A DNA stretch of 63,825 nt, the filler included. It is 7 parts of 7 records of this genome, joined end to end, with 100 filler letters (N's around TTAATTAATTAA, not from the genome) between each part and the next. Parts side by side here need not be neighbours in the genome. Positions count along the whole stretch, not along the records: positions 18,951 to 33,435 come from SRR31156797_12604; 6 more parts are not named here. The stretch is one strand, 5' to 3'. A program made the position numbers and the translations under genes. Below, in pieces: positions 1 to 63,825 of this stretch. Every line of letters begins with the position of its first letter. The stretch's first letter is position 1. The notes below the pieces were generated by a model, which saw nothing but the letters and a program-made list of their open reading frames with translations, did not search any database and was not told the origin of the DNA.

Positions 1-543
1 AAGTACACTGTTTCCATTGATGTCAACCTCTACAAGGTTTAGCTCATATCCGTCTTCAAGGACAAGTGAAGAACCTGAGAAGAATGAAATTTCATCATCG
101 TGATCAAGTAGAACTTTTGTAAGTATTCCGTCGGACATCAGACTTACATCGTCATCGGCAAACTCCGTGTCATCGGTGTAACCGGCAAAGTATCTCTCTG
201 CCATGAATCCTATAACCTGGTATGAACCCCAGTCATCCTGCTCAAAATCAGTGTTGATAGGAGTGGTGGAATATTCAAGGTCACCTTCTCCTATACTCCT
301 GTCACTGTCGCTGTCAAGTGTGATTGTAAGTGTTTCTGATCCTTCACCGGAATCAAGATCATAGTAAAAACCGGAATAACTAAGCGCTGTCCACGTATAT
401 TCAAGAGACAGACCTTCATCTGCATCCCATATACGGTTTCCCGTACTGTTGTTTGCGGCCATTGCATTGCATGAAAGCATAAGCAATGTCACTACTGCAA
501 CAACAGACAGGTAGTATATACTTTTATTTGTCATATTTTTCAT
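1..543 (-). CDS. Methanosarcinales S-layer protein (DUF1608-type), N-terminal part; runs off the window edge
   Basis: Manual translation, missing from the ORF track: MKNMTNKSIYYLSVVAVVTLLMLSCNAMAANNSTGNRIWDADEGLSLEYTWTALSYSGFYYDLDSGEGSETL...WGSYQVIGFMAERYFAGY. Signal peptide, FYYDLD and FMAERYFAGY S-layer motifs, AGGGG RBS upstream. Confidence 0.85.
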   Translation of the reverse strand, partial: MKNMTNKSIYYLSVVAVVTLLMLSCNAMAANNSTGNRIWDADEGLSLEYTWTALSYSGFYYDLDSGEGSETLTITLDSDSDRSIGEGDLEYSTTPINTDFEQDDWGSYQVIGFMAERYFAGYTDDTEFADDDVSLMSDGILTKVLLDHDDEISFFSGSSLVLEDGYELNLVEVDINGNSVL

Positions 544-729
544 ATGTATCATCCCCTGGTTCCTTAATATAGGAACAAAATTACTTGATTATTAAAATCA
601 CATTATATATTATTGTATCCTATAAAATAAATGAAGTATGTATTTTTATACTGGAATTAAAAAAGTGGTACCTGAAAGCACTAGCTATAGCCATGTAAGT
701 ACTGTTAAAAAATAGATTTTTATTTTTGT

Positions 730-945
730 TTACTTCAGCTTTAAAGACCAGGAATTTCCATTCTTCTCCATGCAGATTTTATCTTCCCTTGCAAGCCACC
801 CGATTGCCATAAAAGTAGACTGGTTGTCAAAACCATTGTCCTTAAGGTGGTTCTTCAGTTTTGCCATGTTAGATTCCCCGTTCTCGAGCAGTTTGTAAAC
901 GTGCCCTGCCGCTTCACCTATGTTCAAACACATTTCGTCCATCAT
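730..945 (-). CDS. DUF2582 small winged helix-turn-helix protein
   Basis: IGEAAGHVYKLL...MAIGWLAREDKI signature; 71 aa. Confidence 0.8.
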   Translation of the reverse strand: MMDEMCLNIGEAAGHVYKLLENGESNMAKLKNHLKDNGFDNQSTFMAIGWLAREDKICMEKNGNSWSLKLK

Positions 946-953
946 ATATCACT

Positions 954-2120
954 TCATATAATATTCTTATAAACGTCAATCGTGTTTTGGGCAACAGTAT
1001 CCCAGCAGAACTTTGTTTCTACAAGGTGCTTGCCATTGTTTCCCATGAGAGGAGTTGAAGAGTCCATACCATCAAGAGCATAATTCAAACCCCATGCTAT
1101 TGATTCAGGGTTTCTGTAACTTATCACTCCATTCTGGAAATTATCAATTAGATTTACGGCATCCGTTGCTATCACTGCCTTATTTGCGTCCCATGATTCG
1201 AGTACGACAATTCCAAAAGGTTCATTCCTGCTCGGGACACAGGTCATATCGCATGCATTTGCCCAATCTTTCAGTACATCATCAGATGAATAACCTAAGA
1301 AGTGACATGCATGACCTATGTTCAGGTCGCTGGCAAGATTTTGGCAGTATTGCCTCATTTCCCCTTCACCTATGAATACGAAGTGTGCTCCCCAGTTCCC
1401 GTCCAGAACCTGAGGAATTGCCTTTACAAGCAAGTCAGGCCCTTTCTGGTAATGCATCCTACCTGTGAAAAGCACCACTGGTGCATACGGATGAATACCA
1501 TAATCTTTTTTTATTGAACCTGGGTCCACATCTTTTTCCATTTTACCGGGACATATCCCGTTTGGAATCACAGATATTTTAGAGTCCGGAATACTATAGA
1601 TATTCTGAACTTCCCTTTTGAAATTCCCAGATGTAATTATAACTTCCGAGCTCTCATATCCGCCAAGCCATTCCGTATATGATACTGCACTGGATGTATC
1701 TGAGCCCAGATCGACGTTCCCGTTACGTCCCCATTCAGTACTATGATATGTCATTACATAAGCTTTTCCAAGCTCATGCTTAATCCTGTTAAGAACGTTT
1801 ACAGGATGCCAGTCATGTCCATGTATTACGTCAAAATCCCCGAATTCTTTTGATACCTGCACAAACCTTGAATACATTGCATCGCACAATTTATTCATTT
1901 GTGCAAGTATATCTCCTGACTGATCAAAATTGCATCTCTGATAGTGTACTCCATTTATCTCATCATAATCCCTGTACCACCCACTCCGGGTAAATACATG
2001 TACTTCATGCCCTGCTTTTACAAGCTGTTCAGACAGTTCGGTTACATGAGGAGCCAGTCCGCCAACTTTTGCAGAGTGTAAACTCTCCCATGAAAACATT
2101 GCGATTCTCAGTGATTCCAT
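954..2120 (-). CDS. GT4/GT-B glycosyltransferase, probable glycogen synthase
   Basis: KVGGL (KxGGL), HGHDWH, PSRNEPFGIVVLE motifs; glycogen cluster context. Confidence 0.85.
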   Translation of the reverse strand: MESLRIAMFSWESLHSAKVGGLAPHVTELSEQLVKAGHEVHVFTRSGWYRDYDEINGVHYQRCNFDQSGDILAQMNKLCDAMYSRFVQVSKEFGDFDVIHGHDWHPVNVLNRIKHELGKAYVMTYHSTEWGRNGNVDLGSDTSSAVSYTEWLGGYESSEVIITSGNFKREVQNIYSIPDSKISVIPNGICPGKMEKDVDPGSIKKDYGIHPYAPVVLFTGRMHYQKGPDLLVKAIPQVLDGNWGAHFVFIGEGEMRQYCQNLASDLNIGHACHFLGYSSDDVLKDWANACDMTCVPSRNEPFGIVVLESWDANKAVIATDAVNLIDNFQNGVISYRNPESIAWGLNYALDGMDSSTPLMGNNGKHLVETKFCWDTVAQNTIDVYKNII

Positions 2121-2203
2121 ATTCCCACATTCAGTAAATTAAATCCCTAAACGTTAATATAAATATCTTTCAAATATAATAAAGATTGCGAATCAATGAA
2201 AAA

Positions 2204-4150
2204 TTATGACAATATATCTTCAAAATAACAGCGTGTAACCTCTGCCACACTCCATGCCTGGGATATGCATCCACCTGGTTTGTAAGGACTGTCACCATCA
2301 AAAACCTCTGATATTAAACCTATACCAGCTTCATCAAAATGACCTTCGATTTCCCTTAATAAATACCTGATTTTACCCTTAATGTCCGGGATATCGCTGT
2401 GCACCTTTCTGTAAGCTGTTACATAAGGTCCGAGAAGCCACGGCCATACAGTTCCATTATGGTAGGCAGCATCTCTATGTTCCGTATTTCCCTCGTACTT
2501 TCCTTTATATTTGTCATCAGCAGGTGACAAAGTTCGTAAACCATAAGGTGTCAGCAACTCCTGAGTGGTCACATCAACAATACTCTTTTCCATATCAGCT
2601 GAAAGCATTGTATGATCCAGGGATACTGCAAATATCTGGTTAGGTCTGAGTGAAGTATCTTTCCACTTTTTTCCTGATGAACCGGAAATGCAGTCATAAA
2701 GACAACCTTTTTTCCCGTTCCAGAACTTCTCAGTGAAACTTTGTTTTGTAAGCTCAGCAAGCTCATAATATCCGGCAACTTCTTTCCCTGTTTGTTCACC
2801 TATCCTGATTGTATGCATAAGGGCGTTGTACCAGAGTGCACTGATCTCACAGGCTTTCCCGTTTCGCGGTGTTATCTCCCAGTCCCCTATTTTTGCATCC
2901 ATCCATGTGAGTTGACCACCATGCTCAATCAGGCCATCATCATCCATCTTTATTCCAAAAGAAGTTCCTGTACGGTAGTTTTCAATTATATCTGTGACAG
3001 TTGGCCAGATCTTTGCTAAAAATTCGGTGTCATCTGTGTAATCCAGGTATTTTCCGGCAGCATGTATGAACCAGAGAGACGCATCCACAGTATTATAAAT
3101 CGGCAAGTCAGATGCATTTTCTGGAAAATTGTTGGGAATGAGTCCGTTCCTGCAATTTGCTGCAAAGGTGGATAGGATGGAACGGGCGTCATCAAATCTT
3201 CCGGTAACCAGTGTTAGCCCGGGCAGTGCAATCATAGTATCCCTTCCCCAGTCTCCGAACCAGTGATAGCCTGCGATTACGGACCTTGATGCAGTGGACT
3301 TTCTTTCAACGATGAATGAATCACCTGCTATTGCCAGTTTTTCTAAGAATGGATCATGTTTAAACTTTTCAGGGACAAGATCCTTTTGCCTTTCTTCTTC
3401 GGCTGTAAACATTTCCCGGACGATCTGCATGTTCCATTTGTTCCCCGGTTCGGTGGATGCAACTATGAAGCAGGAGTTTTCACCATCTTTTAATTCAAGC
3501 TCAAAGAAACCAGGATTTAAATTGTCTTCAGTATATGGATATCCCCTTGAGAGTTCCACTTCATATTCAAAATTGTAATACCAGTGTTCATCTGCCGTGT
3601 AAGGCATATCAGAATAAAGACTAAATGAGGTATCCTGACAGTTAATTTCAGTTCCTGCTTCGTTTGTTTTTTGTGAAAATGCCAGCCAGTTTGCATTGCT
3701 GAGATGATGAACAGACCTGTTATTGACAAGTGGCAATATCTTTAATGTCCCTCTCTGTCCAGCAGGATTACTAATATCATATTTTACAATGGTCGTATTT
3801 TTTCCATGTACCATTAAAAGTTGCTTTTTGATCTTTACATCATTGACGGCATATTCAAAAACAGGATATGTTGCAGCACTAAAATTTTCAAGGAATTTAT
3901 CTCCATTGGGATAGGTAACCCCGGGATACTTGTGGACCGCAAGCTTATGGATATCTTTTCCCAGGATAAGTTCTTCATCAAGAGATGAAAGAAGGACCTT
4001 CCTGTCCACCGGCGGGTTTAACGATGCAACCAGAAGACCGTGGTATTTTCGGGTGTTAGCTCCAATTACCGTGGAAGAGGCGTATCCACCCAGACCATTT
4101 GTTACGATCCATTCCCTGGATGTCACGGAAGCAAAGTCTGTATAGTTCAT
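2204..4150 (-). CDS. Glycogen debranching enzyme (amylo-alpha-1,6-glucosidase, archaeal type)
   Basis: EWIVTNGLGGY, AGYHWFGDWGRDTMI, LTWMDA, YHNGTVWPWL, QAWSVAE. Confidence 0.92.
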   Translation of the reverse strand: MNYTDFASVTSREWIVTNGLGGYASSTVIGANTRKYHGLLVASLNPPVDRKVLLSSLDEELILGKDIHKLAVHKYPGVTYPNGDKFLENFSAATYPVFEYAVNDVKIKKQLLMVHGKNTTIVKYDISNPAGQRGTLKILPLVNNRSVHHLSNANWLAFSQKTNEAGTEINCQDTSFSLYSDMPYTADEHWYYNFEYEVELSRGYPYTEDNLNPGFFELELKDGENSCFIVASTEPGNKWNMQIVREMFTAEEERQKDLVPEKFKHDPFLEKLAIAGDSFIVERKSTASRSVIAGYHWFGDWGRDTMIALPGLTLVTGRFDDARSILSTFAANCRNGLIPNNFPENASDLPIYNTVDASLWFIHAAGKYLDYTDDTEFLAKIWPTVTDIIENYRTGTSFGIKMDDDGLIEHGGQLTWMDAKIGDWEITPRNGKACEISALWYNALMHTIRIGEQTGKEVAGYYELAELTKQSFTEKFWNGKKGCLYDCISGSSGKKWKDTSLRPNQIFAVSLDHTMLSADMEKSIVDVTTQELLTPYGLRTLSPADDKYKGKYEGNTEHRDAAYHNGTVWPWLLGPYVTAYRKVHSDIPDIKGKIRYLLREIEGHFDEAGIGLISEVFDGDSPYKPGGCISQAWSVAEVTRCYFEDILS

Positions 4151-4180
4151 GAATTGGTACTGATATTTGAAGTTCTAATT

Positions 4181-6160
4181 TCATAATTCGTGTTTGGCAG
4201 ACAAATTTTTCTGGAGCTCATCCAGCAACATTATATTGTCCAGCATCAGGGCACAACTCCAACTAAGAGGTATTGCCCATGCTGGCCTTCCAGTATATTT
4301 GTTGACCTGCTCGGGAAGCATCCCGGCTCCTGTTGTCCCTTTAAGAGACCATTTGATATATTTAAACGCATCATTGATAAGTATCTTCAGCTCATCTTTA
4401 TCGCTATTATCTTTATCAATTGTAAGTGCCAGTTCAAGCAATGCCTTTGAAAGCCACAGGGTAGTGACTATCCAGGGGTTTCCATCGATATAAGTGTCAT
4501 CCACATATCTCTTGATTCCGAAATAGTCGTTGACAGGTACCCTGAGATAATGTTCAATGTTTTTTATAATGGACTTGATCATTTTCCTCTCCTTCATATT
4601 TTCCGGAGAAAGCATATTAAAGGGAACAAAGGTACCGATAATGCTTGCATCAATGGCCGTATCGAGATTTCCATGGGACAGTCCTCGAGCAAAGTATCCT
4701 TCTTCGAGCCAGAATTTTTCAATCGTTGTTTCCTTGATAAGTTCAGCCCTTTTGGTCCATCTTTCAGCAAGGCCTTTTTCGTTGTAGTCAAGTGCCATGT
4801 TTGCCGCCCCTTTGAGTCCTGCATATATGGCAGCATTGGTGTAAGTGAAAACACCCGAATGTGTTTCCCATAAACAGAGGCATTTTTCATGAAGACCAGT
4901 ATTTGTCCTTCTCATTAGATATTCCGCTGCACACAGCACCGTTGCCCACATACTGTCAAGAAATTCCGCTTTTATGGGTTGTTTCAGGGTTCGGTAATAG
5001 CTGTCCATTGCAAAAATAGTGGTTCCGGTCTCGTCTATCTGGGTTGAGGAGCTGAAGTTACCCCATGATGGAGCTGTATTCCCGTCAAGCCAGTAGCGTT
5101 GGAACCAAGAGCCATCCTGTAGTTGGGTCCCTTTACACCATTTGAAAAACCGGGGACAGTATTCCGGATATCCTGCTTCCATGAGTGATGTAACTATCTC
5201 GGCAGAATCCCTGTGCCAGCAGTATCCATACCCGCCACTCATCTCAAATTCATGATCAAATTCCGGTGCAGCTATAAATGAACCTTTACCAGGGTCGTTA
5301 AGTATGCTTAAAGCCAGCAGGGAACGGGTGAATGCATTTTGTAGTTCCAGCCTGAAAGGTTCAAAACCAGGGTATTCAGGTAGTTCAAGAACTCTCTTTT
5401 TAGAGAGCCATTTCATCCATTTTTCCTGTGTTTCATTATACATCCTTTCAACCGGTTCATTCTGTACCTCACGCATCCTTCTGTAAAGTGCGGGTCTTCT
5501 TGAAGCCGCACCAATAAAAACAGTAAATTCTGCCGGTTTTGAAACCTCTATATCCAGATCCCATCCCACAGCACAATTAAGATTACCTATATCTTCATTG
5601 TTCCTCTGGAGGTTACCGTCTTCCATATCATATTTGGCATTTGTCCACCAGATAGTGTCCATTGCCTTGCCCACCTGCCACTGCTCAAACGCAGGATCGG
5701 CACTGATCCCTATGTAATAATTTTTCCAGTACTGGGCCAGAAGTCCCGAATCATAATCGCAGAACGCTGAGTTTTTCTTCTTCATTTCCCCAACCTGGAG
5801 ATTTGAATAGTAGAAGAACTTTCCATGAAAACTCTTCTTTGAGCTGATTTTGTAATTACGGACCAATACAGGAAGTCTTGGATGGACAAAATCAGTTATA
5901 TCCATGCTAAGTCCGTCAGGATGGGTAAGCCTGGTCAGGACTATATTTGTATTGTCAAGGTATTTCTGATCGGCTGACCATTCCCTGGCATTTGACCATA
6001 TGAGATTTTTTCCGTCATGGATGCAGGCTTGTGATTCTTCAATGTGCTGGGCAAAATCCTTTCCCGGATAATAGTAACCAAATATCTCACCTTTTTTACC
6101 CATGGTTACCAATAGCCTGTCGTTACCAAGGATTGAATTGGGCTGACGTATCAATTTCAT
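4181..6160 (-). CDS. GH15 glucoamylase / oligosaccharide amylase
   Basis: YGYCWHRD, QIDETG, LWE, LPEQV...PLSWS motifs. Confidence 0.9.
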   Translation of the reverse strand: MKLIRQPNSILGNDRLLVTMGKKGEIFGYYYPGKDFAQHIEESQACIHDGKNLIWSNAREWSADQKYLDNTNIVLTRLTHPDGLSMDITDFVHPRLPVLVRNYKISSKKSFHGKFFYYSNLQVGEMKKKNSAFCDYDSGLLAQYWKNYYIGISADPAFEQWQVGKAMDTIWWTNAKYDMEDGNLQRNNEDIGNLNCAVGWDLDIEVSKPAEFTVFIGAASRRPALYRRMREVQNEPVERMYNETQEKWMKWLSKKRVLELPEYPGFEPFRLELQNAFTRSLLALSILNDPGKGSFIAAPEFDHEFEMSGGYGYCWHRDSAEIVTSLMEAGYPEYCPRFFKWCKGTQLQDGSWFQRYWLDGNTAPSWGNFSSSTQIDETGTTIFAMDSYYRTLKQPIKAEFLDSMWATVLCAAEYLMRRTNTGLHEKCLCLWETHSGVFTYTNAAIYAGLKGAANMALDYNEKGLAERWTKRAELIKETTIEKFWLEEGYFARGLSHGNLDTAIDASIIGTFVPFNMLSPENMKERKMIKSIIKNIEHYLRVPVNDYFGIKRYVDDTYIDGNPWIVTTLWLSKALLELALTIDKDNSDKDELKILINDAFKYIKWSLKGTTGAGMLPEQVNKYTGRPAWAIPLSWSCALMLDNIMLLDELQKNLSAKHEL

Positions 6161-6969
6161 TCTCCCCTGAGAAGGTGCTCTATTTTAACTCCCTTGGGAG
6201 CAGGCAAAATAATGTGCTCACAGAACATGTCACCCATGCTTTTGCATCTTGTTTCCCTGACCTGGACTGTCCTGCCAAGGGATTCTGAAATGTAACCTGC
6301 AAGAAAACCACTTATGTATCCGCATACAGGAACATCGCTGTCTGTGTACTCATCTGCAATGAATGAATCGACCATCCTTACACTTCCTTTCAGCTCGGCT
6401 GTGTTAATATCATAGTCAAGTAGCCCCCAGCCGGCAGCCATGAGTAACTCCTTTAGATGATCCAGGAAGTTACTTTCATCAAAATCAGTTATTTCCCTGA
6501 GATAATGTGCAGCTCCCTCACCATTCTTAAGTCCTACTATTGTCAAAAGTCCTTCAGACTGAGGTACGTTCTCATTAAGAACATTAAGCATGTTCACGAA
6601 AGTTTTTGCCCTGATAATAACGGCCCGGTCCCCCAGAATATTCAGGGGGAAATCTACTGACTGGATCACCCTGTTCTTTGAAAAGCCCCATTCAAGGTCA
6701 AGGACTGTATCCATCTTTTTCAATTCATCAGCGACAGTTTTGATATCCCTGTTCTTTTCAACTTCAGTGAACATGACATATTTACCTCTGGTGGGATCTT
6801 CCGAACAGTCCAGATAAGCAAACCTGATATCAAGTTCTTTCTCTGCAAAGAAGGATGTTATATCTGCTTCAGAATGCACTGTGTTCTCATAGATGATCTT
6901 GAACCAAACAACATCTGCTTCCTTATTCACCCTGGAGAACATGTAAAGGTCTCTTACCATATTATACAA
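6157..6969 (-). CDS. ACT-like plus V4R domain small-ligand-binding protein
   Basis: C-terminal GWG...VCGYISGFLAG...ETRCKSMGDMFCEH V4R pattern; ACT-like N-terminus; ATGA overlap with GH15. Confidence 0.75.
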   Translation of the reverse strand: MYNMVRDLYMFSRVNKEADVVWFKIIYENTVHSEADITSFFAEKELDIRFAYLDCSEDPTRGKYVMFTEVEKNRDIKTVADELKKMDTVLDLEWGFSKNRVIQSVDFPLNILGDRAVIIRAKTFVNMLNVLNENVPQSEGLLTIVGLKNGEGAAHYLREITDFDESNFLDHLKELLMAAGWGLLDYDINTAELKGSVRMVDSFIADEYTDSDVPVCGYISGFLAGYISESLGRTVQVRETRCKSMGDMFCEHIILPAPKGVKIEHLLRGE

Positions 6970-7007
6970 AACTCCCTCAAGATAATATGACCTTAAGCAA
7001 TATATTA

Positions 7008-8204
7008 TTATTCTGTTGATTTAAGTGTCCTGAATACGTGAGCTTTAAAATCCATCACTGCTGCCATAAAATTAACAGCTGCATCATATGGGCTCTCATG
7101 TATACTGAAATATGAATGCACGTCCCCGTCACCTAACCACTTTGTGCTCATGTAATAGTAATGGTCTGATGTGAGCAGGTGTTTCCATATCCTGAGAAGT
7201 TCTATATCTTTTGTCTTTTTTACATAACTTTCCAGTATCTTCATTTCTTCGAAGCAGCGTCTTTGCATATCATTCCCAAGCCATGCACTGGTGTCTCTTT
7301 CGATATCAGCCCATGATATTGTTGAGAAATCACCTACATCAATCTCCCCTGATGGTTTATAGGCCTCGATAGTCTGGGCGGGAGTAAGGAAGCGCATTCC
7401 TCTGTCCATCACCTCTCCCGGAAGTGCCATGAGAAAATCAAATATCCCTGTATCCTTCCACTGATGCTCACCAAATGTCTCGTAGTCCATGAAGATGTTC
7501 AGGGTTTCGCCATTGTTCCCGGAAGCCCAGTCTGCCCACTTGTTTGCAGTAAGCGGATACTCTTCCCACCACTGAGACGAAAAACGATATCCTATATCGT
7601 CACTCAATTTGTAATTTCGAAGAAGTACTGCTATGTCGGAACCCTTTGCCCTGTACACATGGTCAGGTGAGCGTCCTCCAAGAATACGTTCAATACCTTC
7701 AGTTAGTATTGCTTTGTATCCCATCTGAGAGGCAACATGTGCAATACTGTTATTGTAAAGCATTTCAGTGTTCCTGAATACCTGCGGAGTGACACCTAGA
7801 AGTTCGGACATAAGATCGCGGTGCTCTTTAACCTCATCCATGAATTCTTCTTTTGATTCAAAAAGGGATGCAAGTGAATGGTAGCAGGTTTCATCCACAA
7901 ACTCAATACAACCTGTTTGTGCAAGGTCACAGAAGGAATCAAGTACATCTTCTCCCCATTCCTGGCATTGCTCGAGCAGGGTGCCGGTGACTGACATGCT
8001 GGCCCTGAACTTCCCTTCGGTGCTGTCTGTAAGTTCCAGCAGGGTCCTGTTAGTTGGAAGATAACATTTTCCTGCAACTTTCAGGAATATCTCTTTGTTC
8101 ACAGCTTCATCAAAATACCTGTCAAATCCCTGTTTGCTGTCCGGCCAGAACCACCTGAGTCTGTATGGCTGGTGTACCTCGAAGAAAGGACAAATAGAAT
8201 TCAC
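7008..8204 (-). CDS. GH57 alpha-amylase
   Basis: EVHQPYR, FRNTE (nucleophile Glu), MDYETFGEH (acid/base Asp), SDHYYYM. Confidence 0.9.
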   Translation of the reverse strand: MNSICPFFEVHQPYRLRWFWPDSKQGFDRYFDEAVNKEIFLKVAGKCYLPTNRTLLELTDSTEGKFRASMSVTGTLLEQCQEWGEDVLDSFCDLAQTGCIEFVDETCYHSLASLFESKEEFMDEVKEHRDLMSELLGVTPQVFRNTEMLYNNSIAHVASQMGYKAILTEGIERILGGRSPDHVYRAKGSDIAVLLRNYKLSDDIGYRFSSQWWEEYPLTANKWADWASGNNGETLNIFMDYETFGEHQWKDTGIFDFLMALPGEVMDRGMRFLTPAQTIEAYKPSGEIDVGDFSTISWADIERDTSAWLGNDMQRRCFEEMKILESYVKKTKDIELLRIWKHLLTSDHYYYMSTKWLGDGDVHSYFSIHESPYDAAVNFMAAVMDFKAHVFRTLKSTE

Positions 8205-9340
8205 TTTTTTGCCTCCATGCTTATTGCACGCTCGATATCGGAAAGTATTGAAAGGTCATTCACAGCCCTCTCATATCCAAGCCGTCTTTCTTCTGAGTTC
8301 ATCTCAAGGAATATCTCACTTTGTTGGAGGTAACGGAATATTTTGAGCAATTCATTTTTCTTTTCAGCATCTTCAATTTTCCCGAGTTTATTCCCGATAT
8401 CAACTATCTCATGCATGAAAAGATGCTGTGCATGGTTTCCCAGCAGGTTATGCATTCCATAACGTGCTGTCATCTTAGATTCCAGGGCTGGTAGCTCAGT
8501 CCTTTTGAACATATTAACTGCTTCTTCCGCAAGTACCATCTTTATCCCGTGTTTCTTCAGGCTCAGTGGAATATCCCTGAGGAATTTTAATATCTCTTTG
8601 TTGTTTTGCAGATGAGTGTTAATTGCATCGTATTTTACGTAAAGTGTAATAACATCTCCTTCCATGCTTGCTATCCAGGATGCAAATTTGTCTGCTATAA
8701 GAGGATAACCCTTCCATGCCCTGTCAGAAAATTTAATCTCCAGATCCTCACTCAGGTTTATATGACGTAGCAATGTAGGAACTGAATTGTCGTACACATG
8801 CATTGGATCATATCCATTCATTATGTTGTGGGACCCTTCTGATATAAAGCATTCAAATCCCATGCCCTTAAGAACTTTCAATGCCCTTTTTTCAAAAAGA
8901 AGCTCAGTATTGACAAATGTCTTTGCTTCCCTGCCAAATATTTCCTTTATCATTTTAACATCCATTTCCACCTGTTCCCTGAACTCTTCTAAATCAGGGA
9001 ACATAGAGCTGACTGAATGATAATAAGGCGAGGCTGCAAATGATATACTATTCTGGTCAAGTTCCTTAAATCCCTGGATTACCTCAGGTGACCATTTACA
9101 TTGCTCAAGGAATACCCCCGATACATCCAGAGTGTACTTCCCTCCGTTCTTAATTGATTCTGACAGTGTTTCATTGAGTGTTTCCACGTTCTCTGCAAGC
9201 TTTGAAAAATTGTGGAATGCTTTTTCCATATCAAAGTACTTCTCTATGTGTACGTCCCCGTATCCTTCCCGTGGCCAGTACCAGCGCAGGGGGAAAGGTA
9301 GATGTACTTCAAAACAAACACAGACAGCTTTCATGTTCAA
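8201..9340 (-). CDS. GH57-family paralogue with a degenerate active site
   Basis: EVHLP and FVNTE kept; DYETFGEH replaced by KYDAINTH; 4-nt overlap with the intact GH57. Confidence 0.8.
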   Translation of the reverse strand: MNMKAVCVCFEVHLPFPLRWYWPREGYGDVHIEKYFDMEKAFHNFSKLAENVETLNETLSESIKNGGKYTLDVSGVFLEQCKWSPEVIQGFKELDQNSISFAASPYYHSVSSMFPDLEEFREQVEMDVKMIKEIFGREAKTFVNTELLFEKRALKVLKGMGFECFISEGSHNIMNGYDPMHVYDNSVPTLLRHINLSEDLEIKFSDRAWKGYPLIADKFASWIASMEGDVITLYVKYDAINTHLQNNKEILKFLRDIPLSLKKHGIKMVLAEEAVNMFKRTELPALESKMTARYGMHNLLGNHAQHLFMHEIVDIGNKLGKIEDAEKKNELLKIFRYLQQSEIFLEMNSEERRLGYERAVNDLSILSDIERAISMEAKK

Positions 9341-9358
9341 TCTATTTCCTGTTGAATT

Positions 9359-10213
9359 TTACTTAGTAGTTCCATGATCTTCAGCAAGATTCCTTGTATT
9401 AAGGTCACTTGCAAACCAGACAGTCCTCTGTGGGAAGGCTATCTCTATTCCATTCTCTTCAAGTGTCTTCTTGATGATCCAGAGAAGTTTCATCTTCAGA
9501 TCATACCATTGGGTTGCAGGAGCCCATACTCGTACAATGATGTTAACAGCATTATCTCCCAGATTATCAACAAAAACACTTGGTGAGGGATTAACAAGTG
9601 CATATGGCTCATCACTGATTAGATCTTTGATTATTTTTATGGCCTCATCGGCATCATCTTCGTAACGGATGCCAACAACATACTCGAATCTTCTGGCCAG
9701 ATTTGCCACGTAGTTTGTTATACTTGTTGTAAAAACGGTCTCATTGGGTAACCTGATGTAGAGTCCTTCATAGGTTCGGATGATGGTCGATATTATCTTT
9801 ATATCCTCCACATAGCCCAGCTTGTTGTCGATATTGACCTGATCCCCTATCTTTATAGGTCGCTCGATCATCAGGAAGACTCCGGATACAAAATTACCTA
9901 CAATGCTCTGGCTGGCAAAACCAAGAACTATACCCACAACACCACCGGCAACAAGGAGTCCGGATGTATCGATCTCAAAAGCCGGGAAAATAACCCCGAG
10001 TATAACAAACACTATCAGACCATAATAGATAACCTTGAGCAAAATATTCAGGTGCTCTTTATCCATCTTGTCCTTCAGTGTTCTCTGCATGTAAATGGTG
10101 ATGCCTTTGCCAAGGACCATGGTTAAGAACAGTATCAGTATGATGGTAACTATCTGTAGAAAAGGATCAGAAAGTGGTGGAATATACTGCATAATGAAGG
10201 TGCTGTTGCTCAT
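9359..10213 (-). CDS. mscS: Small-conductance mechanosensitive channel
   Basis: Three TM helices, GFASQSIVGNFVSG, ERPIKIGD, GIEIAFPQR. Confidence 0.9.
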   Translation of the reverse strand: MSNSTFIMQYIPPLSDPFLQIVTIILILFLTMVLGKGITIYMQRTLKDKMDKEHLNILLKVIYYGLIVFVILGVIFPAFEIDTSGLLVAGGVVGIVLGFASQSIVGNFVSGVFLMIERPIKIGDQVNIDNKLGYVEDIKIISTIIRTYEGLYIRLPNETVFTTSITNYVANLARRFEYVVGIRYEDDADEAIKIIKDLISDEPYALVNPSPSVFVDNLGDNAVNIIVRVWAPATQWYDLKMKLLWIIKKTLEENGIEIAFPQRTVWFASDLNTRNLAEDHGTTK

Positions 10214-10489
10214 AGCCCGAACTCCATTATTCCCTTTGTTCCGGTTATTGTCAGTTTACGTGCAGTATAGAGTTCTGTGGATCTTTTAAACCTTGAAGTT
10301 GTGGGATATGTGCTAAAATCCGTTTCAGCCAGAAGTTTGTTTATAATCCTCATGGACGCTTTCATACCAATCCTTTTGTCACCATAGTATATCTTCATCC
10401 CATATGCATTGAAAACAACCTGCGTGATTTCCATCATGTAGTTGGAATCGTTGATCAGATCCAGCTCGATAAATCCTTCGTACAAAATA
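10210..10489 (-). CDS. DUF432-family protein, C-terminal fragment (5' end cut by the contig break)
   Basis: YEG.IEL...VFNAYGMKIYY motif; DUF432 recalled as an archaeal neighbour of mscS; frame is open to the break. Confidence 0.6.
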
Positions 10490-10589
10490 NNNNNNNNNNN
10501 NNNNNNNNNNNNNNNNNNNNNNNNNNNNNNNNNTTAATTAATTAANNNNNNNNNNNNNNNNNNNNNNNNNNNNNNNNNNNNNNNNNNNN
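10490..10589. other. Artificial contig spacer (N-run, TTAATTAATTAA, N-run)
   Basis: 100-nt linker with stops in all six frames; composition changes across it. Confidence 0.98.
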
Positions 10590-10590
10590 T

Positions 10591-11166
10591 TTTAATGCAA
10601 TGCTAAATTGTAAAAAAAGAAAAATACCAATCAATATTAGAAATACAAACAACCCTTCACACAGCGGAACAATGATATTAAATGAAAGAGTTCCAATGGA
10701 AGATTTAGTAGGTATTGCAAAACTTGACAATATGGCATCAATTCATATTCAAAAAAATATGTTAGGTGATGAAATTGGCTTCACTGCAGAGCTTTTAAAA
10801 ATATTCTGGGAGTACAATGTAAATACATATCATTACCCAACAGATAAAGATGATATTGCCATTTTAGTAGATCAAGAGGATTTAAAGGGTAAAATAAACA
10901 ATCTAAGAAGACAGATAGAAAAAAGGTTACAAACAAACAGTATTACAGTTACATATAACCTTTCTATAATAACTCTTGTAGGAATAGGACTTAAAGAGAA
11001 TGCTTTTGCATTAGTTGATGCAATAACAGCTTTAAAAGAAAATAATATAACTTTTGAAATGTTTGATATGAGCCCTTCAAAAATATCATTTCATATTGGC
11101 GTAACACAAAACATCGCAGAAGCAGCATTAGAAACCCTATATAGGAATCTAATAAAGGACAGATAA
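10591..11166 (+). CDS. Aspartate kinase, C-terminal ACT domains (5' truncated)
   Basis: IPINIRNTNNPSHSGT, NMLGDEIGF, ITLVGIGL; frame is open to the contig start. Confidence 0.8.
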   Translation, partial: FNAMLNCKKRKIPINIRNTNNPSHSGTMILNERVPMEDLVGIAKLDNMASIHIQKNMLGDEIGFTAELLKIFWEYNVNTYHYPTDKDDIAILVDQEDLKGKINNLRRQIEKRLQTNSITVTYNLSIITLVGIGLKENAFALVDAITALKENNITFEMFDMSPSKISFHIGVTQNIAEAALETLYRNLIKDR

Positions 11167-11167
11167 A

Positions 11168-11659
11168 TTGAAAAGCACAAGATGGTTGCTACTTATTATA
11201 ATACTTTTACTAATTATTCTACTTATAGCAGCCATTTTGGGTGGATTTGCAACTTACAAAACAAACATCAACCCTACTTTCAAAAGTAACCCAATAAAAG
11301 TAAACAATAACCCACCTATCAAAGAAACATCAAAACTTACAGGCGAAGATTACTATAAAGCATCAATTGATGATGTTGTATTAAATATAACTACAAAAAA
11401 TGGTGAAGACAAGCTTATGAAAATTTCACTTGAACTAATAAGTTATGACCCAAAAGTTCAAAAAATAGTTAACTCAAAAATTGAAGAGATTACAGATATG
11501 ATAATTATGACTGTAAATGGTAGGTCAGAAGAGGAACTTAGAACTCTAACAGGTCGAGATTTACTAATTGATGATATAATTAACAATATAAATAAAGAAG
11601 TAAAAAAAAGCAATCATCTTATCAAAAATGCAGCATTTAAATCTTTAGAAATTTCATAA
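11168..11659 (+). CDS. fliL: Flagellar basal body-associated FliL-family protein
   Basis: N-terminal TM, VVLNI...MKISLEL...ITDMII...EELRTLTGRDLLIDDI pattern. Confidence 0.7.
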   Translation: MKSTRWLLLIIILLLIILLIAAILGGFATYKTNINPTFKSNPIKVNNNPPIKETSKLTGEDYYKASIDDVVLNITTKNGEDKLMKISLELISYDPKVQKIVNSKIEEITDMIIMTVNGRSEEELRTLTGRDLLIDDIINNINKEVKKSNHLIKNAAFKSLEIS

Positions 11660-11677
11660 TATTTAAACAGAGTTATA

Positions 11678-12115
11678 ATGGCAAAAATTAAACTTTTTTC
11701 TCATAAAAAAATTATCATAATTTTCTCTTTAGTATTTATTACAGTAGTAGTTGCAAATATTGATATTCCTCATAGTAAAGAGTATAGTACTATAACTACA
11801 CTTGATGGTAAAGAGTTTTATATATATTTTAAAAAACCTGAAAAAAACCAATATTCAAAACTAAATGTAGTTTTATTAGATGAAAATAGAAAAGAATTAA
11901 AAGACTTAGAAGTTGAAGCAAACTTCAAAAATATCATAACTTTTAATAAATCAAATAATGATATGGCTTATAAAACTGATTTAACAAAAAGGTCAGAAAC
12001 AGAATACAGTGCAAAATTTCAATTACATAACGAAGGTTTATGGCAGTTGAAGCTAAAGGTTTTTTATAATGATGAAGTTTTAAATTTTAAAGATAGTTTT
12101 TATTATGTAAATTAG
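11678..12115 (+). CDS. Exported YtkA/FixH-like Ig-fold protein
   Basis: Signal/anchor helix; YSAKFQLHNEGLWQLKLKV C-terminal pattern. Confidence 0.5.
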   Translation: MAKIKLFSHKKIIIIFSLVFITVVVANIDIPHSKEYSTITTLDGKEFYIYFKKPEKNQYSKLNVVLLDENRKELKDLEVEANFKNIITFNKSNNDMAYKTDLTKRSETEYSAKFQLHNEGLWQLKLKVFYNDEVLNFKDSFYYVN

Positions 12116-12138
12116 ATAAGAAGAAAATTCTTCTTATC
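12115..12138. terminator. Bidirectional hairpin between convergent genes
   Basis: GATAAGAAGAA-AA-TTCTTCTTATC perfect inverted repeat. Confidence 0.7.
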
Positions 12139-12142
12139 ATAA

Positions 12143-13117
12143 TTATTTAGCTGCTTTAGCTTCTTTTATCCAAGCATCAACTTTTGCTTGATTTTTTTCA
12201 ATCCACATTTTTACATGTCTATCAATATCTTTTTCTTTCTTTTGTCCAGTTGTCATCAACATATTTTGACCACTTACATCATTTACATCAACTTTTACGA
12301 TATCAAAAAGTTTTGCAATATCTTTATGTTTTGCTGTAACACTTGCATTTGAAACAATTTTTTGAGAGTTAACTGCAAAACCATAATCAGAACCATTTGG
12401 AAGTTTAGTAGATGCTTGATTTGGGTTAGCTGAATGTGTTACTTGTAAAAACACTACATCTTTACCAGGAACTAGTTTCCCACTTACCCAATATGGAGTC
12501 CAAGTGTAATATAAAATTGATTTTCCAGTTTTATAGTTGGCAACTGTATCTGCAATTAAAGCTGAATACTCTCCTTGATTATGTTCAATTGTACCTCTTA
12601 AATCAAATGCATCTAATTGATGTTCAATAACTTTTTCGCATCCCCAACCTGCATTACAACCTGCTAAATCTGCTTTTCCATCATCATCTAAGTCAAATAG
12701 TTTTGCAATTTTTGGGTCTTTTAAGTCATTGATATATTTAATATTATATTTTTCTGCAGTTTTTTTATCTATAAGATAACCTTGAGCACAACCTGCAATA
12801 AATGCTGAATATTTTTCAAATTTATCTTCTCCAAGAGCTTTAAGTTTTCCATTGTGTAATGGATCCCAACTTGCAGCCATGAAATATACATCATCGCTTT
12901 TTGCATTGTTTGCAATAGTTTGATATGCGATATCATAAGAAACATCATTTGTTGTTTCTACATCATATCCCATTTTTTCTAATAGGTTTACTACTATTTT
13001 CATTTGAAAAGATTCTTCTGCAATAGAAGTTTTAACCGCGGTTACCTTTGTAGCGAAAAGTGAAGTTGATACAACAAGTGATGCAAGTGCACCAACAATA
13101 ATTTTTTTATTTAACAT
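12143..13117 (-). CDS. proX: Glycine betaine/proline betaine ABC substrate-binding protein
   Basis: Three aromatic-cage Trp (ASWDP, AGWGC, YTWTP); QGYLIDKKTA; operon order. Confidence 0.9.
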   Translation of the reverse strand: MLNKKIIVGALASLVVSTSLFATKVTAVKTSIAEESFQMKIVVNLLEKMGYDVETTNDVSYDIAYQTIANNAKSDDVYFMAASWDPLHNGKLKALGEDKFEKYSAFIAGCAQGYLIDKKTAEKYNIKYINDLKDPKIAKLFDLDDDGKADLAGCNAGWGCEKVIEHQLDAFDLRGTIEHNQGEYSALIADTVANYKTGKSILYYTWTPYWVSGKLVPGKDVVFLQVTHSANPNQASTKLPNGSDYGFAVNSQKIVSNASVTAKHKDIAKLFDIVKVDVNDVSGQNMLMTTGQKKEKDIDRHVKMWIEKNQAKVDAWIKEAKAAK

Positions 13118-13119
13118 TA

Positions 13120-14145
13120 TTATTTCTCCTTTTTTAATGTTTTATATATAAATCCAACTGGTCCTCTTTCATACCATTTTATTTTTAATGATTTATCTTT
13201 TTGTCCCATAGATTGAGTTAATCTATCAAGAATTACAGCTAATAATACAATTCCTAATCCACCAACAGCTGCAAGTCCAATATCTAATCTTCCAATACCT
13301 CTTAATACCATTTGTCCTAATCCACCAACTGCAATCATTGATGCAATTACAACCATTGATAAAGCTAACATTAGAGTTTGATTTATCCCTGCCATAATTG
13401 TAGGCATTGCAACGGGAATTTGAACTCTCCACAACATCTGTTTAGAGCTTGCTCCAAATGATCTTGATGCCTCGATTAAATCCTCTGGAACTTGTCTAAT
13501 ACCAAGGTTTGTTAATCTAATTAAAGGTGGTAATGCAAAGATAATAGTTACAATAACTCCAGGAACATTACCAATACCAAACAACATAACAATAGGAATA
13601 AGATAAACGAAAGCCGGAGTTGTTTGCATTGCATCAAGAATTGGTCTTAACACTTTATCAACCCTATCGCTTTTTGCACTCCAAATACCTAATGGTAAAC
13701 CTATTATTATGGAGAATAAAACTGCTGTAATTACTAATGCTAAAGTAATCATAGCTTCTTCCCAAGCTCCAATAAACCCAATTATTAAAAATGAAACAAA
13801 TGTCCCAAATGCAAGCTTTTTAGTTGAAAACTGTAAAGCTAATAAAACAAAAAACCCAATAACCACATAAGGTGATAGATATTGTAAAAAAGTCTCAATG
13901 GATTTTAAAACTATATCAATAGGAGCTTTTGTATATAAGAAAAACTCTCTAAAGTTTTCAACCAACCAATTGATACTATCGTTTGTCCAATCATCAAAAG
14001 GTATTATTGCATCATTAAATGGGTGCAAAATATCAAAATCAGGTGCAGAATCTACATCTTGAGTAGATACATTTGTAGTCCAATCAACTGAAGATTCTTT
14101 ATTCTCTTGTGCAGTTGAAGCATTTCCCCATGGATCACTACTCAT
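13120..14145 (-). CDS. proW: Glycine betaine ABC permease
   Basis: [24 protein letters not shown] loop, [14 protein letters not shown]. Confidence 0.93.
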
Positions 14146-15355
14146 AATCTACTCCTTCATCAAATACTTTTAATAATCTACTTTTTGAGATTGTTCCTTT
14201 ATACTTACCATTATCATCAACAACTGCTGTTGGGAAAGCGTGTTCTGCAATATCAGTAATAAACTCTGATATTTGTAAGTTTTCATTAATAGGCTTTTCA
14301 TTGATAATTGCATCGTGAATAGTTCCACCTATCTTTTTTTGTTCTTTTAAAGAATCAAGAGTCAAAATACCAATATATTTTCCACTTTTTTCAACAAAAT
14401 ATGCAAAGTCATCATCAAAATCTGATATATATTGAAGTGCAGTTTTTATACCTGTTCCTTCTTTATTGATAATAGTAGAACGAACTTTGTTTGCAATATG
14501 TGAAGCATTTAGTACAGAAGTAACATCTACACCTTTAAAAAATGATTTAATATAATCATTTGCTGGATTATTGATAATATCTTCTGGAGTACCAATTTGT
14601 GATATTTCACCATTTTGCATAATCGCAATTCTATCACCAATTCTAATTGCTTCATCTAAATCGTGTGAGATAAATACAATTGTTCTTTTTGAATTACTTT
14701 GCAACTCTAAAAGTTCATCTTGCATTTCAGTTCTAATAAGTGGGTCTAAAGCTGAAAAAGCTTCATCCATCAGCATAATATCTGGATTGTTAGCTAAAGC
14801 TCTTGCTAAACCAACTCTTTGTTGCATTCCACCACTTAACTCATCTGGATATGACAATCCATGGTTTTTTAATCCTACTTGTTCTAAAGCTGCTTGTGAA
14901 GCTTCATATCTTGTTGCTTTATCAACACCACTTAACTCTAACCCAAAAGATACATTATCTAATATGTTCATGTGTGGCATTAATGCAAATGATTGAAAAA
15001 CCATAGATATCTTCTTTCTTCTAATTTCTATCAACTCTTTATCACTTAAATTAGTAACATCAGTTTCATCAATATAGATTTTTCCAGAAGTTGGTTCAAT
15101 AAGTCTGTTTAAAAGTCTTACAAGTGTAGACTTTCCTGAACCTGATAGTCCCATAATAACAAATATTTCACCTTCAAAAATTTCAAAACTAGCATCTTGA
15201 ACACCGATAGTCATACCAGTCTTTTTGAAGATCTCCTCTTTACTTTTTCCCGATTCTAGCATTTTCAATGCTTTTTTGGGTTCATCTCCAAAAACTTTGA
15301 AGACATTTTTAACAATTAATTTTTTCTTTCTTTCGGAATTAATGTGCCTCTCCAT
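14138..15355 (-). CDS. proV: Glycine betaine ABC ATPase with CBS domains (start uncertain; ORF extends to 15391)
   Basis: [30 protein letters not shown]. Confidence 0.93.
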
Positions 15356-15539
15356 TATTCTACATATAATATGTATTATTTTGACATTCATTATGTATAA
15401 TTTTTACTTAATTCTTAATAAAATTAAACTGTTAATATATTTTATAGCTGTATAAAAAATCTATTTATGAGACATAAATGTTTATTTTTTAGTACATAGG
15501 TAATGTTTTGAATAAGGTTTTTTTTATTTTTATGCAGGA

Positions 15540-15567
15540 AATCACTTTTTTATTTAAAAAAGTGATT
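15540..15567 (-). terminator. Hairpin at the 3' end of the 15566-16231 gene
   Basis: AATCACTTTTTT-ATTT-AAAAAAGTGATT. Confidence 0.55.
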
Positions 15568-16231
15568 ATGAGTTAGAAGAATCTTCTATTTTCTTTTCTA
15601 AGTCAGTTTTTGATAATTCTTCTATCTTTTTATCTACTATTGATAAAGTTTTTTCTTGTGTTTCATAAGAGATATCTGGTAATTTTCCACCCCAAAGTTT
15701 TTCAGCATCCTCAAAACCTTTTTCAATACCAGCTCTTGCTTCTTTTAAAGCTTCTATATTATCTCCCGCAATTGCAATCACAAAAGAACTTACACGTTCT
15801 GATGTTTGAGTTACACCAAAGAAACCTTCATCAGATACTAACTCTTTAGCTTCTTGTGAATTTAGTTCTGTTATTGCTTTACCTTCATATCCAATTGATT
15901 GTAAACTAAGACCACTTACACTCTCTTTTCCAGAAAGAAAGTCATAAATCTCTTCATTATTTACTATATTTAAAATATTACTTTGTGCACTACTGTTTTC
16001 TTGTGTATATTCAGCACTTTTAATATTTAAATATACTTTTAAACTTTCCATTGAGATTGAAAGCATAACAGCAGAACTATGAATTCTACTTTTTTGTGCC
16101 TCATCACTACTTGAAACAGGTTCAATAGTATTTTCTTTATTTCCAGTTTTTGGATAATCATTAACACTTGCTTGCCCTACACTATTTGAGTTCATATATA
16201 ACTCATTTGTATTTGTATTTAATTGGCTCAT
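15566..16231 (-). CDS. Conserved Campylobacterota hypothetical protein (DUF5610-like)
   Basis: GFFGVTQTSERV...GFEDAEKLWGGKLPDISYET motif. Confidence 0.65.
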   Translation of the reverse strand: MSQLNTNTNELYMNSNSVGQASVNDYPKTGNKENTIEPVSSSDEAQKSRIHSSAVMLSISMESLKVYLNIKSAEYTQENSSAQSNILNIVNNEEIYDFLSGKESVSGLSLQSIGYEGKAITELNSQEAKELVSDEGFFGVTQTSERVSSFVIAIAGDNIEALKEARAGIEKGFEDAEKLWGGKLPDISYETQEKTLSIVDKKIEELSKTDLEKKIEDSSNS

Positions 16232-16397
16232 AATAATACCCCTATTAACTGTGTTACACAGTTGTTACTATTGTTACAATTATATTTTTACATTTCTTAA
16301 ATTTTGTTTAAACTTAAATAAAAATTAAATAACTAGTTCTAACATTTTAGATTATTTTTACAAAATTTAACTATAATAATTAGTAAAAAGAAGGTTT

Positions 16398-18158
16398 TTG
16401 ATGCATAAACTCTTATTTACTATTATATTTATTAAATTACTAATAATTAACTTGTTCGGATTTAGCACATCACTTGACACTACAATGTACAAAAAGAGTT
16501 ACAAAAATGAAATCCTTAAGGAATTGAAAAATAAAAATTATTTTTTATTGAATAAAAAACTTATAAAAATATATTATAATGATAATAATTATGAACTTTT
16601 CTTTATAAAAAATGGAGAAATTAAGGATTTTACTAAGAATTTTATCAATATTTTAGAAAACGATGAAATAATAAACTCAAATATAAATATAGATTTTAAT
16701 TTAGATAAGCTAAAACAAAAAATTCAAAGTAGTAGCTACACGACATCTATAGAAACACTTATCGAAACAGATATTATGATTTTAGAAATTTACGACAAAT
16801 ACATGAAAGCTTTATCAAAAGGTAGCATAAACTGGAATTTATTTATTGATGCATTAGAAAAAAGGCAAAAGAAGGAAGTCAATGCACATTGGGAAAAATA
16901 TATTGCCTTTAAAAATCCAAGATATTTACTTTATGATGCAGAAAAAAATAATAACATAAATATTGCAATTGATGCTGTTAAACCAAACTTTCAGTTAAAC
17001 CAAGCTTTATCTAAAAAAATAAAAGAGTTTGAAAAAATTTATCAAAATGGTGGTTTTGCACATATTGAGAATACAGATGAACTAATAAAAGTGGGAAACT
17101 ATTACCCTCAAATTACAAATATAAGAAAAAGACTTGTTTTAGAAAACTATTTAGATGAAAAACCTTGTAATGATGATATTCGCATTTTTAAAGATAAAAA
17201 AATTGAAGTTAAAGATTGTAAGCAACTTTATGACAAAGAACTTTTTTATGCAATAAAAAAGTTCCAAAAAAACTATGGTTTAATTATAGATGGGATTATT
17301 GGACAAAATACTATAAATATTCTTAATACCCCTATTTCAGATTTAATCAATAAAATGAAACTAAATCTAGAAAGAATGAGATGGATGAAAAGAGATTTGG
17401 GAGAAGAATATATACTTGTAAATATTCCTGATTTTAATCTAAAAATGTATAAAAATGATGAAAAAATACTTGATATGCCAGTAATTGTTGGAGATAAAAA
17501 ACACCCTACTCCAATATTTAGTCATAAGATGTCAAAAATTGTATTAAATCCATATTGGAAAATTCCTCAATCAATTGTAAAAAAAGAGATTATTCCAAAT
17601 TTAGTAAAAAATCCAAATTATCTTCAAGAAGAGGATATTAGAGTTCATGAAAACTGGGACCATGATTCTATTAAATATGATACACAACATGTAAAATGGA
17701 AATCTTTTTTAGATAGTGAACTTATTGGAGACCCAGTTAATTCACCTATGAGATTTATACAAATTCCAGGAGACAAAAATCCATTAGGACGAATGAAGTT
17801 TATGTTTCCTAACAAATACTCTGTTTATCTACACGATACGCCAAAAAAAGAGTTGTTTAACATGAAAGATAGAGCCTTATCTCATGGTTGCATAAGATTA
17901 TCAAAACCAAAAGAGCTATTAAAAATCATAACACAAAAAGAAGAGATTGATTATGATAATGCAACAAACACTTTGAAAACAGAAACAAGAAAAGAATTTG
18001 ACCTAAAAAAGACAATTCCTATACATATAATATATTTGACTTCGTGGGTAAATGAAAAAGGAAAACTACAATTTAGAAGAGATATTTATGATTATGATAA
18101 TATTCAAGAGAGTTTATTACTTAAAACTCCTCCTGTATTTTCTGCCTCAAAACTTTGA
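16398..18158 (+). CDS. YcbB/LdtD-type L,D-transpeptidase with a peptidoglycan-binding domain
   Basis: FQKNYGLIIDGIIG, NLERMRW, VNIP, YLHDTP...SHGCIR catalytic His/Cys. Confidence 0.92.
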   Translation: MMHKLLFTIIFIKLLIINLFGFSTSLDTTMYKKSYKNEILKELKNKNYFLLNKKLIKIYYNDNNYELFFIKNGEIKDFTKNFINILENDEIINSNINIDFNLDKLKQKIQSSSYTTSIETLIETDIMILEIYDKYMKALSKGSINWNLFIDALEKRQKKEVNAHWEKYIAFKNPRYLLYDAEKNNNINIAIDAVKPNFQLNQALSKKIKEFEKIYQNGGFAHIENTDELIKVGNYYPQITNIRKRLVLENYLDEKPCNDDIRIFKDKKIEVKDCKQLYDKELFYAIKKFQKNYGLIIDGIIGQNTINILNTPISDLINKMKLNLERMRWMKRDLGEEYILVNIPDFNLKMYKNDEKILDMPVIVGDKKHPTPIFSHKMSKIVLNPYWKIPQSIVKKEIIPNLVKNPNYLQEEDIRVHENWDHDSIKYDTQHVKWKSFLDSELIGDPVNSPMRFIQIPGDKNPLGRMKFMFPNKYSVYLHDTPKKELFNMKDRALSHGCIRLSKPKELLKIITQKEEIDYDNATNTLKTETRKEFDLKKTIPIHIIYLTSWVNEKGKLQFRRDIYDYDNIQESLLLKTPPVFSASKL

Positions 18159-18843
18159 TTTGAGAGTTTTTCAAAAAGTATGTGTCTTCAACTAAATACT
18201 TCATAAATCTAACTTCTACATTTGTAAAGCCATCTAACTCTTTCTCTTTTATTGAAACATCATTACCTGATACTCTTACTCTTCTTAGCTTTCCATTTTC
18301 ATTTTTAACATAATAAACTATATCAAATTCTTTACTATTTATCTTTTCTATAGTTACAAAGATATTTTGGATATAGTCATCATAAGATGGAACCTGTTTT
18401 AAAAACTCATCTGGGTCTAAAAATCCAATATAAAGTTTTGTATAAATATCAAAGTATAAAGAAAGTTTTTGAGTTTTGAAAAATTTTAAATTTATAAAAT
18501 GCAAATTTGCACTTCTACAAGATTTAAAAATCCATTGAAGTGTTTGAAAATATATAAACTTTGAGTGTTTGATTGTAAAAGCTTCTATAAATTTTTTGTC
18601 TGTATAACTTGTTTTAAATCCAGTTTTTTTTCTGTTAAAAACTAAACTTCTAAGAAGGTCTTTATCTTCTAAATCTTTTGTAATCCAAATAGTACAATAT
18701 GAAGGAAATCTTTTTAGTCCCACTGTACCTTTTGTTAATACAATTAATGCTTTTATATTTAAATTTGGAAATAATACTTTTAACAAGGCATATTTTTTGT
18801 CTAATCTTTTATTTAAACTGACTGTTTTTTTAGAAGTACTCAT
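18121..18843 (-). CDS. Hypothetical protein (possibly 5' truncated)
   Basis: 240-aa ORF in very AT-rich DNA; frame is open to the contig edge; no motif recognised. Confidence 0.6.
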   Translation of the reverse strand: MSTSKKTVSLNKRLDKKYALLKVLFPNLNIKALIVLTKGTVGLKRFPSYCTIWITKDLEDKDLLRSLVFNRKKTGFKTSYTDKKFIEAFTIKHSKFIYFQTLQWIFKSCRSANLHFINLKFFKTQKLSLYFDIYTKLYIGFLDPDEFLKQVPSYDDYIQNIFVTIEKINSKEFDIVYYVKNENGKLRRVRVSGNDVSIKEKELDGFTNVEVRFMKYLVEDTYFLKNSQIKVLRQKIQEEF

Positions 18844-18850
18844 CTCAACA

Positions 18851-18950
18851 NNNNNNNNNNNNNNNNNNNNNNNNNNNNNNNNNNNNNNNNNNNNTTAATT
18901 AATTAANNNNNNNNNNNNNNNNNNNNNNNNNNNNNNNNNNNNNNNNNNNN
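18851..18950. other. Artificial contig spacer
   Basis: N-run/TTAATTAATTAA/N-run. Confidence 0.98.
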
Positions 18951-19427
18951 GGGGAGAATCATTCCCCCCTCCATTTTGGAAATGATCTGTATCGGGAAAT
19001 CTCTTCATTGAAATATTCAAGTTTCAATTATACGACCGGGAAGAACGCACCAGCGGCCTTGGACGGGGATGAGTTCACCAGCCTTGATTTCAACAAAAAT
19101 GACCACAACCGGATTGAGATAAACAGGGACTATGATCTCCTGCGACAAGAGATCGATCAATCATTTGACAGCGAACTCAATAACCGGGCGTTCAGGACAA
19201 AGCTGCTATCCATAACCTCGGCAACCTTTACATTCGGTATTATCAGCTTTCTGTTACGGGCCGGATCCCTGATGGCAAGCCTGGTCTCAAGCCTGCCGGT
19301 ATGGCGGGGATTTGACCCGATAGCCGTTTTTTCCGGAAGTAAAAATCCCCCCAGGATTAAAACAGATGACATTTCAGATGCGGACGAATTAAAAGCGGAA
19401 TCTCTTTTTGATGGTGAGGCAGAATGA
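18951..19427 (+). CDS. C-terminal fragment of a membrane-anchored protein, probably a large cadherin/VCBS/DUF4347-type surface protein
   Basis: Frame is open from the contig start; hydrophobic segment then LRAGSLMASLVSSLPVWRGFDPIAV, a tail I recall from large repetitive surface proteins; ATGA overlap with the next gene. Confidence 0.6.
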   Translation, partial: GENHSPLHFGNDLYREISSLKYSSFNYTTGKNAPAALDGDEFTSLDFNKNDHNRIEINRDYDLLRQEIDQSFDSELNNRAFRTKLLSITSATFTFGIISFLLRAGSLMASLVSSLPVWRGFDPIAVFSGSKNPPRIKTDDISDADELKAESLFDGEAE

Positions 19428-22405
19428 TTTTTAATACCCCTGCCATACGGCTGAGCACCGCCCTGGTACTGTTGACGATCAACCTGCTCCTGTTGGCCGA
19501 GCTGATCGGATTTGTTCCCGACAAATCCAAATCCGCGTTACAGGTGCGTAAAAGTTTAAGCGAGTCCCTGGCCCTGCAGTTTTGCACCGCAGCCGAAAAA
19601 GGAGAGTTCCAGACCATCCAGACCACCCTCCGGGCAGTGGTGGAGAGAAACGACGATATCCGTTCTGCGGCAATACGCACCATTAACGGTAAACTTCTCG
19701 CCATTGAGGGAGAGCACCTGCTCCACTGGAAGCCCCCGGTGGACGGGAAATCAACCCCGACCCATGTAAAGGTCCCCCTGTTCCTGAAAAATAAAAAGTG
19801 GGCGGAGGTGGAAATCTGTTTTGCCCCGTTGTGGGCAAATAACCTGACAAGCGGATTCACCAATTCATTCACCGGTCTTCTGGTTTTTATCGGCGTGGGC
19901 TGTTTTATCTGTTATTTCTTTCTCATCAAAAGGACCCTGCGTGAACTTGATCCCGCGGCGGTTATTCCGGAACGGGTTCAGAAAGCCTTTGATGTTCTTC
20001 AGGAAGGGGTGGTGATCCTGGATGAAAAAGAACTGATCGTGATGACCAACAAGACTTTTGCCGGGCTGCTCGGCAAGTCTCCCAAGGCAATGATCGGGCT
20101 GAAGGGATCGGAACTTGGATGGCTCGAGTGTCACACCCCGGAACAGGTACGACAATTGCCATGGTTCAAGGCCATGGAGGGCGGCAAAGAACAAAAAGGC
20201 GTCTCCCTGAGGCTGCGAAACAGCCTGGGCAATAAAATCAAGCTGGCCGTCAATGCTTCCATACTGACCGATAATGGGGGAAATCGCCACGGCACCCTGG
20301 TTACGTTTGACGATATCACCCAATTAGAAGAAAAGAACCTGGAGCTCAGCGACCTGGTCGACAAACTCCAGGTGGCCAACGAAGAAATCAATGGGAAAAA
20401 CCGGGAGCTGGAAATCCTCGCCAGCTGCGATCCCATGACCCTCTGTTTGAACAGGCGCTCCCTGGCTAAAAGGTTCGATGCCCTGTTCACCCGGGCAAAG
20501 GCGGACAGGAAGCAACTGTGCTGCCTGATGGCGGATATCGATTTTTTCAAAAAGGTCAATGACAATTATGGCCATGCAACCGGAGATGAGGTGATCAAGG
20601 CGGTGGCGGATGTTCTGAAAACCGCCACCCGGGAAACCGACCTGGTCGGGCGCTACGGCGGAGAAGAGTTCTGTGTGGTGCTGCCCGGACTTCATATAGA
20701 CCAGGCCGTCCAGATTGCCGAGCGCATCCGCAAGACAGTCGAAAATCAATCCTGCTCCGGGGTCAAGGTCACCGTAAGCCAGGGAGTGTCTTCCATTGAA
20801 TTCAATGCCTGCAAACCTGACGAGCTGATCGATCAGGCAGATAAAGCCCTTTATGCGGCAAAGAAGGGCGGAAGGAATCAGGTTATCACCTGGGGAAAAG
20901 ATCTGGAGTCGCAATCCGAGGACGACGGCGGGAAGGAAATCCGGGATCAGGTTTCAAAACCGGACAAACCGGAAACCGGGGATACGGACCAGGCGAAACT
21001 GGAGCGTCGCCTGCTGGAACTTGAAGGGCTCCTTGAAAAACGCACCCTGGAGTTGGAGCACTTTAAAATGTATGACTTCAAGACAGGTTTGCCCACCCGC
21101 TCTCTTTTTGAAGACCGGCTCACCCGTGAAATTGCCAGAAGCAAGCGGATGAATACACTGATGGCGGTATTGTCCATGACCATCGACACCATAAAACGGG
21201 TCCACGAAACCCTCGGATACAAGGCTGCCGAGCAATTGGTGAAAGCGTGCGGTCAGCGGTTGAATACGGTATTACGCGGGAATATCGATACGGTTGCCGT
21301 TATCGAAAACGTTGAAGATATGTCAGCGGTTTCCCTGATCGACCAGACGGAATTCGCTATCCTGTTGACCGATATCAGGCAGGTCGACCATGTTACCTGG
21401 ATAATGAAGCGTATGCTGGATGCGTTTAAAAAACCAGTCCGGATCAAAGGAAACGAAATTTACGCCTCGGTCTATTTCGGCGTCAGCATCTTCCCCCACG
21501 ACGGCCAGACCGGGGAGGTATTGTACAGCAGCGCCAGCAATGCCTGCAGATATGCACGGGAACTCAATGGCAAGGAGCGTTATTTGTTCTCTTCCCAAGG
21601 TCTGAACGAAATGGCAGCCAACAAACTGCATATTGAAAACTTACTCCATGATGCCATCAGGAATGATGAACTGCAACTGCACTACCAGCCCAAGATTGAA
21701 GCTGCAACCGGCCGGATCGGCGGATTTGAAGCGCTGCTTCGCTGGCGGAATGCCCGGTTGGGATCTGTTCCACCGGATCATTTCATCCCGGTGGCAGAGC
21801 AGTCAGGACTGATCGACGACCTCGGCGACTGGGTTCTTTATACCGCATGCCAACAGCTCAGGACCTGGATGGATATGGGGCTTTGGGTTGCGCCCATCGC
21901 GGTCAACATGTCGGGGATTCAGCTGGGTCAGCAAACCCTTGCCAACCGGATTCAACAGATTCTGGATGAGTTCAACATAGATGTCGGTCTGCTTGAAATA
22001 GAGTTGACGGAAAGCGCTTTCATCAACAACGGAGACAAATCCTTTGCCGTTCTGAAACAGATCAGGGAGATGGGGCTCCGGATAACCATGGACGATTTTG
22101 GTACGGGGTACTCATCATTGTCCTATTTAAGGGATATTCCGCTCTCCGGTTTGAAAATAGATAAATCCTTTGTGGCAGATATCAACAAGGATGAAAATGC
22201 CAATAAACTGATCATTTCCCTGGTTTCAATCGCCCATGTACTGGGGCTGGAAGTGGTTGCGGAGGGAATTGAGAAAAAGTACCAGGCGGAGCATCTGATC
22301 GCGTTGGGTTGCGAATATCTCCAGGGCTATTATTTCAGCCGTCCCATACCCGAAACCGAGGTTGTGAAGATCTTGAAAGAACAACAGACAAGGTTGGGGA
22401 ATTAA
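19424..22405 (+). CDS. Membrane-bound PAS-GGDEF-GGDEF(degenerate)-EAL diguanylate cyclase/phosphodiesterase
   Basis: Two TM, PAS, RETD I-site plus RYGGEEF, second GGDEF fold with IDQTEF, EALLRW, DDFGTGYSSL, EGIE, QGYYFSRP. Confidence 0.92.
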   Translation: MIFNTPAIRLSTALVLLTINLLLLAELIGFVPDKSKSALQVRKSLSESLALQFCTAAEKGEFQTIQTTLRAVVERNDDIRSAAIRTINGKLLAIEGEHLLHWKPPVDGKSTPTHVKVPLFLKNKKWAEVEICFAPLWANNLTSGFTNSFTGLLVFIGVGCFICYFFLIKRTLRELDPAAVIPERVQKAFDVLQEGVVILDEKELIVMTNKTFAGLLGKSPKAMIGLKGSELGWLECHTPEQVRQLPWFKAMEGGKEQKGVSLRLRNSLGNKIKLAVNASILTDNGGNRHGTLVTFDDITQLEEKNLELSDLVDKLQVANEEINGKNRELEILASCDPMTLCLNRRSLAKRFDALFTRAKADRKQLCCLMADIDFFKKVNDNYGHATGDEVIKAVADVLKTATRETDLVGRYGGEEFCVVLPGLHIDQAVQIAERIRKTVENQSCSGVKVTVSQGVSSIEFNACKPDELIDQADKALYAAKKGGRNQVITWGKDLESQSEDDGGKEIRDQVSKPDKPETGDTDQAKLERRLLELEGLLEKRTLELEHFKMYDFKTGLPTRSLFEDRLTREIARSKRMNTLMAVLSMTIDTIKRVHETLGYKAAEQLVKACGQRLNTVLRGNIDTVAVIENVEDMSAVSLIDQTEFAILLTDIRQVDHVTWIMKRMLDAFKKPVRIKGNEIYASVYFGVSIFPHDGQTGEVLYSSASNACRYARELNGKERYLFSSQGLNEMAANKLHIENLLHDAIRNDELQLHYQPKIEAATGRIGGFEALLRWRNARLGSVPPDHFIPVAEQSGLIDDLGDWVLYTACQQLRTWMDMGLWVAPIAVNMSGIQLGQQTLANRIQQILDEFNIDVGLLEIELTESAFINNGDKSFAVLKQIREMGLRITMDDFGTGYSSLSYLRDIPLSGLKIDKSFVADINKDENANKLIISLVSIAHVLGLEVVAEGIEKKYQAEHLIALGCEYLQGYYFSRPIPETEVVKILKEQQTRLGN

Positions 22406-22431
22406 CCTTTTTTTGCCAGGGGAGGCACCCA

Positions 22432-23265
22432 GTGTTTCATAAAGTTGTAAAGTCAGCGCAGCTGATTTCGTTACCGGATATCTATATAAAATTAAAGAGA
22501 TTAATGAAGGAACCGGATTACACCATGGCGGAAGTAGCCATTCTGGTGGGGCGTGATCCCGGAATGGCCGCCCGTTTTCTGCGCATCGTCAACAGCCCCC
22601 GGAACAGGCGAATCCATAAAATCGAAACAGTGGCCCATGCCGTCTCCATACTGGGTATGGATCAAATTCATGATATCGTCCTCAGCGCCTCCGTTGCAGA
22701 AGCTTTTGATGGGCTCCAAACAAAACTGATGGATATGAAAAAATTCTGGAAGCGCAGTTTTTACTGTGCCTTGATGGCAAAACTGCTTGCCCTGGCATGC
22801 GGCATAAAGGAAAGCGACAAACTCTTCGTAAATGGCCTGCTCCATGATATCGGCCACCTGTTCATGTATCTGTCGATTCCAAAAGAATCACAACAGGCGA
22901 TTTTGTACGCGAAAAAGCAGGAACGGCCTTTGTATCAGGTGGAAAGGGAGCTTCTCGGATTTGATTACGCAAAGCTGGGGGGCTACGTCATGGGGCAATG
23001 GAATCTGCCCCAAAGCCTCCAGACAATCACAAGCTTTCATCCTGAACCGGCCAGGGCCAATCAGTTTATCCAGGAAACAGCGTTGTTGCATCTGAGTTCC
23101 CTGCTGGTCATATCCGATCTGGAAAAGCGTATTTTTGGGGAAGGGTCATTTTCGGTTGACCCCACCGTCTGGCCGGTAACCCGCCTGACCGAAGAACAAT
23201 GTTTGAATTTCAGGCAGACCGCCGCATATCAGTTTAATGAAGTTGCAAACAGTCTTTTTATCTAA
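22432..23265 (+). CDS. HDOD-domain protein
   Basis: LISLPDIY, DPGMAARFLRIVNS, GLLHDIG, WNLP; GTG start after GGGAGG (ORF track start at 22309 is probably over-extended). Confidence 0.88.
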   Translation: MFHKVVKSAQLISLPDIYIKLKRLMKEPDYTMAEVAILVGRDPGMAARFLRIVNSPRNRRIHKIETVAHAVSILGMDQIHDIVLSASVAEAFDGLQTKLMDMKKFWKRSFYCALMAKLLALACGIKESDKLFVNGLLHDIGHLFMYLSIPKESQQAILYAKKQERPLYQVERELLGFDYAKLGGYVMGQWNLPQSLQTITSFHPEPARANQFIQETALLHLSSLLVISDLEKRIFGEGSFSVDPTVWPVTRLTEEQCLNFRQTAAYQFNEVANSLFI

Positions 23266-23276
23266 GAGGTCTTGGC

Positions 23277-24611
23277 ATGGCATTCCATAAAAGTGTTTAT
23301 TTCCTGATGCTGGTTTTATTCTGGATGGCTTCGGTGCCGTTATCCCCAGGCGCGGGTGTGACCCCCGTCGGGCAATCGATTGAGAAGGCCCTGGATCATA
23401 GTCCCCGATTGCAGGCACTCCGCCACAGCCATGGGGCCATTGAATACGACCTCCAGCAATCCCGGGCCCGATACCTCCCGTCTGTTGATCTGCAGCTCGG
23501 GTACGGTATGGAACAGCACAGTGATGAGGTTACCCGCCAGACAGGCGCCGATCCGGCCGATACCGACTGGGAGCCCCGGGGCAACGCCACCCTGAAATTG
23601 ACCCAGAAAGTTTATGACGGGGAAGAAACCGGGCAGCAGGTCTGCATCCAGGAATCATTGCTGGAATCATCGGATTTCACCATTCAGGATGCCGCCCAGG
23701 CCATTGCCCTGAATGCGGTAAAAGCGCACCTGGAAGTATACAGGCAGCGGGAGCTGGTTGCCCTGGCGGAAAAGAATCTCAAGGTTCATCAGGATATTTT
23801 TCAATCGCTTTCAAAGATGGAACAGGCCGGAGCAGGCAACATTGCCGATGTCAGCCAGACCCGGGCCCGCCTGGCCCGGGCCCGGTCGAACCTGTTCATC
23901 AGTAAAGCCGACCTTACCAGGGCCATGGTTTATTACACCCGGCAGGTCGGCGCCCAACCGGGGGAACTGGCCCCGGCTGAAGTGCCAAAGGGAATGCCCG
24001 CCTCCCTGGAGGAGGCCCTGGGATGGACCGAACAAAACAATCCGGAACTTCTGACGTTTAACGCCAGGCTCACTGAAGCCCATGCCAGGGTGGCCCTTGC
24101 CCGTTCAAACTACAAGCCCAGAATCAATATTGAACTGAGCAGCAGTTACGACGATAACCTTGAAGGGGATCCTTCCTGGCAGAATACCAACGAGGCCATG
24201 GTGATCCTGCGCTGGAACCTGTTCAACGGCGGCCAGGACAAAGCAAAGAAAAACGCGGCCCTGTCGCGAAAGAGAGAAATTCGCTCCAGCCGGGATGACA
24301 GGCTGCTTGAACTTCGCCAGGAGACCGCCGGGACCTGGGCAACCTATCTTTCCCTGCAAAGCCAGAAGAAAGCCCACCAGGCCGCAGTACGCTACAGCCA
24401 AAAAACCTTTGACGCCTACCTAAAGCAATTTAACGTTTCAAAACGAAGTCTCCTGGATCTCTTAAGTGCCCAGGATGACTACTTTCAATCCGCCAGCCAG
24501 CTGGTCATCGTCAGTGCGGACGAAATCATTGCGGCCTACCGGCTCCTGAAACTGGCAAGGGCCGTGCACCTTCCGGAACATTCGACAATTGGGAAATCCC
24601 CCGGGGATTAA
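23277..24611 (+). CDS. TolC-family (AggA/LapE-like) outer-membrane secretion protein
   Basis: Signal peptide, YLPSVDL, WNLFNGG, KRSLLDLLSAQ; two OEP repeats. Confidence 0.88.
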   Translation: MAFHKSVYFLMLVLFWMASVPLSPGAGVTPVGQSIEKALDHSPRLQALRHSHGAIEYDLQQSRARYLPSVDLQLGYGMEQHSDEVTRQTGADPADTDWEPRGNATLKLTQKVYDGEETGQQVCIQESLLESSDFTIQDAAQAIALNAVKAHLEVYRQRELVALAEKNLKVHQDIFQSLSKMEQAGAGNIADVSQTRARLARARSNLFISKADLTRAMVYYTRQVGAQPGELAPAEVPKGMPASLEEALGWTEQNNPELLTFNARLTEAHARVALARSNYKPRINIELSSSYDDNLEGDPSWQNTNEAMVILRWNLFNGGQDKAKKNAALSRKREIRSSRDDRLLELRQETAGTWATYLSLQSQKKAHQAAVRYSQKTFDAYLKQFNVSKRSLLDLLSAQDDYFQSASQLVIVSADEIIAAYRLLKLARAVHLPEHSTIGKSPGD

Positions 24612-26098
24612 GGTGCATCTGTCTCAACAGCAAACCTTCCCCCATCGGCCTGCCCATTGGGGGATTCAGAGGCCCTTTCACCCGACCTGCCGCCGCTGTA
24701 CCAGAACCCCAGTGCCTTTGCCGCAACCAGGATCCCCACCGCCGCAAGCACCAGGGCCAGGGTGGTGGCCAGCCCGTACGTTGCGTAAAATATGGGGCTG
24801 AGGGAAACCAGGAAAAGTTCGATGGGCGCGATGATGATATATGCCAGCCCGTAATCCTCCAGGGTCTCGCTTTCAAAGTTCGGGTCTACAATGCGCAGGA
24901 GGGTCACGCCAAAGGCCACAACCCCGGTACACCATCCGAAATTGAAGATCCCCCGTTCAAACCAGTAGTTGTTGGACATGCGCGGGGCAATCACATAAAG
25001 GTTGAACAACACCCACCCCATGCCGAGGAGAATGAGCAACAGAAGCGGCTGCCAGAAGGTGACCACCACGGAGATCTTGATGGAGGCCACACCAAATCCC
25101 ACCATAAAATCGGAGAAGCAGCTGCCCAGCCGTGTACTCACCTGCTTATCGACAAATCCGTCCATTTTCAGGACAACCAGGGCCTTCTGGATGGCCATTG
25201 CACCGATCATGGCAGTGCAGACCTCGGGCATGTAGAGCGCTTTGCCGCCGATGGAAAGCCAGGAGATCTGTGAGATCCACTTGGTCAGGTAGATGCCGCC
25301 CAGGGTGGCAGCGAAGATCAGGGCCGCATGCCAGGCAAGGGGATCGATGGACATGGGGGAAACGGTCTGTTCTCCCACGGACAGCCGCTCTTCCCGGGGG
25401 ATCAGGCCGGTGCGCAGGGATTCGGGAAGTGACCCCGCCTCTTTGACGATCCGGGTATACTGCTTTCTGGTTGCAGCCCGGATCAGCATCACACCGCCGA
25501 AGATCGCCACCAGAAGCCCGATGGTTGCCATGGTCATGCCCACGGTGATGGCATCATGAAAGCCTAATTTCTCAAGGGTTCCGCCGATGGCCGTGGCATA
25601 GCCGTGCCCGCCTGCAAAACCTGCGGGCAGCATCCATGCAAATCCTTCGTGGAGGTCCGGCCAGAACAGTTTCATGACGGTAAGTCCCAGCACGGCCGCC
25701 AGAGCAAACTGGGCCACTTCGGAGAACAGACTGAAGAAAAAGGTGCTGCCGGCCTTGTCAATGATCTCTTTCTTGGACTTGAACGCCCTCTGGCCAATGG
25801 GGAATGTGGCAAACAGCAACACAACCAGGAGCCAGGCGTATTTCCCCATGACCGGTGAAAAGGGAATCACGTCCAGCATCTGGGGACCGAGTATCAGCCC
25901 GATAAATCCGGCAATCACCGAGGCCGGTATGAAAAAATCCTGGAAAAACCTGATTTTTGCCCGCATCACCTTGCCCACAAAAAGGAGCAAGGCCATGAAA
26001 CAGAAATCCTTCAGGATCGCCAGGGGGGCGCTTTTCATTATTTTCGCAATCACTTCCGGGTCTTGGACGGCTTGAACAATCATTTCAGGTGACATCAT
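24608..26098 (-). CDS. Sodium/glutamate symporter family (GltS/ESS) transporter
   Basis: FIPASVIAG, GFAGGHG, ATIGL, FGWCTG...LLRIVDP; many TM helices. Confidence 0.85.
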   Translation of the reverse strand: MMSPEMIVQAVQDPEVIAKIMKSAPLAILKDFCFMALLLFVGKVMRAKIRFFQDFFIPASVIAGFIGLILGPQMLDVIPFSPVMGKYAWLLVVLLFATFPIGQRAFKSKKEIIDKAGSTFFFSLFSEVAQFALAAVLGLTVMKLFWPDLHEGFAWMLPAGFAGGHGYATAIGGTLEKLGFHDAITVGMTMATIGLLVAIFGGVMLIRAATRKQYTRIVKEAGSLPESLRTGLIPREERLSVGEQTVSPMSIDPLAWHAALIFAATLGGIYLTKWISQISWLSIGGKALYMPEVCTAMIGAMAIQKALVVLKMDGFVDKQVSTRLGSCFSDFMVGFGVASIKISVVVTFWQPLLLLILLGMGWVLFNLYVIAPRMSNNYWFERGIFNFGWCTGVVAFGVTLLRIVDPNFESETLEDYGLAYIIIAPIELFLVSLSPIFYATYGLATTLALVLAAVGILVAAKALGFWYSGGRSGERASESPNGQADGGRFAVETDAP

Positions 26099-26178
26099 TA
26101 TCCTCTTTTTCGGATTTAAGATTTCAAAACAGGTTTACCAGGGGAGTGCCCCCCAAGGAAACCTGTCCGTTGCTCAGC

Positions 26179-27423
26179 TTAATAGAGAAAATATTTCTGC
26201 ATGTTTTTGAGGGTGTGGTCGTCCCGCATATAATTGGGTTTGCTGCTGTTGCGCTGGATGGCATCAAACCCTTCGGGATCATAGGGATCAAATACCACAT
26301 CCGGCGCCTGGTCCGGGGTGGTTTCCCGGCAGAGCTCCACGTGGCGGATCAGCTTCTCCTCGGAAAAAGCGACCAGCTCCTTGAGGAAACCAAAGGCATG
26401 CCGCATCTGGTGGAACCCGTATTTTTTCATCAAAGCATACCCTTTTACGGCGTCTCCTTCGGCCCGGAGGCCTGGGTGCTCTTCACTTGTGGTGCAGGCG
26501 CTGTGAATGGAGGGCAGCTTCAGCTTTTTGTTCACATGGTCCAGAAGAAGGTTTACCACATTGTGGGAAACCAGTCCCAGGTCCACCGCATAGTTTTTAT
26601 TGATATTGGCCACGGAGGGCAGCCCCGCATGGACAACGGTGACCCCGGGATTGACAAGCTGGGCCAGGGTAATGCCGAACAGGGCTTCGGCATGGGTCAG
26701 GGCCAGGAGGCCGGAGGTGGAGTACGGGGCTGAAAGCCCGGCCATGGGCATGGTGGAAACATAGGTGGGAATGCCTTTGCGGACACAGTCCAGGAACGGG
26801 GGAATCATGCTCTCAATCACGTTCAGGGGGCTGTTGATGATGGAAAACTGAACGGTCAGGTTGCCCCGGGTATTGTGGATCTCCAGGGCCTTGGCAAGAC
26901 CGGCTTCGGTAACGGCGGCCGCGTAAATGGGCTTTTTGAAATGGGCGGTCATGAGATCCATCACCTTGACCTCTTCCTTGGGAATCAGCACCCCCCTTGC
27001 CATAAAATCCACCACATCGGCCTGCTGGGCGATCTTACAGATCCGGGCCAGGTGTTCAAAGGTCGGCTGGACCAGTTCGCCTGTGGCGTCATCATGGACA
27101 AAGGGCGCGGTGCCGCCGATGCCAAAGGCATTTTCAGGAATCCAGTACTGGTCCCGTTTGGGAACAGTGGCAAGGGCCTGCTCAATCAGGGGGGACAGCA
27201 CATAAAGGTGGCCGGTGGTCTCATCATAGGCGGCCATGCCGGTCTCTTCGAATATGGACCGGACCTCGGGGGAATCACATTTTACACCGACCTCCTCCAG
27301 CACCCGGAGGGCATCGGCATGGATCCGGTCCAGCAGGGGCAGTTGGTCCAGCGTCCCGCTTTCCATCCGGCCAACTGTTTCCGGCCGGGGCATCTGGTAC
27401 ATGGTTTCTGGGCTTTGGTACAT
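26179..27423 (-). CDS. Trimethylamine methyltransferase (MttB) superfamily protein, non-pyrrolysine
   Basis: IHADALRVLEEVGV, INSPL, PMAGLSAP...GLLALTHAEALFGITLAQLVNPG, DHTLKN; no in-frame TAG; ATG at 27423 follows AAGGAAG. Confidence 0.85.
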   Translation of the reverse strand: MYQSPETMYQMPRPETVGRMESGTLDQLPLLDRIHADALRVLEEVGVKCDSPEVRSIFEETGMAAYDETTGHLYVLSPLIEQALATVPKRDQYWIPENAFGIGGTAPFVHDDATGELVQPTFEHLARICKIAQQADVVDFMARGVLIPKEEVKVMDLMTAHFKKPIYAAAVTEAGLAKALEIHNTRGNLTVQFSIINSPLNVIESMIPPFLDCVRKGIPTYVSTMPMAGLSAPYSTSGLLALTHAEALFGITLAQLVNPGVTVVHAGLPSVANINKNYAVDLGLVSHNVVNLLLDHVNKKLKLPSIHSACTTSEEHPGLRAEGDAVKGYALMKKYGFHQMRHAFGFLKELVAFSEEKLIRHVELCRETTPDQAPDVVFDPYDPEGFDAIQRNSSKPNYMRDDHTLKNMQKYFLY

Positions 27424-27485
27424 GATTTCTTCCTTTTCTATGGGAGTTTCCTGTCTGATCTCAAACAGATTTGCCACCTTACCTG

Positions 27486-27502
27486 AGCAAAGGATGTGCC
27501 AA
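27486..27502 (-). promoter_or_regulatory. sigma54 (-24/-12) promoter of the MttB-GltS unit
   Basis: Minus strand TTGGCACATCCTTTGCT matches TGGCAC-N5-TTGC exactly; about 60 nt upstream of the start and next to a bEBP gene. Confidence 0.9.
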
Positions 27503-27570
27503 ACGCCCAACCAAACCAGAACCGACTGATATAATAGACAAAAACAAAAAGAAAGAAGAAACACAAAAAT

Positions 27571-27668
27571 AGGGCCCGGAGGCCCCATTCATCATTTAAC
27601 AATTTAGAATCACAAACAATTTAAAGCATCAGGGCCATATGACCCCATTTGGGTTTTTGAACCCCATT
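27571..27668. promoter_or_regulatory. Three palindromic boxes, candidate upstream activator sequences
   Basis: aGGGCC-cgga-GGCCCcatt (27571), aGGGCC-atat-GACCCcatt (27631), tGGGTT-tttg-AACCCcatt (27650). Confidence 0.65.
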
Positions 27669-27675
27669 GAAAGAC

Positions 27676-30036
27676 TCACATCTTCAGGCCATGGGCCTTT
27701 ATTTTTTTGAAAAGTGTCTTGCGGTTGATGTTCAGGATCTCGGCCGTTTTGCCCCGATGCCAGTTGAGTCGAATCAGCGCTTGCTCGATATAGGCTTTTT
27801 CAAAATTTTCCATGGCTTTCCGAAGATCGGTAAAGCCTTCGATGTTTTGATCCTCCTCCTTCCTCATCCCCTGCTCCCGGGAAACCAGGCCTGCAAAATC
27901 AAGCTTTTTCAATGTGACATAGCGGTTCAACACATTCTGCAGCTCCCGGACATTTCCCGGCCAGTCATAGCTTCTAAACGCCTCAATGATATTCCCGGTG
28001 ACCGGCGGCAGGATTTCGGGATCGTATTTGTCCAGAAAATGCTCTATGAGCAGGGCGATATCTTCCTTGCGCTTCCTGAGCGGGGGAAGAAAGATGGGAA
28101 CGATGTGAATCCGGTAATAAAAATCCCGCCGCATGAGCCCTTTTTTGACCAGGGACTCCAGATCCTTGTTGGTGGCCGCCACGATCCGGATATCCGGCGT
28201 TCTGACCCCGGTGCCGCCCACCGGCGTAAATCCGCCGCCCTCGATGGCCCGCAAAAGCATCACCTGCATGTTCAGATCGATATCTCCGATCTCATCCAGA
28301 AACAGGGTGCCGCCGTCCGCCCGGTCCATAAACCCGGTTTTGTCTGCATCCGCGCCCGTGAACGCTCCTTTTTTGTGACCAAAGAACTCACTTTCCAGCA
28401 GATTTGCCGGAATGGCCCCGCAGTTTACCGGCACAAAGGCCCCCTGGCTCCGGTCGCTCATGTCATGGATGGCACGGGCCACCAGCTCCTTGCCTGTACC
28501 GGATTCGCCATAGAGAATCACATGTTCATGGGTGGCGGCCGCCTTGAGTATCATCTCATACACTTCCTGCATGACCTGGCTTTTCCCCACAATATCACCA
28601 AACCGGAACCGCTCTTTCATGGCCGACCTCAGCCGGACATTCTCACAGCGCAGTCTTATTTCCTCCTCCTGCTGCCCGGTTACATCGGTGATAAACCCCT
28701 CCAGGATGGGAGTTGCGCCATCCAGGCTTCGGGATGCCACCCCATAATCGCAAACCCACTTGTATCCCCCGGCCCGGGTTTTCATGCGGTACAGATAGGG
28801 ATACCCGTTTTCCGGTTCCGGATGGCTTTCAATGGCCGGAAAGTCATCCGGACAAACCAGCTTTTTAAAGGTTCGGATGCCCTGGTCCGCAAGGTATTCC
28901 GGCGTGTATCCCAGCAGCCTTTCGCAGCCGCTGCTGATAAATTCAATTGTCCGTTCATCATCGGTCCGGGACCGGTAAACCATGCCGGGCAGGTTGTCCA
29001 TGAGGGTGGTAAGCTGTCTCTGGTGCGCTTCAAGGACCTGCTCAGTCTTTTCCCGCTTTCTGACCTCCCGGTTCAGGATCTCGTTTTTTTCTGAAAGGGC
29101 AAGGGTCTTCCTGCGCACCTGCATCTCGAGCAGAAGACTGCTCAGCAAAAACAGGAGGGCCAGGCAGCCCGCACCGGCCAGGGTATATGCCGCCCACCTG
29201 GGCACCAGCCAATCCCGGGACATGGCCTCCAGCCGGCTCACGGTCCACTTGTCAAGGGCTTCATGGTAAATGGATTCCGGATCTGATTTCAACGCGACCA
29301 GGTGACGGTCGATGGCATCGGTCAGATCATTGTTCCGGCCTTTGGCAACGGCAAACCTGAGTTCCGTGGGCATAAAGATGATGGCGGTTTTCTCCGCCCG
29401 GTACCGGCGGGCGTGCTGCAAGGCAAAGATATTGCTCGAAACCCCGGCATCCACCTCTCCCCCCTCCACAAGCCGGAAGATGGTGTCATAATCCTCGGCT
29501 TCAACAATCTCGCAGGTGAGGCCCGTCTGTTTCAGGATTTTTCTGAGATATTCCGAGAAGACACCGTTTTTATAAAACGCGACTTTCTTTCCGTCAAGGG
29601 CTGCAATGGACTCAATTTTCAAATTTTTCCGGGCGTAGAGGCGTCCCCAGTTGGTCATGAAGGTTTCCCGGTTGAAATCAAAAAAGCGGGCACGGTCTTC
29701 GGAATAGGCAATGCCGATCATCAGGTCGATCTTCCCGTTTTTCAGCCGCTCGAGGTTCTCGGTCCAGTTCCCGTTCACATACTCAAGCTGCCATTTTTCC
29801 GCCTTTGCCATGTGCTCAAGGACTTCAATATAAAGCCCCCCGGCTTTTCCGTCCAATGACCGGAAGACAAAAGGCTTGTAATCGTACACCCCGACCCGGA
29901 CCGGAACATCCCCGCGGGATGGGACCGGCGCCAGCAGCAAGAGGCTGAAGAAGATCAACAGTATATTTTGTTTCACAAGTCCACCTGTCCGCCTGAAAAC
30001 ATCATAAAGCTGTCTCCGGCTGCTTAAAAAGTTCAT
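27676..30036 (-). CDS. One-component sigma54 enhancer-binding protein: periplasmic amino-acid-binding domain, TM, PAS, AAA+, Fis-HTH
   Basis: YDYKPF...GLYIEVL PBP domain, [36 protein letters not shown]. Confidence 0.92.
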
Positions 30037-30115
30037 TTTACAAAAACCACCGTACCCATTTCACGGTAAGCCCAAAAACACAACTTTTTTTTGGGCTTGA
30101 CAGGGGATCGCGCCA

Positions 30116-30667
30116 TTGGCAATAGTAATAACAGCTATGATAAACAACAGCCCCAACCAGCCCGGGAAGAAACAGATAAGAAGACCCTACATCATCGATG
30201 TGGAAGCGTCGGGGTTCGGCCAGGGCAGCTACCCCATCGAAATCGGCCTCGCCCTGGAGCCGGGGGAACGCTACTGCTCCCTCCTGAACCCGGCCCCGGA
30301 GTGGACCCATTGGGATGAAAACGCCGAAAAGATCCATTGCGTGACCCGGGAGTGCCTGCTTCTCAACGGCAGCCCCATTGCCCAGGTGGCAAACGACCTC
30401 AACCGGCTTTTGAAAGACAAAACCATATACAGCGACGGATGGGTGGTGGACAAACCCTGGCTCACAACCCTGTTTTATGCGGCAAAGGTTCACCAGCGCT
30501 TCTCCATCAGCCCCATCGAGCTAATACTCTCAGAAGACCAGATGGCCATCTGGGACGACACAAAGGCCCGGGTCACCCGGGAGCTGGCGCTCAGGCGGCA
30601 TCGGGCAAGCGCCGATGCCCTGATCGTCCAGGAGACCTATGTGAGAACCCGGGCAAAGACCTGCTGA
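30116..30667 (+). CDS. Stand-alone DEDDh 3'-5' exonuclease-family protein (start may be ATG 30137)
   Basis: IIDVEASG...YPIEIG, DKPWL, HRASADA. Confidence 0.8.
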   Translation: MAIVITAMINNSPNQPGKKQIRRPYIIDVEASGFGQGSYPIEIGLALEPGERYCSLLNPAPEWTHWDENAEKIHCVTRECLLLNGSPIAQVANDLNRLLKDKTIYSDGWVVDKPWLTTLFYAAKVHQRFSISPIELILSEDQMAIWDDTKARVTRELALRRHRASADALIVQETYVRTRAKTC

Positions 30668-30850
30668 CCCACGGCTTCGGTTTGCCTGCTCTCATCCATT
30701 TCCACGGGAGCCGCTGTCGCGGAAGAACCGGAAACCAGTCATTTTCAGATGTCATTGTTCCATCCCATTCAGCTTGTTCCCGAAGATCAGGATATCAGCG
30801 GCCTGCGCCTGAACCTTCTTTACGGTGTAAACCGCAACGTTACCGGCCTG
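30668..30850 (+). pseudogene. Relic of an exported LA_2272/VC2662-like surface-repeat protein
   Basis: Frame reads ASVCLLSSISTGAAVAEEPETSHFQMSLFHPIQLVPEDQDISGLRLNLLYGVNRNVTGL: signal-peptide tail without a start codon, and similarity ends at a T-run. Confidence 0.5.
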
Positions 30851-31026
30851 TTTTTTTTCCATGAACATAGTTTCACGGAACCTCAAAATATGCTTAAACT
30901 GCAAAGAGATGTATCTGAACGATTCGTCGGTTTTTTTCGTGACATAGGCGAAAATACCGGGGGATGTTCTTGGAGACCGGCAGGTGTGCCGGACCTTTTG
31001 ATGATTTTTTTGAAAGGATTCGAACT

Positions 31027-31872
31027 ATGCAGCAAGATATTTATGCGGACAGTTGGGAAAAGCTTCAGGATGAGCTCTTCCGGGGGGCGTGGAATGACGA
31101 TATTCGGCGGTTCCGTTCCCCGTTCGTATTCCGGGGGCTGTCGGACAAGTCTTATAGCCTGCTGACTTCACTGATTCGGCTCGGGGGACCCTATGCCTCC
31201 CTGGAGCGGCATCTTCTGCGAAATTTCAGAAAATACGCCCAGGGCGTTCCCCGGAAGATATCGTCGTTCTGGCACCTTCTGACCATCGCCCAGCATTACG
31301 GTTTGCCCACGCGCCTGATGGACTGGACCTATTCCCCGTACGTAGCCTTGCATTTCGCAACGGAGAATCACGAGAAATTCGATATCGACGGCATCATCTG
31401 GGTGGTGAACTTTCCCCGGGCCCACGATCTATTGCCCGAGGAGCTGCAGAAATATCTTCGAAATGAGGGCGCCCAGGCATTTACCGTGGAACTGCTCTCC
31501 AGTCTGTCCTGCGAACATAACGGGAGGCGTCCGACCGATGACGGAACGTTTCACGATGTGATCCGGCCCCTGGAGGAGTTCGATCAATTCTGTGAATACG
31601 GGGAGTTCCTTCTCTTCTTTGAGCCTCCGTCCGTGGATGAACGGATCGTGAACCAGTTCGCCCTTTTTTCTGTCATGCCGAACCCGAAGCGGGCCATCGA
31701 TGACTGGCTGATAAAGCATCCTGAACTTTTCAGGCGCATCGTGATCCCGGCGTCCAAAAAATGGGAATATAGAGACAAACTCGACCAGTGCAACATTACT
31801 GAAAGGGTCCTGTTTCCGGGACTTGACGGGTTGAGTTCGTGGTTAAAGCGCCATTACAGCCCGAAGACATGA
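31027..31872 (+). CDS. FRG-domain protein
   Basis: FVFRG, AQHYGLPTRLMDWTYSPYVALHFA, RIVNQ, LFPGLDG; ATG 31027 follows AAAGGA. Confidence 0.9.
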   Translation: MQQDIYADSWEKLQDELFRGAWNDDIRRFRSPFVFRGLSDKSYSLLTSLIRLGGPYASLERHLLRNFRKYAQGVPRKISSFWHLLTIAQHYGLPTRLMDWTYSPYVALHFATENHEKFDIDGIIWVVNFPRAHDLLPEELQKYLRNEGAQAFTVELLSSLSCEHNGRRPTDDGTFHDVIRPLEEFDQFCEYGEFLLFFEPPSVDERIVNQFALFSVMPNPKRAIDDWLIKHPELFRRIVIPASKKWEYRDKLDQCNITERVLFPGLDGLSSWLKRHYSPKT

Positions 31873-31906
31873 TAAAAGCTCAAAGGCCGGCTCTGCCTGA
31901 GCGAAG

Positions 31907-32168
31907 CTATAAGGCAGCCAGTGCAGCATATTGCTCGAACAGGCCTTCTTCTTTCATGGCCCTGTACACAGCCCCCAGCTTTGGAACAATTTTTTCGTGT
32001 TTTTTATGAAGAAGCCCGCCGTCTCAAAGTGATCACATAAAAGAAAGGAAAACGGTGGCCAGCCGAGGGAATGGTGACCACAAGTTTTTCGGAAACCTCA
32101 CCGGCAGCGGCAAGGCAGGGTATATACAGCCACAAAAAGAGCACAGAAAGAATTTTTAACAGAGCCAT
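31907..32168 (-). pseudogene. Internally deleted, frameshifted amino-acid ABC substrate-binding protein relic
   Basis: RBS GAGGGAG, then MALLKILSVLFLWLYIPCLAAAGE (signal peptide); GWPPFSF in a second frame; LHKKHEKIVPKLGAVYRAMKEEG in a third frame. Confidence 0.6.
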
Positions 32169-32380
32169 TTTAGAATGGTCTCCCTCAAGGTTGGTATTTT
32201 ACCCGGAATTGCGTTTCCCGCGGGGAAAAATTCGAATCTCGTTATCCCGGAGACGATCATCCCATTGGGTATCAGTCAGGACCGACGCTAATTGTCTATC
32301 ATCTCCATAAATTCAGGAAGCATCATGATGTTGACATCTTTGAACTCATGCCGCCCCGTGAAGCCGCATTTGGGTCGGCA

Positions 32381-33190
32381 CTACTTTCCTACCGGACAAC
32401 TCCACTCACAATTTCGGCAATACTTAGCGACCTTTACCGGTTCAGAGAATCCTTCCGGGACTTGCTCTTTGGCTTCATCCGCATTTTTGCGCATCTCAAT
32501 ATGGCAGGTTGGACGAGCATAGCTGCCGTCCCTTCCCGGCAAAATGTCGTGATTATAGGTCTCCGGTGAATAGATTGGCGTATCAAAAGCATGTTGTGGG
32601 CACGCCTTCCGACAGAGATCATCACACAGAACGCATGGATCGAATCCCGAAGGCCCGGTGGACGGGATGGGAACACTCAGTGCCATGGCACGCAAACGGA
32701 CCCGGGGGCCGAACTCGGGTGTCACCACCATATTGTTCCTTCCAATGCAGCCCAATCCGGCCATGACAGCGGCATCTTTTAAATAGATCCCGCCACACTC
32801 GATGAAATAAGGAAAGTGAAATACATCAATATCGAAATTAGCCGGAATCCACTCACACAACGCTTTAACAGCCTTGACCAGCAACTTGTTCCCAGATGGC
32901 GATATCTGCCCGTACCACCAGTCCATTTCCGGTTTGTCCTTCGGATGCTCCACGGCCACGACAAGGATCGATTTTGCCTCCTCCGGCCATTTCACCTCAC
33001 CGGGATTGAGTTCCATCTCGCCTTCAAGGGTTCCGATGACCTTGTCAACGCCCGGCAATTGGGGAGCGACAATGAATGATGGCGCCACCTTCAGGTCATC
33101 CACATTGGCAAATCCCGCCAGATGTACCCCTGACTGCTTAGCCTTTTTGAGAATGGCAGATGAAGCGGACAGTATTTCCAGATTTGTCAT
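32381..33190 (-). CDS. Epoxyqueuosine-reductase-like (QueG/RdhA superfamily) Fe-S protein
   Basis: KDAAVMAGLGCIGRN...PEFGPRVRL, CVLCDDLCRKACP, CRNCEWSCP. Confidence 0.8.
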   Translation of the reverse strand: MTNLEILSASSAILKKAKQSGVHLAGFANVDDLKVAPSFIVAPQLPGVDKVIGTLEGEMELNPGEVKWPEEAKSILVVAVEHPKDKPEMDWWYGQISPSGNKLLVKAVKALCEWIPANFDIDVFHFPYFIECGGIYLKDAAVMAGLGCIGRNNMVVTPEFGPRVRLRAMALSVPIPSTGPSGFDPCVLCDDLCRKACPQHAFDTPIYSPETYNHDILPGRDGSYARPTCHIEMRKNADEAKEQVPEGFSEPVKVAKYCRNCEWSCPVGK

Positions 33191-33435
33191 ATTTTTCCTT
33201 TCAATGCTTACTTCTTTTCAATCTATTACTACTCCGCCCATTAAATACCAGAATTATGCGGCATAGGCAACTTCAGGATGCCTGCCCGATACCGGCTTCC
33301 CTTGCAATTTCATGTTGGGGCTTTTCACCCGGCAGGGGCTTTTCTGTTTTCCACTTAAAATGGACGGTGTTGTCATTTGTAAATCCGGCCTTACATTTTA
33401 AAAAGGCATTCAGGTGAAAAAAGTTCTGCCATCAC

Positions 33436-33535
33436 NNNNNNNNNNNNNNNNNNNNNNNNNNNNNNNNNNNNNNNNNNNNTTAATTAATTAANNNNNNNNN
33501 NNNNNNNNNNNNNNNNNNNNNNNNNNNNNNNNNNN
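33436..33535. other. Artificial contig spacer
   Basis: N-run/TTAATTAATTAA/N-run. Confidence 0.98.
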
Positions 33536-34711
33536 GATGCCGAACACTTCTTTGACGGCTTTAAAGCCAACCCGGAATTCACCATAAGCTGCCTGAAGGC
33601 TGCACATGAAGCCGGAGCCGACATTCTCATTCTTTGCGACACAAACGGCGGTTCCATGCCTGATGAAGTGGCTGAAGCATGCAGAGTCGTGCAGGAGAAG
33701 ATTCCCGGATGCAGTATCGGAATTCATGCCCACAATGACTGTGAACTGGCAGTAGCCAACTCCCTTGCAGCGGTCAAAAATGGTGCGATCCAGATTCAAG
33801 GAACCATGAACGGATATGGTGAAAGGTGCGGTAATGCCAACCTTTGCTCTATCATCCCCAACCTTGAACTTAAACTCGATTACGAGACCATCGGTAAAGA
33901 TAAGCTGATCAAGCTGAAGGAAACTTCCACTTATATAACAGAGATCGCCAACCTGCGTCCTTTCCTGCGCCAGCCCTTTGTCGGGCAGGCCGCATTTGCA
34001 CATAAGGGTGGCATTCATGTTAGTGCTGTACTCAAGGATTCCACCAGCTACGAACATATTGATCCCCTACTTGTTGGAAATGATCGTAGAGTGCTGCTCT
34101 CCGACCTTTCCGGCAAGAGCAACGTGCTCTACAAGGCCAAGCAGTATGGCTATGATCTTGATAAAAACGATCCTGCGGTTCAGACTATTCTGGCTGACAT
34201 CAAGGAACGTGAATCCATCGGTTTTGAATATTCTGCAGCAGAGGCTTCCTTTGAACTGCTTTTCTTTAAAGCCATGGGTTGGTCCAAGCGTTATTTTGAA
34301 TTCATCAACTTCTTCGTAGTTGATGCCAAGCGCAAAAATGATCTGGAGCCATTTTCCGAGGCAACTGTCATTGTGAAAGTTCACGGACAGGAAAACCATA
34401 CCGCCGCTTCAGGTGATGGTCCGGTTAATGCCCTCGATAAAGCATTGCGAAAAGCACTTGAACCATTCTATCCGTCTTTAAAAGAAGTTCGTTTACAGGA
34501 CTTTAAGGTAAGAGTATTGTCCGGAGCTGTACGTCAGGCAGCGGGAACAAGTTCCAATGTCCGCCTGCTTATTGAATCCACTGACGGCAAAAGCCAGTGG
34601 ACCACCATGGGCGTCAGCCACAACATTATTGAAGCGAGCTGGCAGGCCCTAGTGGACTCCATCAACTACAAGCTCTTCAAGGATGATCCTCAAAAATGGC
34701 CATCAAGATAA
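33536..34711 (+). CDS. cimA: Citramalate synthase (5' truncated)
   Basis: DAEHFFDG, LCDTNGG, HAHND, GYGERCGN, AHKGGIH, SDLSGKSN, C-terminal regulatory domain. Confidence 0.88.
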   Translation, partial: DAEHFFDGFKANPEFTISCLKAAHEAGADILILCDTNGGSMPDEVAEACRVVQEKIPGCSIGIHAHNDCELAVANSLAAVKNGAIQIQGTMNGYGERCGNANLCSIIPNLELKLDYETIGKDKLIKLKETSTYITEIANLRPFLRQPFVGQAAFAHKGGIHVSAVLKDSTSYEHIDPLLVGNDRRVLLSDLSGKSNVLYKAKQYGYDLDKNDPAVQTILADIKERESIGFEYSAAEASFELLFFKAMGWSKRYFEFINFFVVDAKRKNDLEPFSEATVIVKVHGQENHTAASGDGPVNALDKALRKALEPFYPSLKEVRLQDFKVRVLSGAVRQAAGTSSNVRLLIESTDGKSQWTTMGVSHNIIEASWQALVDSINYKLFKDDPQKWPSR

Positions 34712-35535
34712 CAGGACAATACACTGAACCGTGCAGAATATCCGTTCTTTGTGACAATGAATCCCTGAATGCAAACCTCGGTAAGGAATGGGGGCTTTCC
34801 ATGGCCCTTGAACTTCCTGGGAATAACCTCTGGCTCTGGGATTGCAGCGCAAGCGATCTTTTCCTGAAAAATGCTGACACAATGAATGTTGATGTCAGCA
34901 AGGCCAAAGGACTGGCACTCAGTCATGGTCACTGGGATCATACCGGTGGAATGGATGCGCTCATGGAAGCTAATTTCATGGGGCCTGTTTATGCCCACCC
35001 TGATTTTGCAAATAGACGATATACCAAGGAAGATGACGGTTCCGCCAAGGACGCATCTTTCCATTGTGAATATCCGGGAACCATCATTGTCCGCGATGAT
35101 GTGGAGCTGGAAGACGGGCTGTTCATGATCACGGAAATTCCACGTCGCGAAGGTTTATTTGAAGCGACTAAGGATTTATTCATTGACCAGGAAATGAGTC
35201 AGATAGACCATGTCCGTGATGACGCATTTATGCTGCTCATGAGTAATTCCGGTCCGGTTGTAGTACTTGGCTGCTGTCACAGCGGTCTGGCAAACTCGCT
35301 CTACCACATGCGAGATCTAACAGGAATTGATACCGTACACGCTATTATCGGCGGTTTGCACTTGTACTCTGCTGATAAGGCAGAATACGAAAATACAGCT
35401 AAGGTAATTGAGGAGTTCAACCCGAAGATGGTCTCCCCCGGTCACTGTAGTGGAAAAGACGGCTTCGAATTCCTGAAAGAAAGGCTTTCCTGTGAAATCG
35501 TACCCATGGGTTCCGGTTCGGTATATGAATTCTGA
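34696..35535 (+). CDS. MBL-fold metallo-hydrolase
   Basis: SHGHWDHTGG, GCCHSG, GGLHL, GHCSG. Confidence 0.88.
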   Translation: MAIKITGQYTEPCRISVLCDNESLNANLGKEWGLSMALELPGNNLWLWDCSASDLFLKNADTMNVDVSKAKGLALSHGHWDHTGGMDALMEANFMGPVYAHPDFANRRYTKEDDGSAKDASFHCEYPGTIIVRDDVELEDGLFMITEIPRREGLFEATKDLFIDQEMSQIDHVRDDAFMLLMSNSGPVVVLGCCHSGLANSLYHMRDLTGIDTVHAIIGGLHLYSADKAEYENTAKVIEEFNPKMVSPGHCSGKDGFEFLKERLSCEIVPMGSGSVYEF

Positions 35536-35562
35536 TTCTGTAGGCTTAGTTAATCCATAATG

Positions 35563-35597
35563 AAAGGTCCGTTGAAACTCGTTCAACGGACCTTTTT
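35563..35597. terminator. Bidirectional intrinsic terminator
   Basis: AAAGGTCCGTTGAA-actcg-TTCAACGGACCTTT followed by T residues, between convergent genes. Confidence 0.85.
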
Positions 35598-35619
35598 GTT
35601 TTGCAAACTTCAAGACCTA

Positions 35620-37851
35620 TTACAAATCAAACCCAATCATTTTCGCAAGTTCTGGATCATTCTCACCGCTCAATACCTTATCCCAATAGCAGTTCTGCAG
35701 TTGCCAGAGATCAAGCGGCAAATCAATACTCCTCGCCCGTTCAACAACTCCACGAATGCTATCCCAGAGAGTAAGGTCATTGTGCAGCATCGTGCAAAGC
35801 TGCTTGGCCAACTGCTCTATAAAATACTCAAGGTCAGGATGATCCAGCCCAACTTCTCTTATAAAATTAAGTGAATCTTTGCCAATATTATCGCCGGAAA
35901 AAATATAGTTCCAAGCCAGTCCGGCCCACAGTTTACGCCAATACGGTGCCCAAGTCTGAGAGGTCTGGTAGTCTTCAAAGTCATTGAAGAGAACAGGCCC
36001 ACAACCAGTGCTTAATATCTGTGCCTCCCATGCCTTATGGGCAAACCTGTTTACCCATGTAAGCGACAGGGACTGTTTTTTCTTCCATGAAATTTCAGTG
36101 AGCGGGTAATGCTCAATCTGCCCGGCAGGTAAGGATATTTCAACTGATCCGGTAAGGACACGCTCCCCTTTCTCCCATTTCCAACTATATTCTTTTACTT
36201 CCGACTCGAGTTGCCAACGGATTTCAGCCTCACCGCGTGCCATGACAATAGAAGCATCGTTGACCCTGATGAGAACAGATACACCGGGCCATTCAATACG
36301 CCCTTCTTCACCGGGTAAAGGGAAGACCCCTTCTACGTACAAACGAGCCAGAGCCTGGCCAATAAGGCTGCCCGGAGTTTCACTTTGGGGTTTAATCCTG
36401 CTATTCCAAAGATCAGTAGTCGAGCCGTAACGCTCTTCATTGGATCTTGCTTCCCCGGCTATGGATATAAATTTTTCTTCCATACCAATCAGCCCGGTTT
36501 CCTGAGCGATTTCAATCGCCCGTAGAGCAAAACCCATATTGTTGATTGGCTCCAGGCGAGCCAGATCATCGAAGAACCAGCCGCAGCTGGCAAAAGACGA
36601 AAGAGCCCATTTCTGCATGGAAAGAAGCTTCCAGCCCATATCAGCCTCGGCACTACCTTTGGAAACCTTAAAGTTTTTCTTGAAGAATTCACCTTCCGTA
36701 ACAATACCGCTCAGGACAGTTCCATATTCAACCAAAGCCTTGCGGGAATCCTTGAAAATATTATCGCCATGATTGAAATAGTGAGCGTTCATCAAGGCCT
36801 TGATTGCATCCAACCCTTCCCGAAGCGGCTTACGCCATTGCTGATTCCAGTCTGAATGCCCTCCTGTATTGCATCCGCAATCACTACGCCAGCGCTCAAC
36901 ACCGTGATAGCAACTCCATGAAGAATCTTCACGGATCTTCACCTTACGGGTCGGAGGGTGTTTTTCAAGATAAGCACCATAGTTAAGTAACGAAATATCA
37001 TCCCGCTCTTCAATGGCTTGAGCCAATACATAAGCCAACGCCATTTCACCGAATTCCACATGGTGTCCATACGTCTCACCATCTGTCCCAATAGAAAGAA
37101 GCCCTTCTGCGGATGCCCCTGCAAGCTTATTCCAAAATTCGTCACCATTTTTAAGCAGCCCCTCAAAAGCAATGGCCTGAGAAAGGCCGCCATCGTAAAA
37201 GAAAACGGAAATAGTCCTGCCCGAGGGCAATTCTACAAGATATGGTTCTTTTATGTTGAGAGAATATTCATCCACTTCCTGCCAATTATCAGAACCCAGT
37301 TCAGTGATGGCTTCAGCCTGCCGTGGAGCCAGCAGGGTAAATGCGATATTGTGATCAGCAAGAGTTTCAAGGGTGTCTGTATTGCAAGCCGTTTCGGAAA
37401 GCCACATACCTTCAGGTTTACGCTTGAAACGTGATTCAAAATCAGCAATTGCCCAGGCAACCTCTGCATCACGGTCCAACTCTGAAGCTAGAGGCATGAT
37501 CACGTGATGGTAAATCTGGGCTATGGCGTTACCATGCCCCCAGCGTTTAAGGCTCAGAGCATCACCTTCAAGAATCTTGGCATAAAGTGCCGGCTCGGAC
37601 CGTTCAATCCAGCGAAAAAGAGTAGGCCCGACATTAAAGCTCATCCATTCATAACAATTTATGATATCAAAAATGCCGTCACTGCCCATACGTCTGGCCC
37701 ATGCAAGCGGTCCGTAACTTTCACGGCAGATACGCTCATTCCAATGCCGGAACGGAGCTGCACTTCCCTCAGGAAAAATCATATCCAGCCACGGATCTTC
37801 ACGGGGAGGCTGATAAAAATGTCCATGTATGCACAAAGATTTACCCGACAT
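35620..37851 (-). CDS. GH57 / DUF3536 glycoside hydrolase
   Basis: HGHFYQPPRE, GMWLSET, TDGETYGHH, SWSCYHGVERW, SCGWFFDD. Confidence 0.9.
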   Translation of the reverse strand: MSGKSLCIHGHFYQPPREDPWLDMIFPEGSAAPFRHWNERICRESYGPLAWARRMGSDGIFDIINCYEWMSFNVGPTLFRWIERSEPALYAKILEGDALSLKRWGHGNAIAQIYHHVIMPLASELDRDAEVAWAIADFESRFKRKPEGMWLSETACNTDTLETLADHNIAFTLLAPRQAEAITELGSDNWQEVDEYSLNIKEPYLVELPSGRTISVFFYDGGLSQAIAFEGLLKNGDEFWNKLAGASAEGLLSIGTDGETYGHHVEFGEMALAYVLAQAIEERDDISLLNYGAYLEKHPPTRKVKIREDSSWSCYHGVERWRSDCGCNTGGHSDWNQQWRKPLREGLDAIKALMNAHYFNHGDNIFKDSRKALVEYGTVLSGIVTEGEFFKKNFKVSKGSAEADMGWKLLSMQKWALSSFASCGWFFDDLARLEPINNMGFALRAIEIAQETGLIGMEEKFISIAGEARSNEERYGSTTDLWNSRIKPQSETPGSLIGQALARLYVEGVFPLPGEEGRIEWPGVSVLIRVNDASIVMARGEAEIRWQLESEVKEYSWKWEKGERVLTGSVEISLPAGQIEHYPLTEISWKKKQSLSLTWVNRFAHKAWEAQILSTGCGPVLFNDFEDYQTSQTWAPYWRKLWAGLAWNYIFSGDNIGKDSLNFIREVGLDHPDLEYFIEQLAKQLCTMLHNDLTLWDSIRGVVERARSIDLPLDLWQLQNCYWDKVLSGENDPELAKMIGFDL

Positions 37852-37960
37852 ATATACTCCTTACGGTTTGAGTCCAGTTTTGTGGATAGTAACCCAATGA
37901 TTCCATTAAATCCAACAGAAACATAATTGTGACAACATATTAACAGCCAAAACAAAGAAA

Positions 37961-37984
37961 GGGCAATGAGTTAACTCATTACCC
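37961..37984 (-). terminator. Hairpin followed by a U-rich tract on the minus strand
   Basis: GGGCAATGAG-TTAA-CTCATTACCC; minus strand continues TTTCTTTGTTTT. Confidence 0.55.
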
Positions 37985-38014
37985 AAAAAAAAGAAATTCA
38001 TGAAAGGCAAAATA

Positions 38015-38051
38015 GAAGCGGAGTTACTCACAAACTGAGCAACTCCGCTTC
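38015..38051 (-). terminator. Hairpin downstream of the 38090-38509 gene
   Basis: GAAGCGGAGTTACTCA-caaac-TGAGCAACTCCGCTTC; minus strand continues TATTTT. Confidence 0.7.
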
Positions 38052-38089
38052 AAGGTGTATATTAAGGACTGGAAAATAAAGTGTTCTTC

Positions 38090-38509
38090 TTAACTAAAAA
38101 GTCTCAGCAACGGCTTTGACTCTTTTTTAGGCCTACTTTTGTGAATGAAGTTGCCGGTAGGCATTTTGACAAACAAATTCTGGCAGGAATAACACTCCCA
38201 GTGCTTGGACCGTTCCTGAAGTCTGATCAGGACTCCGTCACGGTCATAGCAAACCTGGCAATAAGGACCAGTTTTTTCATTTTCCTCATCAATCCAATAT
38301 TTCTGTCCGTCAAACTCCATGCATTCAGCAAGGTCAAGAATTTCAGCAACCTCTTTAATCTGAGATCGCAACTCTTTATTTTCCTCATACATGTTAAGAT
38401 AGTCTTCCTGAATAATCCTCAAAAGACTTTCCGCATCGCGGTCACGCCCATCATTGAACAATTCAAGAACTTTCCTGAAGTTGGTTGCGTGAAGATTCTT
38501 TTTACTCAT
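38090..38509 (-). CDS. Hypothetical coiled-coil plus zinc-ribbon protein
   Basis: GPYCQVCYD...WECYSC; heptad-like N-terminal half. Confidence 0.75.
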   Translation of the reverse strand: MSKKNLHATNFRKVLELFNDGRDRDAESLLRIIQEDYLNMYEENKELRSQIKEVAEILDLAECMEFDGQKYWIDEENEKTGPYCQVCYDRDGVLIRLQERSKHWECYSCQNLFVKMPTGNFIHKSRPKKESKPLLRLFS

Positions 38510-38734
38510 TTTTCCGCCCTATCCTTACAGTATTATTTTAGGAACACCTGTTTACTATATCGACAACGCAGTAATTTCCTTTAGGGACAAGGGAAAAAAC
38601 TTTTTTTCATACCATTGACAGCACCATATCCGATCCATATATCAACAATGCCTGACAAGCGGAGCAGATTTTCTCCCGCTGTCGACAGCACAAAAAACAA
38701 ATAAAATATTTCTATTATATATAAGGAGATAGAC

Positions 38735-38995
38735 ATGGCGCACTCTATTGAGCAATTTAAAGCAACCCTAGATGAACATCACGAATGGCCCTGCGACTAC
38801 ACCTTTAAATTTATTGTCCCCAGTAAATCCCTGGATGAACTCAAATCCATGATTGACGGATTTCCCTACACTGAAAAAGACTCCAAAACAGGTAAATACA
38901 CCAGCGTAACCGTGATCATCCATGCCAACAGTTCCGATGTGATCTTGAATATCTACGAAAAAGCAGCAACTATTGAAGGGCTCATTTCCCTCTAA
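38735..38995 (+). CDS. DUF493/YbeD-family protein
   Basis: WPCDYTFKFIV, SKTGKYTSVT, IEGLISL; AAGGAG RBS. Confidence 0.85.
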   Translation: MAHSIEQFKATLDEHHEWPCDYTFKFIVPSKSLDELKSMIDGFPYTEKDSKTGKYTSVTVIIHANSSDVILNIYEKAATIEGLISL

Positions 38996-39261
38996 ATAAT
39001 GACGCAACTCCGGGTTGACTTCCATCACTCCTTGTTTAAAGATAACGCCGCTCATTTTTGAGCATTTTTTATTTTTCAAGTTTACGCTAGAATGGCTGTT
39101 TAATTTTCCACAACGTATTTTATTTTGTTCATATCATTACCAATAAGCTTAAATATCAGCTTTTGTTTTTGAACATCATCACTACAGTTAATGTGAGTCA
39201 ATTAAACGGCTTTTAATCAAATATCATATCCTTAAGATAGTTTCGGAGGACTTTTCCAGTC

Positions 39262-42075
39262 ATGAGCGATTATAAAAAGACCCTGTGTCTGCCCAAGACA
39301 AAATTTCCCATGAAGGCCAACCTCAAACAGCGCGAGCCTGAAATGCTCAAGCGCTGGGAGGAAACCGGGGTGTACGAAAAAATGGTTGAAGCTAACGCTG
39401 ATGCCGAACAGTACGTCCTGCACGACGGCCCCCCGTACGCCAACGGCCACATTCACATGGGTACAGCCATGAACAAGGTTCTCAAGGACATTATCGTTAA
39501 GTCCCGTAACCTGCAGGGCATGAAAGCCGAATACGTTCCCGGCTGGGACTGTCACGGCCTGCCCATTGAGCACAAGGTTGAGCAGGAACTCAAGAAAAAG
39601 AAAAAAGAACTGCCCACCACCGTTATTCGCAGACTTTGCCGCGAATACGCTGAAAAATTCGTCGGCATCCAGCGCAAGGAATTCAAACGCCTTGGAGTGC
39701 TAGGTAACTGGGAAGATCCTTACCTGACCATGAAACCCGAGTACGAGGCAGCAACTGCCCGTGAACTGGGTCGTTTCATGGAAAAGGGTTCTGTTGTACG
39801 CGGCAAGAAGCCCATCCACTGGTGCTGTGATTGCCGCACAGCCCTTGCTGAAGCGGAAGTAGAATATGAAGATCACACCTCACCTTCTATTTATGTACGC
39901 TTCCCGCTGAACGATGAAAAAGTCCTGAAAGCACTGCCTGCAGATGCTGCATCCAAAGTAGACCTGTCCCGTACCTACGTATGTATCTGGACCACAACTC
40001 CCTGGACCATCCCCGACAACATGGCTGTAGCTGTTCATCCTGAATTTGAATACGTTGTTGCCGAAGTTAACGGTGACATCTATATTCTCGCTGAAAGACT
40101 GCTGCCCGTTTGCGCCGAGTCCTTCGGCTGGGAAAGCTGGAATATTCTGGCAACCGTTGAGGGTGCCAAGCTCGAAGGCGCTGTAACCAAGCACCCCATC
40201 TACGACCGCGAATCTCCCATCGTACTGGCCGACTACGTAACTCTCGATTCCGGTACCGGTTGCGTTCACACTGCTCCCGGTCATGGTCGCGAAGACTTTG
40301 AAACCGGTCTCAAGTACGGCCTCGAAGTTTACTCCCCCATGAACAACAGCGGTGTGTTCCTCAAGGAAGTAGAATTCTTCGCCGGCATGAATGTTTGGGA
40401 AGCGAACCCCAAGGTCATCGAAAAACTTCAAGAAGTGGGCAACCTGCTGGCACAGGAAAAAATATCCCACTCTTACCCCCACTGCTGGCGCTGTAAAAAA
40501 CCGGTTATCTTCCGCGCAACCACCCAGTGGTTTATCGGTATGGAAGAAAACGACCTGCGTGCCAAAGCCCTCAAGGCTATCAAAGATGATGTTGAGTGGA
40601 TTCCCGCATGGGGAGAAAAACGCATCTACAGTATGGTTGAAAACCGCCCTGACTGGTGTATCTCCCGTCAGCGTAACTGGGGTGTGCCCATCATCGCTCT
40701 GATTTGTGAAGATTGCGACGAAGTATACAACGAATCAGAATGGGTTTTCTCCGTAGTAGACGAATTTGAAAAGCACGAACGCGGTTGTGACTACTGGTTC
40801 GAAAAATCAGTTGAAGAAATCGCCCCCGAAGGCCTCAAATGCCCCAAATGCGGCGGCAACCACTGGGCCAAGGAAGACGACATCCTCGACGTATGGTTCG
40901 ATTCCGGCACCAGTTACGCAGCTGTAGTTGAAAAACGCAAGGAACACCGCTTCCCAGCGGATCTGTACCTCGAGGGTTCCGACCAGCATCGAGGCTGGTT
41001 CCACAGCTCCCTGCTCGCTTCCGTAGGTACCCGCGACGTGCCTCCCTACAAAACCGTACTTACTCACGGTTACGTAGTTGATAAAAACGGTCGCAAGATG
41101 TCCAAGTCCATCGGTAACGTCATGGCACCACAGGAAATCATCGACCAACACGGTGCAGAAATCCTGCGTATGTGGGTTTCCGCTGTTAACTATCAGGAAG
41201 ACGTGCGTATCTCAGACGAAATCCTGAGCCGCATGGTCGATACCTACCGCCGAGTGCGTAACACCTGTCGTTACATTCTCGGTAACCTGAACGGTTTCAA
41301 TCCCGAGACTGACGCAGTTGCACCCGCGGAAATGCTGCCCGTAGACCATTTCGCACTTGATCTGGTGAGCCGCCAGCACGAGGTTATTCAGCAGGCCTAC
41401 GCAAACTTTGAATTTCACAAAGTTTACCACACCCTGCACAACCTCTGCACCACCGAGCTTTCCGCTTTCTACCTTGATATCATAAAGGACAGACTCTACG
41501 TGTCCGGCGAGAAGAGCTTAGAGCGTCGCTCCGCACAGACCGTACTCTGGCAGACCATGCTCATGCTGCTCAAAGATATGGCACCTGTTCTTTCCTTCAC
41601 CGCAGAAGAAGCATATTCCCACATGCCCGAAGAAATGAAAGGATCTGCCGAAACTGTCTTTGCTATCCGTCCCGAACTGCTCAAAGCAGAAATCGACGAC
41701 GCCGAGCGCAAAAGATGGGAACTGCTCATGGAAGTTCGTACCGAAGTCACCAAGGCAATCGAACCGCTGCGCCGCGAAAAGGTAATCGGTCATTCTCTCG
41801 ATACCAAAATCACCCTCTTCGCTAACGAAGACATTGCCAAAGCTCTCGAAGGCATCGAGCGTCGTGAATTCTTCATCGTCTCCGGTGTTGAAATCAAGCC
41901 GCTGGCCGAAGCATCCGACGATGCAGTCAAACCTGAGGAACTCGAAGGACTGGCAATTAAAGTCGAAAAAGCGCAAGGTGAAAAATGCAGCCGTTGCTGG
42001 AGATATGATACTCTCGGCAGCAATGCTGAACACCCGGAACTCTGTCCGCGCTGCGCAGCAGTACTGGTCGGTTAG
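39262..42075 (+). CDS. ileS: Isoleucine--tRNA ligase (type 1)
   Basis: [40 protein letters not shown]-terminal CSRC/CPRC zinc finger. Confidence 0.98.
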
Positions 42076-42103
42076 TTTTTCGCTCTTTGCAAATCAAATA
42101 AGT

Positions 42104-42142
42104 AAATGCCCCCGCCCTTCTCGAAAGGACGGGGGCATTTTT
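42104..42142 (+). terminator. Intrinsic terminator after ileS
   Basis: AAATGCCCCCGCCCTT-ctcga-AAGGACGGGGGCATTTTT. Confidence 0.85.
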
Positions 42143-42180
42143 GAAAGAATGATGCCTCCGGCGGGGGGGGGGGGGGGGGG

Positions 42181-42280
42181 NNNNNNNNNNNNNNNNNNNN
42201 NNNNNNNNNNNNNNNNNNNNNNNNTTAATTAATTAANNNNNNNNNNNNNNNNNNNNNNNNNNNNNNNNNNNNNNNNNNNN
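42181..42280. other. Artificial contig spacer
   Basis: N-run/TTAATTAATTAA/N-run. Confidence 0.98.
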
Positions 42281-42423
42281 ACTTCATGAACTTCATGTCC
42301 TTCATGGTGGCTAAAAATAACCACCCGGAGGGCTGACGGTTTTTATATAAAAGGTGCAGAACGACAACTGCCCTGGCGGACAGTAGTTGAATTTCAACCA
42401 CGAAGAACAGGAAGGACATGAAG
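42281..42423. repeat. Inverted pair of 9-nt-periodic repeats enclosing an internal hairpin (REP/MITE-like)
   Basis: CTTCATGAA CTTCATGTC CTTCATGGT ... ACCACGAAG AACAGGAAG GACATGAAG; internal ACTGCCCTGGCGGACAGT hairpin. Confidence 0.6.
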
Positions 42424-42464
42424 GTGGAAATGTCGATCAGAGATAGTGAGGATTCAGGATGGGA

Positions 42465-42504
42465 TTGCTACCGGGGGAAGAGAACGATCTTCCCCCGGTA
42501 GCAA
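42465..42504 (-). terminator. Strong hairpin downstream of glpX
   Basis: TTGCTACCGGGGGAAGA-gaacga-TCTTCCCCCGGTAGCAA perfect 17-bp stem. Confidence 0.75.
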
Positions 42505-42533
42505 AACAGGTCACCCGGACAGGGTGGAAAGGA

Positions 42534-43520
42534 TCAGGAATCGTACTTTACGGAGCTGAAGTTCATCAGCTTGTCCCAGTTGTGCCTGGACTCGATGAAG
42601 CGAACGGTGCCGGTCTTTCCGCGCATGCACATGGAATGGGTGACGGCGCCGCTTCCCGTATAATGAACGCCGGGAATAAAGGTCCCGCCGGAGATGCCGG
42701 TGGCGGCAAAATAGACATCATCGCTCTTGACCAGGGAGTCCACCGTATGGGTCTGCTTAAGATCCAGGCCAAACTCCAGGACCGCCTTTTTCTCCGCTTC
42801 CAGCTGGGGATCAAACTTGGAGAGCATCTCACCGCCAAGGGCCTTGATGGCGCAGGCCGCAAGCACGCCCTCGGGGGTTCCGCCGGTGCCCATCATCAGG
42901 TCCACTTCGCAATCGGGATTCACCGCCATGAGGGCGCCGGCCACGTCCCCGTCCGTGTGCAGCTGGATCCGGGCCCCGGCGTCCCGGATATCCTTGATCA
43001 ACCCCTGGTGACGGGGCTTATCCAGAACAAAGACCACAAGATCGGTCACATCCTTGAACAGGGCCTTCGCAACCTTCGCGAGGTTGTCCCCGACCGGTGC
43101 ATCCAGGTCGACCACCCCTTTTGCGGGGGCCGGCACCACCAGTTTTTTCATGTAATAGCTGGGACCGGGATCGAGCATGGCGCCGGCCGGGGCCGCACTG
43201 ACCACGGCAATGGCATTGGGCCGGCCCGTGGCCAGCAGGTTGGTCCCTTCGACAGGGTCCACGGCGATGTCCACCTTGAGGCCCTTGCCGCTTCCCAGCT
43301 TCTCTCCGTTGTAGAGCATGGGAGCGTTGTCCTTCTCCCCCTCGCCGATGATGACGGTTCCGTCGATATCAAGTGCCTTGAACGATACGCGCATGGCCTC
43401 AACCGCTGCCTGGTCGCCGCTCTCCTTGTCCCCCTTGCCAAGCCACCGGGCCGACGAGAGCGCTGCGGCTTCCGTGGTTCGAACAAGGTCAAGGGCAAGA
43501 TTTCTCTGTGGTGCTTCCAT
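42534..43520 (-). CDS. glpX: Class II fructose-1,6-bisphosphatase
   Basis: RTTEAAA, IGEGEKDNAPML, DPVEGT, DGDV, GTPEGV, ATGIS; ATG 43520 follows AAGGAG. Confidence 0.95.
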   Translation of the reverse strand: MEAPQRNLALDLVRTTEAAALSSARWLGKGDKESGDQAAVEAMRVSFKALDIDGTVIIGEGEKDNAPMLYNGEKLGSGKGLKVDIAVDPVEGTNLLATGRPNAIAVVSAAPAGAMLDPGPSYYMKKLVVPAPAKGVVDLDAPVGDNLAKVAKALFKDVTDLVVFVLDKPRHQGLIKDIRDAGARIQLHTDGDVAGALMAVNPDCEVDLMMGTGGTPEGVLAACAIKALGGEMLSKFDPQLEAEKKAVLEFGLDLKQTHTVDSLVKSDDVYFAATGISGGTFIPGVHYTGSGAVTHSMCMRGKTGTVRFIESRHNWDKLMNFSSVKYDS

Positions 43521-43624
43521 TATTATCTCCTTAAATTTCATGGATGATCAAATCATTGAATTCACGCCATGAATATCACTTTTCGACGCACCTGGAAACA
43601 GGGTTTTTCATGCCCCCGGAAATT

Positions 43625-44020
43625 TTACCCCCGCAGCAGGACAGCCATGGCATGTGCCAGGGTATAGCGTCCCCGCCGGGAGCCCCGGGGGATGCCGGGA
43701 ATGGCAGTACAGCCGGGTGCTGAGGCGCTGCCGTGACTGCAGGCCCGGCCGCCGGGGGAAACGCTGCCGTTATTGGCAGCGCTGCCTGAACACAGTGGGG
43801 AAGGCGTGACGGCCGTGGCCCCTTCAAGGGAGTGTTGCCCGGACGTTTCGAACCGCCTTGCCATCATCACCGAGGCCCCGTAAAAAAGGGCAAGCCCGCC
43901 CAGGTTACTCCAGGGCATGTAAGGATTGTCACTGCCGGCCAGAAGAAGACCCGTTACCCATAGGATGCCCGCCACCATCAGCATCAGCTGCTCTTGAACC
44001 GTTTTCTTTTTCCGTTGCAT
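43625..44020 (-). CDS. Small membrane hypothetical protein
   Basis: Two TM helices around LAGSDNPYMPW; ATG 44020 follows AGGAG. Confidence 0.6.
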   Translation of the reverse strand: MQRKKKTVQEQLMLMVAGILWVTGLLLAGSDNPYMPWSNLGGLALFYGASVMMARRFETSGQHSLEGATAVTPSPLCSGSAANNGSVSPGGRACSHGSASAPGCTAIPGIPRGSRRGRYTLAHAMAVLLRG

Positions 44021-44052
44021 TGCGCATCTCCTGTTGTAATTTTTTAACCCAA

Positions 44053-44070
44053 TGATGAAAAAACTAAACA
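44053..44070. promoter_or_regulatory. Candidate operator, copy 1
   Basis: TGATGAAAAAACTAAACA upstream of the membrane protein gene; matches copy 2 at 15 of 18 positions. Confidence 0.5.
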
Positions 44071-44102
44071 ACGTCTGTAAATTTTTTTGGCCACGCCCAG
44101 CA

Positions 44103-44750
44103 CTACCTGTACTCCCTGCAGCTCCACACCACCTTGCCGATGATCCTCACCCGCTCCATCTCGTCCGTCTGGAGATAGATGGGGCTGTAATCCCGGTTGT
44201 CACTGCACAACACCAGTTTATTGGGATGCTTCTCGATCCGCTTCACAAGGATCGTCTCTTCCACACCAACGGCATAGATCGCACCGGCAAGGATATCGGT
44301 CTGGGACTGGTCGACCAACACGGTGTCCCCCTCCCTGAGTTCCGGCTCCATGCTGTTGCCAAACACCTCCATGGCCACCATGGAATTCGCGGCGCCCTTG
44401 GTTGACAGCCACTTTGACTGGAACGAGAGATAACCGGTCACATCCGACAGGGTATCAAAGGAGCCGCTGCCGGCCGAGAGCCGGGCCATGACCTTGGGAA
44501 CCTTCCTGAATTCCATGTCCTGGCTGCTCTCCTGCTCGAGGAACACACGGCCCACCCCGCTCTCTATCCATACGGGATTGAGACCGAATTTTCGATAGAG
44601 TTTAACGATCCACTTATCGGGAATCATATTTTTCTTTCGTGCATGGGTGATACCGGAACGGTTGATGCCAAGGGCATCGGCAAGCTCGGTCTGGGAGCTT
44701 ATGCCCGTCACTTCAAGAATTCTCTGTATCAAACCGTCAATCTTGTTCAT
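44103..44750 (-). CDS. CI/LexA-like repressor (HTH plus S24 peptidase)
   Basis: SQTELADALGINRSGIT HTH; SAGSG cleavage region; GNSMEP (Ser) and LVKR (Lys). Confidence 0.9.
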   Translation of the reverse strand: MNKIDGLIQRILEVTGISSQTELADALGINRSGITHARKKNMIPDKWIVKLYRKFGLNPVWIESGVGRVFLEQESSQDMEFRKVPKVMARLSAGSGSFDTLSDVTGYLSFQSKWLSTKGAANSMVAMEVFGNSMEPELREGDTVLVDQSQTDILAGAIYAVGVEETILVKRIEKHPNKLVLCSDNRDYSPIYLQTDEMERVRIIGKVVWSCREYR

Positions 44751-44795
44751 CTCCGACTCCTTTATGGGTTACACTGTTTTATTTTCTCCCACACC

Positions 44796-44813
44796 TGATG
44801 AAAAAATGCAACA
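44796..44813. promoter_or_regulatory. Candidate operator, copy 2
   Basis: TGATGAAAAAATGCAACA (TGWTG-N8-CAWCA dyad) upstream of the repressor gene. Confidence 0.5.
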
Positions 44814-44845
44814 TCTTTTTTTTGACTTTTTAGAAACACTCAGGT

Positions 44846-45556
44846 ATGAAAATAACTATGTTTGGAAAAAAGAAAAAAAAGGAAGCCAAGGCAGACAGCG
44901 CCCCTGAACCGAATAAAAATGCCAGGGGAAAAAAGACGGCAACGGACGACGTCCCGGCGGCAACGGCAAAACCGAAAAAGAAGTCCCGGTCCCCCGTGAA
45001 AAAAGCCTTTCTTATCCTAACCCTGCTCGCGGTCCTGGCCTCGGCCGGATTTGCCGGCTACAGCCTCTTTCTTAAAGAGGAGACCGGCAGGACCTATACT
45101 GCCCGGGACCTGCCCCATGTCACCCTGCCCCAGGAGATGATCAAATTCAGCTTTGATAAACTGCCCGACCTCTATGACGCCCTGGTGCTGTTCAACGGGG
45201 AGATCACCCTTCTGGACGGGGAGATCCAGCGGATAGAGGCCATCGGCGCCACCTATCCGGACCAGTCGGCGATTGCGAACAAGGAAAAGAAGGTCTGGCA
45301 GGATGCAAGGAAAAAATGCGTTCAAAGCTATGACAAGATCGAGAAAAGCGTCAAGGCCCTCTATGTCACCTTCCAGGTCAACCCGGCTTCGGGACAGGCC
45401 AGAATGGATGCGGAAAAGGCGGAACTCGCCGCCAGCGCCAACAAGGCCCTGGAACCTGTGATCGCGCTTACGGACCGGATCAAACAGACCCAGGAGAAGG
45501 TTCCCCAGGGACTGGTCAAGGGCACCCTCCACAAGCTCAAGAAAAAATTCATGTAA
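44846..45556 (+). CDS. Single-TM coiled-coil hypothetical protein (start may be ATG 44858)
   Basis: Lys-rich N-terminus, one TM, helical C-terminus. Confidence 0.75.
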   Translation: MKITMFGKKKKKEAKADSAPEPNKNARGKKTATDDVPAATAKPKKKSRSPVKKAFLILTLLAVLASAGFAGYSLFLKEETGRTYTARDLPHVTLPQEMIKFSFDKLPDLYDALVLFNGEITLLDGEIQRIEAIGATYPDQSAIANKEKKVWQDARKKCVQSYDKIEKSVKALYVTFQVNPASGQARMDAEKAELAASANKALEPVIALTDRIKQTQEKVPQGLVKGTLHKLKKKFM

Positions 45557-45630
45557 CCCGACGGGGCCAGACGAATAAGCGATAAACGGAATCACGGCCA
45601 CAGACACACGGGGCCTGCTTCCAAAACAGA

Positions 45631-45705
45631 CGGGGTCAGGCTTTTCTTATTGCCTCAACTTCATGACCTACGAACAAAATCGCCAATAAGGAAAGCCTGA
45701 CCCCG
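45631..45705. repeat. 22-bp inverted repeat with a 31-nt spacer between convergent genes (REP-like or terminator)
   Basis: CGGGGTCAGGCTTTTCTTATTG ... CAATAAGGAAAGCCTGACCCCG, one mismatch. Confidence 0.75.
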
Positions 45706-45719
45706 CTTGCTTGCCCCTG

Positions 45720-47117
45720 CTATACCTGCCGGAGCCGCTCCGTAATCCGGCTCACCATGGCGCTTCGGGCCTCATCCCGCCGCTTGCCCCCTCCGGCCAT
45801 GGTTTTCTTGAAAAAATCACTACAGATCTTTTTGGTCTCTTTGTCCCAGGCGTGTATCACCCCCGAGCCCTTTGGCTCCCCCTTGTCATGGTCATTGTAA
45901 TCCCTGCGGCCGTGGGCCCAGTTGATCACCGAAGAGTAGAAGAGAAAGGCCCTGTCCAGGAGAACATACATGAACTGGGCATCCGGGGCCGGCCGGATAA
46001 TGATCTGATCCTTGCCAAGCCGGATCCCCTTCAGCTTGAGCCCCGCAATGCGGCTGCCCCCCAGGATGGCGGCGGCGGCACCGGCCACCCCGCCCAGGGT
46101 GGAAAAGATACCAAAGGTCAGCCCGGCGGCCGCCGTGTCCACGATGGCCCCGGCCCCGGCCCCGGCAACACCGGCAGCCACGGCCACCTCCTTCGGGCTG
46201 AGACCGAGGAACTTCCAGGTGGTTTCACTGAAAAGGTCTTCGTTGAGGAGGGAGTTCCGGGGCAGCTCCACATTGAAAATATTATGCTTGAACAGCTTCC
46301 GGATGTCGGCATGGGCCTTTTGTTCGATCCGTTTCACCTTGTTGAGAAACTTCTTTTCCAGTTCACCCCTGAGGGCTTTGGGGTCCGTCCCCTCCCCAAG
46401 GGTTCCCTCGATTGTGGCGCCCAGGATCTCCTCGACCATGGAGACAATGATCAGGGAGGTAAGCGCCATGCGGTGGTCCCAGTCCCGCTTAAATGCATGG
46501 ATCACCCGCGTAAGGGCCTCCTGCCAGTCCTGGTCCACGCTCTTCAGGCACTCCAGGAGCTCGATCCGTTCCCTGTAGGTGGCCCGGTGGGCATTAAACT
46601 CCCGAATGCTGTTGAAGCTGCGGCGGAACTCGTTCTTCCAGGCGTCCAGATAGAGGGTGTCCTCCTGCTTGCAGTTGATGATGGACATGCGGGGACGGCC
46701 GGTGAGCCTCAGGATCTCCATTTCCGCCCTGTCATCCCCCCTCACGGGCCGCGAGCCGTCAACCACATAGATGATGCCGGCGCCCCGGGCCACCGGGCCC
46801 AGGAGCTCACACTCGTCCCGGAAGGACGAATCGTCCCTGTGGGCCTCGATAAAGGCGTCCACCATCCGGTCCTGGGGACCTTTGTAGTTCTCGAACCACA
46901 GAAGGGTCTGTTTCGGTTTCTGGAATCCCGGGGTGTCGGTGAACCGGATCACTTCGGCCTTATCTATGGTCACGGGAAAGGTCTGACAATGGACCGTCTC
47001 CCCGGGATAGGGGCCGATCCTGACGCTGTCGTTTTCCGCCAGGGTCGATACCACCGAGGATTTTCCCTCGTTGGGATGGCCCAGGATGGCAAATTCGGGA
47101 ACTTCTTTTACACTCAT
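45720..47117 (-). CDS. GTPase with DUF3482
   Basis: GHPNEGKSS (G1), DTPGF (G3), EMEILRLTGRP, Gly/Ala-rich hydrophobic hairpin. Confidence 0.85.
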   Translation of the reverse strand: MSVKEVPEFAILGHPNEGKSSVVSTLAENDSVRIGPYPGETVHCQTFPVTIDKAEVIRFTDTPGFQKPKQTLLWFENYKGPQDRMVDAFIEAHRDDSSFRDECELLGPVARGAGIIYVVDGSRPVRGDDRAEMEILRLTGRPRMSIINCKQEDTLYLDAWKNEFRRSFNSIREFNAHRATYRERIELLECLKSVDQDWQEALTRVIHAFKRDWDHRMALTSLIIVSMVEEILGATIEGTLGEGTDPKALRGELEKKFLNKVKRIEQKAHADIRKLFKHNIFNVELPRNSLLNEDLFSETTWKFLGLSPKEVAVAAGVAGAGAGAIVDTAAAGLTFGIFSTLGGVAGAAAAILGGSRIAGLKLKGIRLGKDQIIIRPAPDAQFMYVLLDRAFLFYSSVINWAHGRRDYNDHDKGEPKGSGVIHAWDKETKKICSDFFKKTMAGGGKRRDEARSAMVSRITERLRQV

Positions 47118-48748
47118 TGCATCACCAAAGTCTCAACATGTACCAGGGGATCTCCCAGGCTGTTTATCTTCATGTTCCAGATCTCCCTGTCCCGGGGATC
47201 TGTCGCTGTAAATATGCTGTCGGGTCCGGGCTTTCCGATGAGGACCACCACCAGGGGCATGGTCCGGCTCACACGCCTGATATGGGCAATGAAATCGAGG
47301 ATCTCCCGGATGGGTGGCATCCAGGCCTCCTGGAGCAGCAGGACCCCTGAAACAGGCGCTTCCTGTTCCGGGCCGGAAGGATCGAGAACAGCGCCCATGG
47401 CCTCGATCTCCTGGTTGAAATCAAGGCCGATCCGCATGATATCTCCAACATAACAGTTCATGGATTGCCGCACAATTGTTTTGAACCCGTCCCCATGGCA
47501 GGCCTCGTCATAGATGTCGTCGTGGACCAGGGCAAGGTAACGATCCTGGGGCGCCTCTGCCGGAGCCTCCCGGGATTCCGCAGGCTCCCGGGAGGCTCCG
47601 GGTTCCCTGGATTCCACGGGCTCCCTGGATTCAGCGGGCTCCCTGAATTCCGGAACCGCCGCCTGGGGGGTAAGGGGTTCCGTGGAGACGATGGGAGTCA
47701 CAAGCCGGTTCACAAGCTTTTTCAGCTCCCAACGGTCAAACCCAAGGCCCTTGAGTGCCCGGTCCTGGGCTAGGACTCCCGTAACAAGAAGGGCCAGCCG
47801 GGGCAAAAAACCGTAAAACACCACACTCAGGCAGAGGAACGGCCACCAGGAGACAAGATCCTGTGTGGCCAGGTTGTAGATCCCATCCTTGAGAATCAGG
47901 CGGGTCCCCTCAACCTGGGCAAGGGAGGGATACCCGATCCCCTCCGGGAACAGCCAGGACCAGGGAAGGGAAATGATGGAGACGGTCTTGAACACGATCC
48001 CATGGCCCAGGGCCAGGGTGGACTGCCACCCAAAGGCCGTGTCAAAAAACGCGACCCTGGCAAGGGTTGTTCCGATCACCCCGAGGTTAAACCCCACCCC
48101 AAAGAGCTGCATCAGGATAAACAGGGGCCAGAAGAAAACAAGACCGTAAATTTTCCGGGACCTGCGCACCACCCCCAGGGCGGAAGCCAAGGCCCCCTGT
48201 TTTTCCGGAGAGAGCCGATTCATGGCCCGTTGGTGAAGGCCCTTCATGGCCCGTTCCACCAGAAGGGATAGAAACGGATAGAACCCGAACCCCACCCTTT
48301 TGCCGGGCCGGGCCGCCAGGGCAACGAGATATCCCAGGGTGATGAGCAGCAACAGGGTCTGGGGCACCAGGCTAAGCCCGAAAAAATAGCTGATATTCAG
48401 GGGCAGCCGGCCGGTATAGGAGAAGAGGGACAGGCACAGCACCAGGCCCATGCCAACGCCCCCAAGGAAAAACGCCGTCCGAAGCAGCCGGAATCCTTCG
48501 TCACAAAGCTGCCCCGGAAAAATGCCGTTATGTTCGCGCATCACGGAAAGCCAGAGCCTTACAAGGGTGCCGTTGGATTCCCCGGCGGATGCTTCAGTAT
48601 CGATGGGAGCGGCCAGCCGGGGGGCCACGTGGTTCAGATAGAGATCCCTGTCCCGCTGTTGAAGGCGATCCTCCGCCTCGCTCCTTTTATCCTGCTCCAG
48701 GAGATACTCAAGATCGATGATATCCCCCAGGGTCCAGTTCTTGTTCAT
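47114..48748 (-). CDS. DUF2868 membrane protein
   Basis: Several TM, FGWQSTL, PWSW...PSLAQVEGTR, WWPFL...YGFLPRL, EAWMPP; ATGA overlap with the GTPase. Confidence 0.85.
   Translation of the reverse strand: MNKNWTLGDIIDLEYLLEQDKRSEAEDRLQQRDRDLYLNHVAPRLAAPIDTEASAGESNGTLVRLWLSVMREHNGIFPGQLCDEGFRLLRTAFFLGGVGMGLVLCLSLFSYTGRLPLNISYFFGLSLVPQTLLLLITLGYLVALAARPGKRVGFGFYPFLSLLVERAMKGLHQRAMNRLSPEKQGALASALGVVRRSRKIYGLVFFWPLFILMQLFGVGFNLGVIGTTLARVAFFDTAFGWQSTLALGHGIVFKTVSIISLPWSWLFPEGIGYPSLAQVEGTRLILKDGIYNLATQDLVSWWPFLCLSVVFYGFLPRLALLVTGVLAQDRALKGLGFDRWELKKLVNRLVTPIVSTEPLTPQAAVPEFREPAESREPVESREPGASREPAESREAPAEAPQDRYLALVHDDIYDEACHGDGFKTIVRQSMNCYVGDIMRIGLDFNQEIEAMGAVLDPSGPEQEAPVSGVLLLQEAWMPPIREILDFIAHIRRVSRTMPLVVVLIGKPGPDSIFTATDPRDREIWNMKINSLGDPLVHVETLVMQ
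47567..47644 (-). repeat. In-frame 18-bp tandem repeat, about 4.3 copies
   Basis: Encodes REPAES-REPVES-REPGAS-REPAES-RE inside DUF2868. Confidence 0.85.
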
Positions 48749-48977
48749 ATGATAATATCCATGTTCATGATCAATAAAACCTGTAACGAAAAAATGAGAT
48801 CAACTTACAGCGCAACCGCGGTTTCGTCAAGGCCCACGGCCCTCTTTGGCACCATGGCCGGGCACGGCCGAAAAAATTCTTGCAAAAAAATACTGACAAA
48901 CCATGAAAAATCTGAAATAAGATCTAACGTGACAACGCTTATTCATTCATAATCTTTAGGACATACAGGGTATCCCC

Positions 48978-50624
48978 ATGAACGACTATGTCAATATCTC
49001 ATCCTGGCTGAAACGGAGCGCCGAGATCTACCCTTTCAAAAGGGCCGTTGTCTATCCTGATTCAAGGGACAGCAAGGGCCGGGTTCTCTATAGCCAACTC
49101 AACTTTCGTCAACTGGAAAAAGAGAGCGACCGTCTCGCCTTTGGCCTTGAAAAGGCCGGAATCACCCGGGGCACCCGGACCATCCTCATGGTTCCCCCGG
49201 GCATGGACTTTTTCGTCCTTATCTTCGCCATGTTCAAGGTGGGCGCGGTGCCTGTGGTTGTCGATCCCGGCATGGGAATCGACCGCATGCTCTCCTGCTT
49301 TGAGCAGGGAAAGCCGGAGGCCTTTATCGGCATTGAAAAGGCCCACCTGTTAAGAAAACTCAAACCCGGCTTTTTCAAGACGGTCAACACCTGGGTCACC
49401 GTGGGAAAGCGGTGGTTCTGGGGCGGCTACACCATGGACCAGCTCATGGTCGAGACCGACGAGCCCTTTCCCGTCGCCCGCACCACCAGCGATGAGACCG
49501 CGGCCATCCTCTTTACGACGGGAAGCACCGGCCCTGCCAAGGGCGTGGTCTATACCCACGGCAACTTCAATGCCCAGCTCACCCAGATCCAGGAGCACTT
49601 CAGGATCGAACCCGACGAAATCGACCTTCCCACCTTTCCCTTGTTCGCCCTGTTTGACCCGGCCCTGGGCATGACCGCCGTCATCCCGGACATGGACCCG
49701 ACAAAGCCCGCCTATGTCAACCCGGAACGCATTATCGAGGCCATCGAGAACCACGGGGTGACCAACATGTTCGCCTCCCCTGCCCTGTTGAACCGGGTCG
49801 GGAAATACGGCAAGGAGAACAAGGTCAAGCTGCCCTCACTCCGAAGGGTGATCTCCGCCGGCGCCCCCGTGACCCCGGCCAACATCGAGCAGTTCTCCTC
49901 CATGCTCTCCGACACGGCCGAGATCCACACCCCCTACGGCGCCACCGAGTCCGTCCCCATTCTCTCCATCGCCAGCAACGAAATCCTGGAAGAGACACGG
50001 CCCCTTTCCGAGCAGGGATACGGCATGTGTATCGGCAGGCCCATCTGCGACACCCAGGTGGCCGTCATCCGGCTGAGCGACGACCCCATCAAGCGCTTTA
50101 CCCAGGGACTGGTGCTGGGGGATAACGAGGTGGGAGAAATCATTGCCAAGGCCCCCCTTGTGACACGGCACTACTATAACAATCCCGAAGAGGACATGCT
50201 GGCGAAGATCGAAGACAATGACGGGTTCTGGCACCGGATGGGAGACCTGGGCTGGCAGGATTCCAAAGGAAGAATCTGGTTTTGCGGCAGAAAGAGCCAC
50301 CGGGTGGTGACCGGCAGCAAAAACCTCTACACCATCCCCTGCGAGGCGATCTTCAACAACCACGAGTCCGTGTTTCGGAGCGCCCTGGTGGGAGTGGGCC
50401 CGAAGGATATGCAGACCCCGGTGATCTGCATCGAAACGGTTCCCAAGATGAACGACAAAAAAAAGCTGATCCGGGAGCTTAAGGAGCTTGCGGCGTCAAA
50501 CGAACTGACAAAGAGTATCGAGCACGTCCTGATCCACCCCTCTTTCCCCGTGGATATCCGGCACAACGCCAAGATCTTCAGGGAAAAACTCAGGGTGTGG
50601 GCCGCAAACAAACTCGGTTTCTAG
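48978..50624 (+). CDS. oleC: OleC-type AMP-dependent ligase (olefin beta-lactone synthetase family)
   Basis: VDPGMG, FTTGSTGPAKG, DLPTFPLFALF, TPYGATE, HRMGD, FCGRKSHRV, FPVDIRHNAKIFREKL. Confidence 0.85.
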   Translation: MNDYVNISSWLKRSAEIYPFKRAVVYPDSRDSKGRVLYSQLNFRQLEKESDRLAFGLEKAGITRGTRTILMVPPGMDFFVLIFAMFKVGAVPVVVDPGMGIDRMLSCFEQGKPEAFIGIEKAHLLRKLKPGFFKTVNTWVTVGKRWFWGGYTMDQLMVETDEPFPVARTTSDETAAILFTTGSTGPAKGVVYTHGNFNAQLTQIQEHFRIEPDEIDLPTFPLFALFDPALGMTAVIPDMDPTKPAYVNPERIIEAIENHGVTNMFASPALLNRVGKYGKENKVKLPSLRRVISAGAPVTPANIEQFSSMLSDTAEIHTPYGATESVPILSIASNEILEETRPLSEQGYGMCIGRPICDTQVAVIRLSDDPIKRFTQGLVLGDNEVGEIIAKAPLVTRHYYNNPEEDMLAKIEDNDGFWHRMGDLGWQDSKGRIWFCGRKSHRVVTGSKNLYTIPCEAIFNNHESVFRSALVGVGPKDMQTPVICIETVPKMNDKKKLIRELKELAASNELTKSIEHVLIHPSFPVDIRHNAKIFREKLRVWAANKLGF

Positions 50625-50634
50625 CCCCTTCCCC

Positions 50635-50734
50635 NNNNNNNNNNNNNNNNNNNNNNNNNNNNNNNNNNNNNNNNNNNNTTAATTAATTAANNNNNNNNNN
50701 NNNNNNNNNNNNNNNNNNNNNNNNNNNNNNNNNN
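50635..50734. other. Artificial contig spacer
   Basis: N-run/TTAATTAATTAA/N-run. Confidence 0.98.
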
Positions 50735-50938
50735 CCCTTGGCCTGGGCAGGGAAAGAGCCTGTTATTGAAAATGAAGATAGACGCGAGGGGTGGAACAAC
50801 CCCGCATTAAACAAATGGTCAAAGAATTTCACATAAAAGCTCCTGTGAATCTAAACAGCCGAGGCGGCTTATATTGAGTGAGGGCGCCGTATAAATGATC
50901 TAAAACATATTGTAGCTACACTATAGCTATTTTTTCTC

Positions 50939-50967
50939 TTGACATAAATCACTGTCCGACATACAAA
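50939..50967 (+). promoter_or_regulatory. Candidate sigma70 promoter with a TGTCNGACA dyad in the spacer
   Basis: TTGACA-17 nt-TACAAA; TGTCCGACA lies just before the weak -10. Confidence 0.5.
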
Positions 50968-51004
50968 TTTAGTGGATTCCCAGTAATAAAAGAAGGAGTT
51001 AACC

Positions 51005-52174
51005 ATGGAAAAGGTGGTCATTGTAAGTGCTGTTCGTACAGCTATCGGCCGTTTCGGCGGAGCGTTAAAGGATGTCAGCGATACCGACCTGGGAGCGTTG
51101 GTTATCAAGGAATCAGTGGAAAGAGCCGGCATTAGCCCGTCTGATGTGGATGAATCCATCATGGCCTATGGTTACCGGTCCGGAGAGCTTCCGATCAATG
51201 CCGCCAGGGTGTTGGCCGTAAAGGGCGGTTTACCGATCGAAAGCACCCAGTTTACTATTTCCAAGGCATGCGGCGGCAGCATCCGGTCGGTCACTCTTGG
51301 GGCCCAGATAATCAAGGCCGGCGATGCCGGAGTGGTTTGTGCGGGCGGAGTTGAAACCATGAGCCGGGCCGCCTTTCTGCTTCCCCAGGCCCGTTGGGGA
51401 TACCGGTTGGGGCACGGCCAATTGCAGGACCAGTTAGTCCTGTTTGATCCCCTGTCCGGGGACACCATGGGCGAAACAGCCGAAAACGTAGCGGAAAAAT
51501 ATAACATTTCACGAGAAGACCAGGATGCGTTCGGCTTCAGGAGCCAGGAGCTTGCCGCGGCGGCCATTGCCGAGGGTAAATTCAAGGAACAGATCATCCC
51601 TGTTGAAATACCTCAAAAAAGAGGAGACCCGATAATATTTGATACGGACGAACATCCGAGACAGACGACCATGGAAAAACTGGCCAAATTGCGGCCGGCC
51701 TTCCGACAGGGCGGCACGGTCACGGCCGGCAGCTCTTCCGGTATGAATGACGGCGCTTCCGCGCTGGTAGTCATGAGCGCGAGCAAGGCCCGTGAAAAAG
51801 GTCTTGAGCCCCTGGCCAGCATTGTCTCATATGCGTCCGCGGGCGTGGATCCTTCGGTTATGGGCATCGGCCCCATTCCGGCGACGCAGAAGGCATTGAA
51901 AAGCGCGGGCATGACCCTGGACCAGATAGACCTGGTCGAACTCAACGAGGCTTTTTCTTCTCAGGCCCTGGCCTGCATCCGGGAGTTGGGCATGGATATG
52001 GACAAGGTAAACGTCAACGGCGGCGCCATCGCCCTGGGTCACCCGGTATCGGCTTCCGGCGGAGTTATACTCACCAAGCTGCTTTATGAACTGAGGGCCA
52101 AAAACCTGACTTACGGCCTGGCCACCATGTGCATCGGCGGCGGGCAGGGCATCGCCATTATTGTGGAAAGATAA
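51005..52174 (+). CDS. Acetyl-CoA acyltransferase (thiolase)
   Basis: [21 protein letters not shown]. Confidence 0.95.
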
Positions 52175-52283
52175 ATCGACGACCGTTTCGTCCCCGGGAC
52201 GGGACCTTTTTAATGAAATAAACAATTACCGGTTAAGGCGGATGAAAATTCCGCCTTAATATGAATGACGCCGGGAGGATTCC

Positions 52284-53447
52284 ATGAATTTTGAATTATC
52301 GGAAGACCTGCAAATGCTCCGGGACATGACCCGGGATTTCGCTGAAAAAGAAATAGCTCCCAATGCGGATAAATGGGATGAGGAACACTACTTCCCTTAT
52401 GAGGAAGTGCTTTTGAAAATGGGCGAACTGGGCATGTTCGGCACGGTTATTCCGGAGCAATACGGCGGCAACGAAATGGGCTGGCTGGCCGCCATGGTTA
52501 TAACCGAGGAAATAGCCCGGGCTTCCAGTTCCCTGCGCGTGCAGATAAACATGCAGGCCCTGGGCTGCGCCTTTACCATTTTCAGGTATGGCTCGGACGA
52601 ACTGAAAGAACAATACATTTCCAAGCTGGTTTCAGCCGAATACCTTGGGGGATTCGCCATTACGGAGCCCAATGCCGGATCGGACGTAATGGCCATGAAA
52701 TCCACGGCCGACGACAAGGGCGACCACTGGCTTTTAAACGGGTCAAAAACCTGGATATCCAATGCATCACTGGCCGACGTCCTCATCTGTTACGCTTACA
52801 CGGACAGGTCAAAGAAGGGCAAAGGGCTTTCCGCCTTTGTTATTGAGCCCCGCAATTTTGATGGCATAAGCGTAACCGACCTGGACAAGGTTGGATCGAG
52901 ATCTTCTCCCACCGGAGAACTGTATTTGGACAACGTTATGGTCCCCAAGGAAAATATTTTGGGAGAGCCCGGAGACGGGACTAAAATAGTGTTTGGTTCT
53001 CTTAACCAGACCAGGCTCAGCGCGGCGGCCGGCGGCGTGGGCGTGGCCCAGGCATGCCTTGAAGTTGTCACCAAATACTGCAATGAGAGAGAACAGTTCG
53101 GCCAACCCATCGGCATGTTCCAGATGAACCAGGATATGGTCGCTCAGATGTGCATTGAAATCGAAGCGGCCCGGCTTTTGGTGTACAAAGCTGCCTGGCA
53201 AAAGGACCAGGGGAATCTGGGCAATACGTTGGAAGTGGCCCATGCCAAGTACAAAGCCGGTGAAGTGGCCAGCATGTGCGCCAATTACGCCATGAGAATT
53301 CTCGGCGCGTATGGATATTCGACCGAATACCCGGTAGCCCGTTTTTACAGGGATGTGCCGACGTACTATATGGTTGAAGGTTCGGCCAATATCTGCAAGA
53401 TGATAACGGCCATGGACCAGCTTGGCTTCCGTAAGGCCAACAGGTAG
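52284..53447 (+). CDS. acd: Glutaryl-CoA dehydrogenase, non-decarboxylating type
   Basis: Closely resembles the Desulfococcus multivorans enzyme as I recall it: LRVQINM, SDVMAM, SLNQTRL, YYMVEGSANIC, RKANR; adjacent to gcdA. Confidence 0.88.
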   Translation: MNFELSEDLQMLRDMTRDFAEKEIAPNADKWDEEHYFPYEEVLLKMGELGMFGTVIPEQYGGNEMGWLAAMVITEEIARASSSLRVQINMQALGCAFTIFRYGSDELKEQYISKLVSAEYLGGFAITEPNAGSDVMAMKSTADDKGDHWLLNGSKTWISNASLADVLICYAYTDRSKKGKGLSAFVIEPRNFDGISVTDLDKVGSRSSPTGELYLDNVMVPKENILGEPGDGTKIVFGSLNQTRLSAAAGGVGVAQACLEVVTKYCNEREQFGQPIGMFQMNQDMVAQMCIEIEAARLLVYKAAWQKDQGNLGNTLEVAHAKYKAGEVASMCANYAMRILGAYGYSTEYPVARFYRDVPTYYMVEGSANICKMITAMDQLGFRKANR

Positions 53448-53503
53448 CATAGGGTTTTATCAGGTACTCTTTATTAAACGGATAAATCGAAGGGGATATT
53501 TTT

Positions 53504-55243
53504 ATGTTTCCGTACTGGAAGAATATGGATCCGCTGGGCAAGCCTCTTAAGGAGAACGCGCTCAAGAGGATGGAGGAAAACCGCAAGCAGATAGCCGAAG
53601 TTGAATCCCTGATGGAGGCTGAAGTCGAAAGGGTTAAAAATTCGGGATTGCCCGCGGAAGTAATTCATAAAAGAGGGCAGATGACAATCTGGGACAGGCT
53701 GGAATATTTGGTCGACCCCGGTACGTGGCAGCCCTTGCATACGATTTATAATCCCGGGGATAATGAAGAAGGAACCACGGGCGTTGTCGACGGCCTGGCC
53801 AGGATATCGGGCAAATGGGCCGTGGTAGTCGGTTTCGACAACAAGGTCATGGCCGGCGCCTGGATACCGGGGCAAGCGGAAAATATTCTGCGAGTGACCG
53901 ACATGGCCAAACGACTGCACGTGCCTCTGGTCTGGCTGGTTAACTGCTCGGGCGTAAAGCTGACCATGCAGGAAGAAGTTTACCCGGACCGGAGAGGCAA
54001 CGGCACGCCGTTCTATCGTCATGCCGAACTGGAAAAACTGGGCATTCCCGTTCTGGCCGGAATTTACGGGACAAACCCGGCCGGGGGCGGATACCAGGGC
54101 ATAAGCCCGACCTTGCTCCTGGCCCACAAGGACTGCAATATTGCCGTGGGCGGCGGCGGAATTGTAGGCGGTATGAGCCCCAAGGGTCATTTTGATTTGG
54201 ATGGCGCCGAACAACTTATTGAAGCCACCAGGCATTTCAAGCAGGTTCCGCCGGGCAGCGTGCCGATCCACCATGGCGAAACCGGTTTTTTCAGGGAAGT
54301 ATATGATGAAGAAACCGGCGTGTTGGACGCCCTGAAAAAATGGATGGCCGACATGCCCGCGTATAACCCGGATTTCTTCAGGGTTGACCAGCCCAAGGAA
54401 CCCAAGTATCCGGTTGAGGATATCAACTCCATAATCTCCTTTAATCAAAAAATGGTGTATGATTTTGACAACCTGCTGGCCAGGCTGGTGGACGGCAGCG
54501 AGCACCTGGAATTCAGGCCGGATTTCGGGCCGGAAGTGTACTGCGGACTGGCCAAGATAGACGGCCTGCCCGTGGGCGTTTTAGGCAACCGCCAAGGCCT
54601 GTTGCCCAAGGGATATCCCGGTTACGCCGAAGGCGCCTACCCCGGCATCGGCGGCAAACTTTACCGTGAGGGCTTGATCAAGCTCAACGAATTTGTGACC
54701 CAGTGCGGCCGGGACCGCTTGCCCATGATCTGGTTCCAGGACACGTCGGGCATAGACGTGGGCGACATTGCGGAAAAGGCGGAACTGTTGGGCCTGGGCC
54801 AATCCCTGATTTATTCCATTGAACAGACGGACTCGCCCCTGATGCTTGTCGTGCTGAGAAAAGGCACGGCCGCGGCCCACTATATCATGGGCGGCCCCAA
54901 TGCCAACAACCACAATGCCTTTACCCTGGGCACGCCCACAACGGAAATATACGTCATGCACGGGGAAACCGCGGCCGCGGCCACCTATTCCAGGAGGCTG
55001 GTCAAGGAAAAAGACGCCGGGCGTCCGCTTGAGCCTATAATAGACAAGATGAACGAACTGGCCCAACTGTATTATGAACGGTCCAGGCCGGTTTACGTCG
55101 CATTGCGAGGTTTTGTGGATGAAACCGTGCCTTTTACCGATCTAAGAAAATACATGCAGGCTTTTACCGGGGCGGCCTACCAGAATCCGAAATCCTTCTG
55201 CCCCCATCACCACCAGATACTGCCGCGACTCATCAGAAGCTGA
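53504..55243 (+). CDS. gcdA: Glutaconyl-CoA decarboxylase alpha (carboxyltransferase) subunit
   Basis: DNKVMAGAW.PGQ, NCSGVKL, GTNPAGGGY, GIGGKLY, GIDVGD.AEKAELLGLGQSLIYSI, KGTAAAHY. Confidence 0.9.
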   Translation: MFPYWKNMDPLGKPLKENALKRMEENRKQIAEVESLMEAEVERVKNSGLPAEVIHKRGQMTIWDRLEYLVDPGTWQPLHTIYNPGDNEEGTTGVVDGLARISGKWAVVVGFDNKVMAGAWIPGQAENILRVTDMAKRLHVPLVWLVNCSGVKLTMQEEVYPDRRGNGTPFYRHAELEKLGIPVLAGIYGTNPAGGGYQGISPTLLLAHKDCNIAVGGGGIVGGMSPKGHFDLDGAEQLIEATRHFKQVPPGSVPIHHGETGFFREVYDEETGVLDALKKWMADMPAYNPDFFRVDQPKEPKYPVEDINSIISFNQKMVYDFDNLLARLVDGSEHLEFRPDFGPEVYCGLAKIDGLPVGVLGNRQGLLPKGYPGYAEGAYPGIGGKLYREGLIKLNEFVTQCGRDRLPMIWFQDTSGIDVGDIAEKAELLGLGQSLIYSIEQTDSPLMLVVLRKGTAAAHYIMGGPNANNHNAFTLGTPTTEIYVMHGETAAAATYSRRLVKEKDAGRPLEPIIDKMNELAQLYYERSRPVYVALRGFVDETVPFTDLRKYMQAFTGAAYQNPKSFCPHHHQILPRLIRS

Positions 55244-55264
55244 TAAATTAACAAAACTATACCT

Positions 55265-55289
55265 CTGTCCAGCCCAACGGGCTGGACAG
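55265..55289 (+). terminator. Hairpin after gcdA
   Basis: CTGTCCAGCCC-aac-GGGCTGGACAG; weak U tract. Confidence 0.6.
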
Positions 55290-55325
55290 TTCTCACCAAA
55301 AAGCCCGCGCTTCTTTGGGAAAAAA

Positions 55326-57641
55326 ATGGAGACAAACGAACGCCAAAACATTATCTCCATATTCCTGGTATCGGCGGGCGCGCTGACCTTTGAAATCGTC
55401 CTGACCCGGCTTTTCGCCATTACATACTGGCATCATTTCGCTTCCCTTTTGATAGCCCTTGCCCTGACCGGATTCGGCGCCGCCGGCAGCTTGCTTGTCC
55501 CCTTTATACCGGCCCTGGCCGGGAATAAAACAAAGGCCCTGGCCATAAGCGCGGTTTTGGGCGCCGTCGCGATTCCATTATCATATCTGGGTATACTGTC
55601 ATTGGAACTGGAGCCGCTGGCCCTGGCCTGGTCATATTCTGAGTGGTTAAAACTGGCCCTGGTCTGCCTGATCCTGGCTTCCTCCTTCATACCTCCGGCC
55701 GCGCATATCGCCATGATACTGGCCTGGGCAAAGTCGCCGGGAAAGCTCTACGCTTCCAACCTGACCGGCTCCGCGGCCGGCTGCCTGATCGCAGCGGGCG
55801 CCTTTGCCGCCATGCCGCCCAATAAAGCCATGAACATAGCCATGGTCCTGCTATTAGCCGGCGCTGTCTTTCAATTAAAAAATCTGGTCCGCCCCTTTTC
55901 CATTGCCTGCTGGACGGCATTCGCGGCAGCGGCCGGGCTTGTTTTTTTACCGCTGCCTCTTAAATATGAAGCATTCAAAGACCGGTCCATTGTTTTATCG
56001 GCCATGGGGTCCAACATAAAGGCGACTGAATACGGACTGTCCGGAGCTTTTGAAATAATCGGAGGCCCGACTTTTCATTATCTTCCCGGCTTGTCTTTAA
56101 GATGTCAAAAAAAGCTGCCTATGCAGCAGGGCCTCTTCCTGGACGGGGACCTTATCGGCCCGATAGTTGAATGGAATCCCGGTGACAAGATCCCGCCAAT
56201 CATGGAATGTATGCTTTTTTACATGCCTGTTCATGTAATAAAGCCGGAAAGCGTTCTTGTTATTGAGCCGGGAGGAGGACTCGGCCTGTTAACTTCCCTC
56301 GCCGGCGGCGCCGGACGGATTGTCGGCCTGGAAGCTTATCCTGAAATATTTTCCCTTATGGCAGGAGAGGCCGCGGATTTCAGCGGCGGCCTTTACAACA
56401 GGCCGGAAATTAAAATAATCCAGGCCGATCCGGCTGATGAAATGAAAAGGATTGACGAGCGGTTCGATCTGATCGCTCTGGGACAGGGTTCGAGGTGGGA
56501 AGCAGGCCCGACGGGCGGTTTGGGCTCGGCCCGGCTGCTGACCATACAGGGCATGATAAATATGATTGAGCGGCTGACCGATACCGGCGCGCTGGCCATA
56601 TCCGGCCCTTTAATGACGCCGCCCCGCGCTTCCTTAAAAGTGATATTTACCGCGGTTGGAGCCCTGAATGAAAAAGGGCTTGATTCAAAAGAATCCCTGG
56701 CCGTTTTCCGGGATTGGAACACGGTTCTGATATTGATAAAACCATCCGGATTCAATAATAGGCAGACAAACCTTTTCCTGCAACTATCGAAGAAAAACGG
56801 TTTTGATATATGCCGCCTACCCGGAATCGAAAATACGCCGGCCAAGGTTTTCCATCATTTGCCCGGTTCGCCGCTAAAATCGGCCGTAAGCGAGGCCTTA
56901 AGCGGTGGTTCGGAAAAATACATGGCCGCCTCTCTGTTCAACCTTAAACCCGCCACAAGAGACCGGCCTTATTTTTTTCATTTTATCAGCCCCCAATCCC
57001 TGGCCCTGGTCATGGGAACTGAACAGGGACGCCCGCTCGCGGTTACGGAATGGGGAATTCTTTTCACTTACGGGGGGCTGGTCATCTCCATCCTGCTGGC
57101 GGCAATCGGTATAATCGCGCCGATAAGAAAACTAAGGCCCCTGCCTAAAGGCATCGCCTTTTTCTGTTTGATCGGAATGGGGTACATGCTTGCGGAAATT
57201 ACTCTTTTGGCTGAAATTGTATATAGGCTGGGAAAACCGGCTTTGGCCGTGCCCCTTGTTGTGGGATCGTTTTTGATCTTTTCGGGATTGGGCAGCGCGG
57301 CGCTTGGTTCAAAGCCGCCAAAAACGTTCGCCATACTTTCTGGCGCGGTATTGCCTTTCACGCTCCTGGCGGTCAGATTCTTTCCGCTTGGAGGAGTTAC
57401 GGCAGCGGCGGCCCTGCTGCCTGCAGCCTTTTTGATGGGAGTTCCTTTTCCAGGCGGGCTTAACCACCTGGCCGGGCCAAGGGAACAGGCCAGAACATGG
57501 GCTTTCGGACTTAACGGTTTTTTCAGCGTGGCCGGCGCCCTGGCCGCCGGCCTGGTTTGTCTTGAAGCCGGTCATTTGTTTTCAATTGCTGTTGCTTCTG
57601 CGTGTTATTTTCTGGCCGGGTTTTGCATTAAAGAGAGGTGA
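55326..57641 (+). CDS. Multi-TM protein with a central spermidine-synthase-like SAM-binding domain
   Basis: FEIVLTRLF...HFASL, LYASNLTGS, VLVIEPGGG, ATRDRPYFF, IGMGYMLAEI, WAFGLNGFFSV. Confidence 0.75.
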   Translation: METNERQNIISIFLVSAGALTFEIVLTRLFAITYWHHFASLLIALALTGFGAAGSLLVPFIPALAGNKTKALAISAVLGAVAIPLSYLGILSLELEPLALAWSYSEWLKLALVCLILASSFIPPAAHIAMILAWAKSPGKLYASNLTGSAAGCLIAAGAFAAMPPNKAMNIAMVLLLAGAVFQLKNLVRPFSIACWTAFAAAAGLVFLPLPLKYEAFKDRSIVLSAMGSNIKATEYGLSGAFEIIGGPTFHYLPGLSLRCQKKLPMQQGLFLDGDLIGPIVEWNPGDKIPPIMECMLFYMPVHVIKPESVLVIEPGGGLGLLTSLAGGAGRIVGLEAYPEIFSLMAGEAADFSGGLYNRPEIKIIQADPADEMKRIDERFDLIALGQGSRWEAGPTGGLGSARLLTIQGMINMIERLTDTGALAISGPLMTPPRASLKVIFTAVGALNEKGLDSKESLAVFRDWNTVLILIKPSGFNNRQTNLFLQLSKKNGFDICRLPGIENTPAKVFHHLPGSPLKSAVSEALSGGSEKYMAASLFNLKPATRDRPYFFHFISPQSLALVMGTEQGRPLAVTEWGILFTYGGLVISILLAAIGIIAPIRKLRPLPKGIAFFCLIGMGYMLAEITLLAEIVYRLGKPALAVPLVVGSFLIFSGLGSAALGSKPPKTFAILSGAVLPFTLLAVRFFPLGGVTAAAALLPAAFLMGVPFPGGLNHLAGPREQARTWAFGLNGFFSVAGALAAGLVCLEAGHLFSIAVASACYFLAGFCIKER

Positions 57642-57644
57642 CCC

Positions 57645-58281
57645 ATGAACGTGGCGAACGTGGCATGTTTGATCATGGCCTTTCTATTAATCTGGCCATT
57701 CTCACGTTCTCCTTCCACGAAAACCGAATTCGAAGAAGCCAGAATGGAAATGGTAAAAATCCAGATCCAGAGGCGCGGAGTCAAAGACAAAAGAACCCTG
57801 GAAGCCATGCGCAAAACGCCGCGTCATTTGTTCGTCCCTGAAGACATGGCGGATATTGCGTACACGGACCGGCCCCTGCCTATCGGGTACGGACAGACGA
57901 TTTCCCAGCCATACATGGTCGCGTACATGACTGAAGTGTTGGAATTGACCGGCAAGGAAAAAGTTTTGGAAATAGGAACCGGGTCCGGGTACCAGGCTGC
58001 CGTACTGGCTGAAACGGCCAAGGAAGTTTATTCCGTGGAAATAATTCCGGAGCTTCACGAGCAGGTTAAAAAACGGCTGGCTAATTTAGGGTATGGGGAT
58101 GTAAAACTGAAATTGGGAGACGGCTATTTCGGCTGGTCGGAAAATGCGCCATACGACCGTATAATTGTGACCTGCGCCGCCGGCCATTTACCATTGCCGC
58201 TTATAAAGCAACTCAAACCCGGAGGCATGATGGTCATTCCCGTGGGCCGGGCCTGGACCATACAGACCTTGGTATTGGTAT
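57645..58281 (+). CDS. pcm: Protein-L-isoaspartate O-methyltransferase with a hydrophobic N-terminal extension (3' truncated)
   Basis: [43 protein letters not shown]. Confidence 0.92.
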
Positions 58282-58381
58282 NNNNNNNNNNNNNNNNNNN
58301 NNNNNNNNNNNNNNNNNNNNNNNNNTTAATTAATTAANNNNNNNNNNNNNNNNNNNNNNNNNNNNNNNNNNNNNNNNNNNN
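58282..58381. other. Artificial contig spacer
   Basis: N-run/TTAATTAATTAA/N-run. Confidence 0.98.
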
Positions 58382-58415
58382 CCGATCCCGGCCGGAAAAA
58401 AACGGCCGGGACCGG
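58382..58415 (-). terminator. GC-rich hairpin downstream of the secreted protein gene
   Basis: CCGATCCCGGCCG-gaaaaaaa-CGGCCGGGACCGG; a second imperfect hairpin lies at about 58479-58510. Confidence 0.55.
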
Positions 58416-58518
58416 GTTAAATAAAAATTTCAAGTTACTTTTCTTTCCTAAAACCAATCGTTAAATGGGAATACCAGATTGAGGACCGAATACGAATTCG
58501 GCCCCTTCAATTTCTATG

Positions 58519-59496
58519 CTAATTGTGAGAGCAGTTTCCGCAGAAAATCTGTTCACCCGGCACGGCCAGGCTAGGAGTATCAACATATTCGCTGCCGTGA
58601 ATGGCAATATACTTGATGCTTACATTATCCTGGCCGTATCTGATATCAGCTGTGCTCATTTCAGGTACGTCTACACGAACTTTTATCCTGTCTCCGGATC
58701 TCAGACGGAACTGAGTTTCCGTTTCCATGTTCGTTGCGCCGGTTTCAGGCATGATAAGAACGATGGCCTCGTCCCAGAGCGCCTTGGATGTATAAAGCGC
58801 ACCATTGAGGCTGGCTGTCTGAAGGCCGGGATGATTGCGGGCATCAATAAAAAAGGCGCCTGCCTGTTTAAAAGCGGCAGGGGCATTCGGTCCAGGCAAA
58901 GCCCATACACTGATCTTGGGGTTTCCACCCTCAAGCCAGAAAGTGCCCGGAGACTGGAAACCACTGTAGCGACCGGTCTGTTCCGCACCATCAAAGGGAG
59001 AATTCCCGAAGAGAGTCCATGCGTTAGGCTTTGCCACACAGTCGATGATATTCAGGTCGAGATCCGTCTGGGGTTTCTTCTGAAGCACAATCTGCCATTC
59101 AAACCAGTATTCGTTGAATGCAGTGGCCAACCTTGACTGATATTGACCCAGTTGAAGATCAGGAGGATCCAAATATCCCCAACCGGCAAAACAAAAGTCG
59201 TCAGCCGGCTGATTGGCGTTTGAATCGAAGTACTCCCAGAAGCCGCTTGCGCCCACAAGATTACAATAGGGAACACCGGCAATAACTAACGGATTGTCGC
59301 AATCATCGGTAAAATCACTGTATTCATTGATGAGTACCTGGCCATTGTTGTTCACTCCGCAAACAATATCATTTACAAAAGTATTGAAAAAGTTATTTGC
59401 GTCGCATCCGACTGTATCATACTCAGGTTGATCCCCTGCCATGGCAGGTGTACACATAAAAACGACAGCCAATAATAGAACAACGATTCTTTTCAT
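58519..59496 (-). CDS. Secreted Cys-rich hypothetical protein
   Basis: Signal peptide MKRIVVLLLAVVFMCTPAMA, strong AAGGAGG RBS, eight Cys in the mature region, ends CGNCSHN. Confidence 0.85.
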   Translation of the reverse strand: MKRIVVLLLAVVFMCTPAMAGDQPEYDTVGCDANNFFNTFVNDIVCGVNNNGQVLINEYSDFTDDCDNPLVIAGVPYCNLVGASGFWEYFDSNANQPADDFCFAGWGYLDPPDLQLGQYQSRLATAFNEYWFEWQIVLQKKPQTDLDLNIIDCVAKPNAWTLFGNSPFDGAEQTGRYSGFQSPGTFWLEGGNPKISVWALPGPNAPAAFKQAGAFFIDARNHPGLQTASLNGALYTSKALWDEAIVLIMPETGATNMETETQFRLRSGDRIKVRVDVPEMSTADIRYGQDNVSIKYIAIHGSEYVDTPSLAVPGEQIFCGNCSHN

Positions 59497-59571
59497 CTCA
59501 ATTCCTCCTTAAGTCATTTTTTTAAAAAACAGGTTTTCCCATAACAACCGGTTAAGGATTTTACTAGACGC

Positions 59572-59583
59572 ATCACCTCCTTT
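59572..59583 (-). promoter_or_regulatory. Extended Shine-Dalgarno-like box in the 5' leader
   Basis: Minus strand AAAGGAGGTGAT is complementary to the 16S 3' tail; about 75 nt upstream of the real start, which has its own RBS. Confidence 0.55.
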
Positions 59584-59644
59584 TGAATATCATTAAACGG
59601 TTAACGACAATAACCGACCCGATATATTGGTACACGGGCTCAGT

Positions 59645-60637
59645 TTAACAACTGCTTTTTCTTAAGAAACGGCAACGAACGAAATTCAGGCTGCCCAGGC
59701 CGGACAGAAACAGAAGCAGCGATCCCGGAATCGGAGTTGGTACCGCGGTGCTTACCTCGGTTGTCAGGGTAAGGGGGATGCCATCTTCTCCGATCTGGAA
59801 GGGGCCTTCGATTTCCAGTCTTGAGAAGTCCGGTACTATGGCTATAACTTGCCCCGAATCATTATATACAGGAAAATAACCGTTCAGTTTCATATTCTTC
59901 ATTGTAGCATTGAGAATTATTCCTGTTTTTAAAAGGTAATAGACATTATTGCCGTCGATTTTATTATGAAGCGGTACATCGATAGAGTCGTTTCGCATGG
60001 CTTGGTTCAGGTTGATCTCGTAAAGACTCTGAATGGATGAACTTCCTTCGATAAATTCAACTATCAGGGCGCTGGCTGAAAAATCTTCGAGCTTGGCCTC
60101 GTTGCTTCCATAATCAAACAGGTTGAAATCTATTATTCCATCCAGGCTGGCACTTAAACTGATTGTTGTATCCTCATCCACACTGAATTGTCGCGTAATT
60201 GCGGATGTAACTTTCTGCCGGACATTCATTGCGTTCTCATTTTCATTGAATCTGTTCGGACCGCCAGTCTCTCCGGTAATGGCGAGAGTACCTGAGACAT
60301 AATTAATGGTCGTGTCTCCAAGGATCCCACCGCCTGAACTGGCCTTAAGGATTGCCGATCCACCCTGATTATAAAAATTTTCATGCCGGATATCTGATGC
60401 GGTATCATCTATGGACCCTGCTTTGATAGTGTCACTTATATTATTGGTCCAATTATGAGTATAGGTATTGTTCGGGTCGGGCTGTGCATCGTGATGATAA
60501 AAGTCTCCGCCATTAGCTTGGACCGTATAATCGAAGAGAACATCGGCAGGGTTTCCCCATATTATTGATGCATGGGCTGGCGTGAATGTACAAAGAATCA
60601 GGGATAGCGATAAAAATACCTTAACAATGTTTTTCAT
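59645..60637 (-). CDS. PEP-CTERM-type (PIP variant) exosortase-sorted surface protein
   Basis: Signal peptide ending AHA; C-terminal VPTPIPGSLLLFLSGLGSLNFVRCRFLRK; ATG 60637 follows GAGGTG. Confidence 0.8.
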   Translation of the reverse strand: MKNIVKVFLSLSLILCTFTPAHASIIWGNPADVLFDYTVQANGGDFYHHDAQPDPNNTYTHNWTNNISDTIKAGSIDDTASDIRHENFYNQGGSAILKASSGGGILGDTTINYVSGTLAITGETGGPNRFNENENAMNVRQKVTSAITRQFSVDEDTTISLSASLDGIIDFNLFDYGSNEAKLEDFSASALIVEFIEGSSSIQSLYEINLNQAMRNDSIDVPLHNKIDGNNVYYLLKTGIILNATMKNMKLNGYFPVYNDSGQVIAIVPDFSRLEIEGPFQIGEDGIPLTLTTEVSTAVPTPIPGSLLLFLSGLGSLNFVRCRFLRKSSC

Positions 60638-60670
60638 AATCACCTCGTCATGTTTTGTTATTATTGCCAA

Positions 60671-63283
60671 TTACCAATTACCAAGGCCGACGTTTGCAGC
60701 GCCTGAAAAATGAATATCCCGGCATTGCATTGAGAGTGTACTGATGTCGAACCAAGGGGATTGACTTTCAAAAAAAACGGACCGGCCGTCAGACAACCAG
60801 ACCTTGAACATTGAATCGATATCGGAGCTGTTTACGATCAGGTCTCCGGTTCCATCTCCGTTAACATCTGATACCGACTCGATCCTCATGCCTTCCTGTG
60901 GGTCGAAAACCGCCCAGACCAGATTCCGGTAAAAACGATCTTTACCGTTTGAACGGCAGGCGTAAACCCTGATTCTGCCCGTTAGGCCGTTTCCCTTGTC
61001 CCGCAAAACCAGGTCATCAAAGCCGTCTCCATCCACATCGGACATTGCAAGGGACTCTATCGGGCCTGAGACCGGCGAGGGAGAAACGGAAAGCCAGTAA
61101 CTACAATCACGGAATCTTGAGCCGTCCGATAGTCCTGCCAGATAGGAAACAGGCCGCCATGCGGATGATGCAAACAGCTCGCTGTATCGTACCTCACAAA
61201 TCAAATCCGTCTTGCGGTCTCCGTCTACATCCCCAAGTAAAAACAGCATTTTAGATGGATACCTTGTGAAAAAAGTGGCCCAAGGATAGGGAAATTGCGT
61301 AAAAATATTTTTTGCGTCGGACAGGAGAACATGGATCTGAATCTGCTCCTGACTGGGTTGAATGGTTTTCCGTGTACAGAAAACGAGATCCGATTTTCCG
61401 TCCCCGTTGACGTCTGCAAAACCTAGGAATTCGGATATCCCAGGAATAACGCCTGGGTGTGAATACCATTTTGCAGGATTATCAGAAAAACCTTTGGAAT
61501 CCGAGGCAGGATAAACATAATAATCGGTGACGGATTCCGTTGTATCCGCCTGGGTTGTCCGGCTGACGACAAGATCCGAATGACCGTCACCATTTACATC
61601 GGCTATTCCGAGGGTCTTCATGTCCGGTTCGATTACCGTTTGTTTTATCTCTTCTCCTGACGAACTGTCTTCACCGTGGAAGAAGCAGGAATGGTGCTTG
61701 TGAATTTCGGAACCGTTCAAATTCTCAACTGTTTCCAACACAAGATCGACTGTGCTGAAACGGGGTTCGTACAGGTCTAAAAAATCAAAGGCTGAAACAG
61801 CATCAAGCCGCCCCCGGCCATATCTGTCATCCTGGCCGGACGGACCGAAATCGATGGCAGTATTTAACAAAAATCCTCTCAGCTGATTCAGGGTGAGACC
61901 GGGGTAAGACTGAAGCAGCAAGGCTGCGGTTCCTGCCACATGGGGTGCGGCAAGCGAGGTCCCGGTAAGTTTCTGGTATTCACCGTTCACGTTCAATCCG
62001 GAGATCTCAACACCGGGCGCCGTGATATCGGGTTTGTTCGAGCATACGTCATTCCAGCAGACCTCTCCTCCCCCGCTGAAAAAGGCAGTCCGGTCGATTT
62101 CATTGGTGGCTCCGACACCTATCGCCTCCGGCACATTTCCCGGGGAAAGGGTGGAATTCATACCATAGTTTCCGATTGCACATACAGGCAGAATACCGGC
62201 CTTCGTCATATTAATTATGGCTTCCCTTAATACTTCGGACTTACCCGACATCCCCCAGGACATATTGACGATCTGTGCACCGTCATCCGTAGCAGGGTCG
62301 TTATCAGGGTCTATAACCCACTGCATACCTGCAAGAACTTGTTCAATGGTTCCATATCCGCGGGGAAGGACCAACGCGGAGAGAAGTGAAACACCTGGGG
62401 CGATTCCTGTTGTTTCGCCGGCAATAACGCTTGCCGTATGCGTTCCATGGGACTGGTCATGTGTCTCATGCGGTTCGCTTTCAAGCTTGTCACCCAATGG
62501 ACCGAACTCGGCCCAGTTAATCACTTTTCCTTCAAGATCCGGATGAAACGGATTGATGCCCGTATCCAGGTGTCCGACCCTAACGCCGCTTCCATCCAAC
62601 TCTGTATTTTTAATTTTGTCCACCCCAATGACGCGATGATTCCATAAATCCACGGAAGAGTCTGAAACATCAGATGATTCCGGATTAAGCGGAGGCACAC
62701 TGAGTATTTTGTTTTCCACGATTTCCAGGACATCCGGATGTTGTGCAATGGCCTGCAAGTCTTCCGAAGAGACAGAAGTTACGATACTGTTGGAGATCCA
62801 GAAACTTCGACTATAATCATTATCGTCATCATGGGCCCTTGGGGGAAATTCTGCGAAACATCTCGAATTTGTTTTGTAAGGAGATCTGTTTTTTCTTGTT
62901 CTTAAAAAAGTGATAAAATCTTTTTGAGTGGCCCGGGCATCCTTTTTTAACCTTGCAATTGAATCTGCCGCAGCCTTTTTTCTGATCTGCCGGTCAAAGG
63001 TTTTCCCTATGTTATTTTTTAAACGGACAATGACCCTTATCTGTTTGTCCCGGTCGGAATTATTAGCCATTCGTTGGAGATCTCTGGATACTCGCGCTTG
63101 TATCAGAGGTGAATCCGGCCGGGAGGTCTCTTCCCCAAAACCTGTCCCGGATAAAATAAGGGGAATGAGGATCAATATGCCTAACTGGATTATGAGCTGG
63201 CGATGACCGCCCATTGAAGAACAGAGGAAGGAAGGAACGAAATGCTTAGGACGCAACACTTTATCGCGAATACTATTATTCAT
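60671..63283 (-). CDS. S8 subtilase with a propeptide and C-terminal FG-GAP/VCBS repeats
   Basis: Catalytic triad LDTG, HGTHTA, GTSLAAPHV; five DV(N/D)GD repeats; N-terminal hydrophobic segment. Confidence 0.92.
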   Translation of the reverse strand: MNNSIRDKVLRPKHFVPSFLCSSMGGHRQLIIQLGILILIPLILSGTGFGEETSRPDSPLIQARVSRDLQRMANNSDRDKQIRVIVRLKNNIGKTFDRQIRKKAAADSIARLKKDARATQKDFITFLRTRKNRSPYKTNSRCFAEFPPRAHDDDNDYSRSFWISNSIVTSVSSEDLQAIAQHPDVLEIVENKILSVPPLNPESSDVSDSSVDLWNHRVIGVDKIKNTELDGSGVRVGHLDTGINPFHPDLEGKVINWAEFGPLGDKLESEPHETHDQSHGTHTASVIAGETTGIAPGVSLLSALVLPRGYGTIEQVLAGMQWVIDPDNDPATDDGAQIVNMSWGMSGKSEVLREAIINMTKAGILPVCAIGNYGMNSTLSPGNVPEAIGVGATNEIDRTAFFSGGGEVCWNDVCSNKPDITAPGVEISGLNVNGEYQKLTGTSLAAPHVAGTAALLLQSYPGLTLNQLRGFLLNTAIDFGPSGQDDRYGRGRLDAVSAFDFLDLYEPRFSTVDLVLETVENLNGSEIHKHHSCFFHGEDSSSGEEIKQTVIEPDMKTLGIADVNGDGHSDLVVSRTTQADTTESVTDYYVYPASDSKGFSDNPAKWYSHPGVIPGISEFLGFADVNGDGKSDLVFCTRKTIQPSQEQIQIHVLLSDAKNIFTQFPYPWATFFTRYPSKMLFLLGDVDGDRKTDLICEVRYSELFASSAWRPVSYLAGLSDGSRFRDCSYWLSVSPSPVSGPIESLAMSDVDGDGFDDLVLRDKGNGLTGRIRVYACRSNGKDRFYRNLVWAVFDPQEGMRIESVSDVNGDGTGDLIVNSSDIDSMFKVWLSDGRSVFFESQSPWFDISTLSMQCRDIHFSGAANVGLGNW

Positions 63284-63825
63284 TTTTTCACCTCTATTTA
63301 TCTCAGTGTTCCAGAGTGAGTATATAACATTGCAAATGCAATATTAGCTATAATAGTCGTGGCGCTGCCAACCCTGTAGAGAACATGATGTTATTGATGA
63401 TAGAATAATAATTCTAAATAAAGTATACGATATTTTCACATTTTTTTAGGACCCGGATTTAGAAATGTTTACGTGTAGAGGATTCTGATCAGACAAGAAG
63501 TTAATTCGAATTATTATTGTTTAATAATTGAAACTCTGATTCAAGTTTAGAATGTATTTCAATGAAGTCCTGTTAACCTCAAATAACAAACCATATTTTG
63601 ATCGTCAAGCTTAAAAATAAAAAAATCGTCCCAGCAAAATTATAGGGTATGGGGGATATCACTGCCAAATTATGAGGCGGCAATACAGCCAAAACAGAAT
63701 TCGCTTTAAAATGAAGATATGAGCACCCTCGAACAAACTACATCAATAAACTATGTAAAAAATAAATATCTGTGTTTATTAAACAATAACATAAATGGGG
63801 TTGATCATAATATCGGCCATAAGGC

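Follow-up and report, generated by a model that had tools for sequence, protein, structure and literature searches.

The DNA analysed here carries a cassette of three genes, encoding a membrane-anchored sigma-54 activator (bEBP), a short member of the MttB superfamily and a GltS-family carrier, which together with a sigma-54 promoter form a self-contained unit kept in several lineages. This unit probably serves the uptake and processing of a small nitrogen compound in a relative of the sulfate reducers. Our main reading, to which we give a probability of roughly 0.5, is that it would act as an inducible uptake module feeding a corrinoid methyl-transfer system encoded in trans, with an atypical substrate. 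The features are as follows, with positions counted along the window, i.e., the whole stretch of DNA that was analysed (63,825 nucleotides).

27676..30036, minus strand: membrane-anchored sigma-54 activator (bEBP), 786 aa (Pfam, sequence, hydropathy)
27629..27648, minus strand: palindrome A, ATGGGGTCATATGGCCCTGA, putative activator site, with a counterpart at the same position in L003 and L109
27569..27588, minus strand: palindrome B, ATGGGGCCTCCGGGCCCTAT, putative activator site, 87 bp upstream of the -24 element
27486..27501, minus strand: sigma-54 promoter, TGGCACATCCTTTGCT (-24 GG, -12 GC), perfect consensus match
27429..27435, minus strand: Shine-Dalgarno sequence AAGGAAG, 5 nt ahead of the ATG at 27423
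26179..27423, minus strand: short MttB-superfamily protein P0001, predicted TIM barrel, 414 aa, start ATG at 27423
24608..26098, minus strand: polytopic membrane carrier, distant GltS/ESS member, 496 aa (Pfam, hydropathy)

Pfam searches and the promoter scan confirmed what had been proposed from the sequence alone, namely that the activator gene, the sigma-54 promoter, the MttB-like gene and the GltS-family gene are co-oriented, all of them on the minus strand. The promoter TGGCACATCCTTTGCT is the only match without mismatch to TGGCAC-N5-TTGCW in the window and lies 63 nt ahead of the ATG of the short MttB gene. When up to two mismatches were allowed, 25 matches were observed in the window against 32.5 expected; relaxed matches are no commoner than expected, and therefore the perfect site alone is meaningful. 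The promoter is kept in L001 (TGGCATATCCTTTGCT), L003 (TGGCACGGAAGCTGCT) and L109 (TGGCACGATGGTTGCC), and rpoN was found in the genomes G001, G002 and G403. Upstream of it, palindromes A and B lie 60 bp apart. The same spacing, with 83-87 bp to the promoter, recurs in L003 and in Desulfosarcina variabilis (L109), i.e., the arrangement is kept across three lineages whose activators are 44-54% identical, and the two palindromes are probably activator binding sites. Palindrome B, which follows the bEBP gene, is also scored as a hairpin resembling a terminator. That it is nothing but the terminator of this gene appears less likely, because the arm sequences, and not pairing alone, are kept and a second site stands 60 bp away in the three lineages.

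The order SBP-bEBP, sigma-54 promoter, short MttB gene and GltS-like carrier gene is shared with L001, L003 and L109, and the carrier ortholog follows the short MttB gene in these three loci and in the metagenome contig L103. Besides cultured D. variabilis (strain Montpellier, G403:C1, about 3,280,300-3,285,900), the genomes that share the cassette and its upstream palindrome pair are a related MAG and one of the Desulfococcaceae; since the same genes and palindrome pair recur in other lineages, the cassette is regarded as a real unit. The six cassette-type short MttB proteins, including that of D. variabilis, form one monophyletic subclade with an SH-aLRT support of 96 (quick tree search). 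The linkage to GltS on which the sequence-only reading had relied is thus kept within this subclade, but it does not extend to the family, in which a first survey found it in 3 of 81 sources. Among the relatives listed, with the closest MAG left out, conservation of the short MttB proteins is very strong (67-82% identity). This closely related MAG, G001, served as the genome-wide stand-in for the source organism; with 90-93% DNA identity to the window over the syntenic block 18951-30686, it is a relative that need not belong to the same species.

The activator is composed of a first membrane segment (residues 17-39), a periplasmic domain (residues ~43-280) of the SBP_bac_3 type (Pfam match at residues 47-137), a second membrane segment (281-307), a PAS domain of the PAS_3 type (Pfam), an AAA+ domain (Sigma54_activat, PF00158, 215.6 bits) and HTH_8 (PF02954, 41.9 bits); the two hydrophobic segments flanking the SBP_bac_3 domain were recognised by hydropathy, and the GAFTGA motif of the AAA+ domain by inspection of the sequence. 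With this motif, the C-terminal HTH_8 and a -24/-12 promoter preceded by putative binding sites, it has the attributes of a sigma-54 enhancer-binding protein. Among solved structures, those nearest to the sensor domain are the substrate-binding domains of GlnPQ and the sensor domains of the BvgS type. Proteins with the same sensor module (n = 63, 28-45% identity) are kinases, cyclases, phosphodiesterases, phosphatases and other sensor or transport proteins in 61 cases, and the sigma-54 AAA+ ending was found in two, the L001 ortholog and P0397 of D. variabilis. BvgS-type kinases and GGDEF/EAL proteins possess a homologous periplasmic SBP_bac_3 module, but the output in this family is rarely a sigma-54 AAA+ domain (2/63), and a membrane-anchored sigma-54 activator is an uncommon design. 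Ser201 of the sensor occupies the position of the alpha-amino-binding Asp in amino-acid binding proteins. As a cassette-specific clue to the substrate this residue was rejected, Ser or Asn being common to the whole sensor family (12 of 12 aligned members).

The carrier scored 40 bits against PF03616 (cut-off 26) and 18.6 bits against TIGR00210 (cut-off 310.75), which is far from equivalence with the E. coli-type GltS; the family match is a distant one, and the designation as a "glutamate-type" symporter made from the sequence alone is not borne out. Because only one subclade shows the GltS linkage, the carrier says little on the substrate. Within that subclade, an MFS carrier and a double CN-hydrolase replace the GltS-like carrier in L002. 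Carrier homologues elsewhere in the phylum (27-38% identity) were also considered as a substrate clue and were rejected, their neighbours being unrelated. An N-methylated acidic amino acid, as suggested earlier, is a possible substrate.

The open reading frame of the short MttB gene (26179-27423) contains zero in-frame stops and hence no amber codon, so the earlier description of an amber-free protein of about 414 aa stands. A 469-aa version from a mechanical list of ORFs was discarded as spurious, since its start lies upstream of the promoter. The protein scored 119.1 bits against PF06253 (cut-off 25) and 80.9 bits against TIGR02369, below the equivalog cut-off of 525. Its AlphaFold2 model has a pLDDT of 92.4, with low confidence in the first ~23 residues, which are variable in sequence, and the best ten Foldseek matches in the PDB were MttB, MtgB or 4YYC only (query TM-score 0.70-0.74); the model thus displays the MttB/MtgB TIM-barrel fold.

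It was reported that R312, Y97, F356 and H348 are the glycine-betaine-binding residues of MtgB, that Arg312 (MtgB numbering) binds the acidic group of the substrate and is found in every acidic quaternary-amine enzyme characterised, and that the aromatic pair Y97/F356, used for cation-pi binding, is MtgB-specific and not conserved in other enzymes (PMC13080624). In the short MttB protein, R312 is replaced by I306, which is the same in all 15 rows of the clade alignment, Y97 by G104 and F356 by L350. H348 is kept as H342, which also aligns with Y364 of MttB; it is invariant in the clade C alignment and occurs in at least 90% of rows once clades A and B are added. In the profile alignment T311 aligns with Pyl334 of MttB, and G101 aligns with MttB G110. 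The segment YAVDLGLVSH comprises residues 278-287, and its GLVS (283-286) stands where MttB and MtgB have GSPE, so the absence of the GxPE motif had been noticed correctly. New residues that are invariant in the aligned clade B and C rows are H244 (N in canonical proteins) and R341, beside H342. The protein ends ~8 profile positions past the residue aligned to MttB 426, and long homologues run 60-80 residues further; the protein therefore lacks the distal part of the dimerization loop (396-452) as well as the two helices that anchor it (453-494). In MttB, the dimerization loop was described as providing the primary corrinoid-protein contacts (PMC9842639). Because three of the four betaine-binding residues, GSPE and the C-terminal helices are missing, the short MttB protein is, on sequence grounds, not an enzyme of the MtgB/MtpB/MtcB type. 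The earlier view of it as distinct from MtgB-type enzymes agrees with these replacements and with the tree, in which it groups with other short proteins in a clade of their own, set apart by a long branch.

This clade is a large one within the Desulfobacteria. It is common in marine sulfate reducers: of 401 genomes sampled from the phylum, 16 carry short MttB genes, and a search of species-representative genomes yielded 168 relatives. Matches in the Protein Atlas were MTTB-named clusters from Thermodesulfobacteriota only, and distant representatives fell into almost nameless clusters in the cluster look-up; searches of the open-access literature returned neither the clade nor any assayed member. 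Identity to neighbouring long MttB homologues is 19-24%. At 80 short MttB loci the neighbours include genes for AsnB-like (55), MBL-fold (43), DAO (42) and CN-hydrolase (33) proteins, and the AsnB-like, DAO, MBL, CN-hydrolase, MFS and PrpD-like neighbours all scored far under the cut-off of any NCBIfam model. OpuA-type betaine ABC genes lie beside many short MttB relatives. An OpuA-type betaine ABC system is also present on the same contig as the cassette (12143-15391).

Corrinoid, URO-D and BCCT genes were not found by Pfam among the 49 ORFs of at least 90 aa in the window, and a corrinoid-protein HMM gave no match in the six-frame translation of the window, which bears out the earlier statement that the contig lacks corrinoid, MtaA-like (URO-D) and BCCT genes. 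The conclusion drawn from it, that local absence of a corrinoid gene indicates a new pathway, is weak, because the Eubacterium limosum MtyB and MtcB genes are reported to have the same layout (PMC8604678) and G001 contains corrinoid machinery: three small corrinoid proteins, two pterin-binding methyltransferases and one RamA-like activase. A canonical MttB homologue in this MAG (483 bits) has two flanking BCCT genes and its own bEBP, corrinoid and pterin genes. Small corrinoid proteins were found in 14 of 17 genomes with short MttB genes; the three genomes with no corrinoid match are G007 (1.6 Mb), G341 and G389, the completeness of which is not established. A corrinoid gene is present at 9 of the 80 short MttB loci and absent from 71. 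A long canonical MttB gene shares the locus in seven of these nine, and there the long protein could be the true corrinoid partner. The gene row in L115 consists of MarR, a clade B short MttB, a clade C short MttB and a corrinoid protein, with no long MttB within 15 kb; in L114 and others, the short MttB gene is co-oriented with genes for a long MttB, a pterin-binding methyltransferase and a corrinoid protein.

The closest known arrangement is that of E. limosum, in which the genes for MtyB (gamma-butyrobetaine) and MtcB (carnitine) adjoin those of a transporter and of a RocR-like regulator of the sigma-54 type, and the shared corrinoid protein MtqC, methyltransferase MtqA and activase RamQ are encoded elsewhere (PMC8604678). 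R312 is present in the E. limosum enzymes, which are full length (PMC13080624), whereas the protein described here is short and has lost it; their carrier is of the MFS type instead of GltS-like, and their regulator is divergently transcribed, in contrast to the co-oriented, membrane-anchored activator with a periplasmic binding domain found here (PMC8604678). Methanosarcina barkeri MttB (PDB 7XCL, 7XCN) has the same fold as the model, with G110 corresponding to G101, Pyl334 to T311 and Y364 to a His, but its distal dimerization loop and helices 453-494 (PMC9842639) are missing here. MtgB of Desulfitobacterium hafniense (PDB 2QNE, 9YCE) likewise shares this fold, with a query TM-score of 0.72-0.74 and ~18-19% of residues identical when the structures are aligned, and its H348 corresponds to H342; the short MttB protein is ~60-80 residues shorter at the C-terminus, and Y97, R312, F356 and GSPE are replaced. 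The RocR-like regulator of E. limosum is presumably soluble, as RocR is, and MtyB needed co-expression with a corrinoid protein.

In our main reading, a small compound, probably one that bears a carboxylate but is outside the standard alpha-amino acids, would bind the periplasmic Venus-flytrap domain of the activator, and the signal would pass through the membrane helix to the PAS and AAA+ domains. The activator, positioned at the two palindromes (60 bp apart and ~85 bp upstream), would then open the sigma-54 promoter, and a single transcript would carry the short MttB and GltS-family carrier genes. The carrier would bring the compound into the cell, where the short MttB protein would hold it in its TIM barrel and use it to methylate a corrinoid protein in the Co(I) state, the gene of which lies elsewhere in the genome; a pterin-binding methyltransferase would then move the methyl group on to tetrahydrofolate. 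This reading is supported by the promoter, the ribosome-binding site, the gene order, the conserved palindromes, the fold, the retained H342 and G101, the L115 and L114 rows, the small corrinoid proteins in 14 of the 17 genomes, the corrinoid machinery of G001 and the E. limosum layout. It is weakened by the replacement of three of four betaine residues and GSPE, by the truncation of the corrinoid-docking C-terminus, by the scarcity of corrinoid genes at the loci (9/80, seven with a long MttB), by usual neighbours that are AsnB-like, DAO, MBL-fold and CN-hydrolase genes and not methyl-transfer genes, and by the three of 17 genomes without a corrinoid match.

A possible, though less probable, explanation is that the short MttB clade has left methyl transfer and become a cofactor-independent hydrolase, lyase or isomerase whose substrate is an organic acid with an amide or amine group, in which case the cassette would be a corrinoid-free unit of uptake and conversion. 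The loss of R312, Y97, F356 and GSPE, the loss of the helices that anchor the corrinoid-docking loop in MttB (PMC9842639), and the new invariance of H244 and R341 in clades B and C would all fit such a change. So would the neighbours listed above for the 80 loci, the exchange of the GltS-like carrier for an MFS carrier and a double CN-hydrolase in L002, and the lack of a corrinoid gene in the window and at 71 of 80 loci. However, we know of no PF06253 member with a non-methyltransferase activity. Two short MttB genes stand directly ahead of a corrinoid gene in L115 with no long MttB nearby, several further rows combine short MttB, corrinoid and pterin methyltransferase genes in one orientation, and an orphan layout is normal for the E. 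limosum enzymes (PMC8604678).

Another candidate is an ordinary quaternary-amine methyltransferase that is simply short, with a substrate such as glycine betaine, proline betaine or carnitine, and public records do annotate the protein as a trimethylamine--corrinoid methyltransferase; OpuA-type betaine ABC genes occur beside many relatives and on this contig. We consider it improbable, given that the conserved R312 is Ile here (PMC13080624), that identity to neighbouring long homologues is 19-24% with a separate long branch, that TIGR02369 gives 80.9 bits against a cut-off of 525, and that the carrier is not a BCCT protein, the type that flanks the canonical MttB homologue of G001 (483 bits) on both sides. 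A bolder proposal, and an unlikely one, is that the proteins of the short MttB clades transfer methyl groups to corrinoids from substrates other than quaternary amines, such as N-methyl amino acids (secondary or tertiary) or S-methyl acids, with a pocket rebuilt without pyrrolysine (H244, T311/T312, R341-H342) and, because the canonical docking loop is truncated, a new mode of corrinoid docking. Long, clade B and clade C paralogs sharing one operon and a single corrinoid protein would then strip successive methyl groups from one compound, and the cassette would be the stand-alone version, its compound sensed outside the cell by the rare membrane-bound sigma-54 activator. That the three genes are mere neighbours, the activator controlling something else and the promoter match arising by chance, is scarcely credible: relaxed promoter matches are indeed not above chance, and a look-up of RNA data for a 3.1-kb stretch returned none, but a perfect promoter lies 63 nt ahead of the start codon, the gene order, promoter and both palindromes are kept in three to four lineages, and the six cassette-type proteins form one clade.

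Enzymes of the MttB superfamily steer methylated nitrogen compounds in sediments and the gut between conversion to trimethylamine and methane and quiet demethylation, and the substrates established so far are a handful. By its aligned residues, the short MttB clade violates the sequence rules that the characterised enzymes had suggested. With one sensor, one enzyme and one carrier in the cultured bacterium Desulfosarcina variabilis, the cassette gives unusually clean access to it.

The region at 24608-30036 carries three co-oriented genes on the minus strand, and the gene set, orientation and promoter proposed by the sequence-only reading were borne out:

27676-30036, minus strand: sigma-54 enhancer-binding protein (the activator), 786 aa, with Pfam domains
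27486-27501, minus strand: sigma-54 promoter, TGGCACATCCTTTGCT, within the 252-nt gap between the activator gene and the start codon at 27423
27423 (start ATG), minus strand: short MttB gene, preceded by AAGGAAG; 414-aa frame
80 bases beyond the short MttB gene, minus strand: carrier gene, 496 aa, polytopic membrane protein

The promoter is the sole perfect match to TGGCAC-N5-TTGCW in the 63.8 kb, and relaxed matches occur at chance level (25 found vs 32.5 expected). A spurious 469-aa ORF in the mechanical ORF list, to which a gap of only 87 nt was measured, is not credible, its start lying upstream of the promoter. The short MttB-like protein (P0001) has no internal stop, in agreement with the earlier description of about 414 aa and no amber codon, and its reported lack of a GxPE motif was confirmed, with GLVS at residues 283-286 where MttB of Methanosarcina barkeri and the glycine-betaine enzyme MtgB of Desulfitobacterium hafniense carry GSPE. 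It scores 119 bits against PF06253 (MTTB) and 80.9 bits against the pyrrolysine MttB equivalog (cut-off 525). The carrier matches the GltS family weakly (PF03616, 40 bits; TIGR00210, 18.6 vs 310.75). Corrinoid and BCCT genes, already noted as missing, and URO-D genes were not found by Pfam scans of 49 ORFs in the window, nor did a corrinoid HMM match anywhere in its six-frame translation.

Relatives of P0001 form a large family of short proteins. A word-index search that scored 8000 candidates gave 825 relatives at E<=0.001, and the 120 listed among these are 70-97% identical, mostly 390-417 aa long, and carry names such as Desulfobacteraceae, Desulfosarcina and Thermodesulfobacteriota. Among 50%-identity representatives, an exhaustive search gave 1217 matches at E<=0.001 and only 29 at E<=1e-30, which include a few more short subfamilies (30-39% identity); ordinary MttB homologues of 470-520 aa were matched at E ~1e-18 or weaker. 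Species-representative genomes yielded 168 confirmed relatives, of which the top 80 were retrieved together with their flanks. The tree of 128 MttB-like ORFs from these 80 loci and the window resolved three groups: a long group (n=9; 477-513 aa, one cut to 329 aa by a contig end), clade B (n=42; short, about 404 aa) and clade C (n=77; short, about 392 aa), which holds P0001. Each of the nine long proteins adjoins a corrinoid, pterin-binding or Met_synt_B12-like gene. The branch joining both short clades to the long group measures 1.6 changes per column, and P0001 is 40-44% identical to clade B and 19-24% to its long neighbours. Compared with the long proteins, the short ones lack several inserts and the C-terminal 60-80 residues.

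The AlphaFold2 model of P0001, built from an alignment of 50 rows, has a mean pLDDT of 92.4 and a pTM of 0.90, and only the first 22 residues were modelled poorly. The model predicts the MttB-superfamily fold, because the ten solved structures most similar to it are all MttB (7XCL/M/N), MtgB (2QNE, 9YCE) or the Sinorhizobium homologue 4YYC (query TM-scores 0.70-0.74), and MtmB, next in the ranking, trails by sixteen orders of magnitude in E-value. According to a 2026 study, the glycine-betaine-binding residues of MtgB are Y97, R312, H348 and F356, R312 is conserved in all characterised members, and the substrates are all acidic quaternary amines (PMC13080624). The aligned residues indicate a pocket in P0001 unlike that of the superfamily.

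Table. Residue correspondences from phmmer and profile alignments
MtgB R312: I306 in P0001, not kept
MtgB Y97: G104 in P0001, not kept
MtgB F356: L350 in P0001, not kept
MtgB H348: H342 in P0001, kept
MttB Pyl334: T311 in P0001, not kept
MttB Y364: H342 in P0001, changed to His
MttB G110: G101 in P0001, kept

I306, G104, L350 and H342 are invariant in a 15-row clade alignment. The alignment of P0001 with MttB ends at MttB residue 426, and P0001 stops about 8 profile positions later. In MttB, residues 396-452 make up a dimerization loop held in place by helices 453-467 and 475-494, and in the MttB-MttC structure the primary contacts to the corrinoid protein come from this loop of the partner subunit (PMC9842639). 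With the end of this loop and both helices missing, the short proteins, if they use a corrinoid protein, would have to hold it differently.

The cassette is conserved within one subclade. Its closest relative, L001 in a related MAG (G001), shows 90-93% DNA identity over window 18951-30686 and has the same three genes, with proteins 92-97% identical. In a Desulfococcaceae MAG (L003) the order is activator, TGGCACGGAAGCTGCT, enzyme and carrier; the enzyme is 82% identical to P0001 and the activator 54% identical over residues 178-784, its ORF call being cut at the N-terminus. A carrier-based scan of metagenome contigs gave four loci. Only L103 shows the upstream side at high identity, and there an enzyme 80% identical to P0001 lies immediately ahead of the carrier; L104 and L105 have their start within the carrier gene, and identity in L106 falls to 41%. 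Searching with the sensor module of the activator uncovered a locus (L109) in Desulfosarcina variabilis str. Montpellier. Its activator (P0397; sensor part 44% identical) has SBP-TM-PAS-AAA+-HTH architecture, and after it come TGGCACGATGGTTGCC, a short MttB sharing 70% identity with P0001, and genes for a GltS-like carrier and an MscS channel. The window, L001, L103, L003, L002 and L109 form one clade (SH-aLRT 96; 26-row tree, quick search). The GltS linkage held within this clade, in which five of six proteins are carrier-linked, and did not extend across the 80 loci and the window, where the carrier cluster has at least three members (window, L001, L003). In the exception, L002, the place of the GltS-like carrier is taken by a double CN-hydrolase and an MFS carrier similar to anion transporters. 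Short MttB genes were detected at E<=1e-60 in 16 of 401 sampled genomes of the phylum, among which a close carrier ortholog was present only in G001 and G002; the next-best carrier homologue is 38% identical and has unrelated neighbours.

Some local differences were also seen. FMN_red-type flavoprotein and TetR genes are inserted between the carrier and a TolC-like gene in L001 (10823-13177); in the window these two genes are instead convergent with a 4-nt overlap. In L109 a frame about 65 codons long (~9165-9361, minus strand), which has a Shine-Dalgarno-like sequence of its own, lies between the promoter and the short MttB gene; the window leader is only about 50 nt, with nothing comparable.

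Upstream of the promoter lie two 20-bp palindromes, ATGGGG-N8-CCCYRT:

Window: 27629-27648 and 27569-27588
L003: starts at 4362 and 4422
D. variabilis L109: 9544-9563 and 9484-9503

In all three loci their spacing is exactly 60 bp, and the proximal palindrome starts 83-87 bp upstream of TGGCAC. With one mismatch allowed, L109 gave five matches vs 0.63 expected, four of the five being the two sites on both strands. We read the palindromes as predicted binding sites of the activator, because arm sequences and geometry are kept between activators only 44-54% identical; the proximal one, which also scores as a terminator-like hairpin behind the activator gene, may double as a terminator. The rpoN gene is present in G001, G002 and the D. 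variabilis genome (G403).

The activator contains SBP_bac_3 (residues 47-137, 69 bits), PAS_3, Sigma54_activat (215.6 bits), AAA_lid_14 and HTH_8 domains, and a GAFTGA motif. Its solute-binding domain should face the periplasm, since it is bracketed by hydrophobic stretches at 17-39 and 281-307. This domain is closest to GlnPQ substrate-binding domains, an ancestral Gln/Arg binder, a Geobacter sensor domain and BvgS domains. Arg115 is aligned with what we take to be the Arg holding the ligand alpha-carboxylate in amino-acid binding proteins, and Ser201 sits where these presumably have the alpha-amino-binding Asp. Both traits are common to all 12 aligned sensor-family members and would thus be a property of the sensor family, not of this cassette. 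Among the 63 proteins sharing the sensor module, only two have a sigma-54 AAA+ end; the other 61 comprise histidine kinases, GGDEF/EAL proteins, PP2C phosphatases and further sensor and transport proteins. One-component activators of the Desulfovibrio sigma-54 regulome sense via GAF or PAS domains, and the accessible part of that account does not describe a membrane-anchored form (PMC4641369).

Neighbourhoods were compared by clustering 867 ORFs from the 80 loci and the window; the counts are lower bounds, many loci being cut by contig ends and greedy ORF picking sometimes having taken a long antisense ORF ('cluster 7'). These antisense ORFs of up to 930 aa, opposite MttB and AsnB-like genes in L024, L036, L063, L073, L074 and others, are high-GC artefacts that displaced true genes in the first gene-order table. 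The usual clade C order is MarR, clade B MttB, AsnB-like amidotransferase, DAO-type flavoprotein, MBL-fold hydrolase, clade C MttB and CN-hydrolase, with AsnB-like neighbours in at least 55, MBL-fold in at least 43, DAO in at least 42, CN-hydrolase in at least 33 and MarR in at least 27 of the 80 loci. OpuA-type ABC genes often adjoin this operon, and sarcosine-oxidase-alpha-like and GCV_T genes sometimes do. The matching activator cluster has at least five members (window, L001, L003, L016, L021).

With G001 standing in for the window's own genome, the methyl-transfer machinery was found there: eight MTTB matches, three small corrinoid proteins, and a corrinoid, URO-D and RamA-like cluster. 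One canonical MttB homologue (483 bits) lies between two BCCT genes with its own sigma-54 activator, corrinoid protein and pterin-binding methyltransferase, and a second, with an in-frame TAG, is near BCCT, corrinoid and pterin-binding genes. The latter (L112 2364-3800; G001:C42:56342-57781; one TAG) is a candidate pyrrolysine enzyme. There are two more short MttB paralogs; one (L081, G001:C852) lies behind a GntR regulator between a DAO-GCV_T fusion, an APH-type kinase, a HAD hydrolase and two SNF carriers, a kinase pairing that recalls the phosphocholine-specific MthB (PMC13080624). Small corrinoid proteins were detected at E<=1e-25 in 14 of 17 genomes with short MttB genes and had no match at this threshold in G007 (1.6 Mb), G341 and G389, all three of which may be incomplete.

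The sequence-only reading, which noted the missing corrinoid gene, proposed a candidate new demethylation pathway. In Eubacterium limosum, MtyB, like MtcB, adjoins an MFS transporter and is divergent from a RocR homologue, whereas MtqC is encoded in a separate cluster and MtqA/RamQ in yet another; induction of substrate-specific MttB genes is proposed there to run apart from that of the shared machinery (PMC8604678). Because this layout places the corrinoid gene elsewhere, its lack here is no evidence for a new pathway. The E. limosum design is the closest functional analogue, and the window's cassette follows the same logic. New here are the carrier family, the membrane-bound activator and the enzyme itself, which is short and has a rebuilt pocket and a docking region that is truncated.

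A strong corrinoid-protein match was found in nine of the 80 loci, seven of which also hold a long MttB; in an eighth (L006) the contig ends right after the corrinoid gene. L114 has a co-oriented row of long MttB, pterin-binding protein, corrinoid protein, clade B, AsnB-like, MBL, clade C and CN-hydrolase genes. On the L063 contig (L115) a 211-aa B12-binding protein comes directly after MarR, clade B and clade C genes, with no long MttB within 15 kb, which argues against a long MttB being the partner of this corrinoid protein. The L115 row (2760-6825, G086:C3) is compact, without AsnB-like, DAO, MBL or CN-hydrolase genes. The reading we favour, at roughly even odds, is an inducible uptake-plus-methyltransferase module whose substrate would differ from the known betaines and which would supply a corrinoid system encoded at another locus. 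The main rival, less likely but still a serious one, is that the short clade no longer transfers methyl groups. The N-methylated acidic amino acid suggested by the sequence-only reading would be compatible with the anion-type carriers and with the DAO, GCV_T and CN-hydrolase neighbours of relatives.

Elsewhere in the window, 10400-19000 has 21-33% GC, vs about 41% at 1-10.4 kb and 48-60% from 19 kb onward, and carries ACT-domain, FliL, OpuA-type betaine ABC (12143-15391) and YkuD genes. The block syntenic with the related MAG contig spans only 18951-30686 and breaks off at the edge of this stretch, which is either a foreign island or a chimeric contig. The LeuA/homocitrate-synthase-like ORF at 33656-34711 starts mid HMGL-like domain (profile positions 170-243 of 260) and may have arisen through truncation or a frameshift. 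A CI-like repressor that contains a Peptidase_S24 domain (44103-44750), followed by several ORFs without Pfam matches (44846-48952), could mark a prophage remnant.

The cassette is real and conserved, and its presence in a cultured strain, D. variabilis, makes the question of its function directly testable.
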